Below are positions 1 through 64,000 of a stretch of DNA of 64,000 nucleotides, one piece after another. Origin of the DNA: a virus (taxonomy: Duplodnaviria > Caudoviricetes); IMG/VR virus record IMGVR_UViG_3300042542_005523; one strand, 5' to 3'. The notes beneath the pieces were generated by a model that searched no databases, was not told where the DNA came from, and worked only from the letters and a program-made list of their open reading frames with translations. The stretch's first letter is position 1. The number at the start of each line of letters is the position of its first letter. The position numbers and the translations under genes were made by a program.

Positions 1-45
1 TCTGGGCAGATTGAAAACACACAGGTTAAAATCCTGTACTGATTA
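1..45 (+). ncRNA. 3' part of a degenerate tRNA-Leu-framed element (copy 0, cut by window start)
   Basis: acagg-ttaaaat-cctgt-actgatt-a (21-45) is a decayed version of the T-arm/acceptor 3' strand acagg-ttcgaat-cctgt-cctgact-a of the four downstream copies. Confidence 0.55.
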
Positions 46-210
46 CAAAAATAAAACCTCAACAAATAAAGTTGTGAGTTGTATTGAAATAGCCAATTAT
101 AAGCCAACATAAAGCTGTTGGGTGCAGATGGAGTAATTAACCAGGAGCGCAGGCACTGATTGTGACGGTACAACAAATACCCCTCTGAGTTTGGGTTTTA
201 TTTTAAATAT

Positions 211-308
211 AGTTAGGTGGCGGAATGGTAGACGCACAAGACGGGCGATGCATTTAAAACAGAAATAAGCCTGGTCGGTTTTTACAGGTTCGAATCCTGT
301 CCTGACTG
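211..308 (+). ncRNA. tRNA-like element, copy 1 (no canonical anticodon arm)
   Basis: Acceptor agttagg/cctgact, tRNA-Leu-type D arm tggcggaatggtagacgc, T arm acagg-ttcgaat-cctgt; the middle does not form a 5-bp stem with a 7-nt loop. Confidence 0.8.
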
Positions 309-321
309 CTAAAAGAAAGTT

Positions 322-564
322 ATGAATAAAATAGAGAATTACAATTTTGACAAAAATGATTGGGCACATTTCCATGATGTTATTTTAGATGTGACTTGGA
401 ATGATGGTAAAGTGAATCTAAATCAAAAAGAAATGGAACAATTATTTTGGGAGTTACCAGAAGATATGAGAATTGATGCTCAAAAATATGGTATGAATGA
501 TACACCTTGGAGAGATAGTCTGCGGGTATGGTATGAACGAAATAAAATGGGTAAGACTGTTTAA
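322..564 (+). CDS. hypothetical phage protein (80 aa) between tRNA-like copies 1 and 2
   Basis: Clean ORF with normal composition, same strand as flanking elements. Confidence 0.7.
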   Translation: MNKIENYNFDKNDWAHFHDVILDVTWNDGKVNLNQKEMEQLFWELPEDMRIDAQKYGMNDTPWRDSLRVWYERNKMGKTV

Positions 565-579
565 TTGGTTATAAAACAT

Positions 580-698
580 AGTCAGGTGGCGGAATTGGTA
601 GACGCTGCTGTGGGGCGACACCACTCTTTTAAAAACAGCATAAGCTCTTGCAATGATGTACACATTGCAAGGTACAGGTTCAAGTCCTGTCCTGACTA
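580..698 (+). ncRNA. tRNA-like element, copy 2
   Basis: agtcagg/cctgact acceptor, D and T arms as copy 1; tgctg/cagca stem closes a 25-nt loop; long extra hairpin cttgcaatg/cattgcaag. Confidence 0.8.
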
Positions 699-779
699 CT
701 CTGGGCTCAGTAAAGCCTCTTATCGTAAGATAACGTAACTGAAGTGGATAACCTAGAAATAGGTGACGCTCCACTATGG
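699..779 (+). ncRNA. candidate structured RNA between copies 2 and 3
   Basis: Hairpins gggct/agcct (703-718), ttatc-GTAA-gataa (720-733), agtgga/tccact enclosing accta-GAAA-taggt (743-775); two GNRA loops; no ORF. Confidence 0.45.
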
Positions 780-859
780 AGTCAGGTGGCGCAATTGGAA
801 AACGCAACTCGCGGTGTACACAGAGGAGTGAATTACAGGTTCGAGTCCTGTCCTGACTA
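780..859 (+). ncRNA. tRNA-like element, copy 3 (shortest insert)
   Basis: agtcagg/cctgact acceptor, D arm gcgcaattggaaaacgc, T arm acagg-ttcgagt-cctgt; actc/gagt stem with 15-nt loop. Confidence 0.75.
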
Positions 860-1065
860 CACGTTCCGACTAATCATCGGATAGTATGCCTCATACGATG
901 AGAAGTGGTGTGATAGCCACAGAGGAGAGTTGAAGGTTCGTATATACAAACCTTCCAGTTGACTACTGACGTCGGTAAAACCCTTCACGAGGGGAGCAAG
1001 ACAGTCTATTCCTAACTCAGCAATGAGGACAGCCATATCACCTGTAAGTTGGATAAATTAGGGTG
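860..1065 (+). ncRNA. candidate multi-hairpin ncRNA of unknown family
   Basis: GC-richer, ORF-free; hairpins at 866-880, 890-902, 905-920, 932-955, 981-994 and ctca-GCAA-tgag at 1016-1027. Confidence 0.55.
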
Positions 1066-1074
1066 TTTTTATAT

Positions 1075-1237
1075 AGTCAGGTGGCGGAATTGGTAGACGC
1101 TATCGTACTCAAGTAAGGCAAAGCAATGTAGATGAAACGTCGTCGCATGGTGAGTTAACACCTAAAAGTCTTTGGACTTGAAATCCAAAAAACCTTGAGT
1201 ATGTTCTACGATACAGGTTCGAATCCTGTCCTGACTA
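1075..1237 (+). ncRNA. tRNA-like element, copy 4 (about 110-nt structured insert)
   Basis: Same acceptor/D/T frame; insert closed by atcgta/tacgat and tactcaag/cttgagta, with inner hairpins ggtg/cacc and tttgga-cttgaaa-tccaaa. Confidence 0.8.
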
Positions 1238-1262
1238 CAAAAATTAAAATCTAAGGTAATAA

Positions 1263-1544
1263 ATGAAATGCTACGAATGTAAACACAGAGGAAATGTAAT
1301 AGGCTCAGCTCATAGCAGCTGTGGTGTTATCAGAAGCACAGGTAGTGAGAAGGGACAGGAGTTAGAATTCATGCTGGCGATGGGGCAGGTCGAAATGAAA
1401 GATCAAGATGGTAACCCTATTGTTGATATAGACCCTCATGGTATTCAAAACGGATGGGCTGCTTGGCCTATAGATTTCGATCCAGTTTGGATAAGATCCT
1501 GTAAATTCTATACAGAAAAAGAGAAAACAGGTGAATTGAAATAA
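1263..1544 (+). CDS. hypothetical Cys-rich (possible Zn-binding) phage protein
   Basis: CxxC at N-terminus, HSSC, GWAAWPIDFDP...C at C-terminus. Confidence 0.75.
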   Translation: MKCYECKHRGNVIGSAHSSCGVIRSTGSEKGQELEFMLAMGQVEMKDQDGNPIVDIDPHGIQNGWAAWPIDFDPVWIRSCKFYTEKEKTGELK

Positions 1545-1553
1545 ATAACATAT

Positions 1554-1627
1554 GCTACCGTGGTGTAACTGAATAACACGTCTAACTACGGATTAGAAGA
1601 GCGAGGGTTTGAATCCTTCCGGTAGTA
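1554..1627 (+). tRNA. tRNA-Arg(ACG)
   Basis: Acceptor gctaccg/cggtagt, anticodon arm tctaa-ctACGga-ttaga, T arm gaggg-tttgaat-ccttc. Confidence 0.92.
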
Positions 1628-1667
1628 CAAAAAATAATCGAAATTAGAAGAAACAAAAAGATGTTCT

Positions 1668-1676
1668 GATATATAA
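1668..1676 (+). promoter_or_regulatory. putative late promoter GATATATA(A/G) upstream of the leader ORF
   Basis: Same motif lies shortly upstream of eight other starts (see findings). Confidence 0.5.
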
Positions 1677-1685
1677 TAACATAAT

Positions 1686-1778
1686 ATGAAAAACTTGATC
1701 CATACATCCTTACATTTATCCACCACGAGTACCACTTGTGATTCGGATTTATTGTGGAGGAGGCTAATGGATCAATAA
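1686..1778 (+). CDS. putative attenuator leader peptide MKNLIHTSLHLSTTSTTCDSDLLWRRLMDQ
   Basis: 30-codon ORF; residues 6-23 use only H,T,S,L,C,D, the amino acids of the downstream tRNAs; contains GGAGGCT (1759-1765) complementary to the terminator 5' arm. Confidence 0.7.
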   Translation: MKNLIHTSLHLSTTSTTCDSDLLWRRLMDQ

Positions 1779-1800
1779 TAATATTGAATTTTGATTCTGA

Positions 1801-1830
1801 AAAAGCCTCCCCTAAAAAGGAGGCTTTTTT
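1801..1830 (+). terminator. intrinsic terminator / attenuator hairpin in front of the tRNA operon
   Basis: aaaagcctcc-cctaaaaa-ggaggctttt followed by a T-tract (1825-1830). Confidence 0.85.
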
Positions 1831-1860
1831 ATTGGCTCTTTGATTTATTAGATTTAACAC

Positions 1861-1944
1861 GGAAGAGGAATCACAGCGGCCTGTGAGCTAGTCTTGAAAA
1901 CTATGCGTACCTCCGGGTATTGGGATCGACACCTACCTCTTCCG
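1861..1944 (+). tRNA. tRNA-Ser(UGA), 8/4 fold with 6-bp D stem
   Basis: ggaagagg/cctcttcc (8 bp), D stem tcacag-cggc-ctgtga, loop ctTGAaa, long variable arm, T stem tggg/ccta (4 bp), G73. Confidence 0.85.
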
Positions 1945-1952
1945 CTTTTTCC

Positions 1953-2028
1953 GGGGCCTGTGGTGTAATGGCTTGCATAACACACTGTCACTGTGTAGGT
2001 CGGGGTTCGAATCCCCCAGGTCCCGCCA
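1953..2028 (+). tRNA. tRNA-Asp(GUC), apparent 8/4 fold, CCA encoded
   Basis: ggggcctg/caggtccc (8 bp), anticodon arm acaca-ctGTCac-tgtgt, T arm gggg-ttcgaat-cccc, G73-CCA. Confidence 0.92.
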
Positions 2029-2030
2029 AT

Positions 2031-2118
2031 GGAAGATGATCCTAAACGGAGATAGGATCCGCCTGCTAAGCGAGATGTTCGGGTAAAACCGGATGAGGTT
2101 CGATCCCTCCGTCTTCCG
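2031..2118 (+). tRNA. tRNA-Ser(GCU), 8/4 fold
   Basis: ggaagatg/cgtcttcc (8 bp), loop ctGCTaa, long variable arm, T arm gagg-ttcgatc-cctc, G73. Confidence 0.88.
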
Positions 2119-2123
2119 CAAAC

Positions 2124-2196
2124 TCCAGAGTAGCTCAATTGGTAGAGCCCTTGTTTTGTAAACAAGTGGTTGTCGGTTCGATTCCGTCCTCTGGAT
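2124..2196 (+). tRNA. tRNA-Thr(UGU)
   Basis: tccagag/ctctgga, anticodon arm cttgt-ttTGTaa-acaag. Confidence 0.93.
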
Positions 2197-2201
2197 CTAA
2201 T

Positions 2202-2274
2202 GACACCGTGTCTGAATGGTTTAGGTCCAGGTCTGCAAAACCTTGGTACGTGGGTTCGAATCCCTCCGGTGTCT
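2202..2274 (+). tRNA. tRNA-Cys(GCA)
   Basis: gacaccg/cggtgtc, loop ctGCAaa, U73. Confidence 0.92.
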
Positions 2275-2280
2275 CTATAT

Positions 2281-2355
2281 GGTGTCTATAGTGTCAGCGG
2301 TATAGCACGACGGGTTGTGGTTCCGTTAGCACCAGTTCGAATCTGGTTAGACACA
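2281..2355 (+). tRNA. tRNA-His(GUG) with encoded G-1
   Basis: g-gtgtcta/tagacac, anticodon arm acggg-ttGTGgt-tccgt, T arm accag/ctggt; base 73 is A. Confidence 0.92.
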
Positions 2356-2362
2356 CTAATAA

Positions 2363-2447
2363 GCCCCGGTGGCGAAACAGGCTATACGCACCAGACTTAA
2401 GATCTGGCGATCAGTGAATCGTGTGGGTTCGAATCCCACCCGGGGTA
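2363..2447 (+). tRNA. tRNA-Leu(UAA)
   Basis: gccccgg/ccggggt, anticodon arm ccaga-ctTAAga-tctgg, long variable arm, A73. Confidence 0.93.
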
Positions 2448-2479
2448 CATAATTTTTTGTACTTTGATATATAGGTATT

Positions 2480-3079
2480 ATGATTGAAGGATACAAAAAA
2501 TACCAAAACGGATTTGTCAAAGACCCAGCTTCTTACTTGTTAAAAGAAGAAGAAAACGTTACTGCCAGCACAAGCCTGGTAACACCGAAAACTCTTAATG
2601 ATTTTTCGGAATCAATATCATCCTCCCTGAATGAGAGAATCGGTGACGAGTATGCTGCTCACTATTTCTATAGAAATGCTGCCAATTGGTGTAAAAATGT
2701 CAATTATAAAAATGCCACAGCATATTTTGAAGCTGAGGCTGCCAGCGAATTAGATCACGCTAAGGGATTACAAGACTACCTGACACAGTGGAACCTAATG
2801 CCTGCTATTCCTGCTGCTCCAACGCAGCATTCTTTTGAAAATCTAGCAGATATTATCAATAAGGCTTACGAGATAGAGTATGAGTTAATGCTTAAATACT
2901 CCGACAATCAAAAAGAGTTCTTAAATGATCACCCAGCAACTTTCAATTTTATTCAGAAATATGTTGATATACAGAATGAAGCTGTTGCTGAATACTCGGA
3001 TCTTTTAAATGCTCTTAATCTAGTGGACATCAACAATAGATTGGATGTCCTTTACTTCGAGAACAATTACTTCGGATAG
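2480..3079 (+). CDS. ferritin (non-haem type) with N-terminal extension
   Basis: DEYAAHYFY...FEAEAASELDHAKGL...YEIE...FIQKYVDIQNEAVAEY match the ferritin four-helix ferroxidase pattern. Confidence 0.85.
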   Translation: MIEGYKKYQNGFVKDPASYLLKEEENVTASTSLVTPKTLNDFSESISSSLNERIGDEYAAHYFYRNAANWCKNVNYKNATAYFEAEAASELDHAKGLQDYLTQWNLMPAIPAAPTQHSFENLADIINKAYEIEYELMLKYSDNQKEFLNDHPATFNFIQKYVDIQNEAVAEYSDLLNALNLVDINNRLDVLYFENNYFG

Positions 3080-3093
3080 TAATTAGTTACCCG

Positions 3094-3513
3094 TTACAAT
3101 TCTTTAGAAAAGGTTAGACCCGCATATCCTCTCGAGAAATCGAAAGAGAAGTTCGTGTTTGGTATGTAAACTGATGCTCCTAAATATTTACTATTTCCAG
3201 TTTCATCCTGCCAATCGTCTACGTATATCTCAATTCCCTTGTTTGCCAATAAGTCTGAAGCTTTGGATATGAAATCTGGATCATCTGGCTTAAACTTTAT
3301 GATCTGCGATTTTATTGACGAGTCCATTGATATCTTAGGTACGTTCAGCAGAGATTTTTTAAAATCAGAATTCATCTTTAGATAGTCGACTTTACCAAAT
3401 TTTGGAGCCTCTATCTTAAAATTAGTTAGAGACATTTTTGGATCTGGTTTAACTGTGGTAGACTGCCCACCCTCATTTATAAAATCTTCGAAAAGTTTTA
3501 TGTTTTTCATCAC
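3094..3513 (-). CDS. hypothetical protein with capsid-targeting-like N-terminus (MKNIKLFEDFINE)
   Basis: N-terminal motif resembles T4 internal-protein CTS; GATATATA upstream on minus strand (3527-3534). Confidence 0.7.
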   Translation of the reverse strand: MMKNIKLFEDFINEGGQSTTVKPDPKMSLTNFKIEAPKFGKVDYLKMNSDFKKSLLNVPKISMDSSIKSQIIKFKPDDPDFISKASDLLANKGIEIYVDDWQDETGNSKYLGASVYIPNTNFSFDFSRGYAGLTFSKEL

Positions 3514-3612
3514 TGATTTTTTATTTTATATATCGAGAGAATCCCTTTGTAAATGAATAAATAAAGGAGGACCCGGATTTTTAAGGGTTCTTTTCAGTAT
3601 AATAAAAGAACT

Positions 3613-4122
3613 ATGGAAAATCGACTTGACGGTAACTGGAGAAGACTAACAGATTCACAAGAAATTGAATTGCTGTCTTATATTAAATCCTGGATGGACG
3701 AAAATCCAGGACACAAGATCTATATTGGATGTGACTCCCAAAACAAGGGCAGATCTACAACTTATGCAACTGTCATAGTTCTACACTATCCTAGCGGTGG
3801 TGGACACGTCTTGTACAAAAAAGAGAAAATCGAAAAGGTGTCATCCAGTTTCGAGAGGCTCTGGAAAGAAGTAGAGCTTAGTGTGGAAATTGCTAATCTT
3901 TTAATAGATTCAGGTCTAGGTAAACCCGATTGCATAGACGTCGATCTAAATCCAGATCCGAGATACAACTCAAATCAATTACTAAGAGCAGCTGTTGGTC
4001 TTATAGAATCCATGGGGATTCAGGCTAGATATAAATCGAAATCGCCATGGGCTATTAGTATAGCTGACACTATGTGTAAAAGTAAGACGGGTAAGAAACC
4101 AAGAAAAAAACCAGTTAGATAA
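3613..4122 (+). CDS. RNase H-like YkuK family protein (DUF458)
   Basis: IYIGCDSQ...RLWKEVELS...IDVDLNPD...ADTMC pattern. Confidence 0.8.
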   Translation: MENRLDGNWRRLTDSQEIELLSYIKSWMDENPGHKIYIGCDSQNKGRSTTYATVIVLHYPSGGGHVLYKKEKIEKVSSSFERLWKEVELSVEIANLLIDSGLGKPDCIDVDLNPDPRYNSNQLLRAAVGLIESMGIQARYKSKSPWAISIADTMCKSKTGKKPRKKPVR

Positions 4123-4415
4123 TGCCTTGCAAAGTAGTACATTTTAAAAAGGATCCATATGATGTTTATGTAGGAAGAGGATCTAAATGGGGAAATCCAT
4201 TTTCTCATAAGGACGGGACAACGGCCCAATTTAAAGTTTCAAGTAGACAGGAAGCTATAGAAAGCTACAGAACATGGATAAAAACTCAGCCACGTCTGAT
4301 GGAAAGCTTACATGAGCTAAAGGACAAAACACTGGGTTGCTGGTGTAAGCCACAGGGCTGTCACGGTGATGTTCTAAAAGAATTAGCCGACTCGTTGGGT
4401 CGTAATTTATTCTAG
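4122..4415 (+). CDS. DUF4326 domain protein
   Basis: DVYVGRGSKWGNPF...LGCWCKPQGCHGDVL signature. Confidence 0.85.
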   Translation: MPCKVVHFKKDPYDVYVGRGSKWGNPFSHKDGTTAQFKVSSRQEAIESYRTWIKTQPRLMESLHELKDKTLGCWCKPQGCHGDVLKELADSLGRNLF

Positions 4416-4465
4416 TTACGAAATGATAATTTCTAGCGATATATAGATAAAATCACTAGATTATA

Positions 4466-5224
4466 ATGGCATATAGAATTCTTTTTCGTAGAGACACAGC
4501 AGCTAACTGGGCGACTAATAACCCTGTTTTATCTGCAGGTGAACCTGGATTTACAACAGACACAAACATATTTAAAATAGGAGATGGCGTTACCGCTTGG
4601 TCTTCCCTTCAGGATATAAATCCTGCAGGAGTAACCGGTCCAACTGGTGATGTTAATTTCGATAATATAGCATCCGACGTTATTGCTTCTGCCGATGCTA
4701 CTTATAATCTAGGAACTCAAACCTATCAATGGAATAACCTTTACGTTGCGGGCAGCATGTATCTTGGGGATTCCACTGTTACAGTATCTGGTTCTGGAAC
4801 TAATTTTATATTAGCAGGTGGAACAGGAAATCAGATAACTGGAAATCTTGAAATATCTGGTAATCTTACCGTAAACGGGACTACTAATATTAGACCGTAT
4901 AAGGTATATTCCGCTCTGGTTTCTCAGACGTCCTCTCTAGATCCAACAGATTTAGTTTTAGAAAGCACTTTCAATAGCACATTAACTTGGAACAGAGATT
5001 ACACGGGTAGATACACAGTTTCTTCTTCTACGGAGTTTACGATGGATAAGGTATTTGTGATGTTCTCACAGAATGCTGCTCTAGCCACTTCAACGACACC
5101 TTGTCATTATAATTGGCAGTGGTACGATTCAAGCACGCTGTATGTTGAATCTTTAAATGTTACGGGGGCTACAGCGGATAACCTTTTCTCTGCTACTTCG
5201 GTTGAGATTCGAGTTTATAATTAA
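4466..5224 (+). CDS. tail fibre-type protein with Mtd N-terminal domain
   Basis: ILFRRDTAANWATNNPVLSAGEPGFTTDTNIFKIGDGVTAW; short GVTGPTG collagen-like linker. Confidence 0.8.
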   Translation: MAYRILFRRDTAANWATNNPVLSAGEPGFTTDTNIFKIGDGVTAWSSLQDINPAGVTGPTGDVNFDNIASDVIASADATYNLGTQTYQWNNLYVAGSMYLGDSTVTVSGSGTNFILAGGTGNQITGNLEISGNLTVNGTTNIRPYKVYSALVSQTSSLDPTDLVLESTFNSTLTWNRDYTGRYTVSSSTEFTMDKVFVMFSQNAALATSTTPCHYNWQWYDSSTLYVESLNVTGATADNLFSATSVEIRVYN

Positions 5225-5260
5225 TTTCTCCGAAATTAACTTATTTGCTACGGAATTTTT

Positions 5261-7411
5261 ATGTATTATTGCGATAAGATTTTAATGGAGAAAGAATATA
5301 TGGAAAATTACGAGGAAGACTATGATCTAAACCTTTCGCCCTCTAACAAATACGGGGACGACGAAGACGATGACACACCAACAGGTGGTTTCAAATCATC
5401 GCAGAATAAATCATCAAAAACACCTGCACTAGACACCTATTCGAGGGATCTGACAGCTATGGCTGCTAGGGGTGAACTCGATCCTATTATAGGAAGAGAT
5501 CACGAGATCGAAAGGGTGTCCCAGATTCTATGTAGAAGAAAAAAGAACAATCCGGTTCTAATAGGAGAACCCGGTGTTGGTAAATCAGCAATTGCAGAAG
5601 GTATCGCCATCCGAATAGTTCAGAGAAAGGTTTCGAGGAATCTTCTTAATAAAAGGATCATTAGTCTGGACATTGCCTCGATTGTGGCCGGTACTAAATA
5701 CAGGGGTCAGTTTGAGGAAAGAATGAAGGCTATCATCGAGGAGCTAAGAGACGATCCTAGTGTGATCATCTTCATTGATGAAATCCACACTATGGTTGGA
5801 GCAGGTGGAGCATCCGGATCCCTTGACGCTTCGAATATGTTTAAGCCTCCTCTTGCTAGGGGTGAACTCCAATGCATAGGTGCCACAACCCTAAACGAAT
5901 ATAGACAGCATATTGAGAAGGATGGAGCTTTGGAAAGAAGATTCCAGAAAATCATCGTGGAAGCTCCAGATGCTGATACGACAATCAAGATCCTCAATAA
6001 CATCAAGTCTAAATACGAGGACCACCACAACGTTACTTACACAGAGGATGCTATTCTAAATTGTGTTAAGCTAACAGAGAGATACATCACCGATAGAAAT
6101 TTTCCAGATAAGGCACTAGATGCTTTAGACGAGGCAGGATCAAGAACACAGCTAACAGAAGTTAAAGTTCCTGATGCAATCAAGAACCTAGAGAAGAATC
6201 TTGATAATATTCACATTGATAAAAAAGACGCAGTCACTAAACAAGACTACGAAGCTGCTGCTAAATTCAGGGACTTAGAAAGAAAGATCAGAGTTAATTT
6301 GGAGCTGGAACAGAAAAACTGGGAGAGTAAACTTAAGGAAGATCGAAAAGTGGTTGATGGAGATAAGGTAGCCGAGGTAGTTTCGATGATGAGTGGGGTT
6401 CCTTTGAAAAAAGTAACACAGGAGGAGAATGAAAAACTTGCTAATCTTGGTCCGGATCTTAAATCTAAAGTGATAGGGCAGGATCCAGCTATCGAGAAAA
6501 TAGCAAAGGCTATTCTTCGTAATAGAATGGGACTAAAAGATCCTAATAAACCAATTGGCTCCTTTATATTCCTAGGTCCTACAGGGGTTGGAAAGACTCA
6601 ACTTGCCAAAGAATTGGCAAAACAATTATTCGGGGATGCCGATGCTTTAATTAGAGTCGATATGAGTGAGTATATGGAGAAGTTTAACTCAACTAAACTC
6701 ATTGGCGCACCTCCGGGCTATGTTGGTCACGAAGAAGGTGGGCAACTGACAGAAAAGGTTAGAAGAAAGCCATACTCGATAGTTCTTTTCGATGAGATTG
6801 AAAAAGCACACCCGGATATCTTTAATTCTTTGCTTCAAATTCTGGACGAAGGTTTAATAACCGACGGTCTCGGCAGAAAGATTAACTTCAAGAACACCTT
6901 GATTATTCTGACATCCAACGTGGGGCAGAGAAAACTAAATGAGTTTGGATCTAGCATTGGATTCTCTAAGGACAAGGCGGAGAAGGCAAAAATAGAAGGC
7001 GAGATCCTACTTAAGAAAGAGCTGGAAAAAACATTTTCTCCGGAGTTCTTAAACAGACTTGACGAGATCATCTACTTTGATCCGCTGGCTAAGGAAAACA
7101 TTATTAAGATCCTTGATGTCGAATTGGATATAATGAAACCTAGGTTTGAATCAATTGGTATTAAAATCAAGATAACTGACACATTAAAAGAGAAGATAGC
7201 TGAGGTTGGCTACGATCCTAAATTCGGTGCTAGACCACTAAAAAGAGTTCTTCAGAAATACGTAGAAGACACTGTTGCTGAAACAATGATCAATAATAAG
7301 ATCAATCCAGGCGATACCTTTACCCTTGACTTTGATCCTAAGAAGGAGGGAACGACTTCTACTCCGGTAAAAGTTAAAATAACCGCCAAAAAACAGAAAC
7401 CAACTGAGTAA
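5261..7411 (+). CDS. clpC: ClpC-type AAA+ unfoldase lacking the N-terminal Clp-repeat domain (start may be 5285)
   Basis: Walker A GEPGVGKS and GPTGVGKT, Walker B FIDEIH and LFDEIEKAH, GAPPGYVG, UVR-type M domain, IGF loop (SIGFS). Confidence 0.92.
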   Translation: MYYCDKILMEKEYMENYEEDYDLNLSPSNKYGDDEDDDTPTGGFKSSQNKSSKTPALDTYSRDLTAMAARGELDPIIGRDHEIERVSQILCRRKKNNPVLIGEPGVGKSAIAEGIAIRIVQRKVSRNLLNKRIISLDIASIVAGTKYRGQFEERMKAIIEELRDDPSVIIFIDEIHTMVGAGGASGSLDASNMFKPPLARGELQCIGATTLNEYRQHIEKDGALERRFQKIIVEAPDADTTIKILNNIKSKYEDHHNVTYTEDAILNCVKLTERYITDRNFPDKALDALDEAGSRTQLTEVKVPDAIKNLEKNLDNIHIDKKDAVTKQDYEAAAKFRDLERKIRVNLELEQKNWESKLKEDRKVVDGDKVAEVVSMMSGVPLKKVTQEENEKLANLGPDLKSKVIGQDPAIEKIAKAILRNRMGLKDPNKPIGSFIFLGPTGVGKTQLAKELAKQLFGDADALIRVDMSEYMEKFNSTKLIGAPPGYVGHEEGGQLTEKVRRKPYSIVLFDEIEKAHPDIFNSLLQILDEGLITDGLGRKINFKNTLIILTSNVGQRKLNEFGSSIGFSKDKAEKAKIEGEILLKKELEKTFSPEFLNRLDEIIYFDPLAKENIIKILDVELDIMKPRFESIGIKIKITDTLKEKIAEVGYDPKFGARPLKRVLQKYVEDTVAETMINNKINPGDTFTLDFDPKKEGTTSTPVKVKITAKKQKPTE

Positions 7412-7420
7412 ATATAGATT

Positions 7421-7618
7421 ATGATCAATATTAAACTAGAAGGTAAAATGTCAATAGAGCAAGCTCTAAAGAAGTACAAGATGAAATTCTCTAAGCACAA
7501 GGTAATTGAAGAACTAAGAGAAAGAACGCATTACGTAAAAGATAGTGTGAAGAGGAGGGATGAATTAAAAAGAGCCGAATATCGGGAAACAAAGAGAAGA
7601 GAAGAAAACGGAGAATAA
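7421..7618 (+). CDS. rpsU: 30S ribosomal protein bS21
   Basis: SIEQALKKYK...ELRERTHYVKDSVKRR pattern, 65 aa, basic. Confidence 0.88.
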   Translation: MINIKLEGKMSIEQALKKYKMKFSKHKVIEELRERTHYVKDSVKRRDELKRAEYRETKRREENGE

Positions 7619-7620
7619 CG

Positions 7621-7646
7621 AAAAAGCCTGCTTAAGCAGGCTTTTT
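7621..7646. terminator. bidirectional intrinsic terminator between convergent genes
   Basis: aaaaagcctg-cttaag-caggcttttt. Confidence 0.9.
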
Positions 7647-7662
7647 CTTTGGTGTAGTATTT

Positions 7663-8178
7663 TTATTCAGGGAGTACCTTCGACATAACTACCTTTAAGG
7701 TATATGGAGGATTGTTACCGTCGGTACCGGTTAATTTTCTTTTTCCCGTTTCATAAGGATATTTATCAGCAATAGCTTTGTTTTTGATCTTCTTCTTAAT
7801 TATTTCCCTATCATTTCCTGTTTCAGCATAAAGTTTTTCATTAGGTCCATCTGCTTGAGGGTCATCGGCTATAACAACTTCAGCTTCACCTATATTTCTA
7901 ACAGCTTTTAAAGCTTTATCTACAACACTATTCTTACCATCAGATGGCCAGTTAGCAGCAAAGGCAAGCATAGATGCAGCTTTTTTCTTAACGTCTTTCC
8001 TTGGAACAATCTTAGATCTTTCCAGTGCACTAACAAGATCATCCGCTAATTTTTTACCGCTTGAATATTTAGATGATATCTTGTCCTCATCCGGAACATT
8101 TAACAATTTGTGCATTAAACCCTTTTCTGCCTCGTCTATATTTTGGACAAAGTTTTCAAAAACCATTAAATTTTTCAT
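7663..8178 (-). CDS. hypothetical protein with capsid-targeting-like N-terminus (MKNLMVFENFVQNIDE)
   Basis: CTS-like motif; GAATATATAA upstream on minus strand (8194-8203). Confidence 0.7.
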   Translation of the reverse strand: MKNLMVFENFVQNIDEAEKGLMHKLLNVPDEDKISSKYSSGKKLADDLVSALERSKIVPRKDVKKKAASMLAFAANWPSDGKNSVVDKALKAVRNIGEAEVVIADDPQADGPNEKLYAETGNDREIIKKKIKNKAIADKYPYETGKRKLTGTDGNNPPYTLKVVMSKVLPE

Positions 8179-8218
8179 CTATAACCTTTTTAGTTATATA
8201 TTCTATAACAATAATAAA

Positions 8219-8410
8219 ATGGAAGCACTGAAAGAGAAAAGCCTAGAAAAAGAAATTGCTCACCTAAAAGCAGCTCTTGCTTTAGCAGTAGGTTCTTTAG
8301 AATCTATGAAATGGCTTGTAAACTCAAAAGAGGATAGTGAAGAAAAGATGGACCACATCAATTCTATTCTTGAAAGAGTTCTGACTGATATAGAAAAACT
8401 GGTAGATTAA
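8219..8410 (+). CDS. small helical/coiled-coil hypothetical protein
   Basis: MEALKEKSLEKEIAHLKAAL...; the upstream part of the listed 8081 ORF is antisense to the neighbouring gene, so start set at ATG 8219. Confidence 0.6.
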   Translation: MEALKEKSLEKEIAHLKAALALAVGSLESMKWLVNSKEDSEEKMDHINSILERVLTDIEKLVD

Positions 8411-9078
8411 AGTTTGACTGTTATCTTCCTGGTAATGTCACCGAGCTTAGATTCGCCGGTTTTCTCGTAGACAAGTGTAGAAAGACCGTCCTTTAATATC
8501 CTCTCAGGAGAGGACTTTATTAGAAATAGGTTAAGTTTGTCTAGATTTTTTTCGTATAATGGGGTTTCTATTAATCTCTCGTGTGGTAAAGAACGGTATC
8601 TCCCTGGTTTTCTGAAAGTCTCTATTTCCATAATATTGCAACGGGTTAATATATCATCATCCTCTGCTCCCCATCCCCAATATCCGTTAGCATATCCATT
8701 TATTTTTTCAAAAGATTCTTTATCGAACATTGTAACACCGCCGAAGTATCCCACGTATGGTAGCTTCCATCCGAATTGTTCGGCTTCTGTCGCCATATGA
8801 GTCGGTGCTTTGACCGATGAGTAATCCGAATTAACTGGAAGCATGTCGACATCATGGAAGCAGAAATAGTCGCAATCTTTAGATTCATTAAACCCAACAT
8901 TTAAAAGTTTACCTCTATTGAATGGCTTATCGTCTTCCTGCTCAACGATCAATATCCGGGTCTCGAATTCATTTTCATCTTTAGGAAGACTCTTCAGATA
9001 TTCTTCCATGAACGGTACAAATTGAGCTAGATGTTGTTCCCTGTTTCTATAAGGTACGACTATTGATAACTTCTTCAT
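8407..9078 (-). CDS. GT7 beta-1,4-galactosyltransferase-like glycosyltransferase
   Basis: IVVPYRNREQHL, VEQ..DKPFNRGKLLNVG, FHDVDMLP, YFGGV, YWGWGAEDDD. Confidence 0.9.
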   Translation of the reverse strand: MKKLSIVVPYRNREQHLAQFVPFMEEYLKSLPKDENEFETRILIVEQEDDKPFNRGKLLNVGFNESKDCDYFCFHDVDMLPVNSDYSSVKAPTHMATEAEQFGWKLPYVGYFGGVTMFDKESFEKINGYANGYWGWGAEDDDILTRCNIMEIETFRKPGRYRSLPHERLIETPLYEKNLDKLNLFLIKSSPERILKDGLSTLVYEKTGESKLGDITRKITVKL

Positions 9079-9112
9079 ATCTATAAATACTATCTAATGG
9101 CTCTTTTGTTTC

Positions 9113-9140
9113 GAAACACCAGTAAAAATTACAGTATAAT
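9113..9140 (+). promoter_or_regulatory. putative promoter GAAAC-N15-AGTATAAT of glycan cluster 1
   Basis: Same bipartite motif at 34291-34319 and 56246-56274. Confidence 0.5.
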
Positions 9141-9145
9141 GTATC

Positions 9146-9931
9146 ATGAAAGACAGCGATATAATTTTTATTACGCCGACCCTACATACTAAGTGGCTTG
9201 GCTATCAAAGTGAGATAATAAAAAATTTTTTCCCAGGAAGCACCCACATTATAGTGGACGGAAGACAAAATTGGCCGTATGCTTGGTTCTATTGGATGGA
9301 CGAGATAAAAAACATTCCCGGAAAATGGTTCGTACATATAGACGAGGATTGCTTTTTAGAAAGCAAGGAACAATTACTAAGACTAATTCAAAAAATGGAG
9401 GATGAAGACTATTCTTTATCCGCGGTTTCTGATGGATTTCACCACTACAGGGGCGCAAACGGGACGGCGATAAATTCATTTTTTATGGTGGGGAAAAAAG
9501 ATGATTTTTTAGAATCTGATTTTAATCATAGCGATATGGAATTTAACTTTGACGGTAGGGGCTGGAGGAATAATAAAAATATCAGTTTTGACCCAGCAAA
9601 GCATTTACACAGCTTCCCATATCCTCATGAAAAAATGGAAAATGGTGAAGACACAAGTTACGAACAGGAGCCATATTATTCATTACTTTGGAAATTGAGA
9701 GAGGAGGGTAAAAAATTCTATTACCTGTATCCCCAATTTGACGAAAGGTTCAAGTCAACAAACCCAAGGATAGATTCTAATTCCGGAGACATTGCTATAC
9801 ACATGTGGTATGCAAGGACTTGGGAAAGTCCGATGGACGTACACGGTATGCCTAATGTGGAAAGATACAGGAGGCTGGAAGAGTATCTCTTAAAAAATAA
9901 ATCAGTCAGTTCAAAAAATACTAATGACTAA
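9146..9931 (+). CDS. putative GT-A fold glycosyltransferase
   Basis: FVHIDEDCF (DxD), C-terminal HMWY, first gene of a glycan operon. Confidence 0.55.
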   Translation: MKDSDIIFITPTLHTKWLGYQSEIIKNFFPGSTHIIVDGRQNWPYAWFYWMDEIKNIPGKWFVHIDEDCFLESKEQLLRLIQKMEDEDYSLSAVSDGFHHYRGANGTAINSFFMVGKKDDFLESDFNHSDMEFNFDGRGWRNNKNISFDPAKHLHSFPYPHEKMENGEDTSYEQEPYYSLLWKLREEGKKFYYLYPQFDERFKSTNPRIDSNSGDIAIHMWYARTWESPMDVHGMPNVERYRRLEEYLLKNKSVSSKNTND

Positions 9932-10691
9932 TATGAAAAAAGAAATAACGTATTTAACCTCTTCCAATTACGGATATATTAGGTTTTGCATTTCATCTGT
10001 TAAGAATTTTCATAACATATTTGGAAAACAAAATAAGCTAATTGTCCAGTGCTTAGATGAAAAAACTTTTGATACTGTAGAGGAATTATTAAAAAGTTTG
10101 GGATCTAGTAATATATTCCTAGAGAAGGAATACGGAGGTCCCGCAGAATTTCAAAGTTTTTATAGTAATGGATTCATTCAGACCGTATATAAGAAATTTA
10201 TACTAGTGTATAACAAGCTAAAAGAAAATGAATTTGTTTATTTTTTTGATTCCGATGTGCATTTCTTCAGCGATCCAACTGACTACGTTTTAGGGATGTT
10301 AGAAAAAAACGATCTCGTATTTCAACAGGATGCGCCCTTAACGGACAACCACGAAATAGGGGAGACGTATGTGTGCTCTGGGAACTTCGCAGCAAAGTGT
10401 TCCCCTGAATCCTTGAAGTTTATGGAGACAGTTATATCAAAATTTGACGGTCTAAAAAACGATCAGGAGGTCGCTTATGAATATCTATATAGCTCCTGTC
10501 CTAATAACGATGTTAGAAATTATCCAAACGCAAAAATGGACATAATGGATCCTTATAAATATCAAAATGGATTCGATGCATTTAGATCCGGCTGGTATAA
10601 AAAACCTGATGTGGTGTGTGTTCATGCAAATCACATGGTTGGTATAGAAAATAAAATAAATGCTTTTAAGACATTGGGGGTTGATCTATGA
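9924..10691 (+). CDS. nucleotide-diphospho-sugar transferase (GT77-like)
   Basis: FFDSDVHFFSDP, DLVFQQD, CSGNF, NDQE, HANH. Confidence 0.75.
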   Translation: MTNMKKEITYLTSSNYGYIRFCISSVKNFHNIFGKQNKLIVQCLDEKTFDTVEELLKSLGSSNIFLEKEYGGPAEFQSFYSNGFIQTVYKKFILVYNKLKENEFVYFFDSDVHFFSDPTDYVLGMLEKNDLVFQQDAPLTDNHEIGETYVCSGNFAAKCSPESLKFMETVISKFDGLKNDQEVAYEYLYSSCPNNDVRNYPNAKMDIMDPYKYQNGFDAFRSGWYKKPDVVCVHANHMVGIENKINAFKTLGVDL

Positions 10692-11482
10692 TAACGTGTT
10701 CTTCAATAGGGTACATGGGTAGATTAGCAAACCAAATGTTCCAATTTGCATCCACTGTTGGGATAGCTAGAAAACTTGGATATGATGTGAAATTTCCTGG
10801 TGAAAATTTCATATCAGGAAATCCTCACGATTATAACGGAGGAAAACTGAGAGAGTGTTTTAATATAGACGATAAGTATTTTGCTCCCTCCCATTTAATA
10901 TCGAAAGAAATTTTGTACTCTTATAAAGAATCTTCATTTAATTTCAATCCGGATACTTTAGGGCTTCCTGATAGAACAGATCTTCATGGGTATTTTCAAA
11001 ACGAGAGGTATTTCTCTCATTGCTCAGAAGAGGTCCTAGAATGCTTTACCTTTAAAAAGAATACGATAGAAAACACACCGCACGTGGAGCCAAATTCAGT
11101 CTCTGTTCATGTCAGAAGAGGCGACTATTTGAATTCACCTGGTCACCACCCGACTCAAACTCCTGAGTATTATAATAAAGCAATCGAAATATCCGGAAAG
11201 AAAAACATTTACATTTTTTCGGAAGATCTCAATTGGTGCAGGGATAATATAAATAAAAATGACAATAATTTATTTTTTGTTAATGAAAATGATCCCTTTG
11301 TATCTATGAGAATGATGAGTTTATGCGAGGATAATATAATATCAAATAGCTCATACGGCTGGTGGGGGGCTTGGCTTAATCTTAATCCCCATAAAAAAGT
11401 AATCGGACCGATTTCATGGTTTGGCCCGCTGCTACCTAATGACACAAGCGATGTTCTACCTCCCAACTGGATAAAAATATAA
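10688..11482 (+). CDS. GT11 alpha-1,2-fucosyltransferase
   Basis: GRLANQMFQFA, GYFQNERYF, VHVRRGDY, NSSYGWWGAWL. Confidence 0.92.
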   Translation: MITCSSIGYMGRLANQMFQFASTVGIARKLGYDVKFPGENFISGNPHDYNGGKLRECFNIDDKYFAPSHLISKEILYSYKESSFNFNPDTLGLPDRTDLHGYFQNERYFSHCSEEVLECFTFKKNTIENTPHVEPNSVSVHVRRGDYLNSPGHHPTQTPEYYNKAIEISGKKNIYIFSEDLNWCRDNINKNDNNLFFVNENDPFVSMRMMSLCEDNIISNSSYGWWGAWLNLNPHKKVIGPISWFGPLLPNDTSDVLPPNWIKI

Positions 11483-11484
11483 GT

Positions 11485-12180
11485 ATGAATATTAACATAG
11501 ATGTGCTACTCCCCGTTTATAACGATGAAAAATATATAGGATTTTGTTTGGATAGCATAAAGGGCCAGACATATCGCAATTTCAGATGTCTCATAGGATT
11601 TAATGGAACCTATGATAAAAGCAAAGATATAGCTAGAGAAAAAATAGGGAACGATCCAAGGTTTATTATTTTTGATTACGGTCACGTTAGTGGGAAATCT
11701 ATAACGCTAAATAAACTTTTGAAAGAAGCTGAATCTGAATATATCTGTCTAATCGACGGGGATGACTGCTGGGCTCCGAATAAATTAGAAAGACAGATTC
11801 CTCATATTAATAAATATGATGTAATAGGATCATTATGTAATTACGTGGACGAACACAATAACATAACATCGACCATAAGGCTACCTGAATTTGACATGGG
11901 TATAAAGATTTGGATAGAATCAATAAAAAACCCAATAGTGAATCAGTCTTGCCTGTTTAAAAAGAATGACATAATTGAAGCAGGCGGGTGGAGATCTGAT
12001 AAAGAAACTATAGAAGATTTTGATATGTGGATAAGGCTATCGAGAAGCGGAAAAACCTTCTATAATATACAGGAACCCTTAGTTTATCATAGGATACATA
12101 ATAATAGTAATTTTAATGCAAATCCAGAGCAAGGAACTATACTAAAGGAAGCTATAATAAGAACACACTTTAAAAATTAA
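11485..12180 (+). CDS. GT2 glycosyltransferase
   Basis: VLLPVYN, LIDGDDCW, EDFDMWIRL, YHRIH. Confidence 0.9.
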   Translation: MNINIDVLLPVYNDEKYIGFCLDSIKGQTYRNFRCLIGFNGTYDKSKDIAREKIGNDPRFIIFDYGHVSGKSITLNKLLKEAESEYICLIDGDDCWAPNKLERQIPHINKYDVIGSLCNYVDEHNNITSTIRLPEFDMGIKIWIESIKNPIVNQSCLFKKNDIIEAGGWRSDKETIEDFDMWIRLSRSGKTFYNIQEPLVYHRIHNNSNFNANPEQGTILKEAIIRTHFKN

Positions 12181-12193
12181 ATATAATAAAAAT

Positions 12194-12829
12194 ATGTTAA
12201 TAAAATTTGAAAATCTAGTAAAAAAATACGGAACACCAAGAGGTATAATACACTTAGGCGCTCATTTAGCTGAAGAACTGGGGGATTATATTCAGCACAA
12301 CCAAAGAAATGTAGTATGGATAGAGGCAAATCCAGATTTATTCGAGGATCTTGATAAAATAGCGAAAGATGCAGGACACCTAGCTTTTTGCGAACTTCTA
12401 TCGGACGAAGATGGTACTGAGATGAAATTCAATATAGCCAAGAATAATTATAACGGAAATTACCAGTCTTCTTCTGTTTTAGATTTCGGAACACACGCTA
12501 TCCACCACCCGAATGTAGTAATGGAGAGGAGTATAAATCTTAGATCTAAAAGAATAAGCACTATCTTCAATGAAAACGATCTTAATTTCGACGACTATAA
12601 TTTCGTAAATATAGATTTACAGGGATACGAGCTCCCGGCTATAAAAGGTTTTGGGAATTCCATATCCAAAATGGATTACATATACACGGAGGTGAACACT
12701 GGTGAGGTTTATAAGGGATGTACAAAAATAGATGAACTTGATGCTTATCTAGGTGAGTATGGTTTTACAAGAGTGGAAATTGAAATGACCGATGCTGAAT
12801 GGGGTGATGCTTTTTATATAAAAAAGTAA
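12194..12829 (+). CDS. FkbM-family methyltransferase
   Basis: IIHLGAHLAEE, VWIEANP, NIDLQGYEL, YIYTEVN, WGDAFY. Confidence 0.9.
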   Translation: MLIKFENLVKKYGTPRGIIHLGAHLAEELGDYIQHNQRNVVWIEANPDLFEDLDKIAKDAGHLAFCELLSDEDGTEMKFNIAKNNYNGNYQSSSVLDFGTHAIHHPNVVMERSINLRSKRISTIFNENDLNFDDYNFVNIDLQGYELPAIKGFGNSISKMDYIYTEVNTGEVYKGCTKIDELDAYLGEYGFTRVEIEMTDAEWGDAFYIKK

Positions 12830-12840
12830 ATGCTAAACAT

Positions 12841-13674
12841 ATGAAGTTTTTTTTTGAGGGTCCATGTCACCATAAAAATACGATAGGATTAAACCTTATG
12901 ATAAACGAGGGAATGGATGTAGACCTATCCTATTCGGCAAGTAAAGAATATGACTGGATAGTTAATTTTAGCGAATTTAAAACTTACAGCGGACATAAGG
13001 GAGGAGTCATTTACGGTCCTCAAATTATGTTTCCCACTATACCAGCATCATCCATACCTAACGTTCACGGTAAAACGTACTGTAACCTTCTTTCTGATTG
13101 GCTAGTAAATCTAAATTCTGACATAAATCCAGATATAAAATCCATAGCTTTACCCTTTGCAGTTGAGGTAAACAAATTCGTACCCTCTGAGAAAAAGGGA
13201 AACCCCGTGATATATTTTAAACACGTAAAAGAGGATAGACTTCAATCAGTGATAAGTAAATTGGGTAACGAATTTATAGTAATTAGGTACGGGAGCTATT
13301 CCGAGGATCACTATTTAAAATCGATAGCTGAAGCACCATATGTCATATGGATCGGATGCCACGAAAGCCAGGGATTTGCATTCCAGGAGGCATTAAGTTG
13401 TAACACGCCTATATTTGTTATAAACGTAAGATCTCTGAGAGATGAAATTGGCTCAGGTTGGCTTAATTTTATGCCCGATCGTGAATTAAGAGCTACGTCT
13501 GCTTCTTATTTTGACGAAAGATGCGGTCTCATATCTTACTTTGAAACATGGGAGAATGACATCGATAATTTTTTATCCAATATTCATAACTATTCGCCAA
13601 GGAAATTCATTATGGAAACCCTTTCCCCCCGTGCATGCCTCGATACATGGGTTAATAAATTAAGTAAGCTGTAA
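12841..13674 (+). CDS. putative GT-B fold glycosyltransferase
   Basis: HESQGFAFQEALSCNTPIFV resembles the GT-B nucleotide-binding E-x7-E region. Confidence 0.55.
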   Translation: MKFFFEGPCHHKNTIGLNLMINEGMDVDLSYSASKEYDWIVNFSEFKTYSGHKGGVIYGPQIMFPTIPASSIPNVHGKTYCNLLSDWLVNLNSDINPDIKSIALPFAVEVNKFVPSEKKGNPVIYFKHVKEDRLQSVISKLGNEFIVIRYGSYSEDHYLKSIAEAPYVIWIGCHESQGFAFQEALSCNTPIFVINVRSLRDEIGSGWLNFMPDRELRATSASYFDERCGLISYFETWENDIDNFLSNIHNYSPRKFIMETLSPRACLDTWVNKLSKL

Positions 13675-13688
13675 AAATAAAACATAAA

Positions 13689-13967
13689 ATGAAAACTCTA
13701 GACGAAATAGGACTTAATTATTATACGGATAAAGCTTCGTATCATCATAAATATCTGGATTATTACGACACTAATCTTTCCGCCAAAAGGAACAATGAAA
13801 ATAACATACTAGAAATAGGTATACTTTTTGGACAATCTACCAAAATGTTCAAGGAATATTTCACCAATAGCAAGATTTATTCTTTCGATATCGAGGATAA
13901 AAGAAATCTCGCGGAAGATAGAATAGAAATTTTATACTCGAAACACTATCTCCTAGAGCTTGTATAA
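13689..13967 (+). pseudogene. truncated class I SAM methyltransferase (N-terminal half)
   Basis: TDK..HHKYLDYY...ILEIGILFGQS...IYSFDI motifs I-II present; ORF ends at 92 aa before the remaining strands. Confidence 0.6.
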
Positions 13968-13971
13968 ATAA

Positions 13972-14649
13972 ATGGATAAAAACATTAGAATGATTTTGGT
14001 AGAACTTAGATCCTCTATATTTCCTCCTGAATCTGTTGATTTCCCTATAAATTCACACGGGGATAGAATAGATCAGATTGAATCTGGAATAATTAATTTT
14101 GTTGAAAAATTAGGGGAAATATCTAAAAAAGATAATATAGATCTATATTTTTCGGATAATACGATAATTGATGATTTTCATATACCGGAAAAAATATCAA
14201 AATTGCTAAAGCTAAATTTTATAAACACTTCGTGTAAAATAAAAAATGATTTTGGGCCAAAAAATAAAGGGGCAGGATTAATTGAAATGTGGTTATCCAA
14301 TATAGAAATAATAGAAAAATATAAATGGATAATCTATTTTGAGCCTAGAACTTTATTGAAGGATAAATTCTTTATAGAAGAATGTTTAGAATTTCCGGAT
14401 AATCGTTTTAAAGTTTTAAATGAAAATGGAAATCTTCATTTTTACACTGGATTATTTATGATAGAATCTAAAATACTAATAGAATTCTGTAGATCAGTAG
14501 ATATCAATGATATGATAAATAAAAAAATTTGCATAGAAAACTCTCTTAAAGATTTTATGGATACTAGATATCCTAACTATTCAAAATACGAAAATAAATT
14601 AAATATAATTTGGCATGACGTTACACAAAATAGATTTATCGAATTTTGA
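13972..14649 (+). CDS. hypothetical protein in glycan cluster
   Basis: Operon-packed ORF; NKGAG..E motif weakly GT-like. Confidence 0.55.
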   Translation: MDKNIRMILVELRSSIFPPESVDFPINSHGDRIDQIESGIINFVEKLGEISKKDNIDLYFSDNTIIDDFHIPEKISKLLKLNFINTSCKIKNDFGPKNKGAGLIEMWLSNIEIIEKYKWIIYFEPRTLLKDKFFIEECLEFPDNRFKVLNENGNLHFYTGLFMIESKILIEFCRSVDINDMINKKICIENSLKDFMDTRYPNYSKYENKLNIIWHDVTQNRFIEF

Positions 14650-15202
14650 TAATAATTTTAAAGGAAGAAGCTCCTATATAAATGAAAAATTTTCTAAAGT
14701 ACTACGAACAATATGTCTGATGAAGAGGCCAAAAAAAATAGTAGAGTTTGGTATACTCGATGGGTACTCACTGGATTGTTTTCTAGAATCCACGGATGAC
14801 GATTGCGAAATACTGGCATATGACCTCTTTGAGGAATTTCCTTATAATTCTGCAAAGTTTGATTCAATGGAAAAAAAGTATGACCAAACAAGAGCTTCGA
14901 TAAGGAGAGGCAATCTATTCGAAGCACATAATATATTTGAGAGCGAATCGGTAGATATAATACATATAGATATAGCTAATGATGGAGATGTTTATGATTA
15001 TTGTATCAATAATCTAATGTCCAAAATTAGCGATTCAGGCGTTATGATACTAGAGGGAGGAAGTAAGGAGAGAGATGATATAGAATGGATGATAAAATAT
15101 AATAAACCCAAAATTAGGGAAGTTTTATATAGATACGAAACTGAATATAGAATAAATGTTTTTACCGAATTTCCATCATTAACAATAATCACTAAAAAAT
15201 AA
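14615..15202 (+). CDS. class I SAM-dependent methyltransferase
   Basis: IVEFGILDGYS, AYDLFE, DIIHIDI. Confidence 0.8.
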   Translation: MTLHKIDLSNFDNNFKGRSSYINEKFSKVLRTICLMKRPKKIVEFGILDGYSLDCFLESTDDDCEILAYDLFEEFPYNSAKFDSMEKKYDQTRASIRRGNLFEAHNIFESESVDIIHIDIANDGDVYDYCINNLMSKISDSGVMILEGGSKERDDIEWMIKYNKPKIREVLYRYETEYRINVFTEFPSLTIITKK

Positions 15203-15205
15203 AAT

Positions 15206-16402
15206 ATGGAAAAACCAAACAATATGATACCACTATTTAAGGTATTTATGGACAACAAAGCGGGAGAAGAGGTTAATAAAATTTTAAATTCCGGATTTAT
15301 CGGCCAAGGTAAAAAGGTAGAAGAATTTGAGGCTTTACTTAAAAATTATTTCAGAAACTATCTAGTACTAACAACTAATGCTGCGACCTCAGCAGAGCAT
15401 TTAGCTCTACATATGCTAAGAAATCCATCAACTAATAACGTTTCGGTTGATGGTGTTGCACATTATCAATCAAGCTGGCCAGGAATAAACCCAGGAGATG
15501 AGATATTAACTACCCCCTTGACATGCACAGCAACCAATTGGCCAATCCTTGCTAATGGATTTAAGATAAAATGGGTGGATGTAGATCCTAATACATGTAA
15601 CATGGATTTAGATGACTTAGCAAGAAAGATAACACCAAAGACTAAAGCTATAATGGTAGTTCACTGGGGAGGATATCCGGTAGATCTTGATAAATTGAAA
15701 GATATACAAAATAAAGCTAGCAAAATAATAGGGTTTAAACCGGCTATAATAGAGGACTGTGCACACGCATTTGGAAGCTCGTATAAGGGTAAAAAAATAG
15801 GTAACCATGGTAACATATGTACATTCAGTTTTCAAGCAATTAAACATCTTACAACAGGAGACGGCGGAGCTTTAGTGGTTCCCCATAAAGACCTGTATGA
15901 CAGAGGAAAACTACTAAGATGGTATGGAATTGACAGGGAAACCAATAGTAAAGATTTCAGATGTGAGGATGACATTAAGGAATGGGGCTATAAATTTCAT
16001 ATGAATGATATAAATGCAACCATAGGGATTAATAATTTCAACAAGGTGACGGAGGAGCTGATAAACATAAATATAGAAAATGCTAATTTCTATAATGATA
16101 AACTATCGGGCTTAAAAGACGTCGAACTTATGGAGGTATCGGAGGATAAAAAATCATCGTATTGGATATACACGATCAAAGTAAAAAATAGGGACAGATT
16201 CATGGACCATATGAGGGATTGCAACATAATGGTCAGCAGAGTTCATGAGAGAAATGACAAGCATACGTGCGTGGCAGAATATAAATCAATTCTTCCGAAT
16301 TTAGAAAAACTAACCGAAGAAATGATCTGCATTCCCTGCGGATGGTGGGTATCTAAGGAGGACAGAGAATATATCGTAGAATGCATAAAAAAAGGATGGT
16401 AA
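15206..16402 (+). CDS. DegT/DnrJ/EryC1/StrS PLP-dependent sugar aminotransferase
   Basis: VHWGGYP, IIEDCAHAFG, SFQAIKHLTTGDGG (catalytic Lys), YKFHMND. Confidence 0.93.
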   Translation: MEKPNNMIPLFKVFMDNKAGEEVNKILNSGFIGQGKKVEEFEALLKNYFRNYLVLTTNAATSAEHLALHMLRNPSTNNVSVDGVAHYQSSWPGINPGDEILTTPLTCTATNWPILANGFKIKWVDVDPNTCNMDLDDLARKITPKTKAIMVVHWGGYPVDLDKLKDIQNKASKIIGFKPAIIEDCAHAFGSSYKGKKIGNHGNICTFSFQAIKHLTTGDGGALVVPHKDLYDRGKLLRWYGIDRETNSKDFRCEDDIKEWGYKFHMNDINATIGINNFNKVTEELININIENANFYNDKLSGLKDVELMEVSEDKKSSYWIYTIKVKNRDRFMDHMRDCNIMVSRVHERNDKHTCVAEYKSILPNLEKLTEEMICIPCGWWVSKEDREYIVECIKKGW

Positions 16403-17163
16403 TGGAAAGAAACTGTAAAGTTATAGCTACATACTTTGGTCCAAGAAGATATTTCCCTAGGGATGCCAAAGATACGATCAATCTAATCAGAGAGGTTGTA
16501 GATACAGAGATCAATGTAGATCCGGGTGTTGATCTGGACGTAATTCTAGTTAATCATGATTTCGGAAATAGCGAGGTTACTAATTTTTTAGATTCACTAA
16601 ACGGGACTAAATTAAATAGGGGTAACCTAATTATAATAAACAGGCCATGGGAGAATGGCACAGGAATGAGCTATTCATCTTATAATTATGCATTTGAAAA
16701 ATACAGAAACGAGTATGATTATTGGTTTTTTACTGAGGATGATGTGATAACAATCCTACCCGATTATTATAAAATAGCAAAAGATCAGTTATTATCGGAT
16801 GCGATGAATGCTTTTATAGGATGTCATCGATGCATATCGGAGGATTCAGTACCCGTGCATGCTCATTCGGGATGTGGTTTAACTAGCAAGGAGTTCATAG
16901 AAAAGGCTATAATAAATAACAATGGTACCCTTCCATATTCTAAGCTACCTATGCCATCTGAGGTTTCAGATCTTGTTGTAAATATGGATAGGGATAGATT
17001 TTTAGCATCAATAGCTCTAAAAGAATGGTATAGATCGGCAGAAATTGAAGGTGAAGTTGCATTCACAAACATCTATAATAGAATGGGATTCAATATAAAA
17101 AATATAGAAACAGATAACCCAGTGGTAAAGGTTTATCAACAAGACAATCCATATTATTTATAA
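16402..17163 (+). CDS. putative GT-A fold glycosyltransferase
   Basis: YDYWFFTEDD motif; start set at ATG 16402 overlapping previous stop. Confidence 0.55.
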   Translation: MERNCKVIATYFGPRRYFPRDAKDTINLIREVVDTEINVDPGVDLDVILVNHDFGNSEVTNFLDSLNGTKLNRGNLIIINRPWENGTGMSYSSYNYAFEKYRNEYDYWFFTEDDVITILPDYYKIAKDQLLSDAMNAFIGCHRCISEDSVPVHAHSGCGLTSKEFIEKAIINNNGTLPYSKLPMPSEVSDLVVNMDRDRFLASIALKEWYRSAEIEGEVAFTNIYNRMGFNIKNIETDNPVVKVYQQDNPYYL

Positions 17164-17783
17164 TGGGAACTGCCAAATATAATTCAGGATTAAAAAAATA
17201 TAAAGATCTCCATAGAGGTTCCGAATTTGTATTAATCGCTACTGGTCCAACTTTAAATAAATTTCATAAATTCGATGAATATGAAAAAACAATAAAAGTT
17301 GGTGTTAATAAGATTTATGACAATCCAATAATAAATGATCTTGATTACTATTTCTTCGGTAGCGACTATTATCTTAATAGTGAGCATCGAGAAAAAATAG
17401 AAAAATTAAGTCCCGATATTAACAAGTTTTCATCAGTCTACAGAGACGGCAGTGAAACCGGTCTTGGAAATATAAATAGAAGCGATTCGGATAGATTAAA
17501 TTGTACACCCTTTGAATGCTGCTTGGATAGATTTCCCGACGATCAGGCAGATGACAAATTACTAGGTCATAGCATAATATTCCCAGCTATTCAAATTATT
17601 CTATATATGGGAGCATCCAAAGTATACCTAGTTGGATGTGATCTAAACGAGCATGCATCAGAATTACCACATTGGTGGAATGAATTCAAAAAATGGAAAG
17701 ATTATAAATATCCGCATGTGGGGATATCAGTAATAAACGCTATTGGATTAAGCGGAATATTTGATGGGTATACAGAAATATAA
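17163..17783 (+). CDS. Maf/DUF115 (MptE-like) protein, possible nonulosonate transferase
   Basis: IATGPTL...GVNKIY...ILYMGASKVYLVGCD. Confidence 0.65.
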   Translation: MGTAKYNSGLKKYKDLHRGSEFVLIATGPTLNKFHKFDEYEKTIKVGVNKIYDNPIINDLDYYFFGSDYYLNSEHREKIEKLSPDINKFSSVYRDGSETGLGNINRSDSDRLNCTPFECCLDRFPDDQADDKLLGHSIIFPAIQIILYMGASKVYLVGCDLNEHASELPHWWNEFKKWKDYKYPHVGISVINAIGLSGIFDGYTEI

Positions 17784-19032
17784 AAAAATACTATCCGATC
17801 TTTTTTTAATGGATAGAAATATAGTTTCCGATGGGAATTTAGAAGCTCTCAACTATATTAAGAATTATTATAAAGATCTAGAAATATATAAATTCAAATC
17901 AGGATCTGAATTCTATGATTGGAAGGTTCCTAAATCATGGAAACTAAATAGTGCCTCTATAAAAAATTCCAACGGGCAAACCATACTAACTCATAACACA
18001 TCGCCAATGTCGGTGGTCTTTTGTTCGTCACCAATAAAGTCTACTATAAGCGGAATAGATCTTATTGAAAGTCTGCATACAAACGAATTCATTCCCGAAG
18101 CTGTACCATATAGACAAAGCACATATGATAATAAATGGGGATTTTGTGTAGATCACGAATTTAAAAAATCCATATTGCCAGACGAAATATATTCGGTTGA
18201 AATAGACTCAGAATTTTCAGACGGAGAGCTACTTGCTGGCGAGTTAAAAATAAAGGGTGAATCCGATAGAGAAATAATACTAACATCCTATATGTGTCAT
18301 CCCAGACAAGCACACGATGGACTTTCTGGAGTAGTTATGTTATTAAGATTATACGATTTTCTAAATACAAGAAATAATAAATTCACTTACAGATTCCTGA
18401 TGTTTCCTGAAACGATAGGAAGCATATGCCTTCTTGGCAGCAAAAAAATAATACCAGATAATATTGAATATACCCTGGTATCCACCTGCTTAGGTAAGAT
18501 TTCAAATCGACCAGTATATAAAAGTACATTCTTAAATAACCATTCCATAGATAATCTAATCAATCATTTATTCGGAAATTCTGTTGACATAAGAAAATAT
18601 TATCCCTTCGGAAGCGACGAAAGACAATTAAGCAGTCCGGGGATAGAAATACCATCCGCTATTATAATGGGTAATCCTTTTGGTGAATTTAATGAATATC
18701 ACACAGATAAGGATAATCTTGAATTTATGGATTGGGATGATTTTGAAGTCCTCTTTAATATCTATGCGTCCACTATAACAGAATATGAAAAATACAAAAA
18801 GCCAATATATCTATTAAACGGGTGCGAGCCAATGTTGGGTAAAAGAAATCTATATTCAGTAATAGGTAACTCTAAGCACACTAGCGAATCGATAATAAGG
18901 AATTGGATATTACATCTAGCAAACGGTAAGAATAATACAATGGACATCTCGATAAAATCCGGATTTGAAATAGATCTAATAGATCAATATTGTGACGAAT
19001 TGGTTGAACATGGAATAATAAAGCTCATATAG
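17761..19032 (+). CDS. DUF4910 aminopeptidase-like protein with C-terminal winged helix
   Basis: DWKVPKSW, EAVPYRQSTY..KWGFC, YMCHP..AHDGLSG, PETIGSI, GSDERQ..SPG, YHTDKD, CEPMLGKRNLY. Confidence 0.85.
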   Translation: MMGIQKYKKILSDLFLMDRNIVSDGNLEALNYIKNYYKDLEIYKFKSGSEFYDWKVPKSWKLNSASIKNSNGQTILTHNTSPMSVVFCSSPIKSTISGIDLIESLHTNEFIPEAVPYRQSTYDNKWGFCVDHEFKKSILPDEIYSVEIDSEFSDGELLAGELKIKGESDREIILTSYMCHPRQAHDGLSGVVMLLRLYDFLNTRNNKFTYRFLMFPETIGSICLLGSKKIIPDNIEYTLVSTCLGKISNRPVYKSTFLNNHSIDNLINHLFGNSVDIRKYYPFGSDERQLSSPGIEIPSAIIMGNPFGEFNEYHTDKDNLEFMDWDDFEVLFNIYASTITEYEKYKKPIYLLNGCEPMLGKRNLYSVIGNSKHTSESIIRNWILHLANGKNNTMDISIKSGFEIDLIDQYCDELVEHGIIKLI

Positions 19033-19782
19033 ATGAAACTGGGAATAATAATACAGGCAAGACTTGGATCTACAAGATTGCCAGATAAAATAATATTGGA
19101 TTTCGATAAAGGTGAATCCGTAATGGATATAATAATAGGAAAAATAAAGTCCAGATTTTCACAATATCCCATAATATTAGCAACGGGAGATTCTCCGAAA
19201 AATTCCAAGTTAATCGAATTTTCATCCAAGCATAATATACATTTTTTCATGGGGAGTGAGAATAATGTACTGTCCAGATTTATAGAAGCAGCTGAGCTTT
19301 ATGATTTAACTCATGTGATTAGAATATGTTCAGATAACCCATTTATAGACATGGATCTATTGGATGAACTATTATCAATTCCGGATAAATTTTCATATGA
19401 TTATATAAGTTTCAAAAATGATGACGGGGTACCAGTAATAAAATCACACTTCGGATTATTTGCTGAATTTGTATCAGTATCGGGACTAAGGAAAGCGATG
19501 TCTACGGAAGGAAATAATTCACATTACATAGAACACGTTACGAATTATCTATACGAGAACCCTGCCGAATTCGGATTAAAACTAATCGATCTACCTAAAG
19601 TAATTTCGGGTAGACATGACATTAGATTGACCCTCGATACACAGCGAGATTTTAATATATTATCGGATCTTTACACGAAAACTAAAAATATGAATCTAGA
19701 TTACATTATTGGTTTTATCGACGAAAATAATGATCAATATATAGATGAGATGCTTATTAACATTAAAAATAATAGCAAATGA
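19033..19782 (+). CDS. SpsF-like nonulosonate cytidylyltransferase
   Basis: IIIQARLGSTRLPDK, GSENNVLSRF, IRICSDNPF, RLTLDT..DF. Confidence 0.88.
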   Translation: MKLGIIIQARLGSTRLPDKIILDFDKGESVMDIIIGKIKSRFSQYPIILATGDSPKNSKLIEFSSKHNIHFFMGSENNVLSRFIEAAELYDLTHVIRICSDNPFIDMDLLDELLSIPDKFSYDYISFKNDDGVPVIKSHFGLFAEFVSVSGLRKAMSTEGNNSHYIEHVTNYLYENPAEFGLKLIDLPKVISGRHDIRLTLDTQRDFNILSDLYTKTKNMNLDYIIGFIDENNDQYIDEMLINIKNNSK

Positions 19783-20819
19783 CATACATCATAGGAGAAA
19801 TTGGACAGAACCACAATGGATCAGTGGATATTGCAAAATTGATAGTTGATGCAGCAATAAGACCGGTAAAGGAGATAGATTTTAATTTAGATCTAAAACC
19901 ATTTAATGCTATAAAATTAACAAAGAGGGATCTTGATTTTGAATTATCCAAGGATCAGATGGAGCTACCATATATTGGAGTAAATTCTTTCGGTAGAACC
20001 TACAGAGAACATCGGGAATTTCTGGAGCTAAATGACGAGGAGCATTTTGAGATTTATAAATATGCAAAAGAGAAAGGACTTGATTTTATAGAAACCTTAT
20101 GCTCACCAACTTGTCTATCCCTATTAAATCTCTTCATCCCAGATAAACTTAAGGTTGCAAGCAGGGATCTGACAAATATACCTTTGCTCGAGAGATTAGC
20201 AGAAACTAAAATACCCATCATATTATCCACGGGTATGGCTGGACAATCTGAGCTTGATTCCGCATTGGATGTAATATCGAAGCATCATGAAAATGTGTCA
20301 ATACTACATTGTGTTTCTCAATACCCTACGCATCCGGATAATGCCAATCTGAATACTATAAGATATTTGATTAAAAAATATCCACAATTCGATATTGGGT
20401 ATTCCGATCATACCATAGGTATTTCTGCACCGGTAATTGCTGTTGGTATGGGTGCTAAAATAATAGAAAAACATATCACCCTAGATAGAAGCATGAAGGG
20501 TACTGATCAAGCGGGATCCCTTGGGATAGATGGTATGAATAGAATGGTTAGAGATATAAGAATAGCGGAAAAATTTCTTGGCAAAGAAAGCATATTCGTG
20601 GACGATTCGACACAATCCGCTAAAATAAAACTGGAAAGATCCATAGCAGCAAAACATGACATAAAAGCTGGTAATATTATATTTGAATCAGATATAATTA
20701 TGTTAAGTCCAGGTGATGGACTTAAATGGAAGGACCGGGATCTTATTGTAGGTAAAATTGCTAAATCTGATATAGATGAACATCAAATAATATATTCTAA
20801 TCTATTGGAAAATGCTTAA
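19779..20819 (+). CDS. NeuB-family nonulosonate synthase, KDN-9-phosphate synthase-like, with C-terminal SAF/AFP domain
   Basis: IIGEIGQNHNGSVDIAKLIVD, KVASRDLTN, ILHCVSQYPT, YSDHTIG, IEKHITLD, KLERSIA. Confidence 0.9.
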   Translation: MTYIIGEIGQNHNGSVDIAKLIVDAAIRPVKEIDFNLDLKPFNAIKLTKRDLDFELSKDQMELPYIGVNSFGRTYREHREFLELNDEEHFEIYKYAKEKGLDFIETLCSPTCLSLLNLFIPDKLKVASRDLTNIPLLERLAETKIPIILSTGMAGQSELDSALDVISKHHENVSILHCVSQYPTHPDNANLNTIRYLIKKYPQFDIGYSDHTIGISAPVIAVGMGAKIIEKHITLDRSMKGTDQAGSLGIDGMNRMVRDIRIAEKFLGKESIFVDDSTQSAKIKLERSIAAKHDIKAGNIIFESDIIMLSPGDGLKWKDRDLIVGKIAKSDIDEHQIIYSNLLENA

Positions 20820-20905
20820 TATAAAAATTAGTAATTACAGATATAGACGGAGTATGGACGGACGGCGGAATGTATTATGATAATACAGGAAATGAATCCA
20901 ATTAA
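20812..20905 (+). pseudogene. frameshifted N-terminal relic of a KdsC/KDN-9-P HAD phosphatase
   Basis: After a +1 shift in an A5 run the frame reads [23 protein letters not shown] (HAD motif I), then stops at 20903-20905. Confidence 0.8.
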
Positions 20906-21767
20906 ATCGGCGGAAAAAATTAAAGTGATCTTTAACTGCTCAATATTCGAATTCCATAAGGACTACTGTTATAACATAGCAAAAGAATTAACTAACAGAG
21001 GACATATAGCAATCATAGAGGAGGATAGAAATGCATTTCATGCTGATGCAGACTTTACAATACAACCCGATGAAGCATGCTTAAGAATGGGTGGTAAGGG
21101 TATCTGGATAAATCACGCATTTCCTTTCGTGCCGCAGAATGAATTTTATTCATCAACAGAATTTATGGATGAGCTAAATAGAAACTCTGATTACATATTT
21201 ACTTTTTCCGACGAATGGGTCGAAAATCAAAAACATTACGGACTTCCGATATTTAATGTGGGAATGCCAAAATTGGACAATTTCTCCAGGATTCAAACCG
21301 ATGTGTTTAATATTCTGTATGTTCCTACGTGGAACGAAGAGCTTACAAGTTCAAGAGTAATAGATATCGAAATGCTAAAGACCAAAGGTAACCTCATTTA
21401 TAGGGGTCACCCAGCATTTAACACCAGTGAAATTCCACTAATGGAAGCTTTATCAATAGCTGATGTTGTGATAACAGATTATTCTTCGGTTGGATTAGAA
21501 TCGATAGTGCTGGATATACCAACAATATTTTACACTAATGAAAGATATGGTTCAGTTGGTGATCATATATCAAATAAAGCGATGGAAGCTGGTATCTGCG
21601 TTAGTGACGATGTTGCATTGGAAGTAGCAATAGAAACATACCGAAACAATCCATCATTTTTATCTATAGAAAGAGAGAAGTATTCAAAAATACTAGCATC
21701 AAATTTGGGGGAATCATCAATATGCTTTGTCAATACCCTAGAAAAAATAAAATCAGAATGCATATGA
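20877..21767 (+). CDS. CDP-glycerol glycerophosphotransferase (TagF-like) family protein
   Basis: [36 protein letters not shown]. Confidence 0.8.
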
Positions 21768-23053
21768 AAAAAGTCTATATAGCAATGAGTGCCGATTTAG
21801 TCCACCATGGTCACTTAAACATAATCGAGGAAGGTAGAAAATTAGGCGATGTTATTGTCGGAGTATTAACAGATAAAGCTATAGCATCATATAAGAGACT
21901 TCCGTATTTAGATTTTGAAGCAAGAAGTAGAATAATAGAAAATATAAAAGGTGTAAATCTAGTTGTTCCCCAGGAGACCCTTGATTATGTAGAAAATCTT
22001 AGAAAATACAAACCTGATTACGTTATACATGGTGACGATTGGCAAACGGGAAGACAAAAACAAGTAAGAGAAAGAGTTATAGAAACCATAGGCGAATGGG
22101 GAGGTGAATTGGTAGAGATTCCGTACACCGAAGGAATATCTTCAACACAGTTGAACTATATACAAAAAAGTATAGGTACTTCTCCCGCTATCAGACAATC
22201 TAAGTTAAGAAGGCTACTTGATTCCAAAGAAATAGTTAGAGGCATGGAAGCACATACTGGATTGAGCGGAATAATAGTAGAAAAAGCTTTTGTTGTTAAA
22301 GATGATAAAACCGAAGAATTTGATTGCATATGGATGTCAAGTTTAACAGATTCTACATCAAAAGGGAAACCCGATATTGAGTTGGTTGATAGACTTGATA
22401 CATTAAATCAGGTGCTAGAGGTAACAACTAAGCCTATTATAGTAGATGGTGATACTGGAGGTGTAGAAGAACATTTCTGTTATACAGTAAGGACTTTGGA
22501 AAGACTAGGGGTTTCGGCTATAATTATAGAGGATAAAATCGGTCTTAAGAAAAATTCACTATTCGGAACTGACGTCGACCAAGAGCAAGACACGGTCGAT
22601 AACTTTTGCTCCAAGATAGCAGCAGGTAAAAAATCTCAGGTATCAAATGAATTCATGATCATTGCCAGAATAGAGAGCCTTATATTAGGTAATGGTCTTG
22701 ATGATGCTATATTAAGAGCTGAAAAATATATAGCCGCTGGTGCTGATGGTATTATGATACATAGCAAAAAAACAGATCCGAATGAAATATTCGAATTCTG
22801 TAAAATGTATCAGAAGCTAAATAATAAAGCACCTCTTTTTGCTGTTCCTTCAACGTATGATTCAGTAACAGAGAAAGAACTAATAGACAATAATATAGAT
22901 TTAGTAATCTATGCAAATCATCTAATAAGAAGCGCATACCCCGCAATGCTTAAAACCGCTGAAAGCATACTGCTTCACGAGAGGGGCAAGGAGGCATCGG
23001 AAAATTGTTTAAGCATAAAGGAAATATTAGATCTAATACCAGGGACAAGATAA
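21764..23053 (+). CDS. aepX: cytidylyltransferase-phosphoenolpyruvate mutase fusion
   Basis: N-terminal [12 protein letters not shown] (HxGH) and HGDDW; C-terminal [35 protein letters not shown]-mutase motif. Confidence 0.95.
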
Positions 23054-23631
23054 TGACAAGAATCTCAAGTATAAAGAATTTATATATTGGGTATCATAAT
23101 TTCTACAGGAAATACTATGGCATGGATAGAGAAATTTTCTCCTTTAGAGATCCAGTAGAACAAATAATAAAAACGGAGAAAAATATAGGATCCAAGGAAG
23201 CTTTCATATTGGAATATGGATGCGGAACAGGATTTAATCTGGAATATCTTTATAATATTGGTTATACAAATCTATTTGGCATAGAACAGAATACGGAGGT
23301 ATACTCAGGTATTGATACGAATAAAAAAATAAAAATTATAAACGGTAATCTATCAGAAGATATTCAATTAACCGGAAATAATAAATTTGATTTTATATTC
23401 ACAAGATCTGTTCTTCAACAAAGGATAGGCATAGGAAAAATACAAGGTGATTTTAATACTGACGATGATATTGTTAAAATACTTTCAGTATTTTCAAGAA
23501 TATTAAATACCGATGGTGTAGTTTTTCTTAATGAAGGCACACAGACAAGAGATTGGGGAGAGATAATAATAAAAAGCGGATTCAAGTTAATAGACAGCGG
23601 TAATAATTTTTTCAAATTAAAAATAAAATAA
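23053..23631 (+). CDS. class I SAM-dependent methyltransferase inside the phosphonate cluster
   Basis: ILEYGCGTGFNL, FGIE, FDFIFTRSVL. Confidence 0.85.
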   Translation: MTRISSIKNLYIGYHNFYRKYYGMDREIFSFRDPVEQIIKTEKNIGSKEAFILEYGCGTGFNLEYLYNIGYTNLFGIEQNTEVYSGIDTNKKIKIINGNLSEDIQLTGNNKFDFIFTRSVLQQRIGIGKIQGDFNTDDDIVKILSVFSRILNTDGVVFLNEGTQTRDWGEIIIKSGFKLIDSGNNFFKLKIK

Positions 23632-23635
23632 AAAT

Positions 23636-24025
23636 ATGATAACTTTAGAAGAACTTAAAAATCAAGGTTATTCCTTTTTCACAGGCGTTCCTGATAGCTT
23701 GTTATCTCCGCTAATAAGAGAAATAGAAAAATCAACAGAAACACATATCATAGCACCCAACGAAGGGTTAGCATTAGGATTAGCTGTTGGCGCAGAACTT
23801 GCGGGAAAGAAAAGCTGTGTATATTTACAAAATTCAGGTCTTGGTAATTTAATAAATCCTCTAACAAGTCTATGCATTCCCTTTGATATTCACCCTCTCC
23901 TCATAATAGGTCATAGGCATACTCTGGAGCAACATAAAGTGATGGGGAATACCGATAGAGAGATATTAGAATTATTGGGATATGAGAACTTCATAATAGT
24001 GGAGGGATCGAATAACGAATCATAA
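23636..24025 (+). CDS. phosphonopyruvate decarboxylase, alpha-type subunit (split gene)
   Basis: FFTGVPDSLL, NEGLALGLAVG, VYLQNSGLGNLINPLTSL, QHKVMG. Confidence 0.9.
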   Translation: MITLEELKNQGYSFFTGVPDSLLSPLIREIEKSTETHIIAPNEGLALGLAVGAELAGKKSCVYLQNSGLGNLINPLTSLCIPFDIHPLLIIGHRHTLEQHKVMGNTDREILELLGYENFIIVEGSNNES

Positions 24026-24026
24026 T

Positions 24027-24491
24027 ATGACAAGCAGAAAACAAGCGATATTGGAAATATTTAAGAATCATCCTGATTCTTTTTTTATAGCTAGCACGGG
24101 ATACATTTCGAGGGCTGTATTTGAATTATTTCCTGATAATAAAAATATATTCTATATGCAAGGAAGCATGGGTATGGCTCCTGCTATAGGTTTAGGTTTA
24201 GCATCACAAACAGACAAGAACGTAGTGGTAATATCCGGTGATGGTTCATTGCTTATGCATCTGGGGATTACCCACACGATAAGAGATCTGAATCTTCCAA
24301 ATTTATTCAATTATGTTCTAGATAATGGTACGCACGAGTCAGTGGGTGCATATCCTGTAAGCGATCTTGAAATGGAATATCCGGGAATAGATAGGATATT
24401 TAAAATTACAAATGATGGTAAGCCACCTAGAGTGGGTATGGATTTTAAAACCAATAAGGAATGCTTCATAAAAGAATTAAAAGGACTATAG
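24027..24491 (+). CDS. phosphonopyruvate decarboxylase, beta-type (TPP-binding) subunit
   Basis: TGYISR, FYMQGSMG, GDGSLLM...LDNGTHESVG TPP motif. Confidence 0.9.
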   Translation: MTSRKQAILEIFKNHPDSFFIASTGYISRAVFELFPDNKNIFYMQGSMGMAPAIGLGLASQTDKNVVVISGDGSLLMHLGITHTIRDLNLPNLFNYVLDNGTHESVGAYPVSDLEMEYPGIDRIFKITNDGKPPRVGMDFKTNKECFIKELKGL

Positions 24492-25249
24492 TTTGTTCAC
24501 AGTCAACAAAAAAATTCATAGAGGGTAATGCAGGTGACGAATATATCATAGTAACAGGACCTCCTGATGAAAAAATATTAGACCTTGTCGATAGTATAGA
24601 AAATGTAATATGTATCGGCGGAGGCGCGGTTATAGATTATGCTAAGATAATTTCTAAGGGTCCAATAGAAATATGCTATCCAACTACCGCATCAGGATCA
24701 TCAGAAACTTCACATGCAGTTTATTGGATCGGTAACAATAAAATGGGGATTAAAAGATTTATTCCGAAAGAGGTTAGAATAATCGAAGAATCACTAGTTG
24801 GTCTTTCCGATGATATGATTCTATGGACCAAATGCGATATGATAGCTCATTGCTTAGATGTTAAATGGTCATCCGGAGCAACAATAGATAGCATAGGATT
24901 AGCAGATGGAGCATTAGATTTAATAGGATCATCAGACTCCAATCTATCACTGGTGAATGCTGGTATAATTGCTGGGAGAGCAATAGAAATTACCCCGACG
25001 ACGATACTGCATTCCTTATCATATCCACTTACAGGTTTTTATAATATATCTCACGGAAAAGCTCTGTCATATCTTATACCAAAATTAGCAAACCATCTGA
25101 ATCAAAAAATACCTAATATCAAATATGTTGAGTATATTGGAGAAATAGATTGGGATTTGGTTGTAGATAAGGCTTATGAGTATGATAAAATTTCTAATGT
25201 AAACTTCAATATCAATAAAGAAGATTTGATAAAAATATTAAGCCGATGA
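24461..25249 (+). CDS. group III (Fe-type) alcohol dehydrogenase, probable phosphonoacetaldehyde reductase
   Basis: IGGGAVIDYAK, PTTASGSSET, DMIAHCLD, TTILHSLSYPLT..NISHG. Confidence 0.85.
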   Translation: MLHKRIKRTIVCSQSTKKFIEGNAGDEYIIVTGPPDEKILDLVDSIENVICIGGGAVIDYAKIISKGPIEICYPTTASGSSETSHAVYWIGNNKMGIKRFIPKEVRIIEESLVGLSDDMILWTKCDMIAHCLDVKWSSGATIDSIGLADGALDLIGSSDSNLSLVNAGIIAGRAIEITPTTILHSLSYPLTGFYNISHGKALSYLIPKLANHLNQKIPNIKYVEYIGEIDWDLVVDKAYEYDKISNVNFNINKEDLIKILSR

Positions 25250-25328
25250 AAATAGCAATTTATTGGAATAATTTAGGATCAACGTAGTACAAGTACTAAC
25301 GGAAAGTTACTAATTTTTTAAATGACGT

Positions 25329-26015
25329 ATGAATATTTGCATAAATTTAATAGCTACAGGTAAATACGTAGATTTTTTAGACGGGATAATAGAAAGCTCC
25401 GAGAAAAATTTTTTTCCTAATGATTCAGTTTATTATATTATCCACACAGATTGCACGGACCGGGTATTTCCAAAAAATTCAATAATTAATAGAATAGATT
25501 TTGAGGAGTGGCCAAATCCAACTCTTAAAAGATTCCATTATTTTTTAATGGCTGAGGATGATATATTGAAGTCCGATTTTTCTTTTTATGTTGATGTAGA
25601 TAGTTTATTTGTTAACCTTATAGATTTTGAATTAGAACCAATAAAGGGTATAATATCAACTTTGCATCCTGGATTTTACGGTACCTCCGGAACTCCGGAA
25701 AGAAATCCTAATTCTAAATCATATTTACCAATTGGTTCCCAAAATTTATATTTCTGCGGTGGATTTTTTGGAGGTGATTCTGTATCCTTTGTCAAGATGT
25801 CAAGGAGGATAAAAGAAAATATAGATGATGATCTAAAGAATGGTATTATAGCAATATGGCACGACGAATCCCATCTAAATCACTACCTTTTCTACAATCC
25901 TCCTGCAAATATATTAGGGAACTATTTCGCTATATCGCAAAATCAAATTAACCAGCACCCTGATTCTAGGATAGTTTTTCTAGATAAGAACCACAAACAT
26001 TTAAGAAAAAAATAA
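25329..26015 (+). CDS. GT6 (ABO-like) alpha-1,3-GalNAc/Gal transferase
   Basis: IATGKY, TLKRFHYF, VDVD, LHPGFY, ERNPNS, CGGFFGG, WHDESHLN. Confidence 0.92.
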   Translation: MNICINLIATGKYVDFLDGIIESSEKNFFPNDSVYYIIHTDCTDRVFPKNSIINRIDFEEWPNPTLKRFHYFLMAEDDILKSDFSFYVDVDSLFVNLIDFELEPIKGIISTLHPGFYGTSGTPERNPNSKSYLPIGSQNLYFCGGFFGGDSVSFVKMSRRIKENIDDDLKNGIIAIWHDESHLNHYLFYNPPANILGNYFAISQNQINQHPDSRIVFLDKNHKHLRKK

Positions 26016-26022
26016 AATAAAA

Positions 26023-26862
26023 ATGATAGATTTAAGAAAATGCACGTTCATAATTCCTATAAAGGTAGAACACGAGGATAGACTTAAAAATCTAAGGACA
26101 ACATTAGGTTATCTTAACCATCACTTTATAACAAATGTAATACTCTACGAAATAGAGGATCCCGTTTCTCTGGAAATAAAAAATAAAAATATAGACCTCT
26201 ATAATCTTAGTTTATTACCCAATCTAAATCTACATCACATTTTAAAAAAATTAGAATCTATTGATTTTTTTCATAGGACAATGTATCTAAACGAAATGCT
26301 AGAAATGGTTGAAACGGAGGTAGTTTGTAACTATGATATAGATGTCGTTCTACCGGTTGAATCCTACGTTGAAGCAGTAGATAAAATATCTGGCGGTGAA
26401 TTGGACGTGGTCTATCCATTTTCATTCGGGGCTAGTCAATTTCAAGTTTTTCAAAATCTAGACCGAGACGGATTTGAAAAAAATTGGGATCTTTCTGAAA
26501 TAATATCGCAGGATGAGAAGATAAATCGGTATTATTCTGAATATGGTCACTGTATATTTTTTAATACTGGTGTTTATAGAGAGCTAGGTGGTGAAAATGA
26601 AAATTTTAAATCATACGGTCCCGAAGATAAAGAAAGAGGAACTAGGTTCATAAAATTAGATAAAAAAGTAGAATGGCTAAAGGGTGACGTTTTCCATTTT
26701 GAGCATTACCGCAGCAACGATAGCTCACCATCAAATCCCAATATAGATTTCAACAACTATCTATTTTCGAAATTATCAAATAAAACAAAAGAGGAGCTTT
26801 TTGACTATTACGCTAATGTGGAATATAGAAAGAAATATAGCAAGATGTCCAGTCACAATTAA
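26023..26862 (+). CDS. galactosyltransferase-related GT (GT2/GT7-C-like)
   Basis: FIIPIKVEHEDRLKN, NYDIDVVLP, GGENENFKSYGPEDKER, FHFEH. Confidence 0.75.
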   Translation: MIDLRKCTFIIPIKVEHEDRLKNLRTTLGYLNHHFITNVILYEIEDPVSLEIKNKNIDLYNLSLLPNLNLHHILKKLESIDFFHRTMYLNEMLEMVETEVVCNYDIDVVLPVESYVEAVDKISGGELDVVYPFSFGASQFQVFQNLDRDGFEKNWDLSEIISQDEKINRYYSEYGHCIFFNTGVYRELGGENENFKSYGPEDKERGTRFIKLDKKVEWLKGDVFHFEHYRSNDSSPSNPNIDFNNYLFSKLSNKTKEELFDYYANVEYRKKYSKMSSHN

Positions 26863-26874
26863 CTAGATCAAATA

Positions 26875-27609
26875 ATGAAGACAGGCGTTATTTTCTATCA
26901 TAAAAACTCCAGTATCTTATATGAAAAAAGATGGATTGATAAATGCATAGATACTATATTGAATCAATCCTATCCTGATTTTAATATCTATGAACTGAAT
27001 TATGGCGGAGATGATTTTTCTATATTTTCCGGAATTAATCACAATAGGGATTTAAATTTTTACAGCAAAAAATTTGAAAATCATGCGGAGGCAATGAACT
27101 TTATAATAGATACTGCCTTTTGTGAAGGATGTGATGTAGTTTTTAATACTAATGTGGATGACTTCTATTCATTGGATAGGTTTAAGGAGCAATTAGAAAT
27201 ACTATCAAAGGGGTATGATCTAGTTTCCTCTGATTTTTACTATGTAAAAGATTTTAACGAGAAAGAGTTGGACGTCGTAACTAATGGTCTTTGTGTTTCT
27301 AATGAAGGCTCAATAGAAGATGCATTGGAAAAAAACAATAACGTGATAGCTCATCCGTGTGTTGCTTTTAGCAAAAAATTCTGGGGTAGCAATAGATACA
27401 ATCCTGAAGAAATACCGGAGGAGGATCTTCTGCTCTGGAAAAGAGGAATTGAATCCGGTATGAAATTTTACATAATACCGGAAAAGCTACTTTTTTATAG
27501 AATACACCAAAATCAGATATCATCTTCCCCTGTTCTATTGGAGGAAAAGAAAGTAGATAATTCAAGTAAAAGCGGGGGAAGTGTGTGGTTTAATGATTAT
27601 AATATTTAA
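26875..27609 (+). CDS. GT2-like glycosyltransferase
   Basis: NTNVDDFY..DRF..Q, IAHP, EEDLLLW, YRIHQNQIS. Confidence 0.75.
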   Translation: MKTGVIFYHKNSSILYEKRWIDKCIDTILNQSYPDFNIYELNYGGDDFSIFSGINHNRDLNFYSKKFENHAEAMNFIIDTAFCEGCDVVFNTNVDDFYSLDRFKEQLEILSKGYDLVSSDFYYVKDFNEKELDVVTNGLCVSNEGSIEDALEKNNNVIAHPCVAFSKKFWGSNRYNPEEIPEEDLLLWKRGIESGMKFYIIPEKLLFYRIHQNQISSSPVLLEEKKVDNSSKSGGSVWFNDYNI

Positions 27610-27614
27610 AAACA

Positions 27615-28598
27615 ATGAATAAAAGAGCTCTTATAACGGGTATTAACGGACAGGATGGATCTTATCTTGCAGAATTTCTAATCGACAAGGGGTATGATGT
27701 ATTTGGTACAGTTAAAAGAAATTCAGTAGCAGAGAACCAAACTGCCAGGCTTGATTCAGTTTATGATAAGATCGGAAAGAATCTAATTTATGCAGATCTT
27801 ACTGATATGTCTTCCCTGCTGAATGCTTTGAGAATCTCTAACCCGGATGAGGTTTATAATCTAGCTGCACAGTCTCACGTTAGAATATCTTTTGACCAGC
27901 CAATCTATACAGCTAATGCTACAGGTTTAGGAACTCTTAATCTTCTAGAAGCAGTTAGATCTTTCAATCCAAAGATAAAGATCTACCAAGCATCATCTTC
28001 TGAGATGTTTGGTAACTCCATAGACTCCGATGGATTCCAAAGAGAATCCACGCCTTTGAATCCAGTTTCACCCTATGGCTGTGCAAAAGTTTTCTCCTAT
28101 AATATCTGCAGAAACTACAGAAACTCGTACGGGATGTATATTTCAAACGGTATTCTATTCAATCACGAGTCACCCAGAAGAGGAACTAATTTTGTAACCA
28201 ATAAGGTATGCAAAGAAGCGGTAAAGATCAAATTAGGTCTATCTAACAAACTAGCTCTTGGAAATCTAGATGCTACAAGAGACTGGGGACACGCTAAAGA
28301 CTACGTGGAGGCGATGTGGCTCATACTTCAGCAGGAATCTCCGGAGGACTATGTTTGCTCTACCGGTGTATCGCATTCTGTGGAGGATCTAGTTGAGTAT
28401 GTGTTTAGTAAACTGGGTCTTGATTGGAAAGGCTATGTGGTACAGGATGAAAAATTCCTTCGTCCAGAGGAGCTTGATGATTTAAAAGGAGACAGCAGAA
28501 AGCTTCGGTCTTTAACGGGATGGTCCCCTAAATACACATTCGAAACTATGCTCGACGAGATGATAGAGCATTGGCTAAGTTACTACTCCGGTAAATAG
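27615..28598 (+). CDS. gmd: GDP-mannose 4,6-dehydratase
   Basis: ALITGINGQDGSYLAE, YNLAAQSHV, YQASSSE, SPYGCAK, GILFNHESPRRG, RDWGHAKDYV. Confidence 0.96.
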   Translation: MNKRALITGINGQDGSYLAEFLIDKGYDVFGTVKRNSVAENQTARLDSVYDKIGKNLIYADLTDMSSLLNALRISNPDEVYNLAAQSHVRISFDQPIYTANATGLGTLNLLEAVRSFNPKIKIYQASSSEMFGNSIDSDGFQRESTPLNPVSPYGCAKVFSYNICRNYRNSYGMYISNGILFNHESPRRGTNFVTNKVCKEAVKIKLGLSNKLALGNLDATRDWGHAKDYVEAMWLILQQESPEDYVCSTGVSHSVEDLVEYVFSKLGLDWKGYVVQDEKFLRPEELDDLKGDSRKLRSLTGWSPKYTFETMLDEMIEHWLSYYSGK

Positions 28599-28653
28599 AG
28601 ACAAAGAGGATTGAAAATGGTTGGATATATAATATTGCAAAAAAATCCAATCA

Positions 28654-30981
28654 ATGAGAAAAATAGTCTCCTTTTCACTTTTTAATAAAATATTAGAAGG
28701 CGAGCAAACATACGAGGAACTCGTTCCGGAGTTCTCTGAGTACAACTCCATACTATCCACATTTCTTAATACCACAACTTCCATTCTTACGAGAACTAAG
28801 GGTATTGACAGGGAAGAGTTAGCAAATCTAGTTGATGATATAAAAACAGTTCCTTTAGCAGGCAAGGCTAATGCACTAACGAAAGTCTTTGACGGCGTCA
28901 TAAAATACGAAAATCCAGATTTAGATCCCGCTGTAAAGAGTAAGTTAAATGAGATTCAAGCGGAGATTAAAAAGATAGAGCCTCTCCTATCTGAACTCAT
29001 TGCACAGGAGGAAGATGTAGAGGTTAAGGAAAAATTACTAGACTTTATATCTAAATGGTGCGATAAGAGCAGGGATGTGATTCTAAAACCAGAAGACGTA
29101 AAGGAGTCTTTAAGAATTTTCGAATCGATTAAGCTCGATCCTAGAAACATGTTCAATGTTTTCAGCTCAGATGTTTCTAATCTTTTAACACAGGCCAATG
29201 CAGTAAAAACTGACATTGATGCACTCTACAATAATCCAACCAGTGCTAGATTAAAGAGAAGTATAGATCCCTATAAAAGAAAAATAGATTTGTTAGTAGA
29301 CGAGCTTCAAACCGGAAATGGGCAGGGCGTAAATTGGTCTATACTCAATAGACCGCAGGCAAAAGAAAGAATATCTTTTATTCAAAATGCAATAAGGGAT
29401 ATAGTTAACGACTACACGGAGATAAGCTTCAAGGAAACTGCTTATGATGGTAGGATTAAACCTATAATGGCTAAATTAAGCTCCGTAACAGACAGAATAA
29501 ACGTTCTGTTTTCAGATCTATTAAAAATAGAAAAGGAGATAGAGGAAGAAAAAGCTATATCTGCATCAACGAAGGAGGCTAATCTTGACTGGAGCATGAA
29601 AACCGACTTTAATGAAATAATTGGGCAGAGAAAGGGGAAATGGTACGTGCCAGGTTCTATAGGAGGGAATTTTACATTACAAGAATCATCAATAAGCTTT
29701 GGTCCAGATGATCTTTTAAAAGGGGACACATCCTCTTACAAATTAGAAAATAGCAAATGGTATACAGTCAAAGGCGAACTCGTAGATTTCGATTCAAAAG
29801 AATGGACTGAAATAACAGACCCTGAGTCTATTAAGATTTTAAATAATGCATACGCATACCATCTAATAAAAGTGGTGGAATGGTGTTTAGATAACAAAAA
29901 ATCATTTTACGACGAGAATGGAAATACCGTAATGACGGATGAGGAATATAGAAAATGCATACCTGCTTTAGAGGTGGCTAAAAACTTTGATCCTATAGCA
30001 GCTTCTAAGAGGGTTAAAGGTAAAGCGGGATATGATGCATTTAATTACCAGGACGGAGCGGGATCAGACACACAGGAAACTAATGACGGTGTGTCTGGAT
30101 CAGACAGATCAGATGGATCCTCTAACAATACCAATCCAGTAAAAAAGGAGGAGAAGACAGCTACATGGGAAACAATTTCAAAAGAACTACCAGGCTTAAC
30201 TTTTAGAGTAGGTGATAGCGTAGTTACCAATGATAATGCGGAAAGAAAATGGCAGAAGGCAGGAAAGGATCTCACCACAACATGGTTTACACCAGGTACT
30301 TTCACTACACCGGATAACATAAAGTCAGAAGGATTTGAGATGAGCGGCTATTGGATAAGACTAGCATCAGGTTATTGGGAGATGTACAAGGGAACGAATA
30401 AACCTTCCAACGAAGATAGTAAAATATTAAAAATGAAGATTTTTCAGAACAAGGATAAAAAAGCTTCCGAGCTTTTTAAAAATATAATTACAAGTTTAAA
30501 CGGTCAACTAGAAAGAAACCTTAATGATTTAAGGGATTTATCTAGATACTGGGGTGTTGGTTCCGGTAAAACTAATATCGTTGATAATGCTTGGGGATCT
30601 GAAAAGGAAGCAAGAGCTATTATTAAAGGAGGAGGAACAAAGGACGAAAGAATAGAGGTTGAGATCTGGCCTGATAAATTAGGCGGAAGTTCCGTATCCG
30701 ACGACGTCATTCTAAAGGTTTATAAAAACGGAGGGCTGGGAATACAGGACGATGATTATTCCGATAATATCTGGGGTAGCTGGAAGGTTGATGACGACGG
30801 CGATAACTTTATAGTAAAATGGGAAATGTATAGTGGCTCCTCCAATAAAGGATGGAAACCAATTAGCGATTATTCAAGCGGAAGAATAGGCGCAATTACT
30901 AAATTTACTGGACCCGTTAGCGGAGGGCTAAAACCAATTTTAGATGACGCAATGAGAAGATTCATACAGGTTTTCTATTAA
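28654..30981 (+). CDS. large hypothetical protein, probable virion-internal (775 aa)
   Basis: CTS-like start MRKIVSFSLFNKILE; helical N-half; GATATATAA at 28624-28632. Confidence 0.6.
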   Translation: MRKIVSFSLFNKILEGEQTYEELVPEFSEYNSILSTFLNTTTSILTRTKGIDREELANLVDDIKTVPLAGKANALTKVFDGVIKYENPDLDPAVKSKLNEIQAEIKKIEPLLSELIAQEEDVEVKEKLLDFISKWCDKSRDVILKPEDVKESLRIFESIKLDPRNMFNVFSSDVSNLLTQANAVKTDIDALYNNPTSARLKRSIDPYKRKIDLLVDELQTGNGQGVNWSILNRPQAKERISFIQNAIRDIVNDYTEISFKETAYDGRIKPIMAKLSSVTDRINVLFSDLLKIEKEIEEEKAISASTKEANLDWSMKTDFNEIIGQRKGKWYVPGSIGGNFTLQESSISFGPDDLLKGDTSSYKLENSKWYTVKGELVDFDSKEWTEITDPESIKILNNAYAYHLIKVVEWCLDNKKSFYDENGNTVMTDEEYRKCIPALEVAKNFDPIAASKRVKGKAGYDAFNYQDGAGSDTQETNDGVSGSDRSDGSSNNTNPVKKEEKTATWETISKELPGLTFRVGDSVVTNDNAERKWQKAGKDLTTTWFTPGTFTTPDNIKSEGFEMSGYWIRLASGYWEMYKGTNKPSNEDSKILKMKIFQNKDKKASELFKNIITSLNGQLERNLNDLRDLSRYWGVGSGKTNIVDNAWGSEKEARAIIKGGGTKDERIEVEIWPDKLGGSSVSDDVILKVYKNGGLGIQDDDYSDNIWGSWKVDDDGDNFIVKWEMYSGSSNKGWKPISDYSSGRIGAITKFTGPVSGGLKPILDDAMRRFIQVFY

Positions 30982-31026
30982 ATGAAATAGAAAAAAGATA
31001 TATAAGAAAATAAAAAAAACACAACA

Positions 31027-32313
31027 ATGAAACCAATTTTAGATTTTAAAACGTTCCAGAGGATATTCGAAGCTGACGAGCCTGCAAAAGAGGGGGTTTC
31101 AGCTATTGCTCCTTTGGTGTTAAGCTTATATTTTCAGGCTTACGGAGAACTAGCTTCCAAAGTGGAGGGATATAAGGATGTAGTTAAGGATCTTCAAGCC
31201 ATAATGAAAGCAGAGGTTGATAAAAAACCGGAAGTAATAGAAGCTATAGCTAAGAAGATAGCAGGACTAGTTAAAGATGCGGAGATAAAGAAAGAATTAG
31301 AGGCTTCTATAGTACCAGCTGTTACAGTTTTAGGTGAAGCTTATAAAGAGCTCTTAAAGACAGCTAGCGACGAAGATAAGAAGAAAATGCAAGAGGCATT
31401 CTCTGATGGTGTTTTGGACTACCAAAACAGTCTTATTCAAGCTGTTAAATCAGTTAACGAAAACTATTTTATAGAGGGAGATCCTATCGTTGAAAAGAAT
31501 ACCTTCAAGGACGATAGATCTGATTTAATCAGAGACCTCAACACTCTAGAAAGCGGAATTAACATGGTTCTTTTAAATCCTCCAACAGAGAGAATAAAAG
31601 GAGCAATGTCAGGCCTAGCAGCACAGGTTAAAGAACTTAAAAAAGAACTTTCCGATGATGCTAAATGGGAAGGAATGAAGAGAAAGGATAGAAAGGACAG
31701 AGTGCAAGAAATCCCTCAGTTGATTGCTAAAATAAAAGAGGATCAGAATAAAGCTATTTCTGATGAGGTTGTTAAATCCGGGATAGAGAAAACAGTATTA
31801 ACCAAAATACAGGATGCACAAGCTAAATTAAAAACAGGAACTGAAAAGATAGGTGGTATAGTTCAGAAGAATATAGAAACCGCAAAAGCAGAGGGGGATA
31901 AAAAAACAGCTGATGAAAAAGCTAAGGAAGCGAAAGAATTAGAGGATTTCAAGAAAGCTAGTCTTAAATTAGACGATTACAAAGAGATCGTAACTGGCAA
32001 AAAAGAGGTTGGGAACCTTCAGAAGAAAGGTAAGAATCTTAAAACAATTCAGAAGATCCAGGAGTTATTGAATAATTACTTAGAAAAACCAATTAAGGCA
32101 GATGGACTTTACGGCGAAGGCACTGAAAAAGCTATCGCGGAGGTATCTAAAGCACTATCTCTAATTGAGCCAGAAGTAAAAAGCGACGGTAAAGTAATGT
32201 CACCTCTTTTGCAAGCTATGCTTATGAAAATCGAAGAGAAAGGTGGAAAGGAAAAAGTTAAACAAGCATTCGATAAGGTTTCTAAAGAAGGTGCCGATAC
32301 GGAAAAAAAGTAA
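31027..32313 (+). CDS. helical hypothetical protein with C-terminal peptidoglycan-binding-like motif
   Basis: Start MKPILDFKTFQRIFE; KIQELLN...KADGLYGEGTEKAI resembles PG_binding_1; GATATATAA at 30997-31005. Confidence 0.6.
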   Translation: MKPILDFKTFQRIFEADEPAKEGVSAIAPLVLSLYFQAYGELASKVEGYKDVVKDLQAIMKAEVDKKPEVIEAIAKKIAGLVKDAEIKKELEASIVPAVTVLGEAYKELLKTASDEDKKKMQEAFSDGVLDYQNSLIQAVKSVNENYFIEGDPIVEKNTFKDDRSDLIRDLNTLESGINMVLLNPPTERIKGAMSGLAAQVKELKKELSDDAKWEGMKRKDRKDRVQEIPQLIAKIKEDQNKAISDEVVKSGIEKTVLTKIQDAQAKLKTGTEKIGGIVQKNIETAKAEGDKKTADEKAKEAKELEDFKKASLKLDDYKEIVTGKKEVGNLQKKGKNLKTIQKIQELLNNYLEKPIKADGLYGEGTEKAIAEVSKALSLIEPEVKSDGKVMSPLLQAMLMKIEEKGGKEKVKQAFDKVSKEGADTEKK

Positions 32314-32327
32314 ATTAAAGATATCTA

Positions 32328-34112
32328 ATGAAAATACTGAGCTTCTCAGATTATCTAATTGAAAAGGAGGATCCCAATGAGGGATCCTTCTCTTCTGATG
32401 AATTTACTTTTAGAAACGGTATATTCGGAGGGACTAGATTCAAATCTAACAAAAAAATGGATCTCATAGATATCTCAGGAGACACTAAGCTAATGCCCAA
32501 GGACGATAAAGCAGTATTGGGGATTAGAAATTGGGAAAGAATATCAGGAATAGATTCCAAAAGGAAAAAAGGATCAGAGGATCAGTATAAATGGATAGAA
32601 CTAGAAAATAAAGGTGCGACTAAGAGATATCAGGAAGGCGATCAGGAATTTGATGCAGCGGTGAGATTCATAAATAGATTAATCAATCAACTATATTCCC
32701 AAAGTACCAAGGGGGGTGATTCTGAAACTGGTAAGGATATTAGTGCAGACGATTCTATCTATAGGCTATTATTGGATAAAGCTCTTTCAGCATTAGTCAT
32801 GATGAGAGCTATTCTACCGGTGAACGCAGAGGGTAAGCCGAAGATAAAAGACCTTCTAGATGACTTTAATATCTACACTAGCATAATAGGTATTCTAAGA
32901 CAGGTAAAGCCAGATAAGGCTTCGCATAAAAAAATGTGGGGCGATATAAAGAATCTGGGATCAGAGAGTGAGAAGTACATAGAGGAATTCGGTGAAGTAT
33001 GGGGTGAATTAGAGAAAGCACCAGAGGGAGGAGAGACAAGGCCAGAAATGTTGAATAGAGGGTCTTTGGATTTTAAGAACGCTAAAGAAAAATATAGTGC
33101 CACCGGAAACGGGGCTTCTACTTTTATAAAAGCTGGTATAGATAGTTATGCTAACGGTGGTTTAAATCTATTGGATAGCAACGGAATTGATCTAAACTCT
33201 TTGCAAAAAGTTTTTCCAGAGATCATAAAAAAATACGAGGAAAAAGAAGCGGGAGGAGCAGTTAATGAATCCTATATTAATCTAAAAAATAGATCAGATC
33301 TATTCGAGAGAAAAAAATCAGACGATACTTCCACAGCTCAGATGCAGGAAGCTTCCTACTCAACTCTATTAAATCAAGTAATATCTCTAGCTGGAATCAT
33401 AGATAGCTTCATAGATTTCTTTATAGGATCTCCGTTTGAAACAGAAATCAGAGCTTCAGCCGCTAAGTACCAAAAACCACTTCAGCAGGCTGCACAGTTT
33501 TTATCATCTAATAACTTCTCACAAATAAGAGGAAGTAGTGCAGGTGGCGATAAGATTAAGGAGATAACTGACAACTTAGAAAAGCTATCCGCACAAAACG
33601 GAGAGTTGAGTATCGCTGAGTGGAAAAATAAATCATTAGAAAAATACGGGAACGCTCAGATTTCTAACGACTTTCTTAAAGATGGTGATGAAAAAATAGC
33701 AAGAGCTCAAGGCATAGTAAACGATATGGTTAAGCTGTCTTCTCTTAAACAGAAAGCAGCTTCAACCGAACTTCAAAACGTAATAGCTGATATTGCTAAC
33801 GTAAACACAATGGGTGATCCTAAGATTGATAGAATAGGCGGAGGCGATGGCGTGACAGACGGAGCACCCACCTCTAAAGCAGATATAGAAGAGCTTCAGA
33901 AGGAAATATCTAATATATTGGGTACACCCAAATCTGCTACAGATAAAGTAACACCAGAGGAGGTATTGGAAATAGCTAGATATCTTTCACTGCTAACAGG
34001 AAAGACATATAAAACTGCTAACGGTACCACAGACACAGCGGAGATTAATAAGGACATACGTATATTCCTAGAAAAAAGAGGGGATATAAAGAAAGAGCTA
34101 TACGTTAATTGA
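32328..34112 (+). CDS. large helical hypothetical protein, probable virion-internal (594 aa)
   Basis: Start MKILSFSDYLIE; internal VNE...LFE motif; co-oriented with previous gene. Confidence 0.55.
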   Translation: MKILSFSDYLIEKEDPNEGSFSSDEFTFRNGIFGGTRFKSNKKMDLIDISGDTKLMPKDDKAVLGIRNWERISGIDSKRKKGSEDQYKWIELENKGATKRYQEGDQEFDAAVRFINRLINQLYSQSTKGGDSETGKDISADDSIYRLLLDKALSALVMMRAILPVNAEGKPKIKDLLDDFNIYTSIIGILRQVKPDKASHKKMWGDIKNLGSESEKYIEEFGEVWGELEKAPEGGETRPEMLNRGSLDFKNAKEKYSATGNGASTFIKAGIDSYANGGLNLLDSNGIDLNSLQKVFPEIIKKYEEKEAGGAVNESYINLKNRSDLFERKKSDDTSTAQMQEASYSTLLNQVISLAGIIDSFIDFFIGSPFETEIRASAAKYQKPLQQAAQFLSSNNFSQIRGSSAGGDKIKEITDNLEKLSAQNGELSIAEWKNKSLEKYGNAQISNDFLKDGDEKIARAQGIVNDMVKLSSLKQKAASTELQNVIADIANVNTMGDPKIDRIGGGDGVTDGAPTSKADIEELQKEISNILGTPKSATDKVTPEEVLEIARYLSLLTGKTYKTANGTTDTAEINKDIRIFLEKRGDIKKELYVN

Positions 34113-34290
34113 TAATAAATAGTTTTTTTTGTAAAATTATTTATTATTTTGAAACAATTCGTAATTTAACAGCTAAGACTATTACTTGTAATCACCCGGG
34201 GTAATATCATACTAAGACATATAAGAGCCCCAATCTTAGCTTTACAAAGGCCAAATCTAAAACATAAATCCCAATCATAAAATTCTAAAA

Positions 34291-34319
34291 GAAACCTCTT
34301 GCTGTTTTCCGAGTATAAT
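34291..34319 (+). promoter_or_regulatory. putative promoter GAAAC-N16-AGTATAAT of the recombination/replication operon
   Basis: Matches motifs at 9113-9140 and 56246-56274. Confidence 0.5.
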
Positions 34320-34342
34320 ATAGAAAACATTTCTATTTAATT

Positions 34343-35530
34343 ATGGCTAAAACTACATCGGAAAAAGGGAAAGGCTTTTCTTTCCTATCACTGGATAAAG
34401 AGCTTTCAAAGATATCCGGGTTTGAGACGGGGTCTATTCTTTCAGAAAACTCTTTCAGTGAGGTTGACGAGTGGATTTCCACTGGTAACTATCTTCTTAA
34501 TGCCCAAATATCGGGAACCCTATTTGGGGGAATACCAAATACAAGATCGCTAGGTGTCATGGGAGACCCGGGAACGGGTAAATCTTTTTTCTGTCTAAAC
34601 GTCGTTAGAGAGGCACAGAAGCAAGGATACGATGTCATATATTGTGACACAGAGGGTGCTATTGATAAAAGCAGCGCTAAAAACTTCGGTATTGATCTAA
34701 ACAAGATTAGATACCAGCCTATTCAAACTGTTTCACAATTCCAAACATTTGTATCTAATATATTAGATCTTGTTAAGAAATCCAAAAGTGAGGGCGAAAA
34801 TCCAAAGATCTTATTGATACTTGATTCTTTAGGTATGCTTAGTACGGATAAGGAACTAGCCGATGCTCTAAAAGGGCATAATGCAGCAGATATGGGGGCT
34901 AAAGCTAAGGAGCTTAGAAAGCTATTTAGAGTTATTACACTAGACCTAACTGCAGCTAAGATCCCTTTGATCTGTACAAACCACGTTTATACCGGAGGTG
35001 GCTACATGCCGACCAAAGAAAGCTCAGGTGGCGATGGACCAATCTTCGCTATGTCTGCTGTTGCGTTTCTTTCTAAGGCTCAGCTGAAAGATGGTGCAGG
35101 CACTAAGACTGGTATAGTTGTTACCTCCAATCTTAAGAAAAGTAGATTCACTGTCCCTGAAATGATCAAGTTTCATATATCATTTGCTAATGGTATGAAT
35201 CCATATGTTGGATTACAGGACTATGTTTCTTGGGATGTTTGCGGTATAGAAAGAGGTAAATTCGAGGAAGTAAAGAACGCTGAAGGTAAAAAAGAAATGG
35301 TTTTTAAGCCTAACGCATCGGCAGTTAGATGGGGCGTTAAACATCTAGGAAAGACCATAGCATCTACGGAGTTATTCTCACCCAATATTTTCACTGATGA
35401 GGTTTTAAAAAATATTGACGAGCGCGTAATCCAGCCTAAATTCAAATTGCCAGATCTATCCGATCCTACTGAAATTTTAGATGAATTGGAAATGGGCGGA
35501 AATGAGGTAGACGACAATGGAGAGGAATAA
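34343..35530 (+). CDS. uvsX: UvsX/RecA-like recombinase
   Basis: ISTGNYLLNAQISG, Walker A GDPGTGKS, YCDTEG, ILDSLG, ICTNHVY, SGGDG. Confidence 0.92.
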   Translation: MAKTTSEKGKGFSFLSLDKELSKISGFETGSILSENSFSEVDEWISTGNYLLNAQISGTLFGGIPNTRSLGVMGDPGTGKSFFCLNVVREAQKQGYDVIYCDTEGAIDKSSAKNFGIDLNKIRYQPIQTVSQFQTFVSNILDLVKKSKSEGENPKILLILDSLGMLSTDKELADALKGHNAADMGAKAKELRKLFRVITLDLTAAKIPLICTNHVYTGGGYMPTKESSGGDGPIFAMSAVAFLSKAQLKDGAGTKTGIVVTSNLKKSRFTVPEMIKFHISFANGMNPYVGLQDYVSWDVCGIERGKFEEVKNAEGKKEMVFKPNASAVRWGVKHLGKTIASTELFSPNIFTDEVLKNIDERVIQPKFKLPDLSDPTEILDELEMGGNEVDDNGEE

Positions 35531-35819
35531 GATCGAGTTTAAGTATTTGATGGGCTTGTGGAAAACTCTACCCGACTACCCTACTAAGAAAGATATAACA
35601 TACGAATTAAGCGTTTATCTTTTAAAGGACGGCAGGCCAAACGGTGAGTTTTCACACCAGACCTTCAATTCTGCCTTTGGCTCGGATTGGGAAAAGACCG
35701 AACACAAAAGAATAGTAGATGAAATGATTAAAGATGGTGACTTCGAGGAAACCTCTAAGTCATCTGTCACTAAGAGATGGTATAGAATTAAAAATAACCC
35801 TTATTATAACAGGAAATAG
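35517..35819 (+). CDS. hypothetical protein (100 aa)
   Basis: Operon-packed between uvsX and helicase. Confidence 0.7.
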   Translation: MERNKIEFKYLMGLWKTLPDYPTKKDITYELSVYLLKDGRPNGEFSHQTFNSAFGSDWEKTEHKRIVDEMIKDGDFEETSKSSVTKRWYRIKNNPYYNRK

Positions 35820-37121
35820 ATGGATTTAAGTTACTCTGAAAATATTATCATCAAGAACATTCTAGAAGACAAGTCTTATCTAGAAGTTGTAAAATCTGAT
35901 TTTTTTAAGAACGAGGGATTTAAAACCATAGTAGAGGTAGCCAAGGATTTCTGGGAGAGATATAAGGAATCGCCAACTAGAGAGCAGATAAAAGAGGCTC
36001 TTAAGATATCTGGCAGAATAGATAGTGTATCAATAAGCGAGATTGATAGCATATATGACGTTGATCTAAATAAATACGACTCCGATTGGCTCATAGAGAC
36101 CACCCAGTTTTTTATTGAATATAAGAATCTGACAAAGTCAGCTGTTGATGCGGTTAAGTATCTACAGAGCACGCCTGTTACTTCTGAAAATATAAAGTCT
36201 GTTATTGAGACTTTTAAGAGTATAGTAAACGATAGAAATAATCTAGATTTCTCTTTCGATGAGGGATTAGATTTCTTTAATGCTGAGAATCACAAGCAAC
36301 CCACTACCAACACATTCTCTAGCGGTTATACTTTTATAGATACCGTATTAGGAGGTGGATTTTCAGCTAAGGCATTATATGTTTTCATGGGTATGCCTAA
36401 GGTAGGTAAAAGTTTATGGCTCGGAAACATAGCTGCTCAAGCAGTTAGATCTGGTCATAATGTAGGTATCATTTCCCTGGAAATGAGTGATCGAAAATAT
36501 GTGAAGAGATTAGGTGCTAATATCTTAGGTATACCCGTTGGTGAATACAACGATAGGGCCGAGGATGACCAACTAATAAAGAAGAAAATTCAGTCTGTAG
36601 CTTTTGATAATCTGCAAATCCCTGGTAAATTGTTTGTCAAGGAATTTCCAACATCACAAGCATCAGTACATGATGTTGAGAGATATTTAAGAAAAATTGA
36701 GGAAAGTAAGGGTATAAAATTTAAGGTTGTTATTGTGGATTATATTAACATTATGAAGAATTGGCGAAATCCGAATTCAGAGAACACCTACATGAAGATT
36801 AAGCAGATTGCAGAGGATTTAAGAGGAATTGCCATGGCGAATGAATGGTCCATAATTACAGCAACACAAACCAAACAATCTGATTTTGATTCATCGGATT
36901 TGAGTATCAACTCAGCTGCCGAATCATCAGGTCTAGTAGCTACCGTTGATGGTATGTTTGGCATCATTCAAGATCCCATGATGTACGCAAATAGGGAGTA
37001 TAAATTGAAGATATTGGCAAACCGTGATGACGGTTATAAAAATGCACATAAGATTTTCAACGTCGATTACAAGTTCATGAGAATAGTAGAAGACACGAAT
37101 ACACCCATGCACACAGAATAA
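35820..37121 (+). CDS. DnaB-like SF4 replicative helicase (T4 gp41-like)
   Basis: GMPKVGKS, ISLEMS, VVIVDYINIM, QIAEDLRG, TATQT, AESSGL. Confidence 0.92.
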   Translation: MDLSYSENIIIKNILEDKSYLEVVKSDFFKNEGFKTIVEVAKDFWERYKESPTREQIKEALKISGRIDSVSISEIDSIYDVDLNKYDSDWLIETTQFFIEYKNLTKSAVDAVKYLQSTPVTSENIKSVIETFKSIVNDRNNLDFSFDEGLDFFNAENHKQPTTNTFSSGYTFIDTVLGGGFSAKALYVFMGMPKVGKSLWLGNIAAQAVRSGHNVGIISLEMSDRKYVKRLGANILGIPVGEYNDRAEDDQLIKKKIQSVAFDNLQIPGKLFVKEFPTSQASVHDVERYLRKIEESKGIKFKVVIVDYINIMKNWRNPNSENTYMKIKQIAEDLRGIAMANEWSIITATQTKQSDFDSSDLSINSAAESSGLVATVDGMFGIIQDPMMYANREYKLKILANRDDGYKNAHKIFNVDYKFMRIVEDTNTPMHTE

Positions 37122-37130
37122 AAAAATAGC

Positions 37131-37595
37131 ATGGTAGAAAAAAAAGAAGAAGAACAGCCAAATAAAAAACTTGGCGATAAAATATTCGGTGCACATAATA
37201 ATCCAACAAAGGACTCTGATTACAGTGATAACTTTGATGTTGATTTTTCGCACGTGATAATAGAGGATCGATACGACGAGGAGGAGTATCTCTATAAAAA
37301 AAAACTGGAGGAAGCAGTGTATGTTGCTTTCCAGAATTCACGCTGGCATCCGCTTAGCTATAAGAAGAAAATACCAAAGGATCTTATACCCCACTTATTC
37401 CATGAGATATTGGAGCAAATGGAAGAAACTGAATTTAACTTCATAGAGAAGTTTGTCAGCATATGTGATTTTGTATCTCTTTCGTATACTAAAGCATATG
37501 ATGTGATTCCGACTAAATATAAAGAAAAAATAGTCAACGAGTTGGAGATAAAGTATAGCGTTTTATCAAAAAGAAACATAAGTAAATTGTTTTAA
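37131..37595 (+). CDS. hypothetical acidic protein
   Basis: Operon-packed ORF between helicase and gp47. Confidence 0.7.
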   Translation: MVEKKEEEQPNKKLGDKIFGAHNNPTKDSDYSDNFDVDFSHVIIEDRYDEEEYLYKKKLEEAVYVAFQNSRWHPLSYKKKIPKDLIPHLFHEILEQMEETEFNFIEKFVSICDFVSLSYTKAYDVIPTKYKEKIVNELEIKYSVLSKRNISKLF

Positions 37596-37604
37596 TCACT
37601 ATAA

Positions 37605-38708
37605 ATGGTAGAGAATAAGGAAGCTAAAAGAGTTTGGTTTATTACAGATACCCACCTGGGGGTAAGAAACAATTCTAACGAGTGGATAGATTATATAAGA
37701 TCTTATTTCTTTGATTGGTTTTTTCCACTTGTGAAACAGCACTGGAAACCAGGAGACGTTCTGCTACATCTTGGTGATTATTACGACTCTAGACAGAGTG
37801 TCAATCTTAAAGTTTTAAACATGGGAGTTGAAGTAGCTGAGGAGCTATCTAGACTATTTCCGGATGGAATTTATTTTATAATAGGTAACCATGATATTTG
37901 GGGGGTCTCCAATAATGGGGTCAATTCTTTGAAGTCAATAAAATGGGTACCCGGTATTACTATTTTCGAAGAACCTGAAACACTTGTACTTTCTGACAAG
38001 AGATTTTATATGATGCCTTGGAGAAAGAATCATGACGAGGAGGAGGCCACCCTTGAAGGTGCTGAACCCCATGATTATCTATGCTGTCATACAGATATAA
38101 GGGGACTTAAGTTTAATAGAGCAGTACATATCGAGAATGGCGCTAACATAGATAAATTCAGAAAATTTGATCGAGTTTACTCTGGCCATATACACTATTC
38201 ACAGACGGTTGATAATATTAAGATGCTAGGATCTCCCTATGAGATAACAAGATCCGATATGGGTAATCCTAAAGGAATAACTCTTCTTGATTTATCCAAC
38301 GGCGGGGAAACGTATTTTCCTAATGAATTTTCTCCTAAGTTCAAAAAACTTTATTTTGACGAGATCCTGGATATGAATTCTTTGGAGGTCGAGGAGCTGT
38401 TCAGGAATAACTTTGTTGATATAATGATAGATCCAAGAATGGCTCTAAAAGCACCACTGAATATCATAACAGACACAATACAGTCACAAAGAAAATTAAG
38501 TTTTCATCCATACGATCCAGAGCAAGCAAACCCTCTCTCCGTACAGATAATGGAAACTGACGGAAAGCAGTTCAATGTTTTGGATTTCATAGGTGAATAT
38601 GTGAGAACTATCGAAACAGATGAAGACACCAAAGATAAAATAAAGAGAAGTTTAGGTAAACTGTATCAAACAGTCGTAGAAAAGGATCAGGAAAACAGAG
38701 AGCTATGA
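37605..38708 (+). CDS. Mre11/SbcD-like recombination nuclease (T4 gp47-like)
   Basis: TDTHLG, LGDYYD, IGNHD, CHTD, YSGHIH metallophosphoesterase motifs. Confidence 0.93.
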   Translation: MVENKEAKRVWFITDTHLGVRNNSNEWIDYIRSYFFDWFFPLVKQHWKPGDVLLHLGDYYDSRQSVNLKVLNMGVEVAEELSRLFPDGIYFIIGNHDIWGVSNNGVNSLKSIKWVPGITIFEEPETLVLSDKRFYMMPWRKNHDEEEATLEGAEPHDYLCCHTDIRGLKFNRAVHIENGANIDKFRKFDRVYSGHIHYSQTVDNIKMLGSPYEITRSDMGNPKGITLLDLSNGGETYFPNEFSPKFKKLYFDEILDMNSLEVEELFRNNFVDIMIDPRMALKAPLNIITDTIQSQRKLSFHPYDPEQANPLSVQIMETDGKQFNVLDFIGEYVRTIETDEDTKDKIKRSLGKLYQTVVEKDQENREL

Positions 38709-40372
38709 AGATAAAGAAAGTAGAGTGGAAAAATTTTGCTTCATATGGCAATAGAAAGCAGATTCTTGAATTTCCCGATGAACCCTCACTTTTTCAGGTT
38801 ATAGGAGAAAATGGATCGGGCAAGTCATCTATATCCCAGGTTATAACATTTGCTTTCTATGGTAAAGTAGAGGGTAAGAAATTAGGTGATATTCCTAATA
38901 GAATAAACGGAAATGCGTGGGTTCGTGTTGAATTTGAATCTGATGGCAGAAATATAGCCGTTGAAAGAGGACTAGAGCCTAGCTTATTTGACCTGTATAT
39001 TGATGGCATGAAGTACGATCAAGCTGGTCAAAGAACTGTACAGGAGTATTTATCAGATGATATTTTGGGAATACCGTATTATGTTTTCAATAATACAATC
39101 TTACTCTCCATTAATGACTTTAAGAGTTTTATTAAAATGAGTGTTCAGGACAAAAGGGCAATCGTTGATAAAATATTCGGATTCCACATATTGAACCAAA
39201 TGAGGGATGCCCTCAAAGAGGAATCTAAGAAAATAAAGGAATCGATGGATAATCTGTCCGGGCAGATGATCTCAATTAAAAACTCAATAGAGAAGTCGCA
39301 TTATGAAATGGAATCTCTTGCTTCTGAAATAGAAGAAAAGTCAAAGGAAAGACTAGGATCTCTTAACGAATCTCTTGAAGCTTTCATCAAGCTGCAGGAA
39401 ATACATTCTCAAAAAATAACAGATTTTAAAAAAATTGAGACTGAGTTTAATTCCAGCAATCTTAGTGCAAACCAATCACTGACTGAAGCAAGAACTAAGA
39501 TGAAGGATATTTTAAGAAGATTGTCCCTGTATGAATCTGATAAATGTCCCACATGCGAGTCACCCCTAGATACTGATTTTCATAGTGATGTCAAAAATGG
39601 TCTAGAGGTTGAATCTAAAAAAATGGAAAGCAATCTTAGTGAAATTGAATCCCTGATTTTAGACCTTAGAAAAAAAGAGGCAGACATAAATTCAACAAAA
39701 TCAGATCTGAGGGACAAAGGAAATAAAATATCTGCTAAGATCATAGAGGTAAATAGGGAAATAGAGTCTCTATCTCATAAGAGCGGCAGGGATGAACAGC
39801 TTGGTGCGTTAAAGAGGATAATAGATAATCTGGAGAGCGACAGCCAATCGATACAATCTGAGTCTTTTAAGGTGGAGGAAAAATCTAACTGGATAAAGAC
39901 TTTGGATGATATATTAGGGGAGAAGGGTGTTAAACAATTGGCTATACGAACCATACTTCCATCACTCAATTCTGAAATATTGGATCTTCTTGGACAAATG
40001 CACCTTGATTATCAAGTAGTGTTTGATGAGGAGTTTAAAGCTACCATATATCACATGGGGATAGAGATACCAGTTCAGACCCTTAGCACCGGTGAAATGA
40101 AGAAGGTCGATTTTGTTGTTCTTGTGGCGATAATGAAGCTAATGAAACTTAAATTTTCATCCATAAATCTACTATTCCTCGACGAGCTTTTTAGTTCCGT
40201 CGACCCGGATGGGATTTACTCTATATTAAAAATATTACAGAAGGTAACTAGAGAACTTGGCCTTAATATATTTGTGATTAATCACGCTCCAATGCCGCAT
40301 GAGATATTCGATTGGAAGCTTGAGGTTAAAAAGATGAACAACTTCTCTACTATAACCATAGACAAGTTCTAA
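38705..40372 (+). CDS. Rad50/SbcC-like ATPase (T4 gp46-like)
   Basis: KNFASYGN, GENGSGKS, coiled coils with CPTC zinc hook, LSTGE, LFLDELFSSVD, INH. Confidence 0.93.
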   Translation: MKIKKVEWKNFASYGNRKQILEFPDEPSLFQVIGENGSGKSSISQVITFAFYGKVEGKKLGDIPNRINGNAWVRVEFESDGRNIAVERGLEPSLFDLYIDGMKYDQAGQRTVQEYLSDDILGIPYYVFNNTILLSINDFKSFIKMSVQDKRAIVDKIFGFHILNQMRDALKEESKKIKESMDNLSGQMISIKNSIEKSHYEMESLASEIEEKSKERLGSLNESLEAFIKLQEIHSQKITDFKKIETEFNSSNLSANQSLTEARTKMKDILRRLSLYESDKCPTCESPLDTDFHSDVKNGLEVESKKMESNLSEIESLILDLRKKEADINSTKSDLRDKGNKISAKIIEVNREIESLSHKSGRDEQLGALKRIIDNLESDSQSIQSESFKVEEKSNWIKTLDDILGEKGVKQLAIRTILPSLNSEILDLLGQMHLDYQVVFDEEFKATIYHMGIEIPVQTLSTGEMKKVDFVVLVAIMKLMKLKFSSINLLFLDELFSSVDPDGIYSILKILQKVTRELGLNIFVINHAPMPHEIFDWKLEVKKMNNFSTITIDKF

Positions 40373-40418
40373 TTTTTATTTTATAGAATATATAGGATAG
40401 AAAAATCTCTATTCAATA

Positions 40419-41312
40419 TTGGCACAATCCGGAAGAAAAAGAATCCTAAGAGCTACCCAAGCTACAACCCCTCAATCTCAGACCAAGAAAATTGATCAGA
40501 ATAAAAAGAAGGCTGGGCTGGGTAATATACCTAGCACATATTTTGAGCCGGGATTAAGTGGGGGTATACCAGGTGTAGGATTACTGAAACCTAGACCAGT
40601 TTCCACACAAAACTATCAGCCGGTTACGAATAATCAAAATAGACCAGTATATAGTACAAATACAATAGCTAAGTACAGTTACTTCTTTGTAGAATATGAC
40701 AACATATACACCCCTCTAAGAGATGGCGTTTTGTATACTTTTGTTGTTATTATAACCCTTTCCCCGCAGACCGATAATAATGTGGCTATCATGTTAGGAA
40801 AGATTAAAAAGAGGATAACCCCTTTAACGGCAGATACTTACAAAAATGGATCGTTTAATCATCCGACATACGTAAATCAAAATGGAGATCCTTTATCGTT
40901 TAGATACGCGGAAATTCCTTTAGTGGTTCAAAAAACACCTGGAAGATTGGATAATGTTCCTATAGGATATCCTAACTTCGATTCAACACCAAGCCCAATT
41001 AGTACATCTCAAGGGCCATTTCCGTCTGCCCCTATTGTTAATTTCACAACAGCAACAGGTGCAACCTCAGGTGTTACTATTTCTGCAGGCGGTACGGTTT
41101 ATTTTATCGATGCCTCTGTTCAAAGTCCTTCCGCATATAGACCACTTGGCTGGACCTGGAATTTTGGTGCAACAGCATCACCCACCGGGTCCACAGACAG
41201 AAAACAGATAGTTACATACGGGGCTACTGGAGTATATAGCGTTACCCTTACTGCTTATAATGCAGGGGGAACCGGATCAAAAACAAAATCTACATTTGTA
41301 ACTGTAACTTAA
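40419..41312 (+). CDS. PKD-domain virion protein (TTG start)
   Basis: C-terminal FIDAS...WTWNFG...TYGATGVYSVTLTAYN PKD pattern; basic N-terminus. Confidence 0.7.
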   Translation: MAQSGRKRILRATQATTPQSQTKKIDQNKKKAGLGNIPSTYFEPGLSGGIPGVGLLKPRPVSTQNYQPVTNNQNRPVYSTNTIAKYSYFFVEYDNIYTPLRDGVLYTFVVIITLSPQTDNNVAIMLGKIKKRITPLTADTYKNGSFNHPTYVNQNGDPLSFRYAEIPLVVQKTPGRLDNVPIGYPNFDSTPSPISTSQGPFPSAPIVNFTTATGATSGVTISAGGTVYFIDASVQSPSAYRPLGWTWNFGATASPTGSTDRKQIVTYGATGVYSVTLTAYNAGGTGSKTKSTFVTVT

Positions 41313-41313
41313 T

Positions 41314-42063
41314 ATGAGCGGATTTTTAGAAAAATACAACACCGACGAGGTATTCTTAAGAAACCTTATCATATCTTTTATTAGATCGCTGAATGATAAA
41401 CTAACCTATATACAGGTAAACGATCAGCAGCAAACACTAGAGGTTTTTGTTCCCTTTTTTTATTCGATGACTGGAGACGAGAGCTTTTTGCAAGACTTCT
41501 TTATAGAATATAAAAACTGTCTTACTGACGAACCCCATGCTGAGGGTAACTATGACGTAGTCCCAAGAGGAATAGTTAAAATGACAGCTAGTAACATAGA
41601 TGTAGCTGGTATAATGAACCCCAATGTTAGAATGTCATACACGATGGAGGATCTAGACGGTAACATGAAAACATTCTCTGCTTATACTAAGCCGGTTCCT
41701 CTTACTGTTTCTTTTGACGTTAGTATAATAACAGATACTATGTTAGATGCTTTTAAAATCTACCAGTCTGTAATAACTACTTTCTATAAAACATATACTT
41801 TTGCTTTTGAGTTCCAGGGATTGAGAATACCCGCTATTGCTGGATTTCCAGAACAGATAACGAACGACAAGCAGTTTGAATTTACGTACGGTAGTTCTCA
41901 GAAGTTTATAACAAGCCAATTTTCAGTTGAGATTCAGACTTACTTCCCAGAAAAAGACCTAACCACGGAAAGGTTCAGGGGTAATTTGATGCAAGCTGGA
42001 ATCAGAGCAGTCCAAAAATTGGACGAAAGAAATGTTAATAGAGGAAATAATAGAATAGTCTAA
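41314..42063 (+). CDS. tail completion / sheath stabiliser, T4 gp15-like
   Basis: VPFFYSMTGDE, VVPRG, PVPLTVSFDVSIITDTMLDAFKI pattern; structural context. Confidence 0.65.
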   Translation: MSGFLEKYNTDEVFLRNLIISFIRSLNDKLTYIQVNDQQQTLEVFVPFFYSMTGDESFLQDFFIEYKNCLTDEPHAEGNYDVVPRGIVKMTASNIDVAGIMNPNVRMSYTMEDLDGNMKTFSAYTKPVPLTVSFDVSIITDTMLDAFKIYQSVITTFYKTYTFAFEFQGLRIPAIAGFPEQITNDKQFEFTYGSSQKFITSQFSVEIQTYFPEKDLTTERFRGNLMQAGIRAVQKLDERNVNRGNNRIV

Positions 42064-42115
42064 TGTTCTATATTATCAACGCGGATATATAGATCAGATA
42101 AAATATTCGTGCCTC

Positions 42116-42409
42116 ATGAACAACTCACAGCTCCCATTTAATCCAGAAGAATTTGCAAATAGGATAATCGACGGTAGCAATAGTGAAACCCTCGATCAGC
42201 TTTATTTTGTGGGCAGTGCTAAATCATACATTAAAAAAGTTGACACAGGAAACTCATTAACCGTGAAAGCTTCTGGTAATTTCTTTAGTAATGTTGCGGG
42301 ACAGGAATTCAGGGACATATTAGACGGTGGAACGTCCACCCCAGGATCATATCAGTATTATGGTGTGATTGTAGGTGGTGTTTTCCCAACGGAAAAAAAT
42401 GGAATATAA
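42116..42409 (+). CDS. small structural hypothetical protein
   Basis: GATATATAG upstream (42084-42092); heads the fibre operon. Confidence 0.6.
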   Translation: MNNSQLPFNPEEFANRIIDGSNSETLDQLYFVGSAKSYIKKVDTGNSLTVKASGNFFSNVAGQEFRDILDGGTSTPGSYQYYGVIVGGVFPTEKNGI

Positions 42410-42426
42410 AAATAGAAATATAAAAA

Positions 42427-43521
42427 ATGGCATTTAGAATTCAGATTAGAAGAGACACCTCTGTTAGGTGGGCAGTTAACAACCCAGTACTACTTTCAGC
42501 AGAGTTAGGTTATGAAACTGACACTGATCTCCTTAAGATTGGAGATGGCACTACCCTATGGAATGACCTTGATTACTGGAACGGTAATCTAACTATAGAA
42601 GTAAACGGCACGCAGGTTATACAAGGGGCTGGTACCCTTAACTTTACTGGTGGTGTTTCTGCTAGTGCCACAGGAGGAAGCGTAACACTCGACTTCTCTG
42701 GAGTTGGCGGGTTAACAGGACCAACAGGGCCTAGTGCTAATATTGGAGTTTTCGATGCTACTACATTTGTAGCAGGTGCAACAGGCATACAGTTCACTGG
42801 CGGTGGGGTTAGCGTATCTTCATCTGGAAATGTTGCTGTTGTTTCGGTAAGTGCTTTACAAAACTCACTTTATAACGAGACTGTAAGGTATCTAATCGAT
42901 AACACAACAGCTCAGTATTCAGGATCACCTATCATAGGAACAAATGATAAGATTACTATATGCTCTAGCGGTAACATTTATGCTAATAGATCCTGGACTA
43001 GATCTGGAACTACACTGACAGTAAACTCTACTTCTCATGGATTGTTAGCAGGTGATGGTGTTGTAATTAGAAATGGTGCTTCTACAGATAGCTACAATTT
43101 CTATATAGTCCAAACCGCAAGCGCTAATTCTTTTACTGTGACTGTTGCTAACTCCGGTGGTGCATCAGGAAGCGGATTGACATACATACCTAGCTTTTCT
43201 GTTACCTCCTGGTCGTCTGGAACATCTATGACCCTAAGCGCACCAACAGTTGGTAATGCCCAACTTCTTTCGGCTACTGTCTGTACTGTTATGAGCACTT
43301 CCTCTTTCTATGTTACAATAGACGGTGAGGGAATAAGCAATGGTGCTGGTGTTAATGCCTCGGTTAGAACAATGAATCCACCTGTTGTTTCTGCACAAAC
43401 TACCTCTAACGGTAATGATCTAGCAGCATCGTGTACTCTGGATGTAAATTCTCCGTATCAAACCTTTGTGTTGCAAAGTTTAACTGCAGCTGTTGAAAAT
43501 CTAGTAAAAATGGTATTCTAA
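42427..43521 (+). CDS. tail fibre protein with Mtd N-terminal domain
   Basis: IQIRRDTSVRWAVNNPVLLSAELGYETDTDLLKIGDG; beta-rich T/S/G body. Confidence 0.8.
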   Translation: MAFRIQIRRDTSVRWAVNNPVLLSAELGYETDTDLLKIGDGTTLWNDLDYWNGNLTIEVNGTQVIQGAGTLNFTGGVSASATGGSVTLDFSGVGGLTGPTGPSANIGVFDATTFVAGATGIQFTGGGVSVSSSGNVAVVSVSALQNSLYNETVRYLIDNTTAQYSGSPIIGTNDKITICSSGNIYANRSWTRSGTTLTVNSTSHGLLAGDGVVIRNGASTDSYNFYIVQTASANSFTVTVANSGGASGSGLTYIPSFSVTSWSSGTSMTLSAPTVGNAQLLSATVCTVMSTSSFYVTIDGEGISNGAGVNASVRTMNPPVVSAQTTSNGNDLAASCTLDVNSPYQTFVLQSLTAAVENLVKMVF

Positions 43522-43527
43522 AAATTA

Positions 43528-46500
43528 ATGCTTACGGATAACCTGTTTAGTGGAATTGTAGATTTTACCGACGGTAGCTTAAGCAGCTTAGTTGGTATCA
43601 CAGGTAGTGCGACATACGGGTCCAGTGTGATAACTGGAGTTGATAGCACGATCATACCTGGATTAACTGCTGGCCTTTCGGTTAGAGCACTACCAGAAGG
43701 AATTCTCAATCCCTCTACAACGATAGTTTCTTTGGGCTCTAACACGGTAGAGTTTTCTAACCCGGTAGGTTACACCGGATCCGCTAATTTTTATATAGAA
43801 CTAAGCAGCGGCAATTATCTTTTAAACAACGCTTTATTTGTTGACGTTAACAACATCTATAATGTTGGTGATATACCAGACTATCAAATAGGAGCCACTG
43901 GAGGATTGGTAATTTCTCCTTTTGCGATCTATACTCAGGGAAGATATAACGATCAGAAGAATCTTAAAGCCATATATGAAAAGTACATAATAACAAAAGT
44001 ACTTTCAAGGAACACAGTAACAAATAGATTTAGCGCTATAGTTACTTGGGGTTTTTCAGGATCTGCACCGACGAGTGTTAATACTGGACAGACAGTTCTA
44101 CCTATAACTCAGCTATCCCCGAATAATTTATTGCCTCCCATAATAGACTATAGAGCATTTTCTTATAAGAATCTTCCGGAAGGACAGCCATTTAATCAGG
44201 AGATATTAAAGGTCTTAGATTCTGGAGGAAGCGGAGGAAGCGGAGGAAGCGGAACTTCAGGAACAAGTGGTAGTTCAGGATCTTCAGGAACTTCAGGAAC
44301 AAGTGGTAGTTCAGGCACTAGCGGCACAGACGGTTCATCGGGAACTAGCGGTACAGATGGTTCAAGTGGAACTTCAGGAACTAGCGGTACGGATGGTTCA
44401 TCAGGAACTTCAGGAACATCAGGATCCAGTGGTTCTTCAGGTGAATCGGGTTCAAGTGGTTCATCAGGTGAATCGGGAACTTCAGGATCCAGTGGTTCAT
44501 CAGGTGAATCAGGTTCAAGTGGTTCTTCAGGTGAATCAGGAACTTCAGGAACTTCAGGATCGAGTGGAACATCGGGATCCAGTGGAACATCAGGTGAATC
44601 GGGATCCAGTGGAACATCAGGTGAATCAGGAACTTCAGGAACTTCAGGATCGAGTGGAACTTCGGGATCCAGTGGAACATCAGGTGAATCAGGAACAAGT
44701 GGTTCTTCAGGTGAATCAGGAACTTCAGGATCGAGTGGAACTTCGGGATCCAGTGGAACATCAGGTGAATCAGGAACAAGTGGTTCTTCAGGTGAATCAG
44801 GAACTTCAGGATCGAGTGGAACATCGGGATCCAGTGGAACATCAGGTGAATCAGGAACTTCAGGAACTTCAGGATCAAGTGGAACATCAGGATCCAGTGG
44901 TTCTTCAGGTGAATCGGGAACAAGTGGTTCTTCAGGGACATCTGGTTCAAGTGGTAGTGCGGGTTCATCTGGTTCAACGGGTACTTCAGGTTCTTCTGGA
45001 ACAGGAGGTTCATCAGGTAGCTCTGGTTCAAGTGGAAGTTCAGGTAGTACAGGTTCCTCAGGTTCAAGTGGTAGTTCAGGAACATCTGGCTCAACAGGTA
45101 CTTCAGGAACTTCAGGTTCAAGTGGGTCTTCAGGTAGTTCAGGAAGTAGCGGAACATCTGGTTCTAGTGGAAGTGTTGGAACTTCTGGTACATCAGGTTC
45201 ATCAGGTAGTGTAGGTACTAGTGGAACATCAGGTACATCAGGTACATCAGGTAGTGTAGGTACTAGTGGTACATCTGGTAGTTCAGGTTCTAGCGGTTCG
45301 TCAGGTAATAGTGGAAGTTCAGGTACAAGTGGAACATCAGGTACTTCTGGCTCTAGTGGAAGTGTTGGAACTTCTGGTACATCAGGAAGTTCAGGTTCTT
45401 CAGGTACTAGTGGTAGTTCTGGCTCTACTGGCACATCGGGTACTAGTGGCTCATCAGGAAGTGTAGGTACAAGTGGAAGTTCAGGTTCTAGCGGTTCATC
45501 AGGAAGTTCAGGTATTAGTGGTTCTTCAGGTTCTAGCGGAAGCGCTGGAAGCTCAGGAAGTACAGGTACATCAGGAACTAGTGGAACTTCAGGTAGTTCT
45601 GGTTCAGTAGGAACTTCAGGTACATCAGGTAGTTCTGGTTTATCGGGAAGCAGTGGTTCTTCAGGAAGTACTGGAACATCAGGAAGTACTGGAACTTCAG
45701 GTTCAAGTGGTAGTGTTGGGACTAGTGGTACATCGGGTTCAAGTGGTTCTTCAGGAAGTGTTGGTACGTCTGGTTCATCTGGAAGTGCAGGTACATCAGG
45801 AACTTCAGGGTCATCAGGAAGTTCAGGTACAAGCGGAACATCAGGAACTGGAGGAACTTCAGGTTCAAGTGGTAGTGTTGGGACTAGTGGTACATCAGGA
45901 ACAAGTGGTTCTTCAGGTACATCAGGTAGTTCAGGTTCAAGTGGTTCATCGGGAAGTTCAGGTTCAAGTGGTTCATCGGGTACATCAGGTAGTACTGGTA
46001 CTAGTGGTAGTAGTGGAACAAGCGGAACGTCGGGTTCATCAGGTTCTGCGGGAAGTAGTGGTTCATCAGGTAGTGTTGGAACATCTGGTTCAAGTGGTAG
46101 TTCAGGTAGTTATGGTTCATCAGGTACATCTGGCTCAAGTGGTAGCTCTGGTTCAACAGGTTCGTCAGGTAGTAGTGGTATAACTGGGTCTTCAGGTACG
46201 AGTGGTAGTTCTGGCACATCAGGTTCATCTGGTAGTTCAGGTTCTTCAGGTAGTACTGGTTCATCAGGAACTAGCGGAACATCAGGAACATCAGGTACAA
46301 GTGGTAGTTCAGGTTCTACAGGAACATCGGGTTCTACAGGAACATCGGGTTCATCAGGTAGTAGTGGCTCAAGTGGAAGTTCAGGATTGACAGGTTCATC
46401 AGGAACATCGGGTTCATCAGGGACATCGGGTTCATCAGGTAGTTCTGGTTCAAGTGGTAGTAGCGGAAGTACAGGGTCTTCGGGCACAAGTGGTAGTTCT

Positions 46501-49500
46501 GGTACATCAGGTTCATCAGGAAGTTCAGGTTCATCGGGTTCTAGCGGTAGTGTTGGAACTTCGGGAACAAGTGGTTCAAGTGGAAGTTCAGGTTCTTCAG
46601 GAAGTGTAGGAACATCAGGTACAAGTGGTAGTTCAGGTTCGTCTGGCTCAAGTGGAAATACAGGTTCAAGTGGAACGAGTGGTTCATCAGGTACATCTGG
46701 CTCAAGTGGTAGTTCAGGTTCGTCTGGCTCAAGTGGTTCAAGTGGAACGAGTGGTTCATCAGGTACATCTGGCTCAAGTGGTAGTTCAGGTTCGTCTGGC
46801 TCAAGTGGTTCAAGTGGAAGTTCAGGTTCTTCAGGAAGTGTAGGAACATCAGGTACAAGTGGTAGTTCAGGTTCTTCAGGTAGTTCAGGTGTTAATGGTT
46901 CTTCAGGGACTAGTGGTAGTTCGGGAACATCTGGTTCTTCAGGAAGTTCGGGTTCATCAGGTTCTAGTGGTAGTTCAGGAACATCTGGCTCAAGCGGGTC
47001 TTCTGGTTCAAGTGGAAGTACTGGTTCTTCAGGAAGTGCAGGTACATCGGGTAGTGTAGGAACTAGCGGTAGTTCTGGTTCATCTGGTTCTTCAGGTAGT
47101 ACTGGCTCAAGTGGTACTTCAGGTTCATCAGGTAGTGTAGGTACTAGTGGTTCATCAGGTAGTTCTGGTTCAAGTGGTAGTAGCGGAAGTACAGGGTCTT
47201 CTGGTACAAGTGGGAACTCAGGAACATCTGGTACAAGCGGAAGTACAGGGTCTTCTGGTACAAGCGGTTCATCAGGTAGTACTGGGTCAAGTGGAAGTTC
47301 AGGAAGTAGTGGTAGTGTAGGAACAAGTGGTTCTTCAGGGACATCTGGCTCAACAGGTACTTCAGGAACATCAGGTTCAAGTGGGTCTTCAGGTAGTTCG
47401 GGTTCATCAGGAAGTTCAGGTACAAGCGGAACATCAGGTTCAGTAGGAACAAGTGGTTCATCGGGAAGTTCAGGGTCAACAGGAACTTCAGGTTCAAGTG
47501 GGTCTTCAGGTAGTTCAGGAAGTAGCGGAACATCTGGTTCTAGTGGAAGTGTTGGAACTTCTGGCACATCAGGAACAAGTGGTTCATCGGGAAGTTCTGG
47601 TTCTGCCGGTACAAGTGGAAGTGTAGGAACAAGTGGTACTTCAGGTTCATCTGGCTCAAGTGGAAGTTCAGGTTCAACAGGTAGTTCAGGTACTAGCGGT
47701 TCATCTGGAAGTTCTGGTTCTGCAGGTACAAGTGGAAGTTCTGGTTCTTCAGGTAGTACGGGTTCAAGAGGAACTAGCGGAACATCAGGAAGTTCTGGTT
47801 CTGTTGGAACTAGTGGAACGTCTGGTTCAGTAGGAACTAGCGGAACATCTGGAACAAGTGGTTCATCAGGTTCTAGCGGTAGCGCTGGAAGCTCAGGAAG
47901 TGTAGGTACTTCAGGTACTAGTGGAAGCTCAGGAAGTGTAGGAACATCTGGTTCAAGTGGTACTACTGGTACCTCAGGAACATCAGGTAGTTCAGGTTCA
48001 TCTGGTAGTGTTGGTACATCAGGAACTTCGGGTACTAGCGGAACATCAGGTTCTAGCGGTTCGTCAGGAAATAGTGGAAGTTCAGGTACAAGTGGAACAT
48101 CGGGTTCAACTGGGTCTTCAGGCTCAAGTGGTAGTTCGGGAAGTGTTGGTACATCAGGAAGTAGTGGTTCTTCAGGTTCTAGTGGTAGTACTGGAAGCTC
48201 AGGAAGTACAGGTACATCGGGTTCAAGTGGAACTTCAGGTTCTTCAGGTACTAGCGGAACATCGGGAACTAGTGGTAGTTCAGGTTCAGTTGGTACATCA
48301 GGAACTTCGGGTTCAAGTGGTAGTTCTGGTTCTACTGGTACATCGGGTACTAGCGGTTCTTCAGGTTCTAGCGGTAGCGCTGGAAGCTCAGGAAGTACAG
48401 GTACATCAGGTACTAGTGGTAGTTCTGGTAGCGTAGGAACATCGGGTACATCAGGTAGTTCTGGTTCATCGGGTAGTTCTGGCTCAACAGGCTCGTCAGG
48501 TAGTAGTGGAACTTCTGGTTCATCTGGCTCAAGCGGAAGTGTTGGAACATCTGGTTCGTCAGGAAGTACTGGCTCAAGTGGTTCATCAGGAAGTACAGGA
48601 ACATCAGGTAGTGCTGGTTCTTCTGGCTCAAGTGGTAGTTCAGGTTCAAGTGGAAGTACTGGAACATCAGGTAGTAGTGGAACATCAGGTTCATCAGGTT
48701 CTAGCGGTAGTACTGGAAGCTCAGGAACGTCAGGTTCTGTAGGTACAAGCGGGACATCAGGAACTTCGGGAAGTACTGGTTCTAGTGGAAGTTCAGGAAC
48801 AAGTGGTTCATCTGGAAGTTCAGGGTCATCAGGAAGTACTGGTACATCAGGAACATCTGGTTCTTCAGGTAGTTCAGGTTCTAGCGGAAGTTCAGGTTCA
48901 AGTGGAACTAGTGGTAGTTCAGGAAGTTCTGGTTCATCGGGTAGTACAGGTTCTTCAGGTAGTTCAGGTTCTAGCGGAAGTTCAGGTTCAAGTGGAACTA
49001 GTGGTAGTTCAGGAAGTTCTGGTTCATCGGGTAGTACAGGTACTTCAGGAAGCTCAGGTTCAAGTGGAACTAGTGGTTCTTCAGGGTCTAGCGGTTCATC
49101 GGGTTCTAGTGGAAGTTCAGGGTCATCTGGTAGTACAGGTTCAAGAGGAACTAGCGGTTCTTCAGGAACATCAGGTACTAGTGGTACATCAGGAAGTGTT
49201 GGGACAAGTGGTACGTCAGGAAGTACTGGAACATCAGGTTCAAGTGGTAGTGTAGGTACATCGGGAACTTCAGGTTCATCTGGAAGTACGGGTAGTTCAG
49301 GTACTAGCGGTAGTAGTGGTTCATCAGGAAGTTCTGGCTCGACTGGTAGTTCAGGAAGTTCTGGAACTTCAGGTTCTAGTGGTAGTTCGGGAACATCAGG
49401 GTCATCAGGTAGCGTAGGTACTAGCGGTTCTTCTGGTTCAAGTGGAAGTTCAGGTTCTAGCGGAAGTACAGGGTCAAGCGGAACTAGTGGAAGTTCAGGT

Positions 49501-52500
49501 TCATCTGGAAGTGTAGGAACAAGTGGAACCTCAGGTTCAGTAGGTACAAGTGGTACATCAGGAAGTTCAGGCTCAAGTGGTAGTACGGGTTCATCTGGTA
49601 CTAGCGGCTCTTCGGGAAGTACTGGGTCATCTGGAAGTTCAGGTTCAACAGGAACTAGCGGTTCTTCAGGAACATCAGGTAGTAGCGGTTCTAGTGGTAG
49701 TGCTGGTAGTTCAGGTTCTGCGGGTACAAGTGGAAGTGTAGGAACATCTGGGACTTCTGGTTCAAGTGGGTCATCAGGTTCTAGTGGGAGTGTTGGAACT
49801 TCTGGTACATCAGGAACAAGTGGTTCGTCAGGTTCTAGCGGTAGTGCTGGAAGCTCAGGAAGTACTGGTTCATCAGGTTCTGCGGGAAGTGCTGGTACAT
49901 CAGGGGTTAATGGTTCTTCAGGAACATCAGGTTCTGCTGGCTCAAGTGGAAGTTCAGGTTCTTCAGGTAGTGTTGGTACTTCTGGTACAAGCGGAACTTC
50001 AGGTTCATCAGGTAGTGCTGGCTCGTCGGGGTCTAGCGGTTCTGTTGGTACTTCAGGTAGTAGTGGAACATCTGGAAGCTCTGGCTCAAGTGGTAGTGCG
50101 GGGTCATCAGGGAGTACTGGTACAAGTGGAAGTTCGGGTTCAACTGGTACTTCAGGTAGTTCAGGAACATCTGGTACTTCAGGTTCAAGTGGAAGTAGTG
50201 GCTCATCAGGTTCTTCAGGAAGTGCTGGTACAAGTGGAACATCTGGCTCATCAGGTTCAACGGGTAGTTCAGGAAGTGCTGGTACAAGTGGAACATCAGG
50301 TTCTAGTGGAAGTAGTGGTAGTTCAGGGTCATCTGGTTCTGCGGGTACATCAGGAAGTAGTGGAAGTACAGGTTCTTCTGGTTCAAGTGGGACATCAGGT
50401 TCAACGGGTAGTTCAGGAAGTAGTGGAACAAGTGGTTCATCTGGTACTTCAGGTTCATCTGGCTCAAGTGGTAGTACGGGTTCTTCAGGAAGCTCAGGCT
50501 CAAGCGGAAGTTCTGGTTCAACAGGTTCTAGAGGAACAAGTGGAACTTCTGGTTCGTCAGGAACTAGCGGAACGTCAGGAACATCTGGTTCATCAGGAAG
50601 TTCGGGTTCAAGTGGTTCGTCTGGGTCTACAGGAACAAGTGGTTCGGCTGGTACATCAGGAAGTAGTGGAAGTTCAGGGTCTAGTGGTAGTGCTGGAAGT
50701 TCAGGGTCTAGTGGTAGTGCTGGAAGTTCAGGTTCAGTAGGTACAAGTGGTTCTTCAGGAACATCAGGTTCTAGTGGGTCTTCAGGAAGTTCTGGTAGTT
50801 CAGGTTCAGCTGGTACAAGTGGAAGTGTAGGAACATCTGGTTCTTCAGGAAGTTCTGGTTCAAGTGGTTCATCAGGAAGTTCAGGTTCTACAGGTTCAAG
50901 AGGAACATCGGGTACTAGTGGTACATCAGGTAGTAGTGGTTCTAGTGGTAGTGCTGGTACTTCAGGTTCAGTAGGGACAAGTGGCTCTTCAGGAAGTGCT
51001 GGTAGTTCAGGTTCATCGGGTAGTAGCGGAACATCAGGTTCGTCAGGAACAAGTGGTTCGTCAGGGTCTAGCGGTAGTACTGGAAGTTCAGGAAGTTCTG
51101 GCTCTGTTGGTACATCAGGTAGTTCGGGGTCATCCGGAAGCTCAGGAAGTAGTGGTTCATCAGGTACATCGGGAGCTAACGGAAGTTCAGGAACATCTGG
51201 GTCTAGTGGAAGTTCAGGAAGTAGTGGTTCATCAGGCTCAAGTGGGTCTGCTGGTACTTCAGGTGCTAACGGAAGTTCAGGAACAAGTGGTTCGTCAGGT
51301 TCTAGCGGAAGTGCTGGAAGCTCAGGAAGTTCGGGAACATCAGGTAGTAGTGGTAGTTCAGGGTCCTCAGGGAGTACAGGTTCAAGAGGAACAAGCGGTT
51401 CTTCAGGTACATCAGGAACCTCAGGAAGTGCTGGTTCATCAGGTTCTTCAGGTTCAAGTGGAAGTGTAGGAACAAGTGGTAGTTCTGGTTCTGCGGGTTC
51501 TAGTGGAACTTCAGGTTCAACAGGAACATCAGGTAGTTCAGGTTCAAGTGGAGTAACTGGTTCTTCAGGTACTAGCGGTTCTTCAGGAAGTTCTGGGTCA
51601 TCAGGGTCTAGTGGAAGTGTTGGAACTAGCGGTTCATCTGGTACAAGTGGTTCATCAGGTAGTTCAGGAAGTTCGGGTTCAAGCGGTAGTAGTGGAAGTT
51701 CAGGGTCAACAGGTTCAAGAGGAACATCAGGAAGTACTGGTACAAGTGGTTCGGCTGGTACCTCAGGTTCAAGTGGAAGTTCAGGTAGTAGTGGATTAAG
51801 TGGTGTTGATGGTACTAATGGAACATCTGGAAGTTCTGGTTCAAGTGGTGTTAACGGAAGTTCAGGAAGTAGTGGTACATCTGGTTCTAGTGGAAGTTCT
51901 GGCTCTGCTGGTAGTTCAGGTTCTGCAGGTACAAGTGGAAGTGTTGGAACATCAGGTTCTTCAGGGAGTTCTGGTTCAAGTGGTTCTTCAGGAAGTTCTG
52001 GCTCAACAGGTTCAAGAGGAACAAGTGGTTCTTCAGGGACTTCAGGAAGTTCAGGTTCAAGTGGAAGTAGTGGAAGTTCAGGGTCATCAGGTGTTAGTGG
52101 TTCTTCAGGGACATCAGGTTCAAGTGGAAGTTCAGGTTCTTCTGGTTCAAGTGGAAGTTCAGGAACATCTGGCTCAACAGGAACTTCAGGGTCATCAGGT
52201 TCTAGTGGAAGTACTGGTACTTCAGGTAGTTCAGGAACATCAGGGTCTAGCGGTAGTTCGGGGTCATCTGGAAGCTCAGGAAGTAGTGGTTCATCAGGTA
52301 CATCGGGAGCTAACGGAAGTTCAGGTACAAGTGGTTCTTCAGGAAGTAGTGGTAGTTCAGGGTCATCTGGCTCTGCTGGTACATCAGGTGCTAATGGAAG
52401 TTCAGGAACATCTGGTTCAAGTGGTAGTGCTGGAAGCTCAGGAAGTAGTGGTAGTTCTGGTTCCGTTGGAACTTCAGGTTCTAGCGGTTCATCAGGAAGT

Positions 52501-55500
52501 GCTGGTACGAGTGGAAGTTCAGGAAGTAGTGGCTCATCAGGTTCTTCAGGAAGTACAGGTTCAAGAGGAACATCAGGTACTTCGGGAACATCAGGTACAT
52601 CAGGTGCCAATGGAAGTAGTGGAACATCAGGTAGTAGTGGTTCTAGCGGAAGTGCTGGAAGCTCAGGAAGTTCAGGTTCAACTGGAACATCTGGTTCTTC
52701 AGGAAGTAGTGGTTCTAGTGGTAGTTCAGGAAGTACAGGTTCTTCTGGTTCAAGTGGAACATCAGGTTCGTCAGGAAGTTCCGGCTCATCAGGATCAAGT
52801 GGGTCTGCTGGAACTTCAGGGGCTAACGGAAGTTCAGGAACAAGTGGTTCTTCAGGTTCTAGTGGTAGTGCTGGAAGCTCAGGAAGTTCTGGTACATCGG
52901 GTGCTAACGGAAGTTCAGGAACATCAGGTAGTAGTGGTTCTAGTGGAAGTGCTGGTTCATCAGGAAGTTCAGGTTCAACTGGTACATCTGGTTCTTCAGG
53001 AAGTAGTGGTTCTAGTGGAAGCGCTGGTTCATCAGGAAGTACAGGTTCAAGAGGAACATCAGGTACATCAGGAACATCAGGAAGTGCTGGTTCATCAGGT
53101 TCAAGTGGAAGTTCAGGAACATCAGGAGCTAACGGAAGTTCGGGAACATCCGGTACAAGTGGAAGTTCAGGTTCTTCGGGAAGTAGTGGTAGTTCTGGCT
53201 CTGCTGGTACATCAGGTGCTAATGGAAGTAGCGGAACATCAGGTAGCTCCGGTTCATCTGGCTCAAGTGGAAGTAGTGGTAGTTCAGGTTCATCAGGAAC
53301 AAGTGGGGCTAATGGAAGTTCAGGTACAAGTGGTAGTTCTGGAACATCGGGCTCAAGTGGGTCGTCAGGTAGTTCAGGCTCAAGTGGAAGTTCTGGAATT
53401 AACGGTTCATCAGGAACTTCAGGTTCAAGTGGTAGCACAGGGTCTAGTGGTAGTAGTGGTTCTTCAGGTAGTTCAGGAACATCAGGAAGTAGTGGGACAT
53501 CGGGAAGTTCTGGTTCAAGCGGAAGTTCTGGTTCATCAGGAAGCACAGGTTCAAGAGGAACAAGTGGTTCTTCAGGAACATCAGGAAGTGCTGGTTCATC
53601 AGGTTCAAGTGGTAGTACTGGAAGCTCGGGTACTTCTGGTTCATCAGGAAGTTCTGGCTCAAGCGGATTAACAGGTTCTTCAGGAACAAGCGGTTCGAGT
53701 GGTTCTTCAGGAAGTACAGGTTCTAGCGGAAGTGCTGGAAGCTCAGGAAGTTCAGGTACATCAGGTGCTAATGGAAGCAGTGGAACCTCTGGGTCAAGTG
53801 GTTCATCAGGAAGTGCTGGCTCATCAGGAAGTTCAGGTTCAACTGGTTCTTCGGGAAGTAGTGGTTCTAGTGGAAGCGCTGGTTCATCAGGAAGTACAGG
53901 TTCAAGAGGTACTAGTGGTACATCAGGGACATCAGGGACATCAGGAAGTGCTGGTTCATCAGGTACATCAGGTGCTAATGGAAGCAGTGGAACCTCTGGG
54001 TCAAGTGGTTCATCAGGAAGTGCTGGCTCATCAGGTTCAAGTGGAAGTTCAGGAACATCGGGAAGTGCTGGCTCATCAGGTTCTAGTGGAAGTTCAGGAA
54101 CATCAGGAACAAGTGGAAGTTCAGGTTCATCAGGAAGTTCTGGAATTACTGGTTCATCGGGAACTTCAGGTTCTAGCGGAAGTGCTGGCAGCTCAGGAAG
54201 TGGAGGTTCATCGGGAACATCAGGTTCTTCGGGAACAAGTGGAAGTGCTGGTTCATCAGGAAGTTCTGGAATTACTGGTTCATCAGGTACTTCTGGTTCA
54301 TCGGGTAGTTCAGGTTCAGCAGGAAGTTCAGGAACATCAGGTTCATCAGGAAGTGCAGGTTCAAGTGGGATATCAGGAAATGACTCTTCTAACTCAGGTA
54401 GATGGGGTTACGCATCAGGTGGAGGGGTTCCTGGTTCGGGAAGATTTAGCGCAAGTAGTTCGACACTTTCATCTGTAATTGGTTTTGCAGTTAATGACCT
54501 TGATATTAATTCTACCGATTACGATGAATGGTGGTTAACAGCTGAGGGGTTAGTATCTGGAGGAAATGGGATATACTTACAAGTAACTCAAGTAGGCAGT
54601 AATAATATAATAGGTCTTTATTCAGTTTCCGCGATAAATGATAATACCACATATTGGTCAATAACAGTTAAATTCATAGCTGGGAGTGGTTCTATGACCA
54701 ATGCCGAAAATTATACAATATCTTGGGTTTACAATGGTGCTGATGGTCCTTCTGGTTCAAGTGGAACATCAGGTTCAAGCGGAAGTTCTGGAAGTTCAGG
54801 CTCTAGTGGTATTGCTGGTAGTTCGGGAACATCTGGTTCTTCAGGTTCAAGCGGAAGTTCTGGAAGTTCAGGTTCAAGTGGTATTGCTGGTAGTTCGGGA
54901 ACATCTGGTTCTTCAGGAAGTAGTGGTTCTACAGGTTCAAGAGGAACTAGCGGTTCTTCAGGTTCAAGTGGAAGCTCAGGTTCAAGCGGTTCTACAGGTT
55001 CAAGAGGAACTAGCGGTTCTTCAGGTTCAAGTGGAACTAGCGGTTCTTCAGGTTCAAGTGGAAGCTCAGGTTCAAGCGGTTCTACAGGTTCAAGAGGAAC
55101 TAGTGGGACATCTGGAACATCAGGTTCATCTGGAACATCATCAACGGTTTATGTGGGTAATGCTAATGGTGCAGGTATTACTAATGGTGCTAGAGGTTCT
55201 ATTTATTTAGGGGGAACACCTGTTGCCATGGTTGCGGTTACCGCAGGTGATTACGGAGGTGGTGCAACTGATTTTATGCCAGGATACCCAATGCCTGCAG
55301 GAACTGCAAGTAAAATGAGAGTTATTACAAGAAGTGCCAATCCTGCTCTAAATAGTTTAGAGGTCTATGTTGCTAATGCTACTACATCAACATTAGGTGC
55401 TAAAGTTACAATAGCCGCTGGGTCAGCCGCAGGAGTTTACACTACAGATGACGGAACAACAGTTACGTACTCAGTTGGTGATAGATTATATTGTATTGCT

Positions 55501-55575
55501 AAAAATCCTAATGTGGGGGGAGGAGCGACTTCCGCACAAATAACTACAGTATCATTTAATTTTACACCTAGCTAA
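43528..55575 (+). CDS. giant Gly-X-Y (GSS/GTS) repeat fibre protein, 4015 aa
   Basis: About 230-aa N domain, about 3390 aa of Gly-(Ser/Thr)-Ser triplets, about 120-aa globular insert (54379-54744), second short repeat, about 145-aa C domain. Confidence 0.85.
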   Translation: MLTDNLFSGIVDFTDGSLSSLVGITGSATYGSSVITGVDSTIIPGLTAGLSVRALPEGILNPSTTIVSLGSNTVEFSNPVGYTGSANFYIELSSGNYLLNNALFVDVNNIYNVGDIPDYQIGATGGLVISPFAIYTQGRYNDQKNLKAIYEKYIITKVLSRNTVTNRFSAIVTWGFSGSAPTSVNTGQTVLPITQLSPNNLLPPIIDYRAFSYKNLPEGQPFNQEILKVLDSGGSGGSGGSGTSGTSGSSGSSGTSGTSGSSGTSGTDGSSGTSGTDGSSGTSGTSGTDGSSGTSGTSGSSGSSGESGSSGSSGESGTSGSSGSSGESGSSGSSGESGTSGTSGSSGTSGSSGTSGESGSSGTSGESGTSGTSGSSGTSGSSGTSGESGTSGSSGESGTSGSSGTSGSSGTSGESGTSGSSGESGTSGSSGTSGSSGTSGESGTSGTSGSSGTSGSSGSSGESGTSGSSGTSGSSGSAGSSGSTGTSGSSGTGGSSGSSGSSGSSGSTGSSGSSGSSGTSGSTGTSGTSGSSGSSGSSGSSGTSGSSGSVGTSGTSGSSGSVGTSGTSGTSGTSGSVGTSGTSGSSGSSGSSGNSGSSGTSGTSGTSGSSGSVGTSGTSGSSGSSGTSGSSGSTGTSGTSGSSGSVGTSGSSGSSGSSGSSGISGSSGSSGSAGSSGSTGTSGTSGTSGSSGSVGTSGTSGSSGLSGSSGSSGSTGTSGSTGTSGSSGSVGTSGTSGSSGSSGSVGTSGSSGSAGTSGTSGSSGSSGTSGTSGTGGTSGSSGSVGTSGTSGTSGSSGTSGSSGSSGSSGSSGSSGSSGTSGSTGTSGSSGTSGTSGSSGSAGSSGSSGSVGTSGSSGSSGSYGSSGTSGSSGSSGSTGSSGSSGITGSSGTSGSSGTSGSSGSSGSSGSTGSSGTSGTSGTSGTSGSSGSTGTSGSTGTSGSSGSSGSSGSSGLTGSSGTSGSSGTSGSSGSSGSSGSSGSTGSSGTSGSSGTSGSSGSSGSSGSSGSVGTSGTSGSSGSSGSSGSVGTSGTSGSSGSSGSSGNTGSSGTSGSSGTSGSSGSSGSSGSSGSSGTSGSSGTSGSSGSSGSSGSSGSSGSSGSSGSVGTSGTSGSSGSSGSSGVNGSSGTSGSSGTSGSSGSSGSSGSSGSSGTSGSSGSSGSSGSTGSSGSAGTSGSVGTSGSSGSSGSSGSTGSSGTSGSSGSVGTSGSSGSSGSSGSSGSTGSSGTSGNSGTSGTSGSTGSSGTSGSSGSTGSSGSSGSSGSVGTSGSSGTSGSTGTSGTSGSSGSSGSSGSSGSSGTSGTSGSVGTSGSSGSSGSTGTSGSSGSSGSSGSSGTSGSSGSVGTSGTSGTSGSSGSSGSAGTSGSVGTSGTSGSSGSSGSSGSTGSSGTSGSSGSSGSAGTSGSSGSSGSTGSRGTSGTSGSSGSVGTSGTSGSVGTSGTSGTSGSSGSSGSAGSSGSVGTSGTSGSSGSVGTSGSSGTTGTSGTSGSSGSSGSVGTSGTSGTSGTSGSSGSSGNSGSSGTSGTSGSTGSSGSSGSSGSVGTSGSSGSSGSSGSTGSSGSTGTSGSSGTSGSSGTSGTSGTSGSSGSVGTSGTSGSSGSSGSTGTSGTSGSSGSSGSAGSSGSTGTSGTSGSSGSVGTSGTSGSSGSSGSSGSTGSSGSSGTSGSSGSSGSVGTSGSSGSTGSSGSSGSTGTSGSAGSSGSSGSSGSSGSTGTSGSSGTSGSSGSSGSTGSSGTSGSVGTSGTSGTSGSTGSSGSSGTSGSSGSSGSSGSTGTSGTSGSSGSSGSSGSSGSSGTSGSSGSSGSSGSTGSSGSSGSSGSSGSSGTSGSSGSSGSSGSTGTSGSSGSSGTSGSSGSSGSSGSSGSSGSSGSTGSRGTSGSSGTSGTSGTSGSVGTSGTSGSTGTSGSSGSVGTSGTSGSSGSTGSSGTSGSSGSSGSSGSTGSSGSSGTSGSSGSSGTSGSSGSVGTSGSSGSSGSSGSSGSTGSSGTSGSSGSSGSVGTSGTSGSVGTSGTSGSSGSSGSTGSSGTSGSSGSTGSSGSSGSTGTSGSSGTSGSSGSSGSAGSSGSAGTSGSVGTSGTSGSSGSSGSSGSVGTSGTSGTSGSSGSSGSAGSSGSTGSSGSAGSAGTSGVNGSSGTSGSAGSSGSSGSSGSVGTSGTSGTSGSSGSAGSSGSSGSVGTSGSSGTSGSSGSSGSAGSSGSTGTSGSSGSTGTSGSSGTSGTSGSSGSSGSSGSSGSAGTSGTSGSSGSTGSSGSAGTSGTSGSSGSSGSSGSSGSAGTSGSSGSTGSSGSSGTSGSTGSSGSSGTSGSSGTSGSSGSSGSTGSSGSSGSSGSSGSTGSRGTSGTSGSSGTSGTSGTSGSSGSSGSSGSSGSTGTSGSAGTSGSSGSSGSSGSAGSSGSSGSAGSSGSVGTSGSSGTSGSSGSSGSSGSSGSAGTSGSVGTSGSSGSSGSSGSSGSSGSTGSRGTSGTSGTSGSSGSSGSAGTSGSVGTSGSSGSAGSSGSSGSSGTSGSSGTSGSSGSSGSTGSSGSSGSVGTSGSSGSSGSSGSSGSSGTSGANGSSGTSGSSGSSGSSGSSGSSGSAGTSGANGSSGTSGSSGSSGSAGSSGSSGTSGSSGSSGSSGSTGSRGTSGSSGTSGTSGSAGSSGSSGSSGSVGTSGSSGSAGSSGTSGSTGTSGSSGSSGVTGSSGTSGSSGSSGSSGSSGSVGTSGSSGTSGSSGSSGSSGSSGSSGSSGSTGSRGTSGSTGTSGSAGTSGSSGSSGSSGLSGVDGTNGTSGSSGSSGVNGSSGSSGTSGSSGSSGSAGSSGSAGTSGSVGTSGSSGSSGSSGSSGSSGSTGSRGTSGSSGTSGSSGSSGSSGSSGSSGVSGSSGTSGSSGSSGSSGSSGSSGTSGSTGTSGSSGSSGSTGTSGSSGTSGSSGSSGSSGSSGSSGSSGTSGANGSSGTSGSSGSSGSSGSSGSAGTSGANGSSGTSGSSGSAGSSGSSGSSGSVGTSGSSGSSGSAGTSGSSGSSGSSGSSGSTGSRGTSGTSGTSGTSGANGSSGTSGSSGSSGSAGSSGSSGSTGTSGSSGSSGSSGSSGSTGSSGSSGTSGSSGSSGSSGSSGSAGTSGANGSSGTSGSSGSSGSAGSSGSSGTSGANGSSGTSGSSGSSGSAGSSGSSGSTGTSGSSGSSGSSGSAGSSGSTGSRGTSGTSGTSGSAGSSGSSGSSGTSGANGSSGTSGTSGSSGSSGSSGSSGSAGTSGANGSSGTSGSSGSSGSSGSSGSSGSSGTSGANGSSGTSGSSGTSGSSGSSGSSGSSGSSGINGSSGTSGSSGSTGSSGSSGSSGSSGTSGSSGTSGSSGSSGSSGSSGSTGSRGTSGSSGTSGSAGSSGSSGSTGSSGTSGSSGSSGSSGLTGSSGTSGSSGSSGSTGSSGSAGSSGSSGTSGANGSSGTSGSSGSSGSAGSSGSSGSTGSSGSSGSSGSAGSSGSTGSRGTSGTSGTSGTSGSAGSSGTSGANGSSGTSGSSGSSGSAGSSGSSGSSGTSGSAGSSGSSGSSGTSGTSGSSGSSGSSGITGSSGTSGSSGSAGSSGSGGSSGTSGSSGTSGSAGSSGSSGITGSSGTSGSSGSSGSAGSSGTSGSSGSAGSSGISGNDSSNSGRWGYASGGGVPGSGRFSASSSTLSSVIGFAVNDLDINSTDYDEWWLTAEGLVSGGNGIYLQVTQVGSNNIIGLYSVSAINDNTTYWSITVKFIAGSGSMTNAENYTISWVYNGADGPSGSSGTSGSSGSSGSSGSSGIAGSSGTSGSSGSSGSSGSSGSSGIAGSSGTSGSSGSSGSTGSRGTSGSSGSSGSSGSSGSTGSRGTSGSSGSSGTSGSSGSSGSSGSSGSTGSRGTSGTSGTSGSSGTSSTVYVGNANGAGITNGARGSIYLGGTPVAMVAVTAGDYGGGATDFMPGYPMPAGTASKMRVITRSANPALNSLEVYVANATTSTLGAKVTIAAGSAAGVYTTDDGTTVTYSVGDRLYCIAKNPNVGGGATSAQITTVSFNFTPS
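44221..54378 (+). repeat. 9-nt-period coding repeat (GGN-WSN-WSN) with shuffled synonymous codons
   Basis: Continuous Gly every third codon for about 10.2 kb; few long exact DNA duplications. Confidence 0.95.
48859..49038 (+). repeat. exact 90-nt tandem duplication inside the fibre repeat
   Basis: 48859-48948 is repeated at 48949-49038. Confidence 0.85.
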
Positions 55576-55820
55576 TGGAATACACATACAAACAAATAGA
55601 AAATGGCGATTGGCAATTACTTGTTATTGTAAATGAAATACCTATTGTGTTCATTCTATCTGAAGACCTTATAGGTACTGAAGATACACCTCCTAGGGGT
55701 TTACCTGAACATATACAAATGATACAAGATTTTAAAGATGTTTCTAAACTAGAATATTTTATTCAACTTTTAATAGATAACCCTGGTACAGCATTTTCTA
55801 TATATAATAATTTTGAATGA
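55575..55820 (+). CDS. small hypothetical protein downstream of fibre (possible chaperone)
   Basis: Start overlaps the fibre stop codon. Confidence 0.6.
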   Translation: MEYTYKQIENGDWQLLVIVNEIPIVFILSEDLIGTEDTPPRGLPEHIQMIQDFKDVSKLEYFIQLLIDNPGTAFSIYNNFE

Positions 55821-56033
55821 TTCTGAAGTACTATAAAACTATAATCTAAGATAAATAATAATATTATAACTTATAGAGGTTTTGGATACCAATATTGGTC
55901 TTATGAAAAGATTGATGATATGTGTGTTCATATCTATATGTGAGATGGAATATATGCATTTATGGGTAATAATACTATAATTAATAAGGTACTTTGTATA
56001 AATTCAGACGAGATAATAAGTTATCTACCGTAA

Positions 56034-56240
56034 TATAGCATAGCAACATTAAGATCCTTCGCATATAATACTGTTTCAACAATAGGTACTGATGTAGAGG
56101 ATATTGCAGGATTGGATGTGAAGATAAGAGCGGATAACACAAACGATTCATTGAAAATAGAGGCTAAAGGAGCGGGTGAGGATATAAGATGGACCGCTTA
56201 TATAGAGGGTGTTGGGATAGCGGTTTCTATAGTTCAGTAA
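56034..56240 (+). pseudogene. relic C-terminus of a fibre-type protein
   Basis: Start-less open frame ...VSTIGTDVEDIAGLDVKIRADNTNDSLKIEAKG...IRWTAYIEGV*; upstream 200 bp full of stops. Confidence 0.55.
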
Positions 56241-56245
56241 CAAAC

Positions 56246-56274
56246 GAAACAAAGATACCTCTTAATTGTATAAT
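56246..56274 (+). promoter_or_regulatory. putative promoter GAAAC-N16-TGTATAAT of glycan cluster 2
   Basis: Matches motifs at 9113-9140 and 34291-34319. Confidence 0.5.
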
Positions 56275-56289
56275 AAGGAAAGGTACTTC

Positions 56290-59052
56290 GTGAAGAAATT
56301 ATTGATAATAACCCCCCACCTATCGACTGGGGGATTACCGCAAGTTACGACAAACAAAATCCAACTTCTAAAGGATGATTACATCATTAAATGTATAGAA
56401 TACGGATGTTATTCATGGGATTTTGTTGTTCAGAAGAACCGTATCAAGAATTTGATCGGTGAGGAAAATCTTATTACATTATGGGATGATAAGAATGTTT
56501 TGATTAATGTTATTGACGAATTCCAACCTGATATTATATCTATGGAGGAATTCCCTGAATTTTTCATGGATAGCAATATCACAAGACAAATCTATAAAAA
56601 GGATCGCCAGTATAAAATCTTTGAAACCACACACGACTCAAGTTTCAACCCAAGATCTAAAGTTTGGCTCCCCGATAAGTTTATCTTCGTTAGTGTGTTT
56701 AATGCTATACAGTATTCAATGTTTGATGTACCTTATGATGTCATTGAATACCCTATTGAAAACAGGGAGAAGAGGAAGGACTTGTTCCAAGAAAAACTTG
56801 GGTTAGATAAGGGATGGAAACATGTTGTTAATGTTGGGTTATTCACTGAAAGGAAGAATCAAAAATACATTTTTGAAATTGCTCGTAAGTTAGAAAATGC
56901 TAAAATTAAATTTCATTTTATTGGTAATCAGGCGGATAACTTTAAGAGTTATTGGGAACCATTGATGAATAATAAACCTGAAAACTGTATTGTTTGGGGC
57001 GAAAAAGATAATGTATCTGAATTTTTGGAAGCGTCTGATTTATTCATGTTCCCATCAAAAGGAGATAGAGATAATAAGGAGTTAAACCCAATTGCTATTA
57101 AGGAAGCCATTGAATATGGTATTCCGATGATGATGTATAATCTTGATGTGTATTGTGGGAAATATGATAAACTATCCCATGTTAAATTTTTGACTGGTGA
57201 TATAGATAATGACGTAAATAATATGATTGATATTTTAAATGTGGGAGGTGTTGATTCACCAGGTGTTGATTCACCAGGTGTTGATTCACCATTCAGTTTT
57301 GTATTTAATAGTGATAATAATGAGATTATCATAAATTATACAGGTAATGAAAAGTTAAATCTTAGTGTTAGTGATTTAAATAATATTATGAATATTTTAA
57401 ATGTGGCAGATATCTATTCCCTATTCAATTTTGGATTCGATGGGGAAACTAATCAGGTTACCATAAATTATACAGGTAATGAAAAGTTAAACTTTAATGT
57501 TAGTATTAGGGACATGACATCAAGGGCTCCTATGTACTGGTTTAATCTACCCTTGGAGTACCCAATATTTTATTGGACAATACCTATACCAATTCACATT
57601 AAGAAATTTAAAGACAATCCTAATTTTAGAGGATTTTTGGTTGAGTTTTATGATGGGGAAACAAACGAATTGGTTTTTGACCACGACTTAATTGTTAATA
57701 GTAATTTCTTCCCAAAAATACCTGAGTTTAAATTCAAACCTTTGGATTGTAACTACATTAATTATTGTGAGTTCTTTGTTGATAGATGTTTTGATGATTT
57801 GAGATTAGAAAATCTTGACACAGTAATTGATATTGGGGCTAATGTTGGACTGTTTGCTAAGTATATGTATTCTGTGAACGCTAAGAAGGTTATCTTAGTT
57901 GAGGCTAATCCATACCTAAGAGAAAGTATTGAATACCATTTAGATACGGATTTAGAAAAATCAGTTATCTATATGAATCCAGTTTATAAAGAACACACTA
58001 AAATTGATTTTAGATTCTCAACGGAAAACTCAACAATTGGTTCAAATGTTTTTGATAGTAACGTGGGAGAATACGGACAACTTAGTAATTTAATCAGTTG
58101 TGACACTATCACTATTGATGATATCTACAAGGATAACGACTATGGTAGAATATCATTATTTAAATGCGATATTGAAGGTGGTGAATATCCTATTTTTGAA
58201 TCAATTACTGATGAACAGATTGGACTAGTTGATAGATTTATGGTTGAGTTCCACGAAAATACCGATGGACAGATTAATATTATACTTGAGAAATTAGATA
58301 GAAATAATTTTGAGTATGACATTATTGTTTATGAGATGGGTCGGAAAATTAGAGCAGATAGAAATTCTAAACATGGTGTTATCTTTGCTAAACCGAAAAA
58401 TGTTAAATTAAGGAAACCAGGTACTTTATCATCATCAGTTTATGATGTTACAAAAAGTTTTGAAGAACGATTGGCGGAATATACAGGAGCACCATATGCG
58501 GTTACTATTGATAACCAAAGTAACGCTCTGTTCTTGGCTTTGTATTATGAAAAGATTACAGGTAAAACAATTAAAATACCAAGTAGAACATATCCTTCGG
58601 TTCCTTGTGAGGTTATCCACGCTGGGGGTAAGGTTGAATTTGAACCTGTTTATGGGTCAACATTAAAAGGACCTTATCAGTTATCACCGACAAATGTATG
58701 GGATTCAGCATTAAGGTTTACTACCGACATGTATATACCAGGAACACATATGTGTTTATCATTTACAGGTCCATACAAACACCTAAAACTTGGTAAGGGT
58801 GGAGCAATCTTAACTGACGACTTTGAGGCTTATAAGTGGTTTAAGAGAGCTAGATATTCAGGTAGAAATGAAGTTTCGTATCATGATGATAATTTTGATA
58901 TGTTAGGATGGAATTTTTATATGATGCCTGAAATTGCGTCAAGAGGATTGTTACTTATGAACCAATTTTATAATATGGACGGGACACCTAAACATAATGA
59001 GGATTTGGAATTACCATACCCTGACTTATCAAAATTTGATGTTTATAAATGA
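56290..59052 (+). CDS. fusion: GT4-like glycosyltransferase + FkbM methyltransferase + DegT-type aminotransferase (GTG start likely 56290)
   Basis: PHLSTGGLPQ / VGLFTERKNQ / DLFMFPS / ELNPIAIKEA; VIDIGANVG / FKCDIEGGE; EERLAEYTGAPYAV / SFTGPYKHLKLGKGG. Confidence 0.85.
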   Translation: MKKLLIITPHLSTGGLPQVTTNKIQLLKDDYIIKCIEYGCYSWDFVVQKNRIKNLIGEENLITLWDDKNVLINVIDEFQPDIISMEEFPEFFMDSNITRQIYKKDRQYKIFETTHDSSFNPRSKVWLPDKFIFVSVFNAIQYSMFDVPYDVIEYPIENREKRKDLFQEKLGLDKGWKHVVNVGLFTERKNQKYIFEIARKLENAKIKFHFIGNQADNFKSYWEPLMNNKPENCIVWGEKDNVSEFLEASDLFMFPSKGDRDNKELNPIAIKEAIEYGIPMMMYNLDVYCGKYDKLSHVKFLTGDIDNDVNNMIDILNVGGVDSPGVDSPGVDSPFSFVFNSDNNEIIINYTGNEKLNLSVSDLNNIMNILNVADIYSLFNFGFDGETNQVTINYTGNEKLNFNVSIRDMTSRAPMYWFNLPLEYPIFYWTIPIPIHIKKFKDNPNFRGFLVEFYDGETNELVFDHDLIVNSNFFPKIPEFKFKPLDCNYINYCEFFVDRCFDDLRLENLDTVIDIGANVGLFAKYMYSVNAKKVILVEANPYLRESIEYHLDTDLEKSVIYMNPVYKEHTKIDFRFSTENSTIGSNVFDSNVGEYGQLSNLISCDTITIDDIYKDNDYGRISLFKCDIEGGEYPIFESITDEQIGLVDRFMVEFHENTDGQINIILEKLDRNNFEYDIIVYEMGRKIRADRNSKHGVIFAKPKNVKLRKPGTLSSSVYDVTKSFEERLAEYTGAPYAVTIDNQSNALFLALYYEKITGKTIKIPSRTYPSVPCEVIHAGGKVEFEPVYGSTLKGPYQLSPTNVWDSALRFTTDMYIPGTHMCLSFTGPYKHLKLGKGGAILTDDFEAYKWFKRARYSGRNEVSYHDDNFDMLGWNFYMMPEIASRGLLLMNQFYNMDGTPKHNEDLELPYPDLSKFDVYK
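57246..57290 (+). repeat. 3 x 15-nt tandem repeat aggtgttgattcacc (GVDSP x3)
   Basis: Exact in-frame triplication. Confidence 0.9.
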
Positions 59053-59675
59053 TAGTTGGATTCAATGAATATAAACACAAGTATCAATTTAATGTTATAG
59101 GTGTAATTCATGTTGGGGCTCATGTTGGTCAAGAATATAATGAATATATTGAAACATTTGGTTTAATCCCTACATATTGGTTTGAACCAATACCACATGT
59201 TTATAAAGAACTATCAAAAAATTTAGATGGGAAACCTAACACATTTTATTATAATGTTGCGATAGGTGAAAAAATTGGTATACATAAAATGTATCTTGAT
59301 GATGGTAACGGACAACAAAGTTCATCGTTATTAAAACCAAAAGAACATCAAAATTTTTATCCCCATATCAAATTTAGTGAAGAAAACACTATTAATATTA
59401 CCTTGAATACATTAGATTTTTATGGTATAGATAGTTGTAATGTTTTAGTTTTAGATACTCAGGGGTATGAGTTAAATGCTCTTAAGGGTTCAATTAATAC
59501 CTTAAAGAATATTGATTATATATTCACAGAATTTAATGATATTGAAATGTATGATGGTTGTCCATCAATTGAACAACTTGATGAATTTTTACAACCTTTT
59601 GGGTTTTACAGACAAGAAACATGGAATGTTGATGGAGTATGGGGTGATGCATTTTACTTAAAAAAATATGATTAA
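59049..59675 (+). CDS. FkbM-family methyltransferase (paralogue of 12194-12829)
   Basis: IHVGAHVGQE, WFEP, LDTQGYEL, YIFTEFN, WGDAFY. Confidence 0.9.
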   Translation: MIVGFNEYKHKYQFNVIGVIHVGAHVGQEYNEYIETFGLIPTYWFEPIPHVYKELSKNLDGKPNTFYYNVAIGEKIGIHKMYLDDGNGQQSSSLLKPKEHQNFYPHIKFSEENTINITLNTLDFYGIDSCNVLVLDTQGYELNALKGSINTLKNIDYIFTEFNDIEMYDGCPSIEQLDEFLQPFGFYRQETWNVDGVWGDAFYLKKYD

Positions 59676-60255
59676 AAAAGCTTTTATCGGTAATGGGGGA
59701 CATTTGAGAGAGGTAATCGCTCATACGAGATATGATGTTACTAGATTTGTTGAAGACGAATACTTCAACGGGGAACATAATACATTACCGTTATCGCAAT
59801 TCGATCCAAAAGAGTATTCTATTATGATTGCAATTGCTGACAGTCAGGTTAGAGCAAGAATTCAAAAATCATTGCCCGAAGACACCAGATATTTTTCATT
59901 CATCGATCCATCGGCAATTCTTTTGGATAGAAATATTGTAATCGGTGAAGGTTCATTTATTGGTGCAAATTGTGTAATAACTACTAATGTTAGTATTGGT
60001 AATCATTCAATTTTAAATAGAAATGTTAATATCGGACATGATTCGGTAATAGGTGATTTTTTTAGTGCTATGGCGGGGTCCGTAGTGTCAGGGAACGTTT
60101 CAATTGGCAATAATTGTTATATGGGTAACAATTCATCAATCCGTGAAAAAACAACTATTTGTGATGATGTGGTAATTGGGATGAATGGAAGTGTTGTTAA
60201 GAATATCGATAAACCTGGAACTTATGTTGGAGTTCCTGTTAATAAAATTAAATAA
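59668..60255 (+). CDS. NeuD/PglD-family sugar acetyltransferase
   Basis: GNGGHLRE, IAIAD...R, hexapeptide repeats (IGEGSFIG, IGHDSVIG), YVGVP. Confidence 0.9.
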   Translation: MIKKAFIGNGGHLREVIAHTRYDVTRFVEDEYFNGEHNTLPLSQFDPKEYSIMIAIADSQVRARIQKSLPEDTRYFSFIDPSAILLDRNIVIGEGSFIGANCVITTNVSIGNHSILNRNVNIGHDSVIGDFFSAMAGSVVSGNVSIGNNCYMGNNSSIREKTTICDDVVIGMNGSVVKNIDKPGTYVGVPVNKIK

Positions 60256-61991
60256 TGGAAAAATTACTTTCGGTTATAGTTCCGGCATATAATTTTGAAA
60301 AATACCTTGAAGAGTGTATAGATTCAATTTACAACCAAAAAATTATCTACGGATATGAGGTAATTGTTAGAGATGATTGTTCAAAAGATAATACTAAAGA
60401 TGTTTTAGTTAAACTAAAAGAAAAATACACCGATTTAAGAGTATTAAATGGTGATGTTAATTTGGGAGCGTTAGAAAATATAAGAACTTTATTAGATGCT
60501 TGTACGACAAAATATATCGCATATATTGATGGTGATGATTATTTTGACAATTATACAATTTTGAATGAAGAGGTTGAATTTTTAGAGAATAGCCCAAATT
60601 ATAGTATGGTATGTACCGGAACTAGATATTTGTATCCTAACGGGGCAAGAGTACCAGTAGTAACTGAGTTATTTATTAGCTCATTTCTTGACGATGTTAC
60701 AACGGATGACTTACTTACAATCAATCACGCTTCATTTGCGAGAGTGTTTAGAAACATACCAAATTTAATAAAAGATTACTTCAAAAATCTACCCTATGTT
60801 GATTGGCCACTTAACTATGAAATTAGTAAACATGGTTTAATTAAATGTATTCATAAGTGTGGTGGAATTTATAGAATATCTAATGATGGTATGTTCTCAA
60901 ATGTGTCTGAAGAGGAAAAAAACAAAAAAAATTCAATAGTTATTAATGAACTTAAAAGACAACATCTTAAAAATGATTTCAAAACAATAACTATAGTTGA
61001 TTGTTTTATTCATAATGAAAACGTTTTAGGTAAATTGGAGTTATGTATAAATAACTTAAAAAAATATAATCATACAATACTTTTGGTATCTAATACAATT
61101 GTGCCTGAACATATAATAAAAAATGTTGATTATCATCTATATAATTCTAATAATATTCTTTTTGAGGGTGAGTATACTGATTCAGAGCCAGTTGTATTTT
61201 GGAAAAAAGTCAATGGATTAACAATTTACGAAGTTATTAATACAATACAAAAACATGGATTACCTGTTATGGTTAATCTATTTAATTCATTGGACTTATG
61301 TAAATCACTTGGATTTACTCACTTCCAAAGAATCGAAGTTGATGATTTATATACTGACGAAGGTTATGAACATATGAGAAGTGTTCCTTTGATTTGTTCT
61401 GAGAAAAATAAAAAGGGTGTGTTCTATTTTAATGAAGGTAAAGATGTATCATTTCACTATTTTTATTGCGAGATAGAGTATTTCCAACAGATAATAAATA
61501 GAGTTAGTTGTGAAGAAGATTATAAAAATTATTTATTAACTCACGGATATGGTACTGATTTCATAAATGTTGAAAAATATCTATACGATAACATAAACAG
61601 GAATGATCCCGGTTTATTAATAAGAAAGGATGGTGAGGAAGAAATGAACTCTGATTTTTACGGAACATTATGGAATACAGAAACTACAGGTAGTAACGTA
61701 TCGTCTAAATTTAGAGGATGTTCAAGTAAACTTTATAAGATATTAGGACAAGAGCCTATAATGTTATTATCTTATAATTATAATAATTTTAGGTCCGAGA
61801 GAAAAATAATTGTAAATTACGTGGATAATACTTCTGGAGTGTTTTATCACGGTTTAGATAATTACGGACATTGGTCATTTAATATTTTTGAAAATGAAAT
61901 TGAAAAAATATTAGTATACGATAGTCAAACTGACGAATTTTTATATGAAATAATAAACGAAAACATTGTTGATTATATCGTTTTTTTATGA
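60255..61991 (+). CDS. GT2 glycosyltransferase with C-terminal extra domain
   Basis: VIVPAYNFEKY, RDDCSKD, YIAYIDGDDYF. Confidence 0.88.
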   Translation: MEKLLSVIVPAYNFEKYLEECIDSIYNQKIIYGYEVIVRDDCSKDNTKDVLVKLKEKYTDLRVLNGDVNLGALENIRTLLDACTTKYIAYIDGDDYFDNYTILNEEVEFLENSPNYSMVCTGTRYLYPNGARVPVVTELFISSFLDDVTTDDLLTINHASFARVFRNIPNLIKDYFKNLPYVDWPLNYEISKHGLIKCIHKCGGIYRISNDGMFSNVSEEEKNKKNSIVINELKRQHLKNDFKTITIVDCFIHNENVLGKLELCINNLKKYNHTILLVSNTIVPEHIIKNVDYHLYNSNNILFEGEYTDSEPVVFWKKVNGLTIYEVINTIQKHGLPVMVNLFNSLDLCKSLGFTHFQRIEVDDLYTDEGYEHMRSVPLICSEKNKKGVFYFNEGKDVSFHYFYCEIEYFQQIINRVSCEEDYKNYLLTHGYGTDFINVEKYLYDNINRNDPGLLIRKDGEEEMNSDFYGTLWNTETTGSNVSSKFRGCSSKLYKILGQEPIMLLSYNYNNFRSERKIIVNYVDNTSGVFYHGLDNYGHWSFNIFENEIEKILVYDSQTDEFLYEIINENIVDYIVFL

Positions 61992-62755
61992 TCGGATTAA
62001 CTATAACCACCTGTAAAAGAATTGATTTGTTTGAAAAGACAATATTAACATTTGTAAGTGAATGTGAAGATTGTAATTCAATTGATGTCATAATTCATTA
62101 CGATGATTCATCATCTTTGGATGATAGAAATAAAATGTTTACATTATTGAATACATTATTTACTGACACTTTAATAATATCTAAAAGATTTAATCCAAAT
62201 TCGTTTAACACTAATCGAAGACATTTAGAGATAATGAAAAAATGGAAAGAAGACATAAAATTTTTTAATGTGGATTATGTTTTTCATTTAGAAGATGACT
62301 GGTTATTTGAAAACAAATTTAGTATCCAAGAGGGTGTTGAATTATTAAAGAATAATGATGAAATTGCTATGGTTGGATTTTCATGGAAAAGAAAGATATT
62401 CCCGAAAGAATTATTTGAACCAAGGATTATTGGTAATTTTTGGGAGTGGTATTATTCTGATAAACATTATCTGAATGAACCTTTGTTTAATGATACGGTT
62501 GAAGAAACTTTACACGCAGATAAAGGAATGTGGATTAAATATATTAATTGGCCTTACTTCGGATTTAGACCGGCAATACATGATGTTAATAAATTAAATC
62601 AAATTGAAAATTTTAACGATAATATGGATTCTTTTGAGTTGGAATTTGCAATAAGGTTTGCAAAAAAATTCAAATCGTTTTTACATTTGGAAAAAATTTG
62701 TTATCATATTGGTGATGAAAATTCATCATATAATTTAAATAATTCTTTAAGATAA
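61988..62755 (+). CDS. putative GT-A glycosyltransferase
   Basis: ITTCKRIDLF, YVFHLEDDWLF, HIG. Confidence 0.7.
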   Translation: MIGLTITTCKRIDLFEKTILTFVSECEDCNSIDVIIHYDDSSSLDDRNKMFTLLNTLFTDTLIISKRFNPNSFNTNRRHLEIMKKWKEDIKFFNVDYVFHLEDDWLFENKFSIQEGVELLKNNDEIAMVGFSWKRKIFPKELFEPRIIGNFWEWYYSDKHYLNEPLFNDTVEETLHADKGMWIKYINWPYFGFRPAIHDVNKLNQIENFNDNMDSFELEFAIRFAKKFKSFLHLEKICYHIGDENSSYNLNNSLR

Positions 62756-63327
62756 TGGATTATAATTTTTTATGGGTACCTAAGACCACTTATCATAGGT
62801 CAGCACAAAGTCAGTTTGTTGTTGATGTTTTTCCTAAAATATTAAAAAATTTTGAATTGATAATTGAAATTGGAACATTTACAGGAGCGTTCACTTTATG
62901 GTTGTCTGAAAATAACTCTGATAGTTGTAAAATAATCTCTTACGATATTAATCCTGATTATTGTGAAGTTAATAATCTTAAAGATACCGAATTAAGAATT
63001 GGAGATTGTTTTGATATTGATGTTATGAAAGATATTCGTGATCTAATTAACAATTCGGGTAGAACTCTTTTTTTATGTGACGGAGGGGATAAGGAACTTG
63101 AGTTTAGATTATATTCAAAGTACTTGAAAAAGGATGATGTTATAATGCTCCACGATTATTCACATAGTGATGAAGAGTATAATATTATTAAACAAAAAAT
63201 AAACTGGCCAACAAATTCAGAATCACACTATAAGAATATTGAAAGATACTTACCTGAACTTAATTTAAGTACATATATGTATGATGATTTTAAACAAGTT
63301 TTATGGGGTTCGTTTATAAAAAATTGA
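62755..63327 (+). CDS. class I SAM-dependent methyltransferase (CmcI/Methyltransf_24-like)
   Basis: IIEIGTFTGAF, ISYDI, CDGGDK, IMLHDY. Confidence 0.75.
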   Translation: MDYNFLWVPKTTYHRSAQSQFVVDVFPKILKNFELIIEIGTFTGAFTLWLSENNSDSCKIISYDINPDYCEVNNLKDTELRIGDCFDIDVMKDIRDLINNSGRTLFLCDGGDKELEFRLYSKYLKKDDVIMLHDYSHSDEEYNIIKQKINWPTNSESHYKNIERYLPELNLSTYMYDDFKQVLWGSFIKN

Positions 63328-63328
63328 T

Positions 63329-64000
63329 ATGAATTATAAGATTAAATTAGTTCATTTACAGACAACACAGAATGAACATAGAGAAAAACTATCACGAAAA
63401 TCTATACAACAAGTAATACCTTATGGCATTGAATATGTTTTGCATCAGAACGAGCTGTATACCTCCTTACCTCCAGTTCATACAAGTGTTAGACCACATA
63501 ATGTTAGGATCGGTAAGTATGAAGATGTTAATGACCCTGAATATGGGAACGCATTAACTCCAGCTCACTACGGATGCTTTGAGGCTTTTAAAATTGGTAT
63601 CCTATCAGAATTTGATAATGATTTAGATTTCTTAATTGTCTGTGAGGGTGATTGTATAATAGAAGTACCCATTGAAGAATTTATAGATAAAGTTAATTGT
63701 GTATGTGGTATTGTTAATCAGGAAGATGTTTCTTATTTTTCATTTGGGGATACCAAAACTTTAGATTATGGGTGGCATCAATCAGATGTTGTTAGAGAAA
63801 TACCAAATCAGGATTTATTGTTTATTACTAATAAAATAATTGGTTTACAATGTGTTATGTTTTCAAAAAAATCACGTAAAATAATTATGGATCAATTAAG
63901 AACACATAGATGGGATTGTGCTGACACATTTTTTAATATGATATGTGGTGAACAAAGATTAACTATGGGTATTTTGAAAAAGAGAATAACAACACAAGTG
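63329..64000 (+). CDS. GT25-like glycosyltransferase (partial, runs off window)
   Basis: Open from ATG 63329 to the end; AHYGCFEAF and LIVCEGDC resemble GT25 GCxxSH / IxEDD. Confidence 0.6.
   Translation, partial: MNYKIKLVHLQTTQNEHREKLSRKSIQQVIPYGIEYVLHQNELYTSLPPVHTSVRPHNVRIGKYEDVNDPEYGNALTPAHYGCFEAFKIGILSEFDNDLDFLIVCEGDCIIEVPIEEFIDKVNCVCGIVNQEDVSYFSFGDTKTLDYGWHQSDVVREIPNQDLLFITNKIIGLQCVMFSKKSRKIIMDQLRTHRWDCADTFFNMICGEQRLTMGILKKRITTQV

Follow-up and report, generated by a model that had tools for sequence, protein, structure and literature searches.

What are the tRNA-like repeats that lie just ahead of the tRNA genes of a lake-water phage and have no anticodon arm? The window, that is, the whole 64-kb stretch of DNA that was analysed, holds four full copies (211-308, 580-698, 780-859 and 1075-1237) and one cut copy (1-45). 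All five are on the + strand, immediately 5' of seven canonical tRNA genes. The features of the region are as follows.

1-45, + strand: family member cut by the window edge, 3' part only (repeat families D3/D4)
46-210, + strand: ORF-free spacer from the cut copy to copy 2, with short overlapping ORFs only
211-308, + strand: tRNA-shaped element, 98 nt (Rfam tRNA model, 37.3 bits, local end)
322-564, + strand: 80-aa ORF between copies 2 and 3 (ORF list)
580-698, + strand: tRNA-shaped element, 119 nt (Rfam tRNA 39.3 bits; whole-element z -2.5)
699-779, + strand: structured spacer, 81 nt, with GUAA- and GAAA-capped hairpins (z -2.0)
780-859, + strand: tRNA-shaped element, 80 nt (Rfam tRNA 43.5 bits)
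860-1074, + strand: structured RNA of a conserved family, 215 nt, filling the gap between two elements
1075-1237, + strand: tRNA-shaped element, 163 nt (z -2.9; a 98% identical element occurs elsewhere)
1263-1544, + strand: 93-aa ORF separating the last element from the canonical tRNA genes (ORF list)
1554-2448, + strand: seven canonical tRNA genes, for Arg, Asp, Ser, Thr, Cys, His and Leu-UAA (tRNA search)

A tRNA frame without an anticodon arm

The constant frame consists of the acceptor strands AGUCAGG and CCUGACU, U8, a Leu-type D arm, U48, the T arm ACAGG-UUCGAAU-CCUGU, A73 and an encoded C74; the DNA-encoded 3' end of family members reads CCTGACTA-CAA. Its two halves enclose an insert: 5' frame 211-236, insert 237-283 and 3' frame 284-308 in the second copy; 580-605, 606-673 and 674-698 in the third; 780-805, 806-834 and 835-859 in the fourth; 1075-1100, 1101-1212 and 1213-1237 in the last. 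Matches to a 21-nt 5' block occur at 585, 785 and 1080 and to a 24-nt 3' block at 284, 674, 835 and 1213, with none expected from 100 shuffles for either. A repeat search also recovers these repeats (families D3/D4 and D6), the cut copy being 78-83% identical to the remaining 3' blocks.

The sequence, minimum-energy folds and Rfam (RF00005) alignments together show the canonical features of a tRNA: a 7-bp acceptor stem, a D arm with GG, a T arm with a TTCRANY loop and a discriminator base. At minimum energy all four full copies form the acceptor, D and T arms, with the middle set apart. Copy 211-308 has G at position 73 and a U4-G69 wobble, and in 780-859 the D arm is a variant one (GCGCAATTGGAAAACGC). 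The cut copy carries the T arm ACAGG-TTAAAAT-CCTGT, the acceptor strand ACTGATT and A73. The original prediction, made from the sequence alone, had placed five copies at these positions, with constant blocks and no canonical anticodon arm, and this held. Its claim that the frame is constant in every copy held in part, as the D arm of 780-859 and the T loop and acceptor strand of 1-45 diverge. Its statement that only the first copy lacks A73 failed: the G73 copy is 211-308.

ARAGORN makes no call on any window copy. The Rfam tRNA model puts a local end where the anticodon arm belongs in 211-308, 580-698 and 780-859, and the scores of these three (37.3-43.5 bits, against a gathering threshold of 29) are reached solely by skipping the middle. 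In 1075-1237 its match is limited to 1149-1237, at 25.1 bits, below threshold. By both programs the window copies lack an anticodon stem of 5 bp carrying a 7-nt loop with U33 and a purine at 37. Among 214 elements gathered from viral contigs, anticodon-type hairpins number 10, against 7.9 +/- 2.6 in shuffled inserts, and a Leu anticodon in a normal loop next to a long variable arm was not found. The elements are non-decoding, and the anticodon arm is absent.

In its intron mode ARAGORN called 166 of the 214, but the proposed anticodons are scattered and unnatural, many with A34, and we discounted this reading. No Rfam intron family matched window positions 1-2000 or 15 family-rich loci.

A phage family with selected pairing and exchanged modules

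The 3' block was found in more than 120 IMG/VR contigs, a lower bound. Extraction yielded 227 elements with the frame, 217 of them unique and 54-311 nt long; the 214 of at most 200 nt (54-191 nt) were analysed, and the three above 200 nt span two neighbouring elements. Most were collected by matching one 24-nt pattern exactly, and the frame looks uniform partly for that reason. An unbiased sample taken by the Leu-type D arm corrects for this: among its 113 matches are 49 non-canonical elements with the same acceptor, about 25 whose acceptor stems are different but compensated, and about 33 true tRNA-Leu. In viral contigs this D arm thus occurs in about 74 such elements against 33 real tRNA-Leu genes, and a large class of structured RNA therefore lies unannotated in phage tRNA islands, its genes being overlooked by tRNA finders and Rfam.

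Arrays contain up to 10 copies, the family has more than 150 different inserts, and many elements directly adjoin ordinary tRNAs. A search of Rfam and the literature returned no family or paper describing these RNAs. By BLAST the family was not found in cultured phages, where only T-arm matches to ordinary tRNAs appear, and the uncultured 735-kb phage LR756501 has a 92% match to the 3' block. Bacterial genomes gave 21 exact matches, all on contigs of metagenome-assembled genomes; nine of them are Bacteroidota, possibly a hint of the host and a weak one. The RNAs form a family of more than 200 members in uncultured phages.

Their surroundings are those of tRNA genes. T precedes the element in 87% and C follows at +1 (position 74) in 96%; for 171 canonical tRNAs of the same loci the values are 68% and 98%. 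The strand is that of the nearest canonical tRNA in 100 of 100 elements, at a median distance of 242 nt, and all 115 within-locus family pairs are co-oriented. A scan for sigma-70 promoters and terminators was uninformative. Three metatranscriptome libraries contain contigs with both frame blocks flanking other inserts. Contigs of RNA library X17 match 24-167 and 143-235 without mismatch, and RNA-library contigs span 878-1059 and 879-1030; those of X17 and X19 do not extend over the neighbouring ORFs. This evidence consists of contigs only, and DNA carry-over is possible.

Pairing is under selection in both frame and insert. The same insert occurs in L103 with the acceptor AGTCAGG/CCTGACT and in L028 with AGTGAGG/CCTCACT, a compensated stem change, and the T stem alternates between ACAGG/CCTGT and GCAGG/CCTGC. 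Where both sides of a pair in a predicted insert helix have changed, pairing is kept in nine of nine cases, against 6 of 17 with slid partners; one-sided changes are retained no more often than in the control. Inserts of up to 140 nt are conserved, with compensated changes. Inserts are also more stable than their own shuffles (mean z -0.63, p 4e-14).

In the window, folding is statistically clear in 580-698 (z -2.5 for the whole, -3.0 for the insert) and 1075-1237 (-2.9 and -3.1), and no better than in shuffles for 211-308 and 780-859. The idea that every insert folds on itself therefore held only in part. Insert 606-673 forms a small hairpin and a 9-bp hairpin, the longer of which has two compensated pairs in a homologue of its element (L153); a second candidate relative, L191:91-210, was rejected as not homologous. 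Insert 1101-1212 is a closed multi-hairpin domain.

No motif is common to the inserts: the most enriched 5-mer occurs in just 29 of 171, and GTAAG, GGTAA and TGTAA are in modest excess. A few members have the insert in the D loop. No known RNA family was recognised in inserts or spacers by Rfam (positions 1-2000 at E up to 5, and 15 family-rich loci). An exact 19-nt piece of the 780-859 insert had no match in an IMG/VR search, and the 80-aa ORF at 322-564 has no Pfam family and no homologue among the fetched loci. As regards a guide or antisense role, complementarity of at least 13 nt to inserts or spacers is absent elsewhere in the window, which is a partial genome. The sole exception is one 18-nt match at chance level.

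Two spacers are themselves structured and conserved. Spacer 699-779 is 90-93% conserved in L103 and L113, flanked there by elements with other inserts. The 860-1074 family is conserved in six loci (L130, L098, L074, L054, L085 and L208); 17 of its 38 predicted pairs still pair after two-sided changes, and at E values up to 5 no Rfam model matches it. Both spacers start directly after position 73 of one element and stop a few bases before the next.

BLAST alignments stop at the frame edges (673-805, 832-1082 and 835-1100). Similar inserts form 57 cross-contig pairs; in about 43 of them the 200-nt flanks are unrelated, even where the inserts are 91-100% identical. An element 98% identical to 1075-1237, for example, lies between unrelated flanks in L065 and L237. 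In the unrelated-flank pairs the frames differ by 5.6% and the inserts by 3.7% (p 0.08, merely suggestive). Because homology breaks at the frame edges, inserts and spacers act as exchangeable modules. This mosaic exchange is shown; that it proceeds through the frame halves rests on the mosaic patterns only.

The survey of neighbouring ORFs was limited to 2.5 kb around the elements. Among its ten most recurrent clusters are an HNH endonuclease, DUF932 and a metallophosphatase, but no integrase; no recombinase dedicated to the array appeared among the clusters examined. HNH endonuclease genes lie within the arrays of eight loci. No ORF cluster near the elements recurs in more than 12 loci as a partner protein would, and an Mtd_N protein was not accompanied by the template and variable repeat pair of a diversity-generating retroelement.

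The original prediction had also argued that the elements are not decayed tRNAs but a family of phage RNAs, and intact frames, compensated stems, flanks and co-orientation support it. Two outcomes that would have refuted it did not arise: splicing out the inserts leaves no normal anticodon loop, and the relatives show no random decay of acceptor or T arms.

Leucine identity, a proposed explanation and its rivals

The leucine identity of E. coli tRNA rests on A73, A15-U48, G18G19 and A20a, and tRNA-Leu without anticodon and variable arms remains chargeable (PMC9976931). The compact Leu-type D arm is present in three of the four window copies and in 122 of the 214 members; of these 214, A73 is found in 196 and U48 in 186. 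Copies 580-698 and 1075-1237 have the full set of A73, A14, A15-U48, G18G19, A20a and a Leu-type D loop; the deviations in the window are G73 in 211-308 and the variant D loop in 780-859. With the E. coli set preserved in most copies, charging is possible though undemonstrated. The argument from leucine identity made in the original prediction agrees with the published rules, yet the compact D arm is found only in those 122. Leucine identity is not family-defining, because 87 of the 214 members have other D arms with unchanged acceptor and T arms. The T-stem pairs A49-U65 and A51-U63 are linked to weak EF-Tu binding; we dropped them as a sign of it, each being present in about one quarter of the canonical tRNAs here.

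The reading we favour, with moderate confidence, is that the elements are non-decoding RNAs on a frame derived from tRNA-Leu and matured like tRNAs; charging, maturation and the role of the insert are undemonstrated. A phage tRNA-Leu would be the source of the frame, its anticodon and variable region having been swapped for a folded insert specific to each member. The frame would then allow the RNA to be excised from the transcript of the phage tRNA operon and completed as tRNAs are, by RNase P at the 5' end followed by 3' trimming and CCA completion, and would promote L-shape folding and persistence. This route and the stability of the RNA are inferred, as there are no data on RNA ends, added CCA or stability. 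Because the frame halves (25-26 nt) are nearly identical in many phages, they may double as homology arms through which co-infecting phages swap inserts and structured spacers. The inserts would be the working parts, again by inference; that they are host-interaction or counter-defence RNAs is possible and is our guess.

On a bolder reading, which we can only call possible, the frame serves phages as the universal adaptor for a system of RNA cassettes. About 50 nt of frame would give any structured RNA tRNA-type processing and stability, and recombination over the short homology of its two near-constant halves would let co-infecting phages of the lake trade inserts and spacers. Phages would share a library of well over 150 modules, most of them probably devoted to RNA-based host takeover or counter-defence and many leucylatable. 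If the elements are indeed a natural scaffold and exchange adaptor, evolution arrived at the laboratory tRNA-scaffold design. They would then offer hundreds of compact, naturally selected RNA folds for tests against protein and RNA targets, and a concrete system in which to study the sharing of non-coding modules among phages. Charging with leucine, should it apply to many members, would make them a novel class of aminoacyl-RNAs without a decoding role.

Of the four options first put forward, the tRNA-framed carrier fits best; processing punctuation held in part, in that elements exactly bound the conserved structured RNAs at 699-779 and 860-1074, and so did recombination sites, as short homology arms, with no recombinase found in the clusters examined. 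Were punctuation all, the elements would be processing signals that free spacer RNAs or ORF transcripts, with inserts as stuffer. The two element-bounded spacers and the RNA-library contigs over 878-1059 speak for this. Acceptor and T arms would suffice for it, yet D arm, U48 and compensated inserts are retained, and adjoining ordinary tRNAs could already serve as signals; we consider it improbable. Equally doubtful is a family of leucine carriers or sinks, charged by LeuRS, which would feed a non-ribosomal reaction or tie up LeuRS, EF-Tu and leucine while the insert merely keeps the RNA off the ribosome. The frequencies of the Leu-type D arm, A73 and U48 and the E. coli identity rules favour it. 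It leaves unexplained more than 150 inserts, their 91-100% identity across contexts and their compensated helices, and no aminoacyl-transferase is among the recurrent neighbours.

A counter-defence role as decoys, in which the tRNA top half lures host nucleases or sensors that target tRNA and the altered lower half resists cleavage, or in which inserts mimic the targets or antitoxin RNAs of defence systems, is likewise unlikely. In its favour, phage tRNA clusters are counter-defence loci kept in flux by homing endonucleases (PMC13096335), HNH genes lie inside the arrays of eight loci, and extreme insert diversity with horizontal exchange is consistent with an arms race. Against it, no insert matches a known RNA family and a simple decoy would not require a variable insert. 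Less likely still are selfish repeats, tRNA-derived elements spread by mobility or recombination without benefit to the phage. Near-identical elements in unrelated flanks and arrays of up to 10 copies fit them; the elements are never reversed (100/100 and 115/115), sit inside tRNA operons with tRNA processing flanks, and have no recurrent adjoining transposase or integrase. Decayed or intron-bearing tRNA genes are all but ruled out. They would account for the tRNA-Leu ancestry, and tRNAs of some other viral contigs (L062 and L057) do carry 40-90-nt inserts in otherwise normal anticodon loops. The frames of the family are nevertheless intact and compensated in hundreds of copies, an anticodon stem is absent on both sides of the insert, no Rfam intron matches, and elements of 80-90 nt are too short for an intron, an anticodon and a variable arm.

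Relation to known RNAs and arrays

The species 1 and 2 RNAs of phage T4 (rnaC and rnaD) are likewise small RNAs on the tRNA strand of a phage tRNA cluster. They are stable RNAs without known function, at the end of the cluster and adjoining a homing endonuclease gene. The 3' end of rnaC is a T arm followed by an acceptor-like strand. Unlike the family, rnaC lacks a D arm and its acceptor stem is imperfect (17.5 bits against tRNA-Sec); rnaD has no T arm. The Rfam tRNA model matches neither, and no sequence or architecture is shared with the family. Both T4 RNAs are single fixed sequences, whereas the family is multi-copy, with a constant frame and variable inserts.

The bacterial tRNA mimics Skipping-rope, DUF2693-FD and salivarius-1 resemble the family in that the upper half and the elbow of a tRNA carry a variable extension in place of the anticodon arm, and they are processed and stable RNAs. 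They are bacterial single genes that reach the L shape by a different connectivity, whereas the family has a true tRNA-Leu cloverleaf frame and phage arrays. Their Rfam models matched neither the window at gathering score, nor positions 1-2000 at E up to 5, nor, again at gathering score, the 15 family-rich loci.

The engineered tRNA scaffold of Ponchon and Dardel (PMC3753655) has the same design, with acceptor, D and T arms, a structured RNA for the anticodon arm, and tRNA-like processing and stability. It is a laboratory construct; the family is natural, with hundreds of inserts, some in the D loop. Plant mitochondrial t-elements (PMC1920247) are also tRNA-like, and there RNase P and RNase Z set the ends of neighbouring RNAs, much as the spacer RNAs are delimited here. 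The t-elements are by-products without conserved cargo, whereas the inserts of the family are conserved and compensated. As in integron cassette arrays, modules are mobile between genomes and the structured sites (attC in integrons) have conserved ends and variable middles. In contrast to integrons, there is no attC consensus and no integrase among the neighbour clusters examined, the modules are RNAs instead of genes, and exchange would use the homology of 25-nt frame halves.

Finally, tmRNA also combines a tRNA-like domain with a large stretch inserted between its acceptor strands. It lacks the D stem, has alanine identity through G3-U70, and contains pseudoknots and a reading frame for the tag. 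In the family this pair is U3-A70 and the D arm is complete, and the tmRNA model (RF00023) finds no match in positions 1-2000 at E up to 5. Some phages of the same kind encode tmRNA itself (L184).

Elements at the start of the window

Four complete tRNA-shaped RNA genes, in which a constant tRNA-Leu-derived frame holds an insert in place of the anticodon arm, lie in the window together with the 3' end of one more.

1-45, + strand: 3' end of a fifth element (sequence reading of 1-2400)
211-308, + strand: complete element, AGTTAGG start, base G at 308, middle 47 nt
580-698, + strand: complete element, middle 68 nt
780-859, + strand: complete element, middle 29 nt
1075-1237, + strand: complete element, 163 nt, middle 112 nt
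1554-2448: seven ordinary tRNAs (ARAGORN)

The complete elements start with AGTCAGG (with the variant noted for 211-308) and TG, followed by a bacterial tRNA-Leu-type D arm. They end with ACAGG-TTCRART-CCTGT, CCTGACT and one base, which is A in the other three. Their middles are mutually unrelated in sequence. The 5' block matches the window three times and the 3' block four times, shuffled sequence gives no match, and a repeat search returns the same families. ARAGORN calls no window element as a tRNA. The Rfam tRNA model scores 37-43 bits on three elements, skipping the anticodon arm as a local end (15, 58 or 40 nt), and aligns only the 3' part of 1075-1237 (25 bits). In the minimum-energy folds of all four, the acceptor, D and T arms form and the middle folds apart from them. 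The array put forward in the original prediction thus held, with small corrections, on sequence, folds, Rfam alignment and block matches.

The window sequence is present in 16 lake or freshwater metagenome runs. Besides phage-type replication genes and many sugar-modifying enzymes, this sequence (37% G+C) encodes a 4015-aa repeat protein (43528-55575); most of that protein is built from repeats whose period is 9 nt, or three residues, so that it is possibly collagen-like. The protein at 4466-5224 has an Mtd_N domain (tropism determinant of diversity-generating retroelements); the window shows no detectable pair of template and variable repeats. An RNase H-like protein lies at 3613-4122 (Pfam PF04308, E 4e-22); five other viral loci (L112, L167, L162, L025 and L173) have homologues beside tRNA arrays.

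A tRNA-Leu-derived family without an anticodon arm

More than 120 IMG/VR contigs, as a lower bound, contain the 24-nt 3' block, with up to six copies in one contig stretch. Joining every 3' block to the closest 5' block upstream yielded 227 elements, 217 of them unique; three reach 259-311 nt because each spans two adjoining elements. All later counts refer to the remaining 214, which cover 54-191 nt with no gap in the length range. Since this sample was selected through the frame itself, we took a second one using the D arm alone, GGTGGCGGAATTGGTAGACGC, present in any bacterial-type tRNA-Leu. Among its 113 matches, the AGTCAGG acceptor is present in 55, of which 49 are non-canonical, about 25 further non-canonical ones have other acceptor stems, and about 33 are ordinary tRNA-Leu. 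The family was not found in cultured phages. Its 21 exact matches among 185,579 species genomes are all on metagenome-assembled-genome contigs, 9 of them Bacteroidota.

The frame is derived from tRNA-Leu and selected for pairing and for tertiary-contact bases. A generic acceptor and T-arm scan found stems other than AGTCAGG to be fully paired (GGACAGG/CCTGTCC, AGCAAGG/CCTTGCT, GCTTTGG/CCAAAGC, GAAGGGG/CCCCTTC and more): the stem is therefore maintained through compensating changes. One insert occurs with two acceptors, AGTCAGG/CCTGACT and AGTGAGG/CCTCACT, in contigs L103 and L028. Five members (L163, L075, L178, L184 and L209; 107-182 nt) have an extra D-loop hairpin between GCGGAA and GGTAGACGC, on top of the anticodon-region insert; as this site is solvent-exposed, the L shape appears to be the constraint.

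The anticodon arm has been lost in the family. Anticodon-type hairpins (5-bp stem, 7-nt loop, U33, purine 37) number 10 in the 214 elements, against 7.9 +/- 2.6 in shuffled middles. With introns forced allowed, ARAGORN proposes anticodons of every kind, many starting with A. We rejected intron-bearing tRNAs: elements of 80-90 nt have the normal size of a tRNA-Leu and still lack an anticodon stem, so that an intron has no room. Random tRNA decay was also rejected, as it would not leave the frames intact in every copy. On that ground the earlier claim of an RNA family rather than decayed tRNAs held; one finding that would have refuted it, inserts that are tRNA introns leaving normal anticodon loops, was not borne out by hairpin counts and lengths.

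The elements have tRNA-type flanks and are members of tRNA operons. T precedes position 1 in 87% and C follows position 73 in 96%, before an A-rich run; of 171 canonical tRNAs in the same loci, 68% have the T at -1 and 98% the C at +1. That C74 is encoded but the full CCA is not agrees with trimming of the 3' end and subsequent CCA completion. All 100 elements whose locus has a canonical tRNA share its strand (median distance 242 nt), all 115 element pairs within one locus are co-oriented, and tRNA islands of 20-30 genes contain arrays of up to ten elements. Contigs with 5' and 3' blocks enclosing other inserts occur in three metatranscriptome libraries. In two of these libraries (X17, X19) the neighbouring ORF regions 401-500 and 1301-2000 are uncovered, which argues for RNA over carried-over DNA; the contigs show neither ends nor strand.

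Inserts and spacers

Of the 214 inserts, 158 resemble no other and the remainder form 24 small clusters; we found no common motif and no Rfam match. Taken together, the inserts are more stably folded than their dinucleotide shuffles (mean z -0.63, p 4e-14), and the 68-nt and 112-nt window inserts reach z of about -3. The inserts are conserved and compensated. Within the L149/L121/L153 cluster, a helix reads GTTGAA/TTCAAC or GAGCAA/TTGCTC around a fixed loop, and two pairs are compensated between the long hairpin of 580-698 and L153. When the structure predicted from one member alone was applied to relatives, double changes kept the pair in 9/9 cases, against 6/17 with a slid partner (one-sided hypergeometric p about 0.002); one-sided changes in insert helices did no better than this control.

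Inserts and spacers have a mosaic distribution. Among 57 pairs of similar inserts across contigs, about 43 are unrelated in the 200 nt to either side of the insert-bearing element, even at 91-100% insert identity (for example L121/L149, L123/L125, L179/L188 and window/L065). Conversely, L103, L113, L130, L098 and L074 share the spacers 699-779 and 860-1074 at 87-93% conservation, and L054, L085 and L208 share them partially, next to differing inserts; BLAST alignments end at frame edges (673-805, 832-1082, 835-1100).

Spacer 860-1074 is a 215-nt ORF-free RNA filling the gap between two elements, without an Rfam match. In its homologues (L130, L098, L074, L054, L085, L208) conservation is seen in the 5' and 3' parts, around a variable centre; 17 of 38 predicted pairs have changed on both sides and still pair. 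The RNA is always immediately preceded by a family element, and is followed by a tRNA or a tRNA-like element. Two freshwater RNA libraries contain short contigs over 878-1059 and 879-1030. The 81-nt spacer 699-779 has GUAA- and GAAA-capped hairpins (z -2.0) and is 90-93% conserved in L103 and L113, where the flanking elements' inserts are different. A recurring ...ATCTACTCAC..GGAATCTCAGGTGGGGCAATAT, possibly another conserved spacer module, immediately precedes family elements in several contigs, metatranscriptome contigs included (L065:1766-1825).

Proposed mechanism, rivals and related RNAs

In the mechanism we infer, each element would be released by RNase P and 3' processing, the L-shaped frame would stabilise the RNA and display the insert, and the insert would be the working part. 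The simplest account of the exchange would be recombination inside the two near-identical 25-26-nt frame halves, which would also hold frames uniform between phages. For the same insert in unrelated flanks, frames differ no less than inserts do (5.6% against 3.7%, p 0.08); crossovers near the insert would give this pattern, which is no more than suggestive. HNH endonuclease genes, found inside tRNA or tRNA-like arrays at 8 loci (including L130:3534-4196), could provide the DNA breaks. T-even phages are an example of a tRNA cluster that is reshaped by a homing endonuclease when defence exerts pressure (PMC13096335). Within the 2.5 kb around the elements, no recurrent recombinase or other partner protein was found; for the idea that they are recombination sites, mosaic breaks at frame edges were thus seen without such a recombinase.

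That the elements are pure processing punctuation is unlikely, as it leaves the conserved inserts unexplained; selfish spreading repeats are less likely still, since neither strict orientation nor tRNA flanks would follow. Leucine charging remains possible. In E. coli, leucine identity rests on A73, A15-U48, G18G19 and A20a, and a tRNA-Leu stripped of both its anticodon arm and its variable arm still accepts leucine (PMC9976931). The leucine-identity argument of the original prediction fits these rules, but 87/214 members combine a different D arm with the same acceptor and T arms; for this reason we regard charging as a possible trait of many members, not as the family's reason for existing.

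The family belongs to the tRNA-like non-coding RNAs; its size, array organisation and exchangeable inserts are new, and the literature searched holds no description of it, exact frame sequence included. T4 rnaC and rnaD lie in the same kind of genomic place, but all that rnaC retains is a T arm with an imperfect acceptor stem, rnaD retains neither, and the tRNA model matches neither RNA. The bacterial tRNA mimics skipping-rope, DUF2693-FD and salivarius-1 retain the upper half of a tRNA and differ in the lower half (preprint, October 2026); their connectivity is unlike that of the elements, and their Rfam models give no match here. The closest design is the engineered tRNA scaffold (PMC3753655).

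Contigs L062 (949-1073, 9495-9620, 9679-9805 (-)) and L057 (5416-5571 (-)) encode otherwise normal tRNAs (e.g. Leu, Tyr) with anticodon-loop hairpin inserts of 40-90 nt, below group I intron size; one tRNA-Leu would read CUUAAAA once the insert is removed. Such small inserts in the tRNAs of huge phages may form a class of their own. Phage-encoded tmRNA occurs in the same RNA islands (L184:5724-6218, Rfam 68.5 bits; L037; L162), and for L037 and L162 ARAGORN predicts tags ending AVAA.

Follow-up and report, generated by a model that had tools for sequence, protein, structure and literature searches.

Leader-peptide attenuation is a textbook mode of control for amino-acid operons. In the enterobacterial amino-acid attenuators, a short leader ORF rich in regulatory codons (trpL, hisL, leuL, pheL, thrL, and the multivalent leaders of ilvGMEDA and ilvBN) is followed by an intrinsic terminator immediately 5′ of the regulated genes. 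Four RNA segments form 1:2, 2:3, and 3:4 pairings; a ribosome terminating at the leader stop codon masks segment 2, and a stalled ribosome leads to read-through. To our knowledge, the leader-peptide attenuators described so far all regulate amino-acid biosynthetic enzymes or synthetases. Transcription of bacterial and phage tRNA genes is, as far as we know, controlled at promoters and globally, and our literature search found no publication on leader-peptide attenuation of tRNA genes.

We analyzed 64,000 nt of DNA from a freshwater phage (the window), in which a short leader ORF of this kind and an intrinsic terminator stand directly ahead of a tRNA gene block; the four segments with their three pairings are predicted from folding, and the effects of a terminating or stalled ribosome are modeled. 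We put the probability at roughly 0.75 that this unit is a ribosome-mediated (leader-peptide) transcription attenuator with the tRNA gene block as its output. On this model, tRNAs would probably be produced only when ribosomes slow on the leader codons. The original prediction had proposed such an attenuator, and four lines of computation support it: the tracking of tRNA sets by leaders, the recurrence of the design, the folding of the RNA, and the lack of an internal promoter-like site. Because its output would be seven tRNA genes, we file the unit outside the described attenuator families.

The leader ORF and the tRNA array

The unit opens with a promoter-like motif, GATATATAA, on the plus strand at 1668–1676, 10 nt 5′ of the leader ATG. 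This site had been proposed as a putative promoter. The motif was found at that position and is recurrent: the form GATATATA(A), seen at 1668, occurs seven times in the window, with all seven copies 6–32 nt 5′ of an ORF start and in the sense orientation, and we infer a promoter role for it. The next motif after the array, at 2466, is the ferritin-like gene’s own (gene at 2480–3079). The stretch from the terminator to the first tRNA gene (1832–1860), where a separate tRNA promoter might be sought, contains no promoter-like site.

The leader ORF (1686–1778, plus strand) starts with an ATG at 1686 and comprises 30 codons and a stop codon (1776–1778), as an independent ORF check bore out. Its codons 6–23 (1701–1754, plus strand) specify only Ser, Asp, Thr, Cys, His, and Leu, with none of the six missing, in line with what had been claimed for this regulatory run. 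No other run of this kind in any of the six frames of the 64-kb window equals these 18 residues; the runner-up has 11 and lies antisense to a Ser/Thr repeat gene. With 22 of the 61 sense codons assigned to the six amino acids, and with their share of 0.356 of the residues in the phage’s long ORFs, the per-start chance of 0.36^18 given originally is a fair one. Over the whole peptide, 21 of 29 residues belong to the set (expected fraction 0.356, binomial P = 6e-5), and the ORF ranked first among the 688 small ORFs of the window for its match to the array’s amino acids.

The four Leu codons of the run are all TTA or TTG, which also agrees with the earlier claim; TTR accounts for 41% of the Leu codons in phage genes, giving a chance of about 0.03 for four out of four. 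Four of the 18 codons in the run (two TCC and two ACC) could be read by the UGA and UGU anticodons only through four-way wobble. By codon-usage count, TCC and ACC are the rarest Ser and Thr codons of this phage, and they may be decoded by host GGA and GGU tRNAs. Both Arg codons of the leader are AGG and are not decoded by the upstream tRNA-Arg(ACG) (1554–1628, plus strand; ARAGORN, with an Rfam score of 55.7 bits), which lies 5′ of the unit and is not controlled by it. The leader peptide matched no Pfam or PHROG family. No Shine–Dalgarno sequence precedes the ORF, so its translation enters our model as an assumption. Strain variants differ in the leader by three changes, and one of them, a Thr-to-Ile replacement in L040, exits the amino-acid set; these variants are too alike to serve as a test of constraint or selection on the leader.

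Seven tRNA genes had been claimed downstream, all on the plus strand. Six are canonical by ARAGORN and Rfam: tRNA-Asp(GUC) at 1953–2028, tRNA-Ser(GCU) at 2031–2119 (called by ARAGORN), tRNA-Thr(UGU) at 2124–2197, tRNA-Cys(GCA) at 2202–2275, tRNA-His(GUG) at 2282–2356, and the unit’s last gene, tRNA-Leu(UAA), at 2363–2448 (the other five called by both programs). The first gene of the array, a noncanonical tRNA-Ser(UGA)-like gene at 1861–1945, did not pass at the standard threshold and was called only by ARAGORN under the relaxed setting (-ps80). It has no Rfam match and an unusual T-loop, and it is kept in the uncultured phage LR756502.1 (81%) and in Cellulophaga phage phi4:1 with compensatory pairs.

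The terminator and alternative RNA structures

The terminator, originally placed at 1801–1830, was recovered as a strong hairpin with a folded extent of 1800–1831 on the plus strand: a 13-bp stem (1800–1812 with 1819–1831), an 8-nt loop, and then a T-run (ΔG −18.1 kcal/mol). It lies 29 nt 5′ of the first tRNA gene, and its sequence is unchanged in six strain variants. A simple terminator scan did not call it on the plus strand, probably because the T-run is consumed by the A/T extension of the stem. In an Rfam search of positions 1–6000 of the window, no non-tRNA family was significant; the matches to Phe_leader, STnc230, STnc370, and BTnc231 were far under their cut-offs, rest on the terminator hairpin, and were rejected.

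The predicted alternative structures involve four plus-strand segments. Segment 1 (1695–1714) is the 5′ strand of a 1:2 anti-antiterminator hairpin in the minimum free energy (MFE) folds. Segment 2 (1753–1775), the partner of either segment 1 or segment 3, contains GGAGGCT at 1759–1765 and reaches the stop codon. Segment 3 (1791–1812) joins an inner antiterminator strand (1791–1797) to the terminator 5′ arm (1800–1812), and segment 4 (1819–1831) is the terminator 3′ arm. GGAGGCT at 1759–1765 and again at 1819–1825, with its complement AGCCTCC at 1804–1810, stands exactly where it had been noted; such a 7-mer copy of the arm arose in 29 of 20,000 shuffles of 1686–1799 (P about 0.0015). The 1:2 hairpin proposed at first, 1723–1728 with 1752–1757, is possible as a pairing, but folding predicts a different one, 1695–1703 with 1767–1775 and 1707–1714 with 1753–1761 in the MFE structure.

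The antiterminator consists of 1759–1765 paired with 1804–1810 plus 1769–1775 paired with 1791–1797. With the shuffle test restricted to the part 3′ of a stalled ribosome, the fold of 1755–1813 has a ΔG of −19.9 kcal/mol vs. −7.6 ± 2.7 kcal/mol for shuffled sequences (z = −4.6), a value reached by none of 2,000 shuffles. Applied to the entire leader, a shuffle test had no discriminating power, since the native 1:2 hairpin competes. The MFE structure at full length combines 1:2 with 3:4 pairing, and the region as a whole folds better than shuffles (z = −5.1).

We then modeled a ribosome as a 28-nt mask and computed the probability of the antiterminator core for each A-site codon. The predicted probability is at least 0.97 with codons 2–21 in the A site; it drops to 0.38 when codon 22 is reached and is 0.00 at codon 23 and beyond, the stop codon included. 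In the model, the end of the regulatory run coincides with the point at which stalling would no longer be productive. In RNA that lacks the terminator 3′ arm and carries no ribosome, the antiterminator (2:3) already has a probability of 0.76; termination without translation would therefore be a matter of kinetics and is not predicted thermodynamically.

Leaders and tRNA sets in this genome and in other phages

A second unit with a promoter motif of the type at 1668, a leader, and a terminator lies 1.7–3.7 kb upstream of the window in the same genome, on a contig (L041) that overlaps the window by 6,544 nt with complete identity. Its 49-codon leader stands ahead of 13 tRNA genes for 11 amino acids (Phe, Trp, Val, Glu, Lys, Asn, Gly, Gly, Gln, Ile, Pro, Ala, and Ile). 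Its own set provides 39 of the 48 residues of this second leader and the window’s set 5 of 48; conversely, the window leader draws 21 of its 29 residues from its own set and 5 of 29 from the second unit’s set (Fisher P = 6.6e-9 for leader by set, two units of one genome). The second leader ranked first of 737 small ORFs for the match to its own set, and its ORF 3′ end likewise pairs with the terminator 5′ arm.

Three unrelated phages that carry different tRNA sets, LR756502.1, phi4:1, and Caulobacter phage phiCbK, have the design as well. LR756502.1 has seven units, among them a leader with seven Gln codons (Gln7) preceding four tRNA-Gln genes and a Ser/Arg-rich leader preceding Arg and Ser tRNAs. 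Combined over its units, the Fisher P is 8e-13, with three units weak by the whole-peptide score (P = 0.1–0.3). When the seven LR756502.1 units and that of the window were treated as eight leader–set pairings, none of the 14,833 derangements matched the observed score. All six LR756502.1 leaders that were tested have an ORF 3′ end that pairs with the terminator 5′ arm, with z scores, taken together with the second leader of our genome, of −2.5 to −5.7. In phi4:1, which has three units, one leader, QRLHLQELEQP, precedes tRNAs for Pro, Glu, Gln, His, Leu, Leu, and Arg. The phiCbK terminators are already in its RefSeq annotation. Whether leader composition tracks tRNA content had been named in advance as the decisive check, and it does so within this genome and in the three other phages. 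The design explains several phage mini-ORFs, namely the 49-residue product on L041, phi4:1 gp075, and phiCbK gp335; phi4:1 gp076, by contrast, seems to be an erroneous gene call that overlies a tRNA-Ser(UGA)-like gene.

The unit also behaves as a cassette. In three relatives (L030–L032), the promoter, the leader, the terminator, and all seven tRNAs are absent together, and the tRNA-Arg and the ferritin gene are retained. The relatives found via the ferritin-like gene (L001–L014) have no tRNAs near it, and the tRNA loci on parent contigs of such relatives (G002–G006) contain no leader units. Small ORFs and promoters occur in the tRNA region of phage T5, but matched leader–terminator units do not. 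The exact terminator sequence had no match in viral contigs, and homologs of the 93-residue upstream gene (at most 45% identity) occur in other genomic contexts. Degenerate matches to the promoter plus leader start, in 52 viral and 41 metagenome contigs, were set aside as chance, tRNAs being absent there.

Proposed mechanism, alternatives, and known systems

The proposed mechanism presupposes the promoter, translation of the leader, its coupling to transcription, the efficiency of termination, and the physiological trigger. Transcription would start at the GATATATAA motif, and the 30-codon leader would be translated just behind the polymerase. A ribosome running smoothly to the stop codon would cover segment 2, so that segments 3 and 4 would pair, the terminator would form, and transcription would stop before the tRNA genes. 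If tRNAs for Ser, Asp, Thr, Cys, His, or Leu were scarce or uncharged, a ribosome would be held at any of codons 6–21, masking segment 1 and leaving segment 2 free; the resulting 2:3 pairing would block the terminator, and the polymerase would enter the seven tRNA genes. New tRNAs would speed up decoding of the leader and turn the unit off, giving negative feedback on tRNA supply.

The leader-to-tRNA match indicates a functional link without specifying its mechanism, and the leader might sense decoding with an output other than classical termination control. Depending on where the ribosome stands, the tRNA precursor could differ in stability or processing (via access of RNase E or RNase P), or Rho could gain or lose access; or the hairpin could mainly end transcripts of the upstream genes, with the leader acting otherwise. 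Being symmetrical, the hairpin could serve the minus strand as well, and the antiterminator is favored in the truncated RNA even without a ribosome. We nevertheless judge such an output unlikely. All examined units of this genome and of LR756502.1 have a copy of the terminator 3′ arm, or an equivalent pairing, in the ORF 3′ end, well beyond shuffles; pairing of this sort is a specific signature of terminator/antiterminator competition, and the stop codon falls within segment 2 in each unit examined.

The good folding of the region could also reflect a 145-nt small RNA running from promoter to terminator, or the ORF could encode a small functional peptide, with the tRNAs expressed constitutively by leakage through the terminator or from an unrecognized promoter. 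The weak sub-threshold Rfam matches, which involve sRNAs of enterobacteria and one of Bacteroides, lie across the terminator, and the MKNL N terminus is shared with two LR756502.1 leaders. These Rfam matches are, however, far under their gathering scores, the Pfam and PHROG searches returned no family, and the peptides of the different units are unrelated apart from the correspondence of each to its own tRNA set, a match that neither a peptide nor an sRNA role predicts; we regard this explanation as improbable. Plain coincidence, a chance small ORF beside the ordinary terminator of an upstream operon, deserves thought since the match was noticed post hoc and small ORFs are plentiful in AT-rich phage DNA. 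It appears very improbable given that the ORF that ranks first of the window’s small ORFs also sits exactly 5′ of the array, that the second leader ranks first for a nearly disjoint set, that the 7-mer arm copy is seldom reproduced by shuffling, and that three further phages have the same design.

If the attenuator reading is correct, phages can gauge the infected cell’s decoding of their genes codon by codon and replenish only those tRNAs that run short. This would bear on why phages carry tRNAs, on host defenses that cleave tRNA, and on adaptation to hosts with differing codon usage, and the unit would be a compact natural sensor that reads the availability of several tRNAs at once. Cultured phage–host pairs with the design, phiCbK with Caulobacter and phi4:1 with Cellulophaga baltica, are open to direct tests. 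A broader and more doubtful extension, offered tentatively, is that phage tRNA arrays are closed-loop, codon-resolved homeostats, each block coming on only when decoding of exactly its codons fails. Such failure could arise from tRNA cleavage by anticodon nucleases, host tRNA decay during infection, tRNA mismatch in a new host, or the codon demand of the phage’s own 4,015-residue Ser/Gly/Thr protein. Cassettes of promoter, leader, terminator, and array would then travel between phages as self-regulating units.

Among known systems, pheST, the operon for phenylalanyl-tRNA synthetase in Escherichia coli with its pheM leader, similarly places a component of the translation apparatus under attenuation; there, the output is a protein (the synthetase) and one amino acid is involved, whereas here, the outputs are tRNAs of many species. 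T-box riboswitches (RF00230) likewise choose between terminator and antiterminator according to the state of a specific tRNA. They bind the uncharged tRNA directly, through the specifier codon and the T-box bulge, and need no translation, whereas in our unit, a translating ribosome would read the tRNA pool; Rfam gave no T-box match at E ≤ 1 within 1–6000. Control of tRNA and rRNA operons by ppGpp/DksA, Fis, and growth rate also makes tRNA transcription follow translational demand, but it acts at initiation, globally, without codon or tRNA specificity, and with neither leader ORF nor terminator. The enterobacterial amino-acid attenuators share no sequence similarity with the unit (Phe_leader scores 27.7 bits against a 55-bit cut-off in Rfam, on the terminator only). 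Their outputs are enzymes, whereas the output here is tRNA genes, in a phage setting. Their leaders devote runs of codons to one to three amino acids; here, six are interleaved, and 11 in the sister unit. Also unlike in those attenuators, the molecules sensed here would be the unit’s own products, a direct feedback on tRNA supply.

The tRNA unit and its surroundings

The stretch is found in lake-water metagenomes from at least 10 studies, and its source is an abundant freshwater-lake phage. On re-checking the sequence, we found every coordinate and string of the original prediction to be correct. A 93-residue gene (1263-1544) and a tRNA-Arg(ACG) gene (1554-1628) are followed by the motif GATATATAA (1668-1676), a 30-codon leader ORF with an ATG start (1686-1778), a 13-bp hairpin with a T-run (1800-1831), a tRNA-Ser(UGA)-like gene (1861-1945), and six canonical tRNAs (Asp GUC, Ser GCU, Thr UGU, Cys GCA, His GUG, and Leu UAA; 1953-2448). 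Beyond them lie a second motif copy (2466) and a ferritin-like gene (2480-3079). From sequence analysis and modeling, the most likely interpretation, at roughly three in four, is the one originally predicted: a leader-peptide attenuator that would control transcription into the tRNA genes.

The Ser-like gene was absent from default ARAGORN and Rfam calls and was called by ARAGORN only at a relaxed threshold. It is conserved beside Ser tRNAs in two unrelated phages, and alignment revealed compensatory changes along with an acceptor stem, a UGA anticodon arm, a variable arm that is long, and a short T arm. We treated it as a non-canonical tRNA. Five tRNA-like elements lie further upstream (1-45, partial; 211-308; 580-698; 780-859; 1075-1240), each preceded by ATATAG, with near-identical acceptor, D, and T arms, long and differing middles, and total lengths of 80-165 nt. 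In Rfam, three scored 37-43 bits and a fourth 25. ARAGORN called none of the five by default, and its intron mode gave inconsistent identities, such as, for 1075-1238, Leu(CAA) with an 85-nt intron. These elements may represent tRNAs with introns or with some other unusual architecture (Leu, Tyr, or Met?).

The pattern GATATATA(A/G) has seven copies in the window (1668, 2466, 3534 on the minus strand, 4438, 28624, 30997, and 42084), and the frequency of GATATATA there is not above chance. Each of the seven is in sense orientation and sits 6-32 nt 5′ of an ORF start; the motif thus acts like an expression signal. This placement probably marks a phage promoter element, which would yield transcripts with very short 5′ UTRs; a −35 consensus was not evident. 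A sigma-70-like factor is encoded nearby in relatives.

Three relatives (L030-L032) share the upstream gene with the window at 80% protein identity and retain the tRNA-Arg and ferritin genes; the entire block of promoter motif, leader, terminator, and seven tRNAs is missing. The unit is gained or lost in one piece. The presence/absence junction (window 1605-1629 and 2425-2449 versus L030 1501-1525) lies where tRNA-Arg and tRNA-Leu resemble each other, in the T arm and acceptor at their 3′ ends, which suggests recombination between tRNA genes as the route. In a strain variant (L040 5858-5987, equivalent to window 2120-2201), the 74-nt tRNA-Thr(UGU) gives way to an unrelated 86-nt tRNA, also with a UGU anticodon, that has a long variable arm; a further 32 nt are inserted, and Thr13 of the strain's leader is changed to Ile.

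Leader composition and predicted folding

Residues 6-23 of the leader consist only of Ser, Asp, Thr, Cys, His, and Leu, the amino acids of the unit's own tRNAs. This is the longest such run in the six frames of the 64-kb window; the second longest, 11 residues, lies antisense to a Ser/Thr repeat gene. Over the whole peptide, 21/29 residues belong to this set (P = 6e-5, for an expected fraction of 0.356 from the phage's own protein composition), and the leader ranked first for this enrichment among 688 candidates, namely all window ATG-ORFs of 8-60 codons on either strand. The run includes two TCC and two ACC codons that fall outside the standard reading range of the array's anticodons, which weakens a strict codon-level match. 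Strain variants differed minimally, by three leader substitutions, and their terminators were invariant.

The free full-length RNA was predicted to fold into a large hairpin within the ORF (1695-1703 with 1767-1775, and 1707-1714 with 1753-1761) plus the terminator (dG −18.1 kcal/mol). Without the terminator 3′ arm, the lowest-energy fold was a two-tier antiterminator (1759-1765 with 1804-1810, and 1769-1775 with 1791-1797) at −19.9 kcal/mol, versus −7.6 ± 2.7 in shuffles and reached by 0/2000 of them. A 7-mer copy of the terminator 3′ arm within the ORF recurred in 29/20000 shuffles. We modeled translation by masking 28 nt around the ribosome at every A-site position. The antiterminator core had a probability of at least 0.97 with the A site at codons 2-21; this fell to 0.38 at codon 22 and to 0.00 for every position from codon 23 to the stop. 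The regulatory run therefore occupies the part of the ORF where a stall is predicted to give read-through and ends where it is not. A weak point of the model is that the ribosome-free truncated RNA already favored the antiterminator (probability 0.76); termination of untranslated transcripts would therefore need to be kinetic.

Leader composition tracks tRNA content

A contig of the same genome (L041) is identical to the window throughout a 6544-nt overlap and reaches 3.7 kb further upstream. There we found a second unit (L041 1897-3501, 1.7-3.7 kb upstream of the window start), in which the motif CTGATATATAA, the same as in the window, precedes a 49-codon leader ORF (1908-2057), a terminator (2081-2114), and 13 tRNAs (Phe, Trp, Val, Glu, Lys, Asn, Gly, Gly, Gln, Ile, Pro, Ala, and Ile). 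The second leader has 39/48 residues in its own eleven-amino-acid set and 5/48 in that of the present unit, whose leader has 21/29 in its own set and 5/29 in the other. This reciprocal match (two leaders by two sets, Fisher's exact P = 6.6e-9) shows leader composition tracking tRNA content, the relation that the original prediction had singled out as decisive. The second leader ranked first of 737 small ORFs for its own set, and its ORF repeats its own terminator's 3′ arm (antiterminator fold z −5.7). A gene caller had earlier listed it as an unannotated 49-residue product. The 13-tRNA array was absent within 5 kb upstream in L040.

The uncultured 642-kb phage LR756502.1 (L051), found solely through the likeness of its Ser-like tRNA to the window's, also carries leader and terminator units before tRNA sub-arrays. 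Seven consecutive Gln codons precede four tRNA-Gln genes, a Ser/Arg-rich leader precedes Arg, Ser ×4, and Arg, a Lys/His/Phe/Trp-rich leader precedes His, Phe, Trp, and Lys tRNAs, and a Tyr/Glu leader precedes Glu and Tyr tRNAs. The leader-to-set match had a combined P of 8e-13, although whole-peptide scores were weak for three of the seven units taken singly. When these seven units and the window's own were re-paired, 0/14833 derangements reached the observed score. In all six terminator-bearing leaders of LR756502.1, the 3′ end together with the stop codon pairs with the terminator 5′ arm beyond shuffles. Within a larger leader-gated array, three tRNA-Lys genes are immediately preceded by a mini-ORF of 9 codons, four of them Lys (L051 5591-5620). 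Next to it come a 7-bp hairpin, which lacks a T-run, and a TATAAT-like box; the mini-ORF may belong to another kind of control element, nested in the array.

Two cultured phages share the design. Cellulophaga phage phi4:1 (L142) has three units with near-disjoint tRNA sets, each mirrored by its leader, and in Caulobacter phage phiCbK the terminators are already annotated in RefSeq. The phi4:1 gene gp075 (L142 2734-2853) is the second tRNA unit's leader ORF, whose true start is probably later than the annotated one. Its gp076 (4862-4963) overlaps a homologue of the tRNA-Ser(UGA)-like gene at window 1861-1945 and is therefore probably a spurious CDS. Searching by pattern for more relatives gave chance matches only, and the design is not universal, being absent from T5 and several related contigs.

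Possible triggers and relation to known attenuators

When codons for Ser, Asp, Thr, Cys, His, or Leu are read slowly, transcription would continue into the tRNA genes, and fast decoding would shut it off; tRNA supply would in this way be under feedback control. Starvation for amino acids, host tRNAs that are lost or cleaved, and a host tRNA pool that matches poorly are possible triggers, and all would work. One local clue hints at demand: a giant ORF (43528-55575, plus strand) with 9-nt periodic repeats encodes a 4015-residue protein of 44% Ser, 31% Gly, and 12% Thr. Its coding relies mainly on TCA, AGT, TCT, ACA, and ACT, for which the array supplies Ser(UGA), Ser(GCU), and Thr(UGU) tRNAs; together with GGT and GGA, these codons match the phage's own Ser, Thr, and Gly tRNAs. 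Expression of this protein would place an extreme demand on exactly the array's Ser and Thr species.

A full-text literature search found no description of leader-peptide attenuation of tRNA genes. The phiCbK genome paper mentions neither leaders nor attenuation and reports tRNAs as the only RNA elements (PMC3556154). The placement of the run in the present unit matches the stall-dependent read-through logic of the trp attenuator. The class of mechanism is known, but not its combination with a tRNA-gene target, a multi-amino-acid leader, and the proposed direct feedback.

Follow-up and report, generated by a model that had tools for sequence, protein, structure and literature searches.

A collagen-like phage fibre gene with 1,129 unbroken Gly-X-Y triplets and its linkage to a putative protein-serine glycosyltransferase

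Collagen-like fibres are already known from phages and prophages (PF01391; EPclA of E. coli O157; the PHROG family 'collagen like minor tail'). They share with the fibre described here the Gly-X-Y repeats in trimeric fibres, a modular C-terminal tip and a position in hypervariable host-recognition regions (PMC3368898, PMC7029224, PMC10202952). The described examples have tens to about 100 triplets and usually contain proline and charged residues, neither of which characterizes the 1,129 triplets found here; in addition, the present fibre gene shows linkage to that of a protein O-glycosyltransferase. A similar architecture is found in the BclA, F-BclA and L-BclA proteins of Bacillus (spore exosporium nap and ENA tip fibrils), although there is no detectable sequence homology to them (5-14% identity). 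The phage stalk is 5-50 times longer and consists of Gly-Ser/Thr-Ser without proline, in contrast to the Gly-Pro-Thr of BclA. Moreover, the fibre is phage-encoded with another N-terminal anchor and a candidate enzyme of the BAHT (bacterial autotransporter heptosyltransferase) family, whereas Bacillus uses a rhamnose/anthrose system.

The cuticle collagen of the vent worm Riftia, a protein of the animal extracellular matrix, forms a very long triple helix with proline in X and galactosyl-threonine in Y. Together with (Gly-Pro-Thr)n peptides it resembles the helix proposed here in that glycosylated hydroxy-amino acids replace hydroxyproline, but in the phage stalk Y is mostly serine and proline is absent. 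Characterised members of the BAHT family glycosylate protein serines and not lipids or polysaccharides. In the BAHT systems TibC-TibA and Aah-AIDA-I the gene of the cytoplasmic enzyme lies, likewise, near that of a Ser-rich repetitive surface fibre, its proposed target; here, however, the proposed substrate is collagen-like and not a beta-helical autotransporter passenger, and the enzyme is phage-encoded with a fused N-terminal GT4. Glycosylated virions are known from mycobacteriophages. Mimivirus with its glycosylated fibrils and other large DNA viruses use virus-encoded sugar machinery on their own surface proteins (PMC4691112), as we infer for the present phage; the proteins, enzymes and hosts are different, and no such collagen stalk is known from Mimivirus or the mycobacteriophages.

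Two sequence-encoded stabilisers of the collagen triple helix are known: Pro or Hyp in the X and Y positions, and salt bridges between Lys and Glu or Asp, which were proposed in 2025 as a general collagen folding code across life and viruses (PMC11923368). The same paper cites Bann et al. (2000) for Gly-Pro-Thr peptides that fold only if glycosylated, and 'Sweet is stable' on helices that rely on glycosylated hydroxy-amino acids.

The window analysed here (the whole stretch of 64,000 nucleotides) comes from a freshwater lake jumbo phage that carries its fibre gene among neck and tail genes. The giant fibre gene (P0001, 43528..55575, plus strand, as are the features of the window written below in the form start..end) is an open frame of 4,015 codons in this assembly. 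What is new in comparison with the known collagen-like phage fibres is the run of 1,129 unbroken triplets without accepted helix stabilisers, combined with a protein-serine glycosyltransferase gene about 10.8 kb downstream in a near-identical genome. In our judgement the balance tips, by a modest amount, towards a virion-attached homotrimeric collagen-like host-recognition fibre with a glycosylated stalk.

The main collagen-like stalk (44224..54384; aa 233-3619) is one run of triplets. A scripted scan of the ORF found no phase break over 3,387 residues, which agrees well with the roughly 3,390 residues of strict Gly-X-Y in the original prediction. Ser and Thr occupy 92% of the X and Y positions (X: S 751, T 330, E 12, A 12; Y: S 910, T 81, A 55, V 46, N 17, R 11), and Pro, thought to be essentially absent, does not occur at all in this run; Lys is also missing, and 12 Glu, 5 Asp and 11 Arg are present. 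The zoning that had been proposed along the length is borne out as well: GES is confined to aa 305-461 near the start, GSVGTS occurs at 46 positions, the first 40 of which span aa 548 to 2432 in the middle, GANG is distal (aa 2549-3482), and the GSRGTS landmark, expected more than ten times, is found 14 times. The small globular caps exist too. They comprise an N-terminal domain of 232 residues (aa 1-232), a beta-rich subterminal knob of 117 residues (54385..54735; aa 3620-3736) and a C-terminal head of 144 residues (aa 3872-4015). Between knob and head lies a distal collagen-like segment of 45 triplets (54736..55140; aa 3737-3871) that matches Pfam Collagen; PF01391 scores 67.1 bits on the fibre against a cut-off of 27.2. 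At the level of DNA the repeat is no simple array, the copies found by Tandem Repeats Finder agreeing at 60-80%. A homologue of the knob is also subterminal in a fibre of more than 3,084 aa in another phage (L056). A single-sequence AF2 model from knob to head (aa 3612-4015) reached a pLDDT of only 33, and ESM Atlas feature searches with the knob and the N-terminal domain returned only unnamed viral clusters or scores below 0.9. By eye, the inserts of other metagenomic collagen-like fibres resemble the knob.

With no Pro, no Lys and 28 charged residues in 3,387, both known sequence-encoded triple-helix stabilisers are absent from the main stalk. The stalk could therefore be flexible, acting as a mucin-like or entropic tether that may carry sugars and is joined only at its trimeric ends, or else form a PPII-type bundle; in either case it would extend over far less than 1 micrometre. 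The lack of imino acids and of Lys-Glu/Asp salt bridges, stabilisers proposed as general (PMC11923368), is in line with this alternative, Gly/Ser-rich chains are classic flexible linkers, and unequal crossing-over between repeats in multiples of 9 nt would preserve the phase without structural need. However, unconstrained glycines would erode by point substitution, and all 1,174 of the 1,174 triplet glycines in the main and distal runs are intact. All four Gly codons are in use in the stalk with every one of the 1,129 main-run glycines retained, and over the last 1,111 codons the window differs from the allele of a 96-98% identical IMG/VR genome (G001) by 25 synonymous and 5 non-synonymous changes. 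The full retention of Gly despite this divergence indicates purifying selection on the triplet pattern. The sister allele is also strict, with 288+592+45 triplets. Furthermore, a TNF/C1q-type trimeric head straight after Gly-X-Y is the standard arrangement in collagens, and such a head is predicted here. As for bundles of the snow-flea antifreeze type, these need phase-breaking turns, and no turn motif was found in the 3,387 residues. Nor does the stalk, having no Pro and a strict period of three, correspond to a mucin-type PTS domain, although it may act like a mucin if glycosylated. Taken together, we regard a tether or bundle as distinctly unlikely. The original prediction had allowed either a collagen-like triple helix or packed PPII chains; the unbroken phase and the predicted trimeric head favour the former over a bundle.

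The C-terminal head (55141..55575) was modelled as a TNF/C1q-like jelly roll with a pLDDT of 82.5. The structures that match it best are trimeric heads of the TNF/C1q type, those of F-BclA and BclA among them, and phage receptor-binding heads. Modelled as a trimer the head scored 0.96 (best of three controls 0.00), a mark that 20 of 30 proteins with structures of same-chain pairs attained, as did 1 of 23 with single-chain structures; since TNF/C1q trimers are themselves solved structures, this pass may reflect likeness and not independent evidence. The trimer runs showed a contact agreement of at least 90% with a partner pLDDT of at least 93, and the invariant FxPGYPMP loop falls within the modelled interface. 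The head is thus predicted to form a homotrimer, and a trimerisation and registration domain beside the Gly-X-Y repeat is present by prediction. Directly behind it, overlapping the stop codon of the fibre gene, an 81-aa ORF (55575..55820) encodes a putative head-specific assembly factor without a family match in Pfam or PHROG. The same head is found on unrelated shafts in other phages, and the 81-aa ORF directly follows it in L014 and L015 (70% identity) and in L016 (59%), where the shafts are unrelated. Judging from these sequences, head and 81-aa ORF move together between phages. Low-complexity collagen matches overwhelmed a search for homologues that used the head together with repeats. The stretch 55821-56266 was considered as an orphaned fibre end and discarded, as it had no tblastx match in any fetched locus.

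At the other end of the protein, the N-terminal domain (43528..44223) is predicted to be a conserved virion-anchor module. It has no family match in Pfam or PHROG. Among 1.84 billion representative proteins 12 homologues were found (48-92% identity), whose distal parts are unrelated and comprise Calx-beta repeats, Ig-like regions and another type of collagen repeat. The domain is found on four unrelated shafts at a shared locus, as in a phage fibre with exchangeable shafts. Upstream of the fibre gene are a T4 gp15-like tail sheath stabiliser or tail completion protein of 249 aa (41314..42063; PF16724 T4-gp15_tss, 27.9 bits, cut-off 25) and a 364-aa tail-fibre-like protein that carries an Mtd_N domain (42427..43521; PF18454 Mtd_N, 48.6 bits), the N-terminus of which is matched by tail spike and tail fibre families of PHROGs. 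The latter gene ends 6 nt before the fibre start. In the sister genome the sugar cluster behind the fibre is followed by a gp14-like neck protein and then by TerL and sheath, so that the fibre gene is situated between tail and neck genes on both sides. Synteny with a relative (L017) extends from UvsX as far as the Mtd_N gene, and the relative has the gp15-like gene and a fibre homologue in place; there, the N-terminal domain is in the same position and the rest of the region is swapped. By sequence, the protein is a modular phage fibre with a conserved anchor, a swappable head and a neck/tail gene location. Searches of 50,697 GenBank phage records with the flanks (megablast) and both terminal domains (tblastn) found nothing, and UvsX is only 33-38% identical to that of huge phages and Lak phages.

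A gene with such a repeat could be real while its length or internal order is partly an artefact of assembly, or one of many variants in the population, so that 4,015 aa would not be a fixed length. Contigs assembled from lake metagenomes with k=31 are interrupted at 44291 and 55074; in three lake runs the short-read contigs end at both repeat edges and none bridges, so these contigs neither confirm nor refute the length. The allele of the sister genome has the same two ends and a shorter, different middle (less than 85% identical to the window, 3,415-aa frame) with an extra globular insert of 146 aa, which also fits population variants. On the other hand, the longest exact internal repeat of the gene is between 101 and 120 nt, so that longer reads or k-mers resolve the stalk. 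Interior pieces of 340-500 nt with 0 differences to the window were found in runs from 2020, 2023 and 2024, at a depth like that of the flanks (24-44 versus 27.5 in run X1). Both independent assemblies have frames of more than 3,400 aa, and runs of 861, 677, 641 and 639 triplets occur on other phage contigs. We consider this reading, artefact or variant, unlikely, although the 3,415-aa frame of the sister assembly makes 4,015 aa a provisional figure. A sediment metatranscriptome yielded short pieces only, with 0-6 differences each, which makes them unusable as expression evidence. The extra insert of the sister allele had been taken for C1q-like by eye and was rejected as such: it has no Pfam match, is unrelated to the head profile and has no meaningful PDB sequence match.

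Behind the fibre, where a glycosyltransferase cluster had been predicted, sugar genes indeed extend from 56266 to past 64000. The first is a fusion of GT4, FkbM methyltransferase and DegT-like parts (56266..59052, 928 aa; Pfam). An FkbM methyltransferase, a PglD-like acetyltransferase, a GT2 (578 aa), an unknown gene, a methyltransferase and the start of a GT follow (59049..64000; Pfam). In the sister genome the cluster runs past the equivalent of the window and ends in a GT4-TibC/Aah fusion (L012:975-3110), read there about 1.3 kb past the window end and about 10.8 kb downstream of the fibre. This fusion scores 265.7 bits on TIGR04414 (cut-off 200) and aligns to TibC (PDB 4RAP) with an E value of 5.4e-53, including the Cys cluster. 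Going by these matches, the enzyme is a member of the BAHT family of the protein-serine O-heptosyltransferase type. The fibre has neither an autotransporter barrel nor beta-helix repeats, the usual form of a BAHT substrate, and carries Gly-X-Y instead; if it is the substrate, it would represent a new BAHT substrate class.

For comparison across phages we counted ORFs with at least 30 GXY triplets within 10 kb of an anchor gene, using 80 IMG/VR loci per anchor. Such an ORF was found at 36 of the 80 BAHT-anchored loci, at 4/80 TerL-anchored and at 0/80 loci anchored on GDP-mannose dehydratase (GMD). BAHT genes are thus at least 9-fold enriched beside collagen-like ORFs in comparison with the two controls, in several arrangements. 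After dereplication, 22 of 39 BAHT enzyme clusters have a collagen-like ORF, in addition to that of the window phage itself with its fibre at a distance of 10.8 kb; 15 of the 22 have gaps no larger than 2.7 kb, and the gene arrangements differ. Giant fibres near BAHT genes measure more than 3,084 aa (with the run of 861 triplets), more than 3,082 aa and 2,396 aa. Altogether, the enzyme gene is present on 258 IMG/VR contigs. Three Methylomicrobium assemblies have a BAHT homologue beside a short ORF that contains Ser/Thr GXY triplets in a run; as read in L344, this ORF begins like a signal peptide and carries a long stretch of GTS. No description of the enzyme-fibre pairing was found in the literature on phages with TibC or heptosyltransferase and on jumbo phages with collagen. 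A census of proteins of 2,208-7,027 aa gave only six weak matches, of which three contain Gly-X-Y runs, none longer than 67 triplets; as short contigs probably lead to under-calling of giant repeats, this census is weak evidence of rarity.

The BAHT gene in a 96-98% identical genome and the linkage across phages give real support to a glycosylated stalk, and to judge from these genes the stalk is probably glycosylated. The alternative is an ordinary unglycosylated collagen-like tail fibre, with flanking sugar genes that serve other ends, such as remodelling of host LPS or capsule against superinfection or modification of other targets, and are co-located in a hypervariable host-recognition island. 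Host-recognition clusters of pelagimyophages and cyanomyophages mix tail fibres, collagen repeats, Mtd domains and glycosyltransferases, and their glycan islands have been read as modifying host LPS (PMC7029224). The window also has an upstream glycan island of about 19 kb (~9146..28598; Pfam and NCBIfam) with GT11, GT2, GT6, PseC-like, NeuB, CMP-transferase, PEP mutase with phosphonopyruvate decarboxylase, and GDP-mannose dehydratase, enzymes typical of O-antigen or capsule. Together with the downstream cluster it amounts to about 27 kb, close to the 28 kb of glycan genes originally estimated. No tie of this island to the fibre was found, the GMD-anchored loci of other phages having no collagen-like ORF nearby, and a role of the island in the fibre is speculative. 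The exchange of the entire region in L017 and the missing link between GMD and collagen-like ORFs fit the unglycosylated fibre as well. Against it stand the enzyme at the end of the cluster, whose characterised relatives target protein serines, its enrichment beside collagen-like ORFs, and the absence of Pro and Lys, which would leave the stalk without any known way to maintain a triple helix. On this evidence we consider the unglycosylated fibre unlikely. The original prediction had seen the main role of the protein in scaffolding a phage glycocalyx; the anatomy (anchor, swappable head with partner gene, neck and tail genes) is that of a host-recognition fibre, and the scaffold is speculative.

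For the glycosylated host-recognition fibre, the triple-helical form and its length, the place on the virion, the sugar modification and the function are inferred as follows. The N-terminal domain would dock the fibre to the particle. The head would trimerise, probably aided by the 81-aa protein, set the register of the three chains and nucleate zipper-like folding of the Gly-X-Y repeat, and would serve as the adhesive or receptor-binding tip. As a triple helix with about 0.28-0.29 nm per residue, the 1,129+45 triplets would give a stalk of about 0.95-1.0 micrometre; for F-BclA fibrils, the lengths that have been measured correspond to 0.28 nm per residue (PMC12357932). A stalk of this length would greatly widen the radius within which the phage catches host cells in dilute lake water. 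In the host cytoplasm the GT4-TibC/Aah-type enzyme would O-glycosylate Ser and Thr hydroxyls of the stalk, the other transferases and the methyltransferases of the downstream cluster could extend the sugars, and these would stabilise and protect the helix. More tentatively, and possible rather than probable, the TibC-type enzyme and its GT4 extender coat the approximately 1,000 Y-position serines of each chain, and these sugars make a Pro-free and Lys-free helix fold and hold, an arrangement that would be shared by many lake phages and, on a small scale, by methanotrophs.

Lacking Lys, the stalk either runs counter to the salt-bridge code or offers a natural test of sugar-dependent folding. 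A fibre of about 1 micrometre, if true, would be several times as long as most phage tails and would matter for the way in which large phages encounter rare hosts in dilute water. The pairing of enzyme and fibre, if true, would widen both phage self-glycosylation and the range of BAHT substrates, and a sugar-dependent helix would constitute a third, enzyme-written collagen 'folding code'.

Within the upstream island, the ORF 17163-17783 is no more than a lead for a Maf-type flagellin nonulosonic-acid transferase, as PF01973 scored 24.4 bits (cut-off 34.6) and PDB and NCBIfam gave nothing. For the same ORF, the Atlas gave a lead to WaaZ/MptE-like clusters.

The fibre gene (43528-55575, plus strand) is a single open frame of 4,015 codons. 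A script walking Gly-X-Y in phase found 1,129 triplets (3,387 residues) with zero phase breaks between aa 233 and 3619, the longest unbroken Gly-X-Y run among the sequences examined, and a second run of 45 triplets at aa 3737-3871. In the main run position X is Ser 751 times and Thr 330 times, and position Y is Ser (910), Thr (81), Ala (55) or Val (46) in most triplets; Pro and Lys are absent, one Tyr is the sole aromatic residue and the charged residues total 28. The original prediction of about 3390 residues of strict Gly-X-Y, mostly Ser/Thr and without Pro, is thus borne out. The same is true of the zoning described with it: GES is found at aa 305-461 alone, GSVGTS extends from aa 548 to 2432 for the first 40 of its 46 positions, GANG ranges over aa 2549-3482, and GSRGTS, noted there more than ten times, occurs 14 times in the fibre. 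The Pfam Collagen family matches with 67.1 bits (cut-off 27.2). The DNA of the stalk consists of repeat units that are multiples of 9 nt and match by 60-80% (Tandem Repeats Finder); the longest stretch repeated exactly within it measures between 101 and 120 nt, and all Ser and all Gly codons are in use. Judged by its sequence, it is an old, diverged repeat.

The nearest record, the IMG/VR contig G001 (52,188 nt), is 96.6-98.3% identical to positions 21986-44936 and 51981-63998 of the window and encodes a sister fibre of 3,415 aa. The terminal domains of both fibres are identical, and mid-repeat identity is below 85%. The G001 stalk (288 + 592 + 45 triplets) is divided by an additional beta-rich globular insert of 146 aa in mid-stalk (fibre aa 1097-1242; 4290-4757 of L011, a piece of G001), which is absent from the window allele, has no Pfam match and no meaningful PDB sequence match and is unrelated to the C-terminal head. 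The last 1,111 codons of the alleles align without gaps and show 25 synonymous versus 5 non-synonymous differences, so that the gene looks translated and constrained.

The fibre length could be partly artefactual or variable, an alternative of low probability that would be compatible with a glycosylated triple-helical stalk. Among the lake metagenome data examined (k=31 contigs, three runs) no gene-spanning read or contig was found; the contigs end at 44291 and restart at about 55074-55109. Several stretches from the interior, 340-500 nt long, agree with the window at every position and have a depth of 24-44, compared with 27.5 on the flanks (one run, X1), and 31-mers of the repeat are present in no fewer than 23 metagenome runs of lake water, dating from 2020-2025. 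The sequence is therefore locally correct, and the allele has lasted for years. Moreover, two assemblies (window and G001) both give a frame of more than 3,400 aa. The stalk length of BclA is polymorphic; the 4,015 aa are the length as assembled, and the exact length of the phage fibre is probably polymorphic as well. Within 44500-54400 the summed contig depth in the lake metagenomes is 1,000-4,700 versus about 27 on the flanks, which shows that lake water is very rich in near-identical Gly-Ser/Thr-Ser coding words contributed by many other genomes.

With neither imino acids nor Lys, the stalk is devoid of both stabilisers that a sequence can encode: Pro/Hyp, and salt bridges between Lys and Glu/Asp, which have been proposed as a general triple-helix stabiliser (PMC11923368). 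A flexible tether instead of a helix would suit this composition; we regard it as improbable, as the perfectly conserved Gly argues for a triple helix under selection. Sugars added by an enzyme would reconcile the conserved Gly of such a helix with the absent stabilisers. According to a passage in PMC11923368, (Gly-Pro-Thr)10 is a coil unless Thr is galactosylated.

Past the window's end, the G001 sugar cluster continues with another glycosyltransferase and a 711-aa GT4-TibC/Aah fusion, followed by a gp14-like neck protein, the large terminase and the tail sheath. The 711-aa protein scores 265.7 bits with TIGR04414 (cut-off 200) and matches TibC (4RAP) with E 5.4e-53, the Cys cluster being aligned. 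By these sequence comparisons it genuinely belongs to the autotransporter O-heptosyltransferase (BAHT) family, whose characterised enzymes add heptose to protein serines in the cytoplasm.

BAHT-type enzymes are encoded on 258 IMG/VR contigs. Eighty of these were fetched with 10-kb flanks, and 36/80 loci contain a Gly-X-Y ORF of at least 30 triplets, compared with 4/80 terminase-anchored control loci. After dereplication of the enzymes at 90% identity, 22 of 39 clusters were positive, plus the own cluster of the window's phage, where the fibre lies 10.8 kb away. The gap between enzyme and fibre is at most 2.7 kb in 15 of the 22 positive clusters, in convergent as well as co-directional arrangements, and partner fibres measure >3,084, >3,082, 2,396 and 1,752 aa. 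In the reverse search, the enzyme was found within 10 kb in 14 of 78 Ser/Thr Gly-X-Y loci. Three Methylomicrobium assemblies (L344, L339, L340) have a short Ser/Thr Gly-X-Y ORF directly adjoining a TibC-like heptosyltransferase gene; the one of Candidatus Methylomicrobium oryzae (L344:11154-11864) starts, when translated, like a signal peptide and contains a long GTS run.

The expected co-occurrence of Gly-X-Y fibres with glycan genes hence holds for BAHT loci and fails for the GDP-mannose dehydratase of the upstream glycan island, where 0/80 anchored loci carry a Gly-X-Y ORF of at least 30 triplets in the 10-kb flanks. This island (9.1-28.6 kb: GT11, GT2, GT6, PseC-like, NeuB, CMP-transferase, PEP mutase with phosphonopyruvate decarboxylase, GDP-mannose dehydratase) has no demonstrated link to the fibre, and such islands in related marine myophages have been read as host-LPS modifiers (PMC7029224). 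The dehydratase loci would fit a plain fibre without sugars whose gene lies in a hypervariable island; considering the BAHT loci we hold this to be rather unlikely and lean slightly towards a glycosylated fibre.

The fibre protein behaves as three modules: the N-domain, the C-terminal 144 aa and the partner encoded by an 81-aa ORF. Neither Pfam nor PHROGs has a family for the N-domain (aa 1-232). A search of 1.84 billion representative proteins gave 12 homologues (48-92% identity over the domain) with differing distal parts: a Calx-beta protein of 1,061 aa, repeat-free proteins of 612-655 aa and a collagen of the Gly-Ala-Thr type with a knob. L017, the contig carrying the Calx-beta form, shows gene-by-gene synteny with the window (UvsX, gp41-like helicase, gp47/gp46-like nuclease, PKD protein, gp15-like protein, 97-aa ORF, 364-aa Mtd_N protein), and its fibre homologue occupies the same slot. 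This pattern is characteristic of a conserved module for virion attachment whose shaft can be exchanged.

The C-terminal 144-aa domain also ends 18 other proteins (272-798 aa, 59-87% identity) whose shafts are unrelated tail-fibre-like sequences. Its AF2 model, built with an alignment of head homologues, is all-beta (pLDDT 82.5), and the best Foldseek matches are 4-1BB ligand (E 3.7e-4), the head of F-BclA, the tip fibrillum of Bacillus F-ENA (7.5e-4), C1q, cerebellins and ExsF. Three copies gave a trimer model with a score of 0.96, a mark reached by 20/30 proteins solved as pairs of one chain and 1/23 solved as single chains; among 3 controls the highest score was 0.00. The runs share at least 90% of contacts with a partner pLDDT of at least 93, and the invariant FxPGYPMP loop falls in the modelled interface. 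Since TNF/C1q trimers are solved structures, this result may reflect likeness rather than independent evidence.

The 81-aa ORF (55575-55820) overlaps the fibre stop codon and belongs to no known family. It directly follows the same head behind different shafts in three other phages, L014 and L015 (70% identity) and L016 (59%), and head and ORF therefore move as a cassette. Receptor-binding tips and assembly factors are known to move together in this way; the 81-aa product is a candidate for an assembly factor specific to this head. The subterminal knob (aa 3620-3736) has the same place in another giant fibre (L056, >3,084 aa, 861-triplet run), and by eye the inserts of other metagenomic collagen-like fibres look similar.

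We propose that the head sets three chains in register, assisted by the 81-aa protein, and that the helix would then zip toward the N-terminus. The BAHT-GT4 enzyme and the downstream transferases would decorate Ser/Thr before or during folding, and the N-domain would dock the trimer onto neck or tail. With a rise of 0.28 nm per residue, which agrees with measured F-BclA fibrils (PMC12357932), the main stalk would be about 0.95 micrometre long. The head, whose nearest phage analogues bind sugars, would make the first host contact. Each component is already known: collagen-like fibres of phages, glycoproteins of the BclA type, and BAHT enzymes. Their combination, a Pro-free, Lys-free stalk with a 1,129-triplet run that belongs to a jumbo phage and whose genetic linkage to a protein-serine heptosyltransferase extends across many phage lineages, was not found in the literature searched.

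Upstream of the fibre lie T4-type replication and recombination genes and then the gp15-like tail completion protein; behind it, the sugar cluster encodes a GT4-FkbM-DegT fusion, an FkbM methyltransferase, a PglD-like acetyltransferase, a GT2 and methyltransferases. The 445 nt between the 81-aa ORF and this cluster (55821-56265) contain stop-interrupted frames that resemble the remains of a gene; the fetched loci yielded no homologue. As relatives retrieved via terminase, dehydratase and heptosyltransferase include contigs of 240-434 kb, the phage is a lake jumbo myovirus-type phage. In 32/80 terminase-anchored relatives (L099-L178) a TibC-like gene lies within 10 kb of the large terminase, and its place beside the neck/packaging module thus seems conserved in the phage group.

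Within the glycan island, a phosphonate branch (20877-25249) comprises a TarB-like glycerophosphotransferase-type gene (20877-21767), a cytidylyltransferase-PEP mutase fusion (21722-23053), a phosphonopyruvate decarboxylase split into TPP N and C halves (23636-24491) and an Fe-alcohol-dehydrogenase-like gene (24461-25249). This gene content suggests phage-made phosphonate-decorated glycans. A nonulosonic-acid block (15206-20819) encodes a PseC/LegC-like aminotransferase, a DUF4910/DUF2172 protein, a CMP-transferase and a NeuB/PseI-like synthase; its 206-aa ORF (17163-17783), with a sub-threshold MptE/Maf/WaaZ-like match, could be the transferase. Also encoded in the window are a ferritin-like protein (2480-3079), another tail-fibre-like protein with Mtd_N, the second one (4466-5224), and a complete double AAA+ chaperone of the ClpB type (5261-7411).
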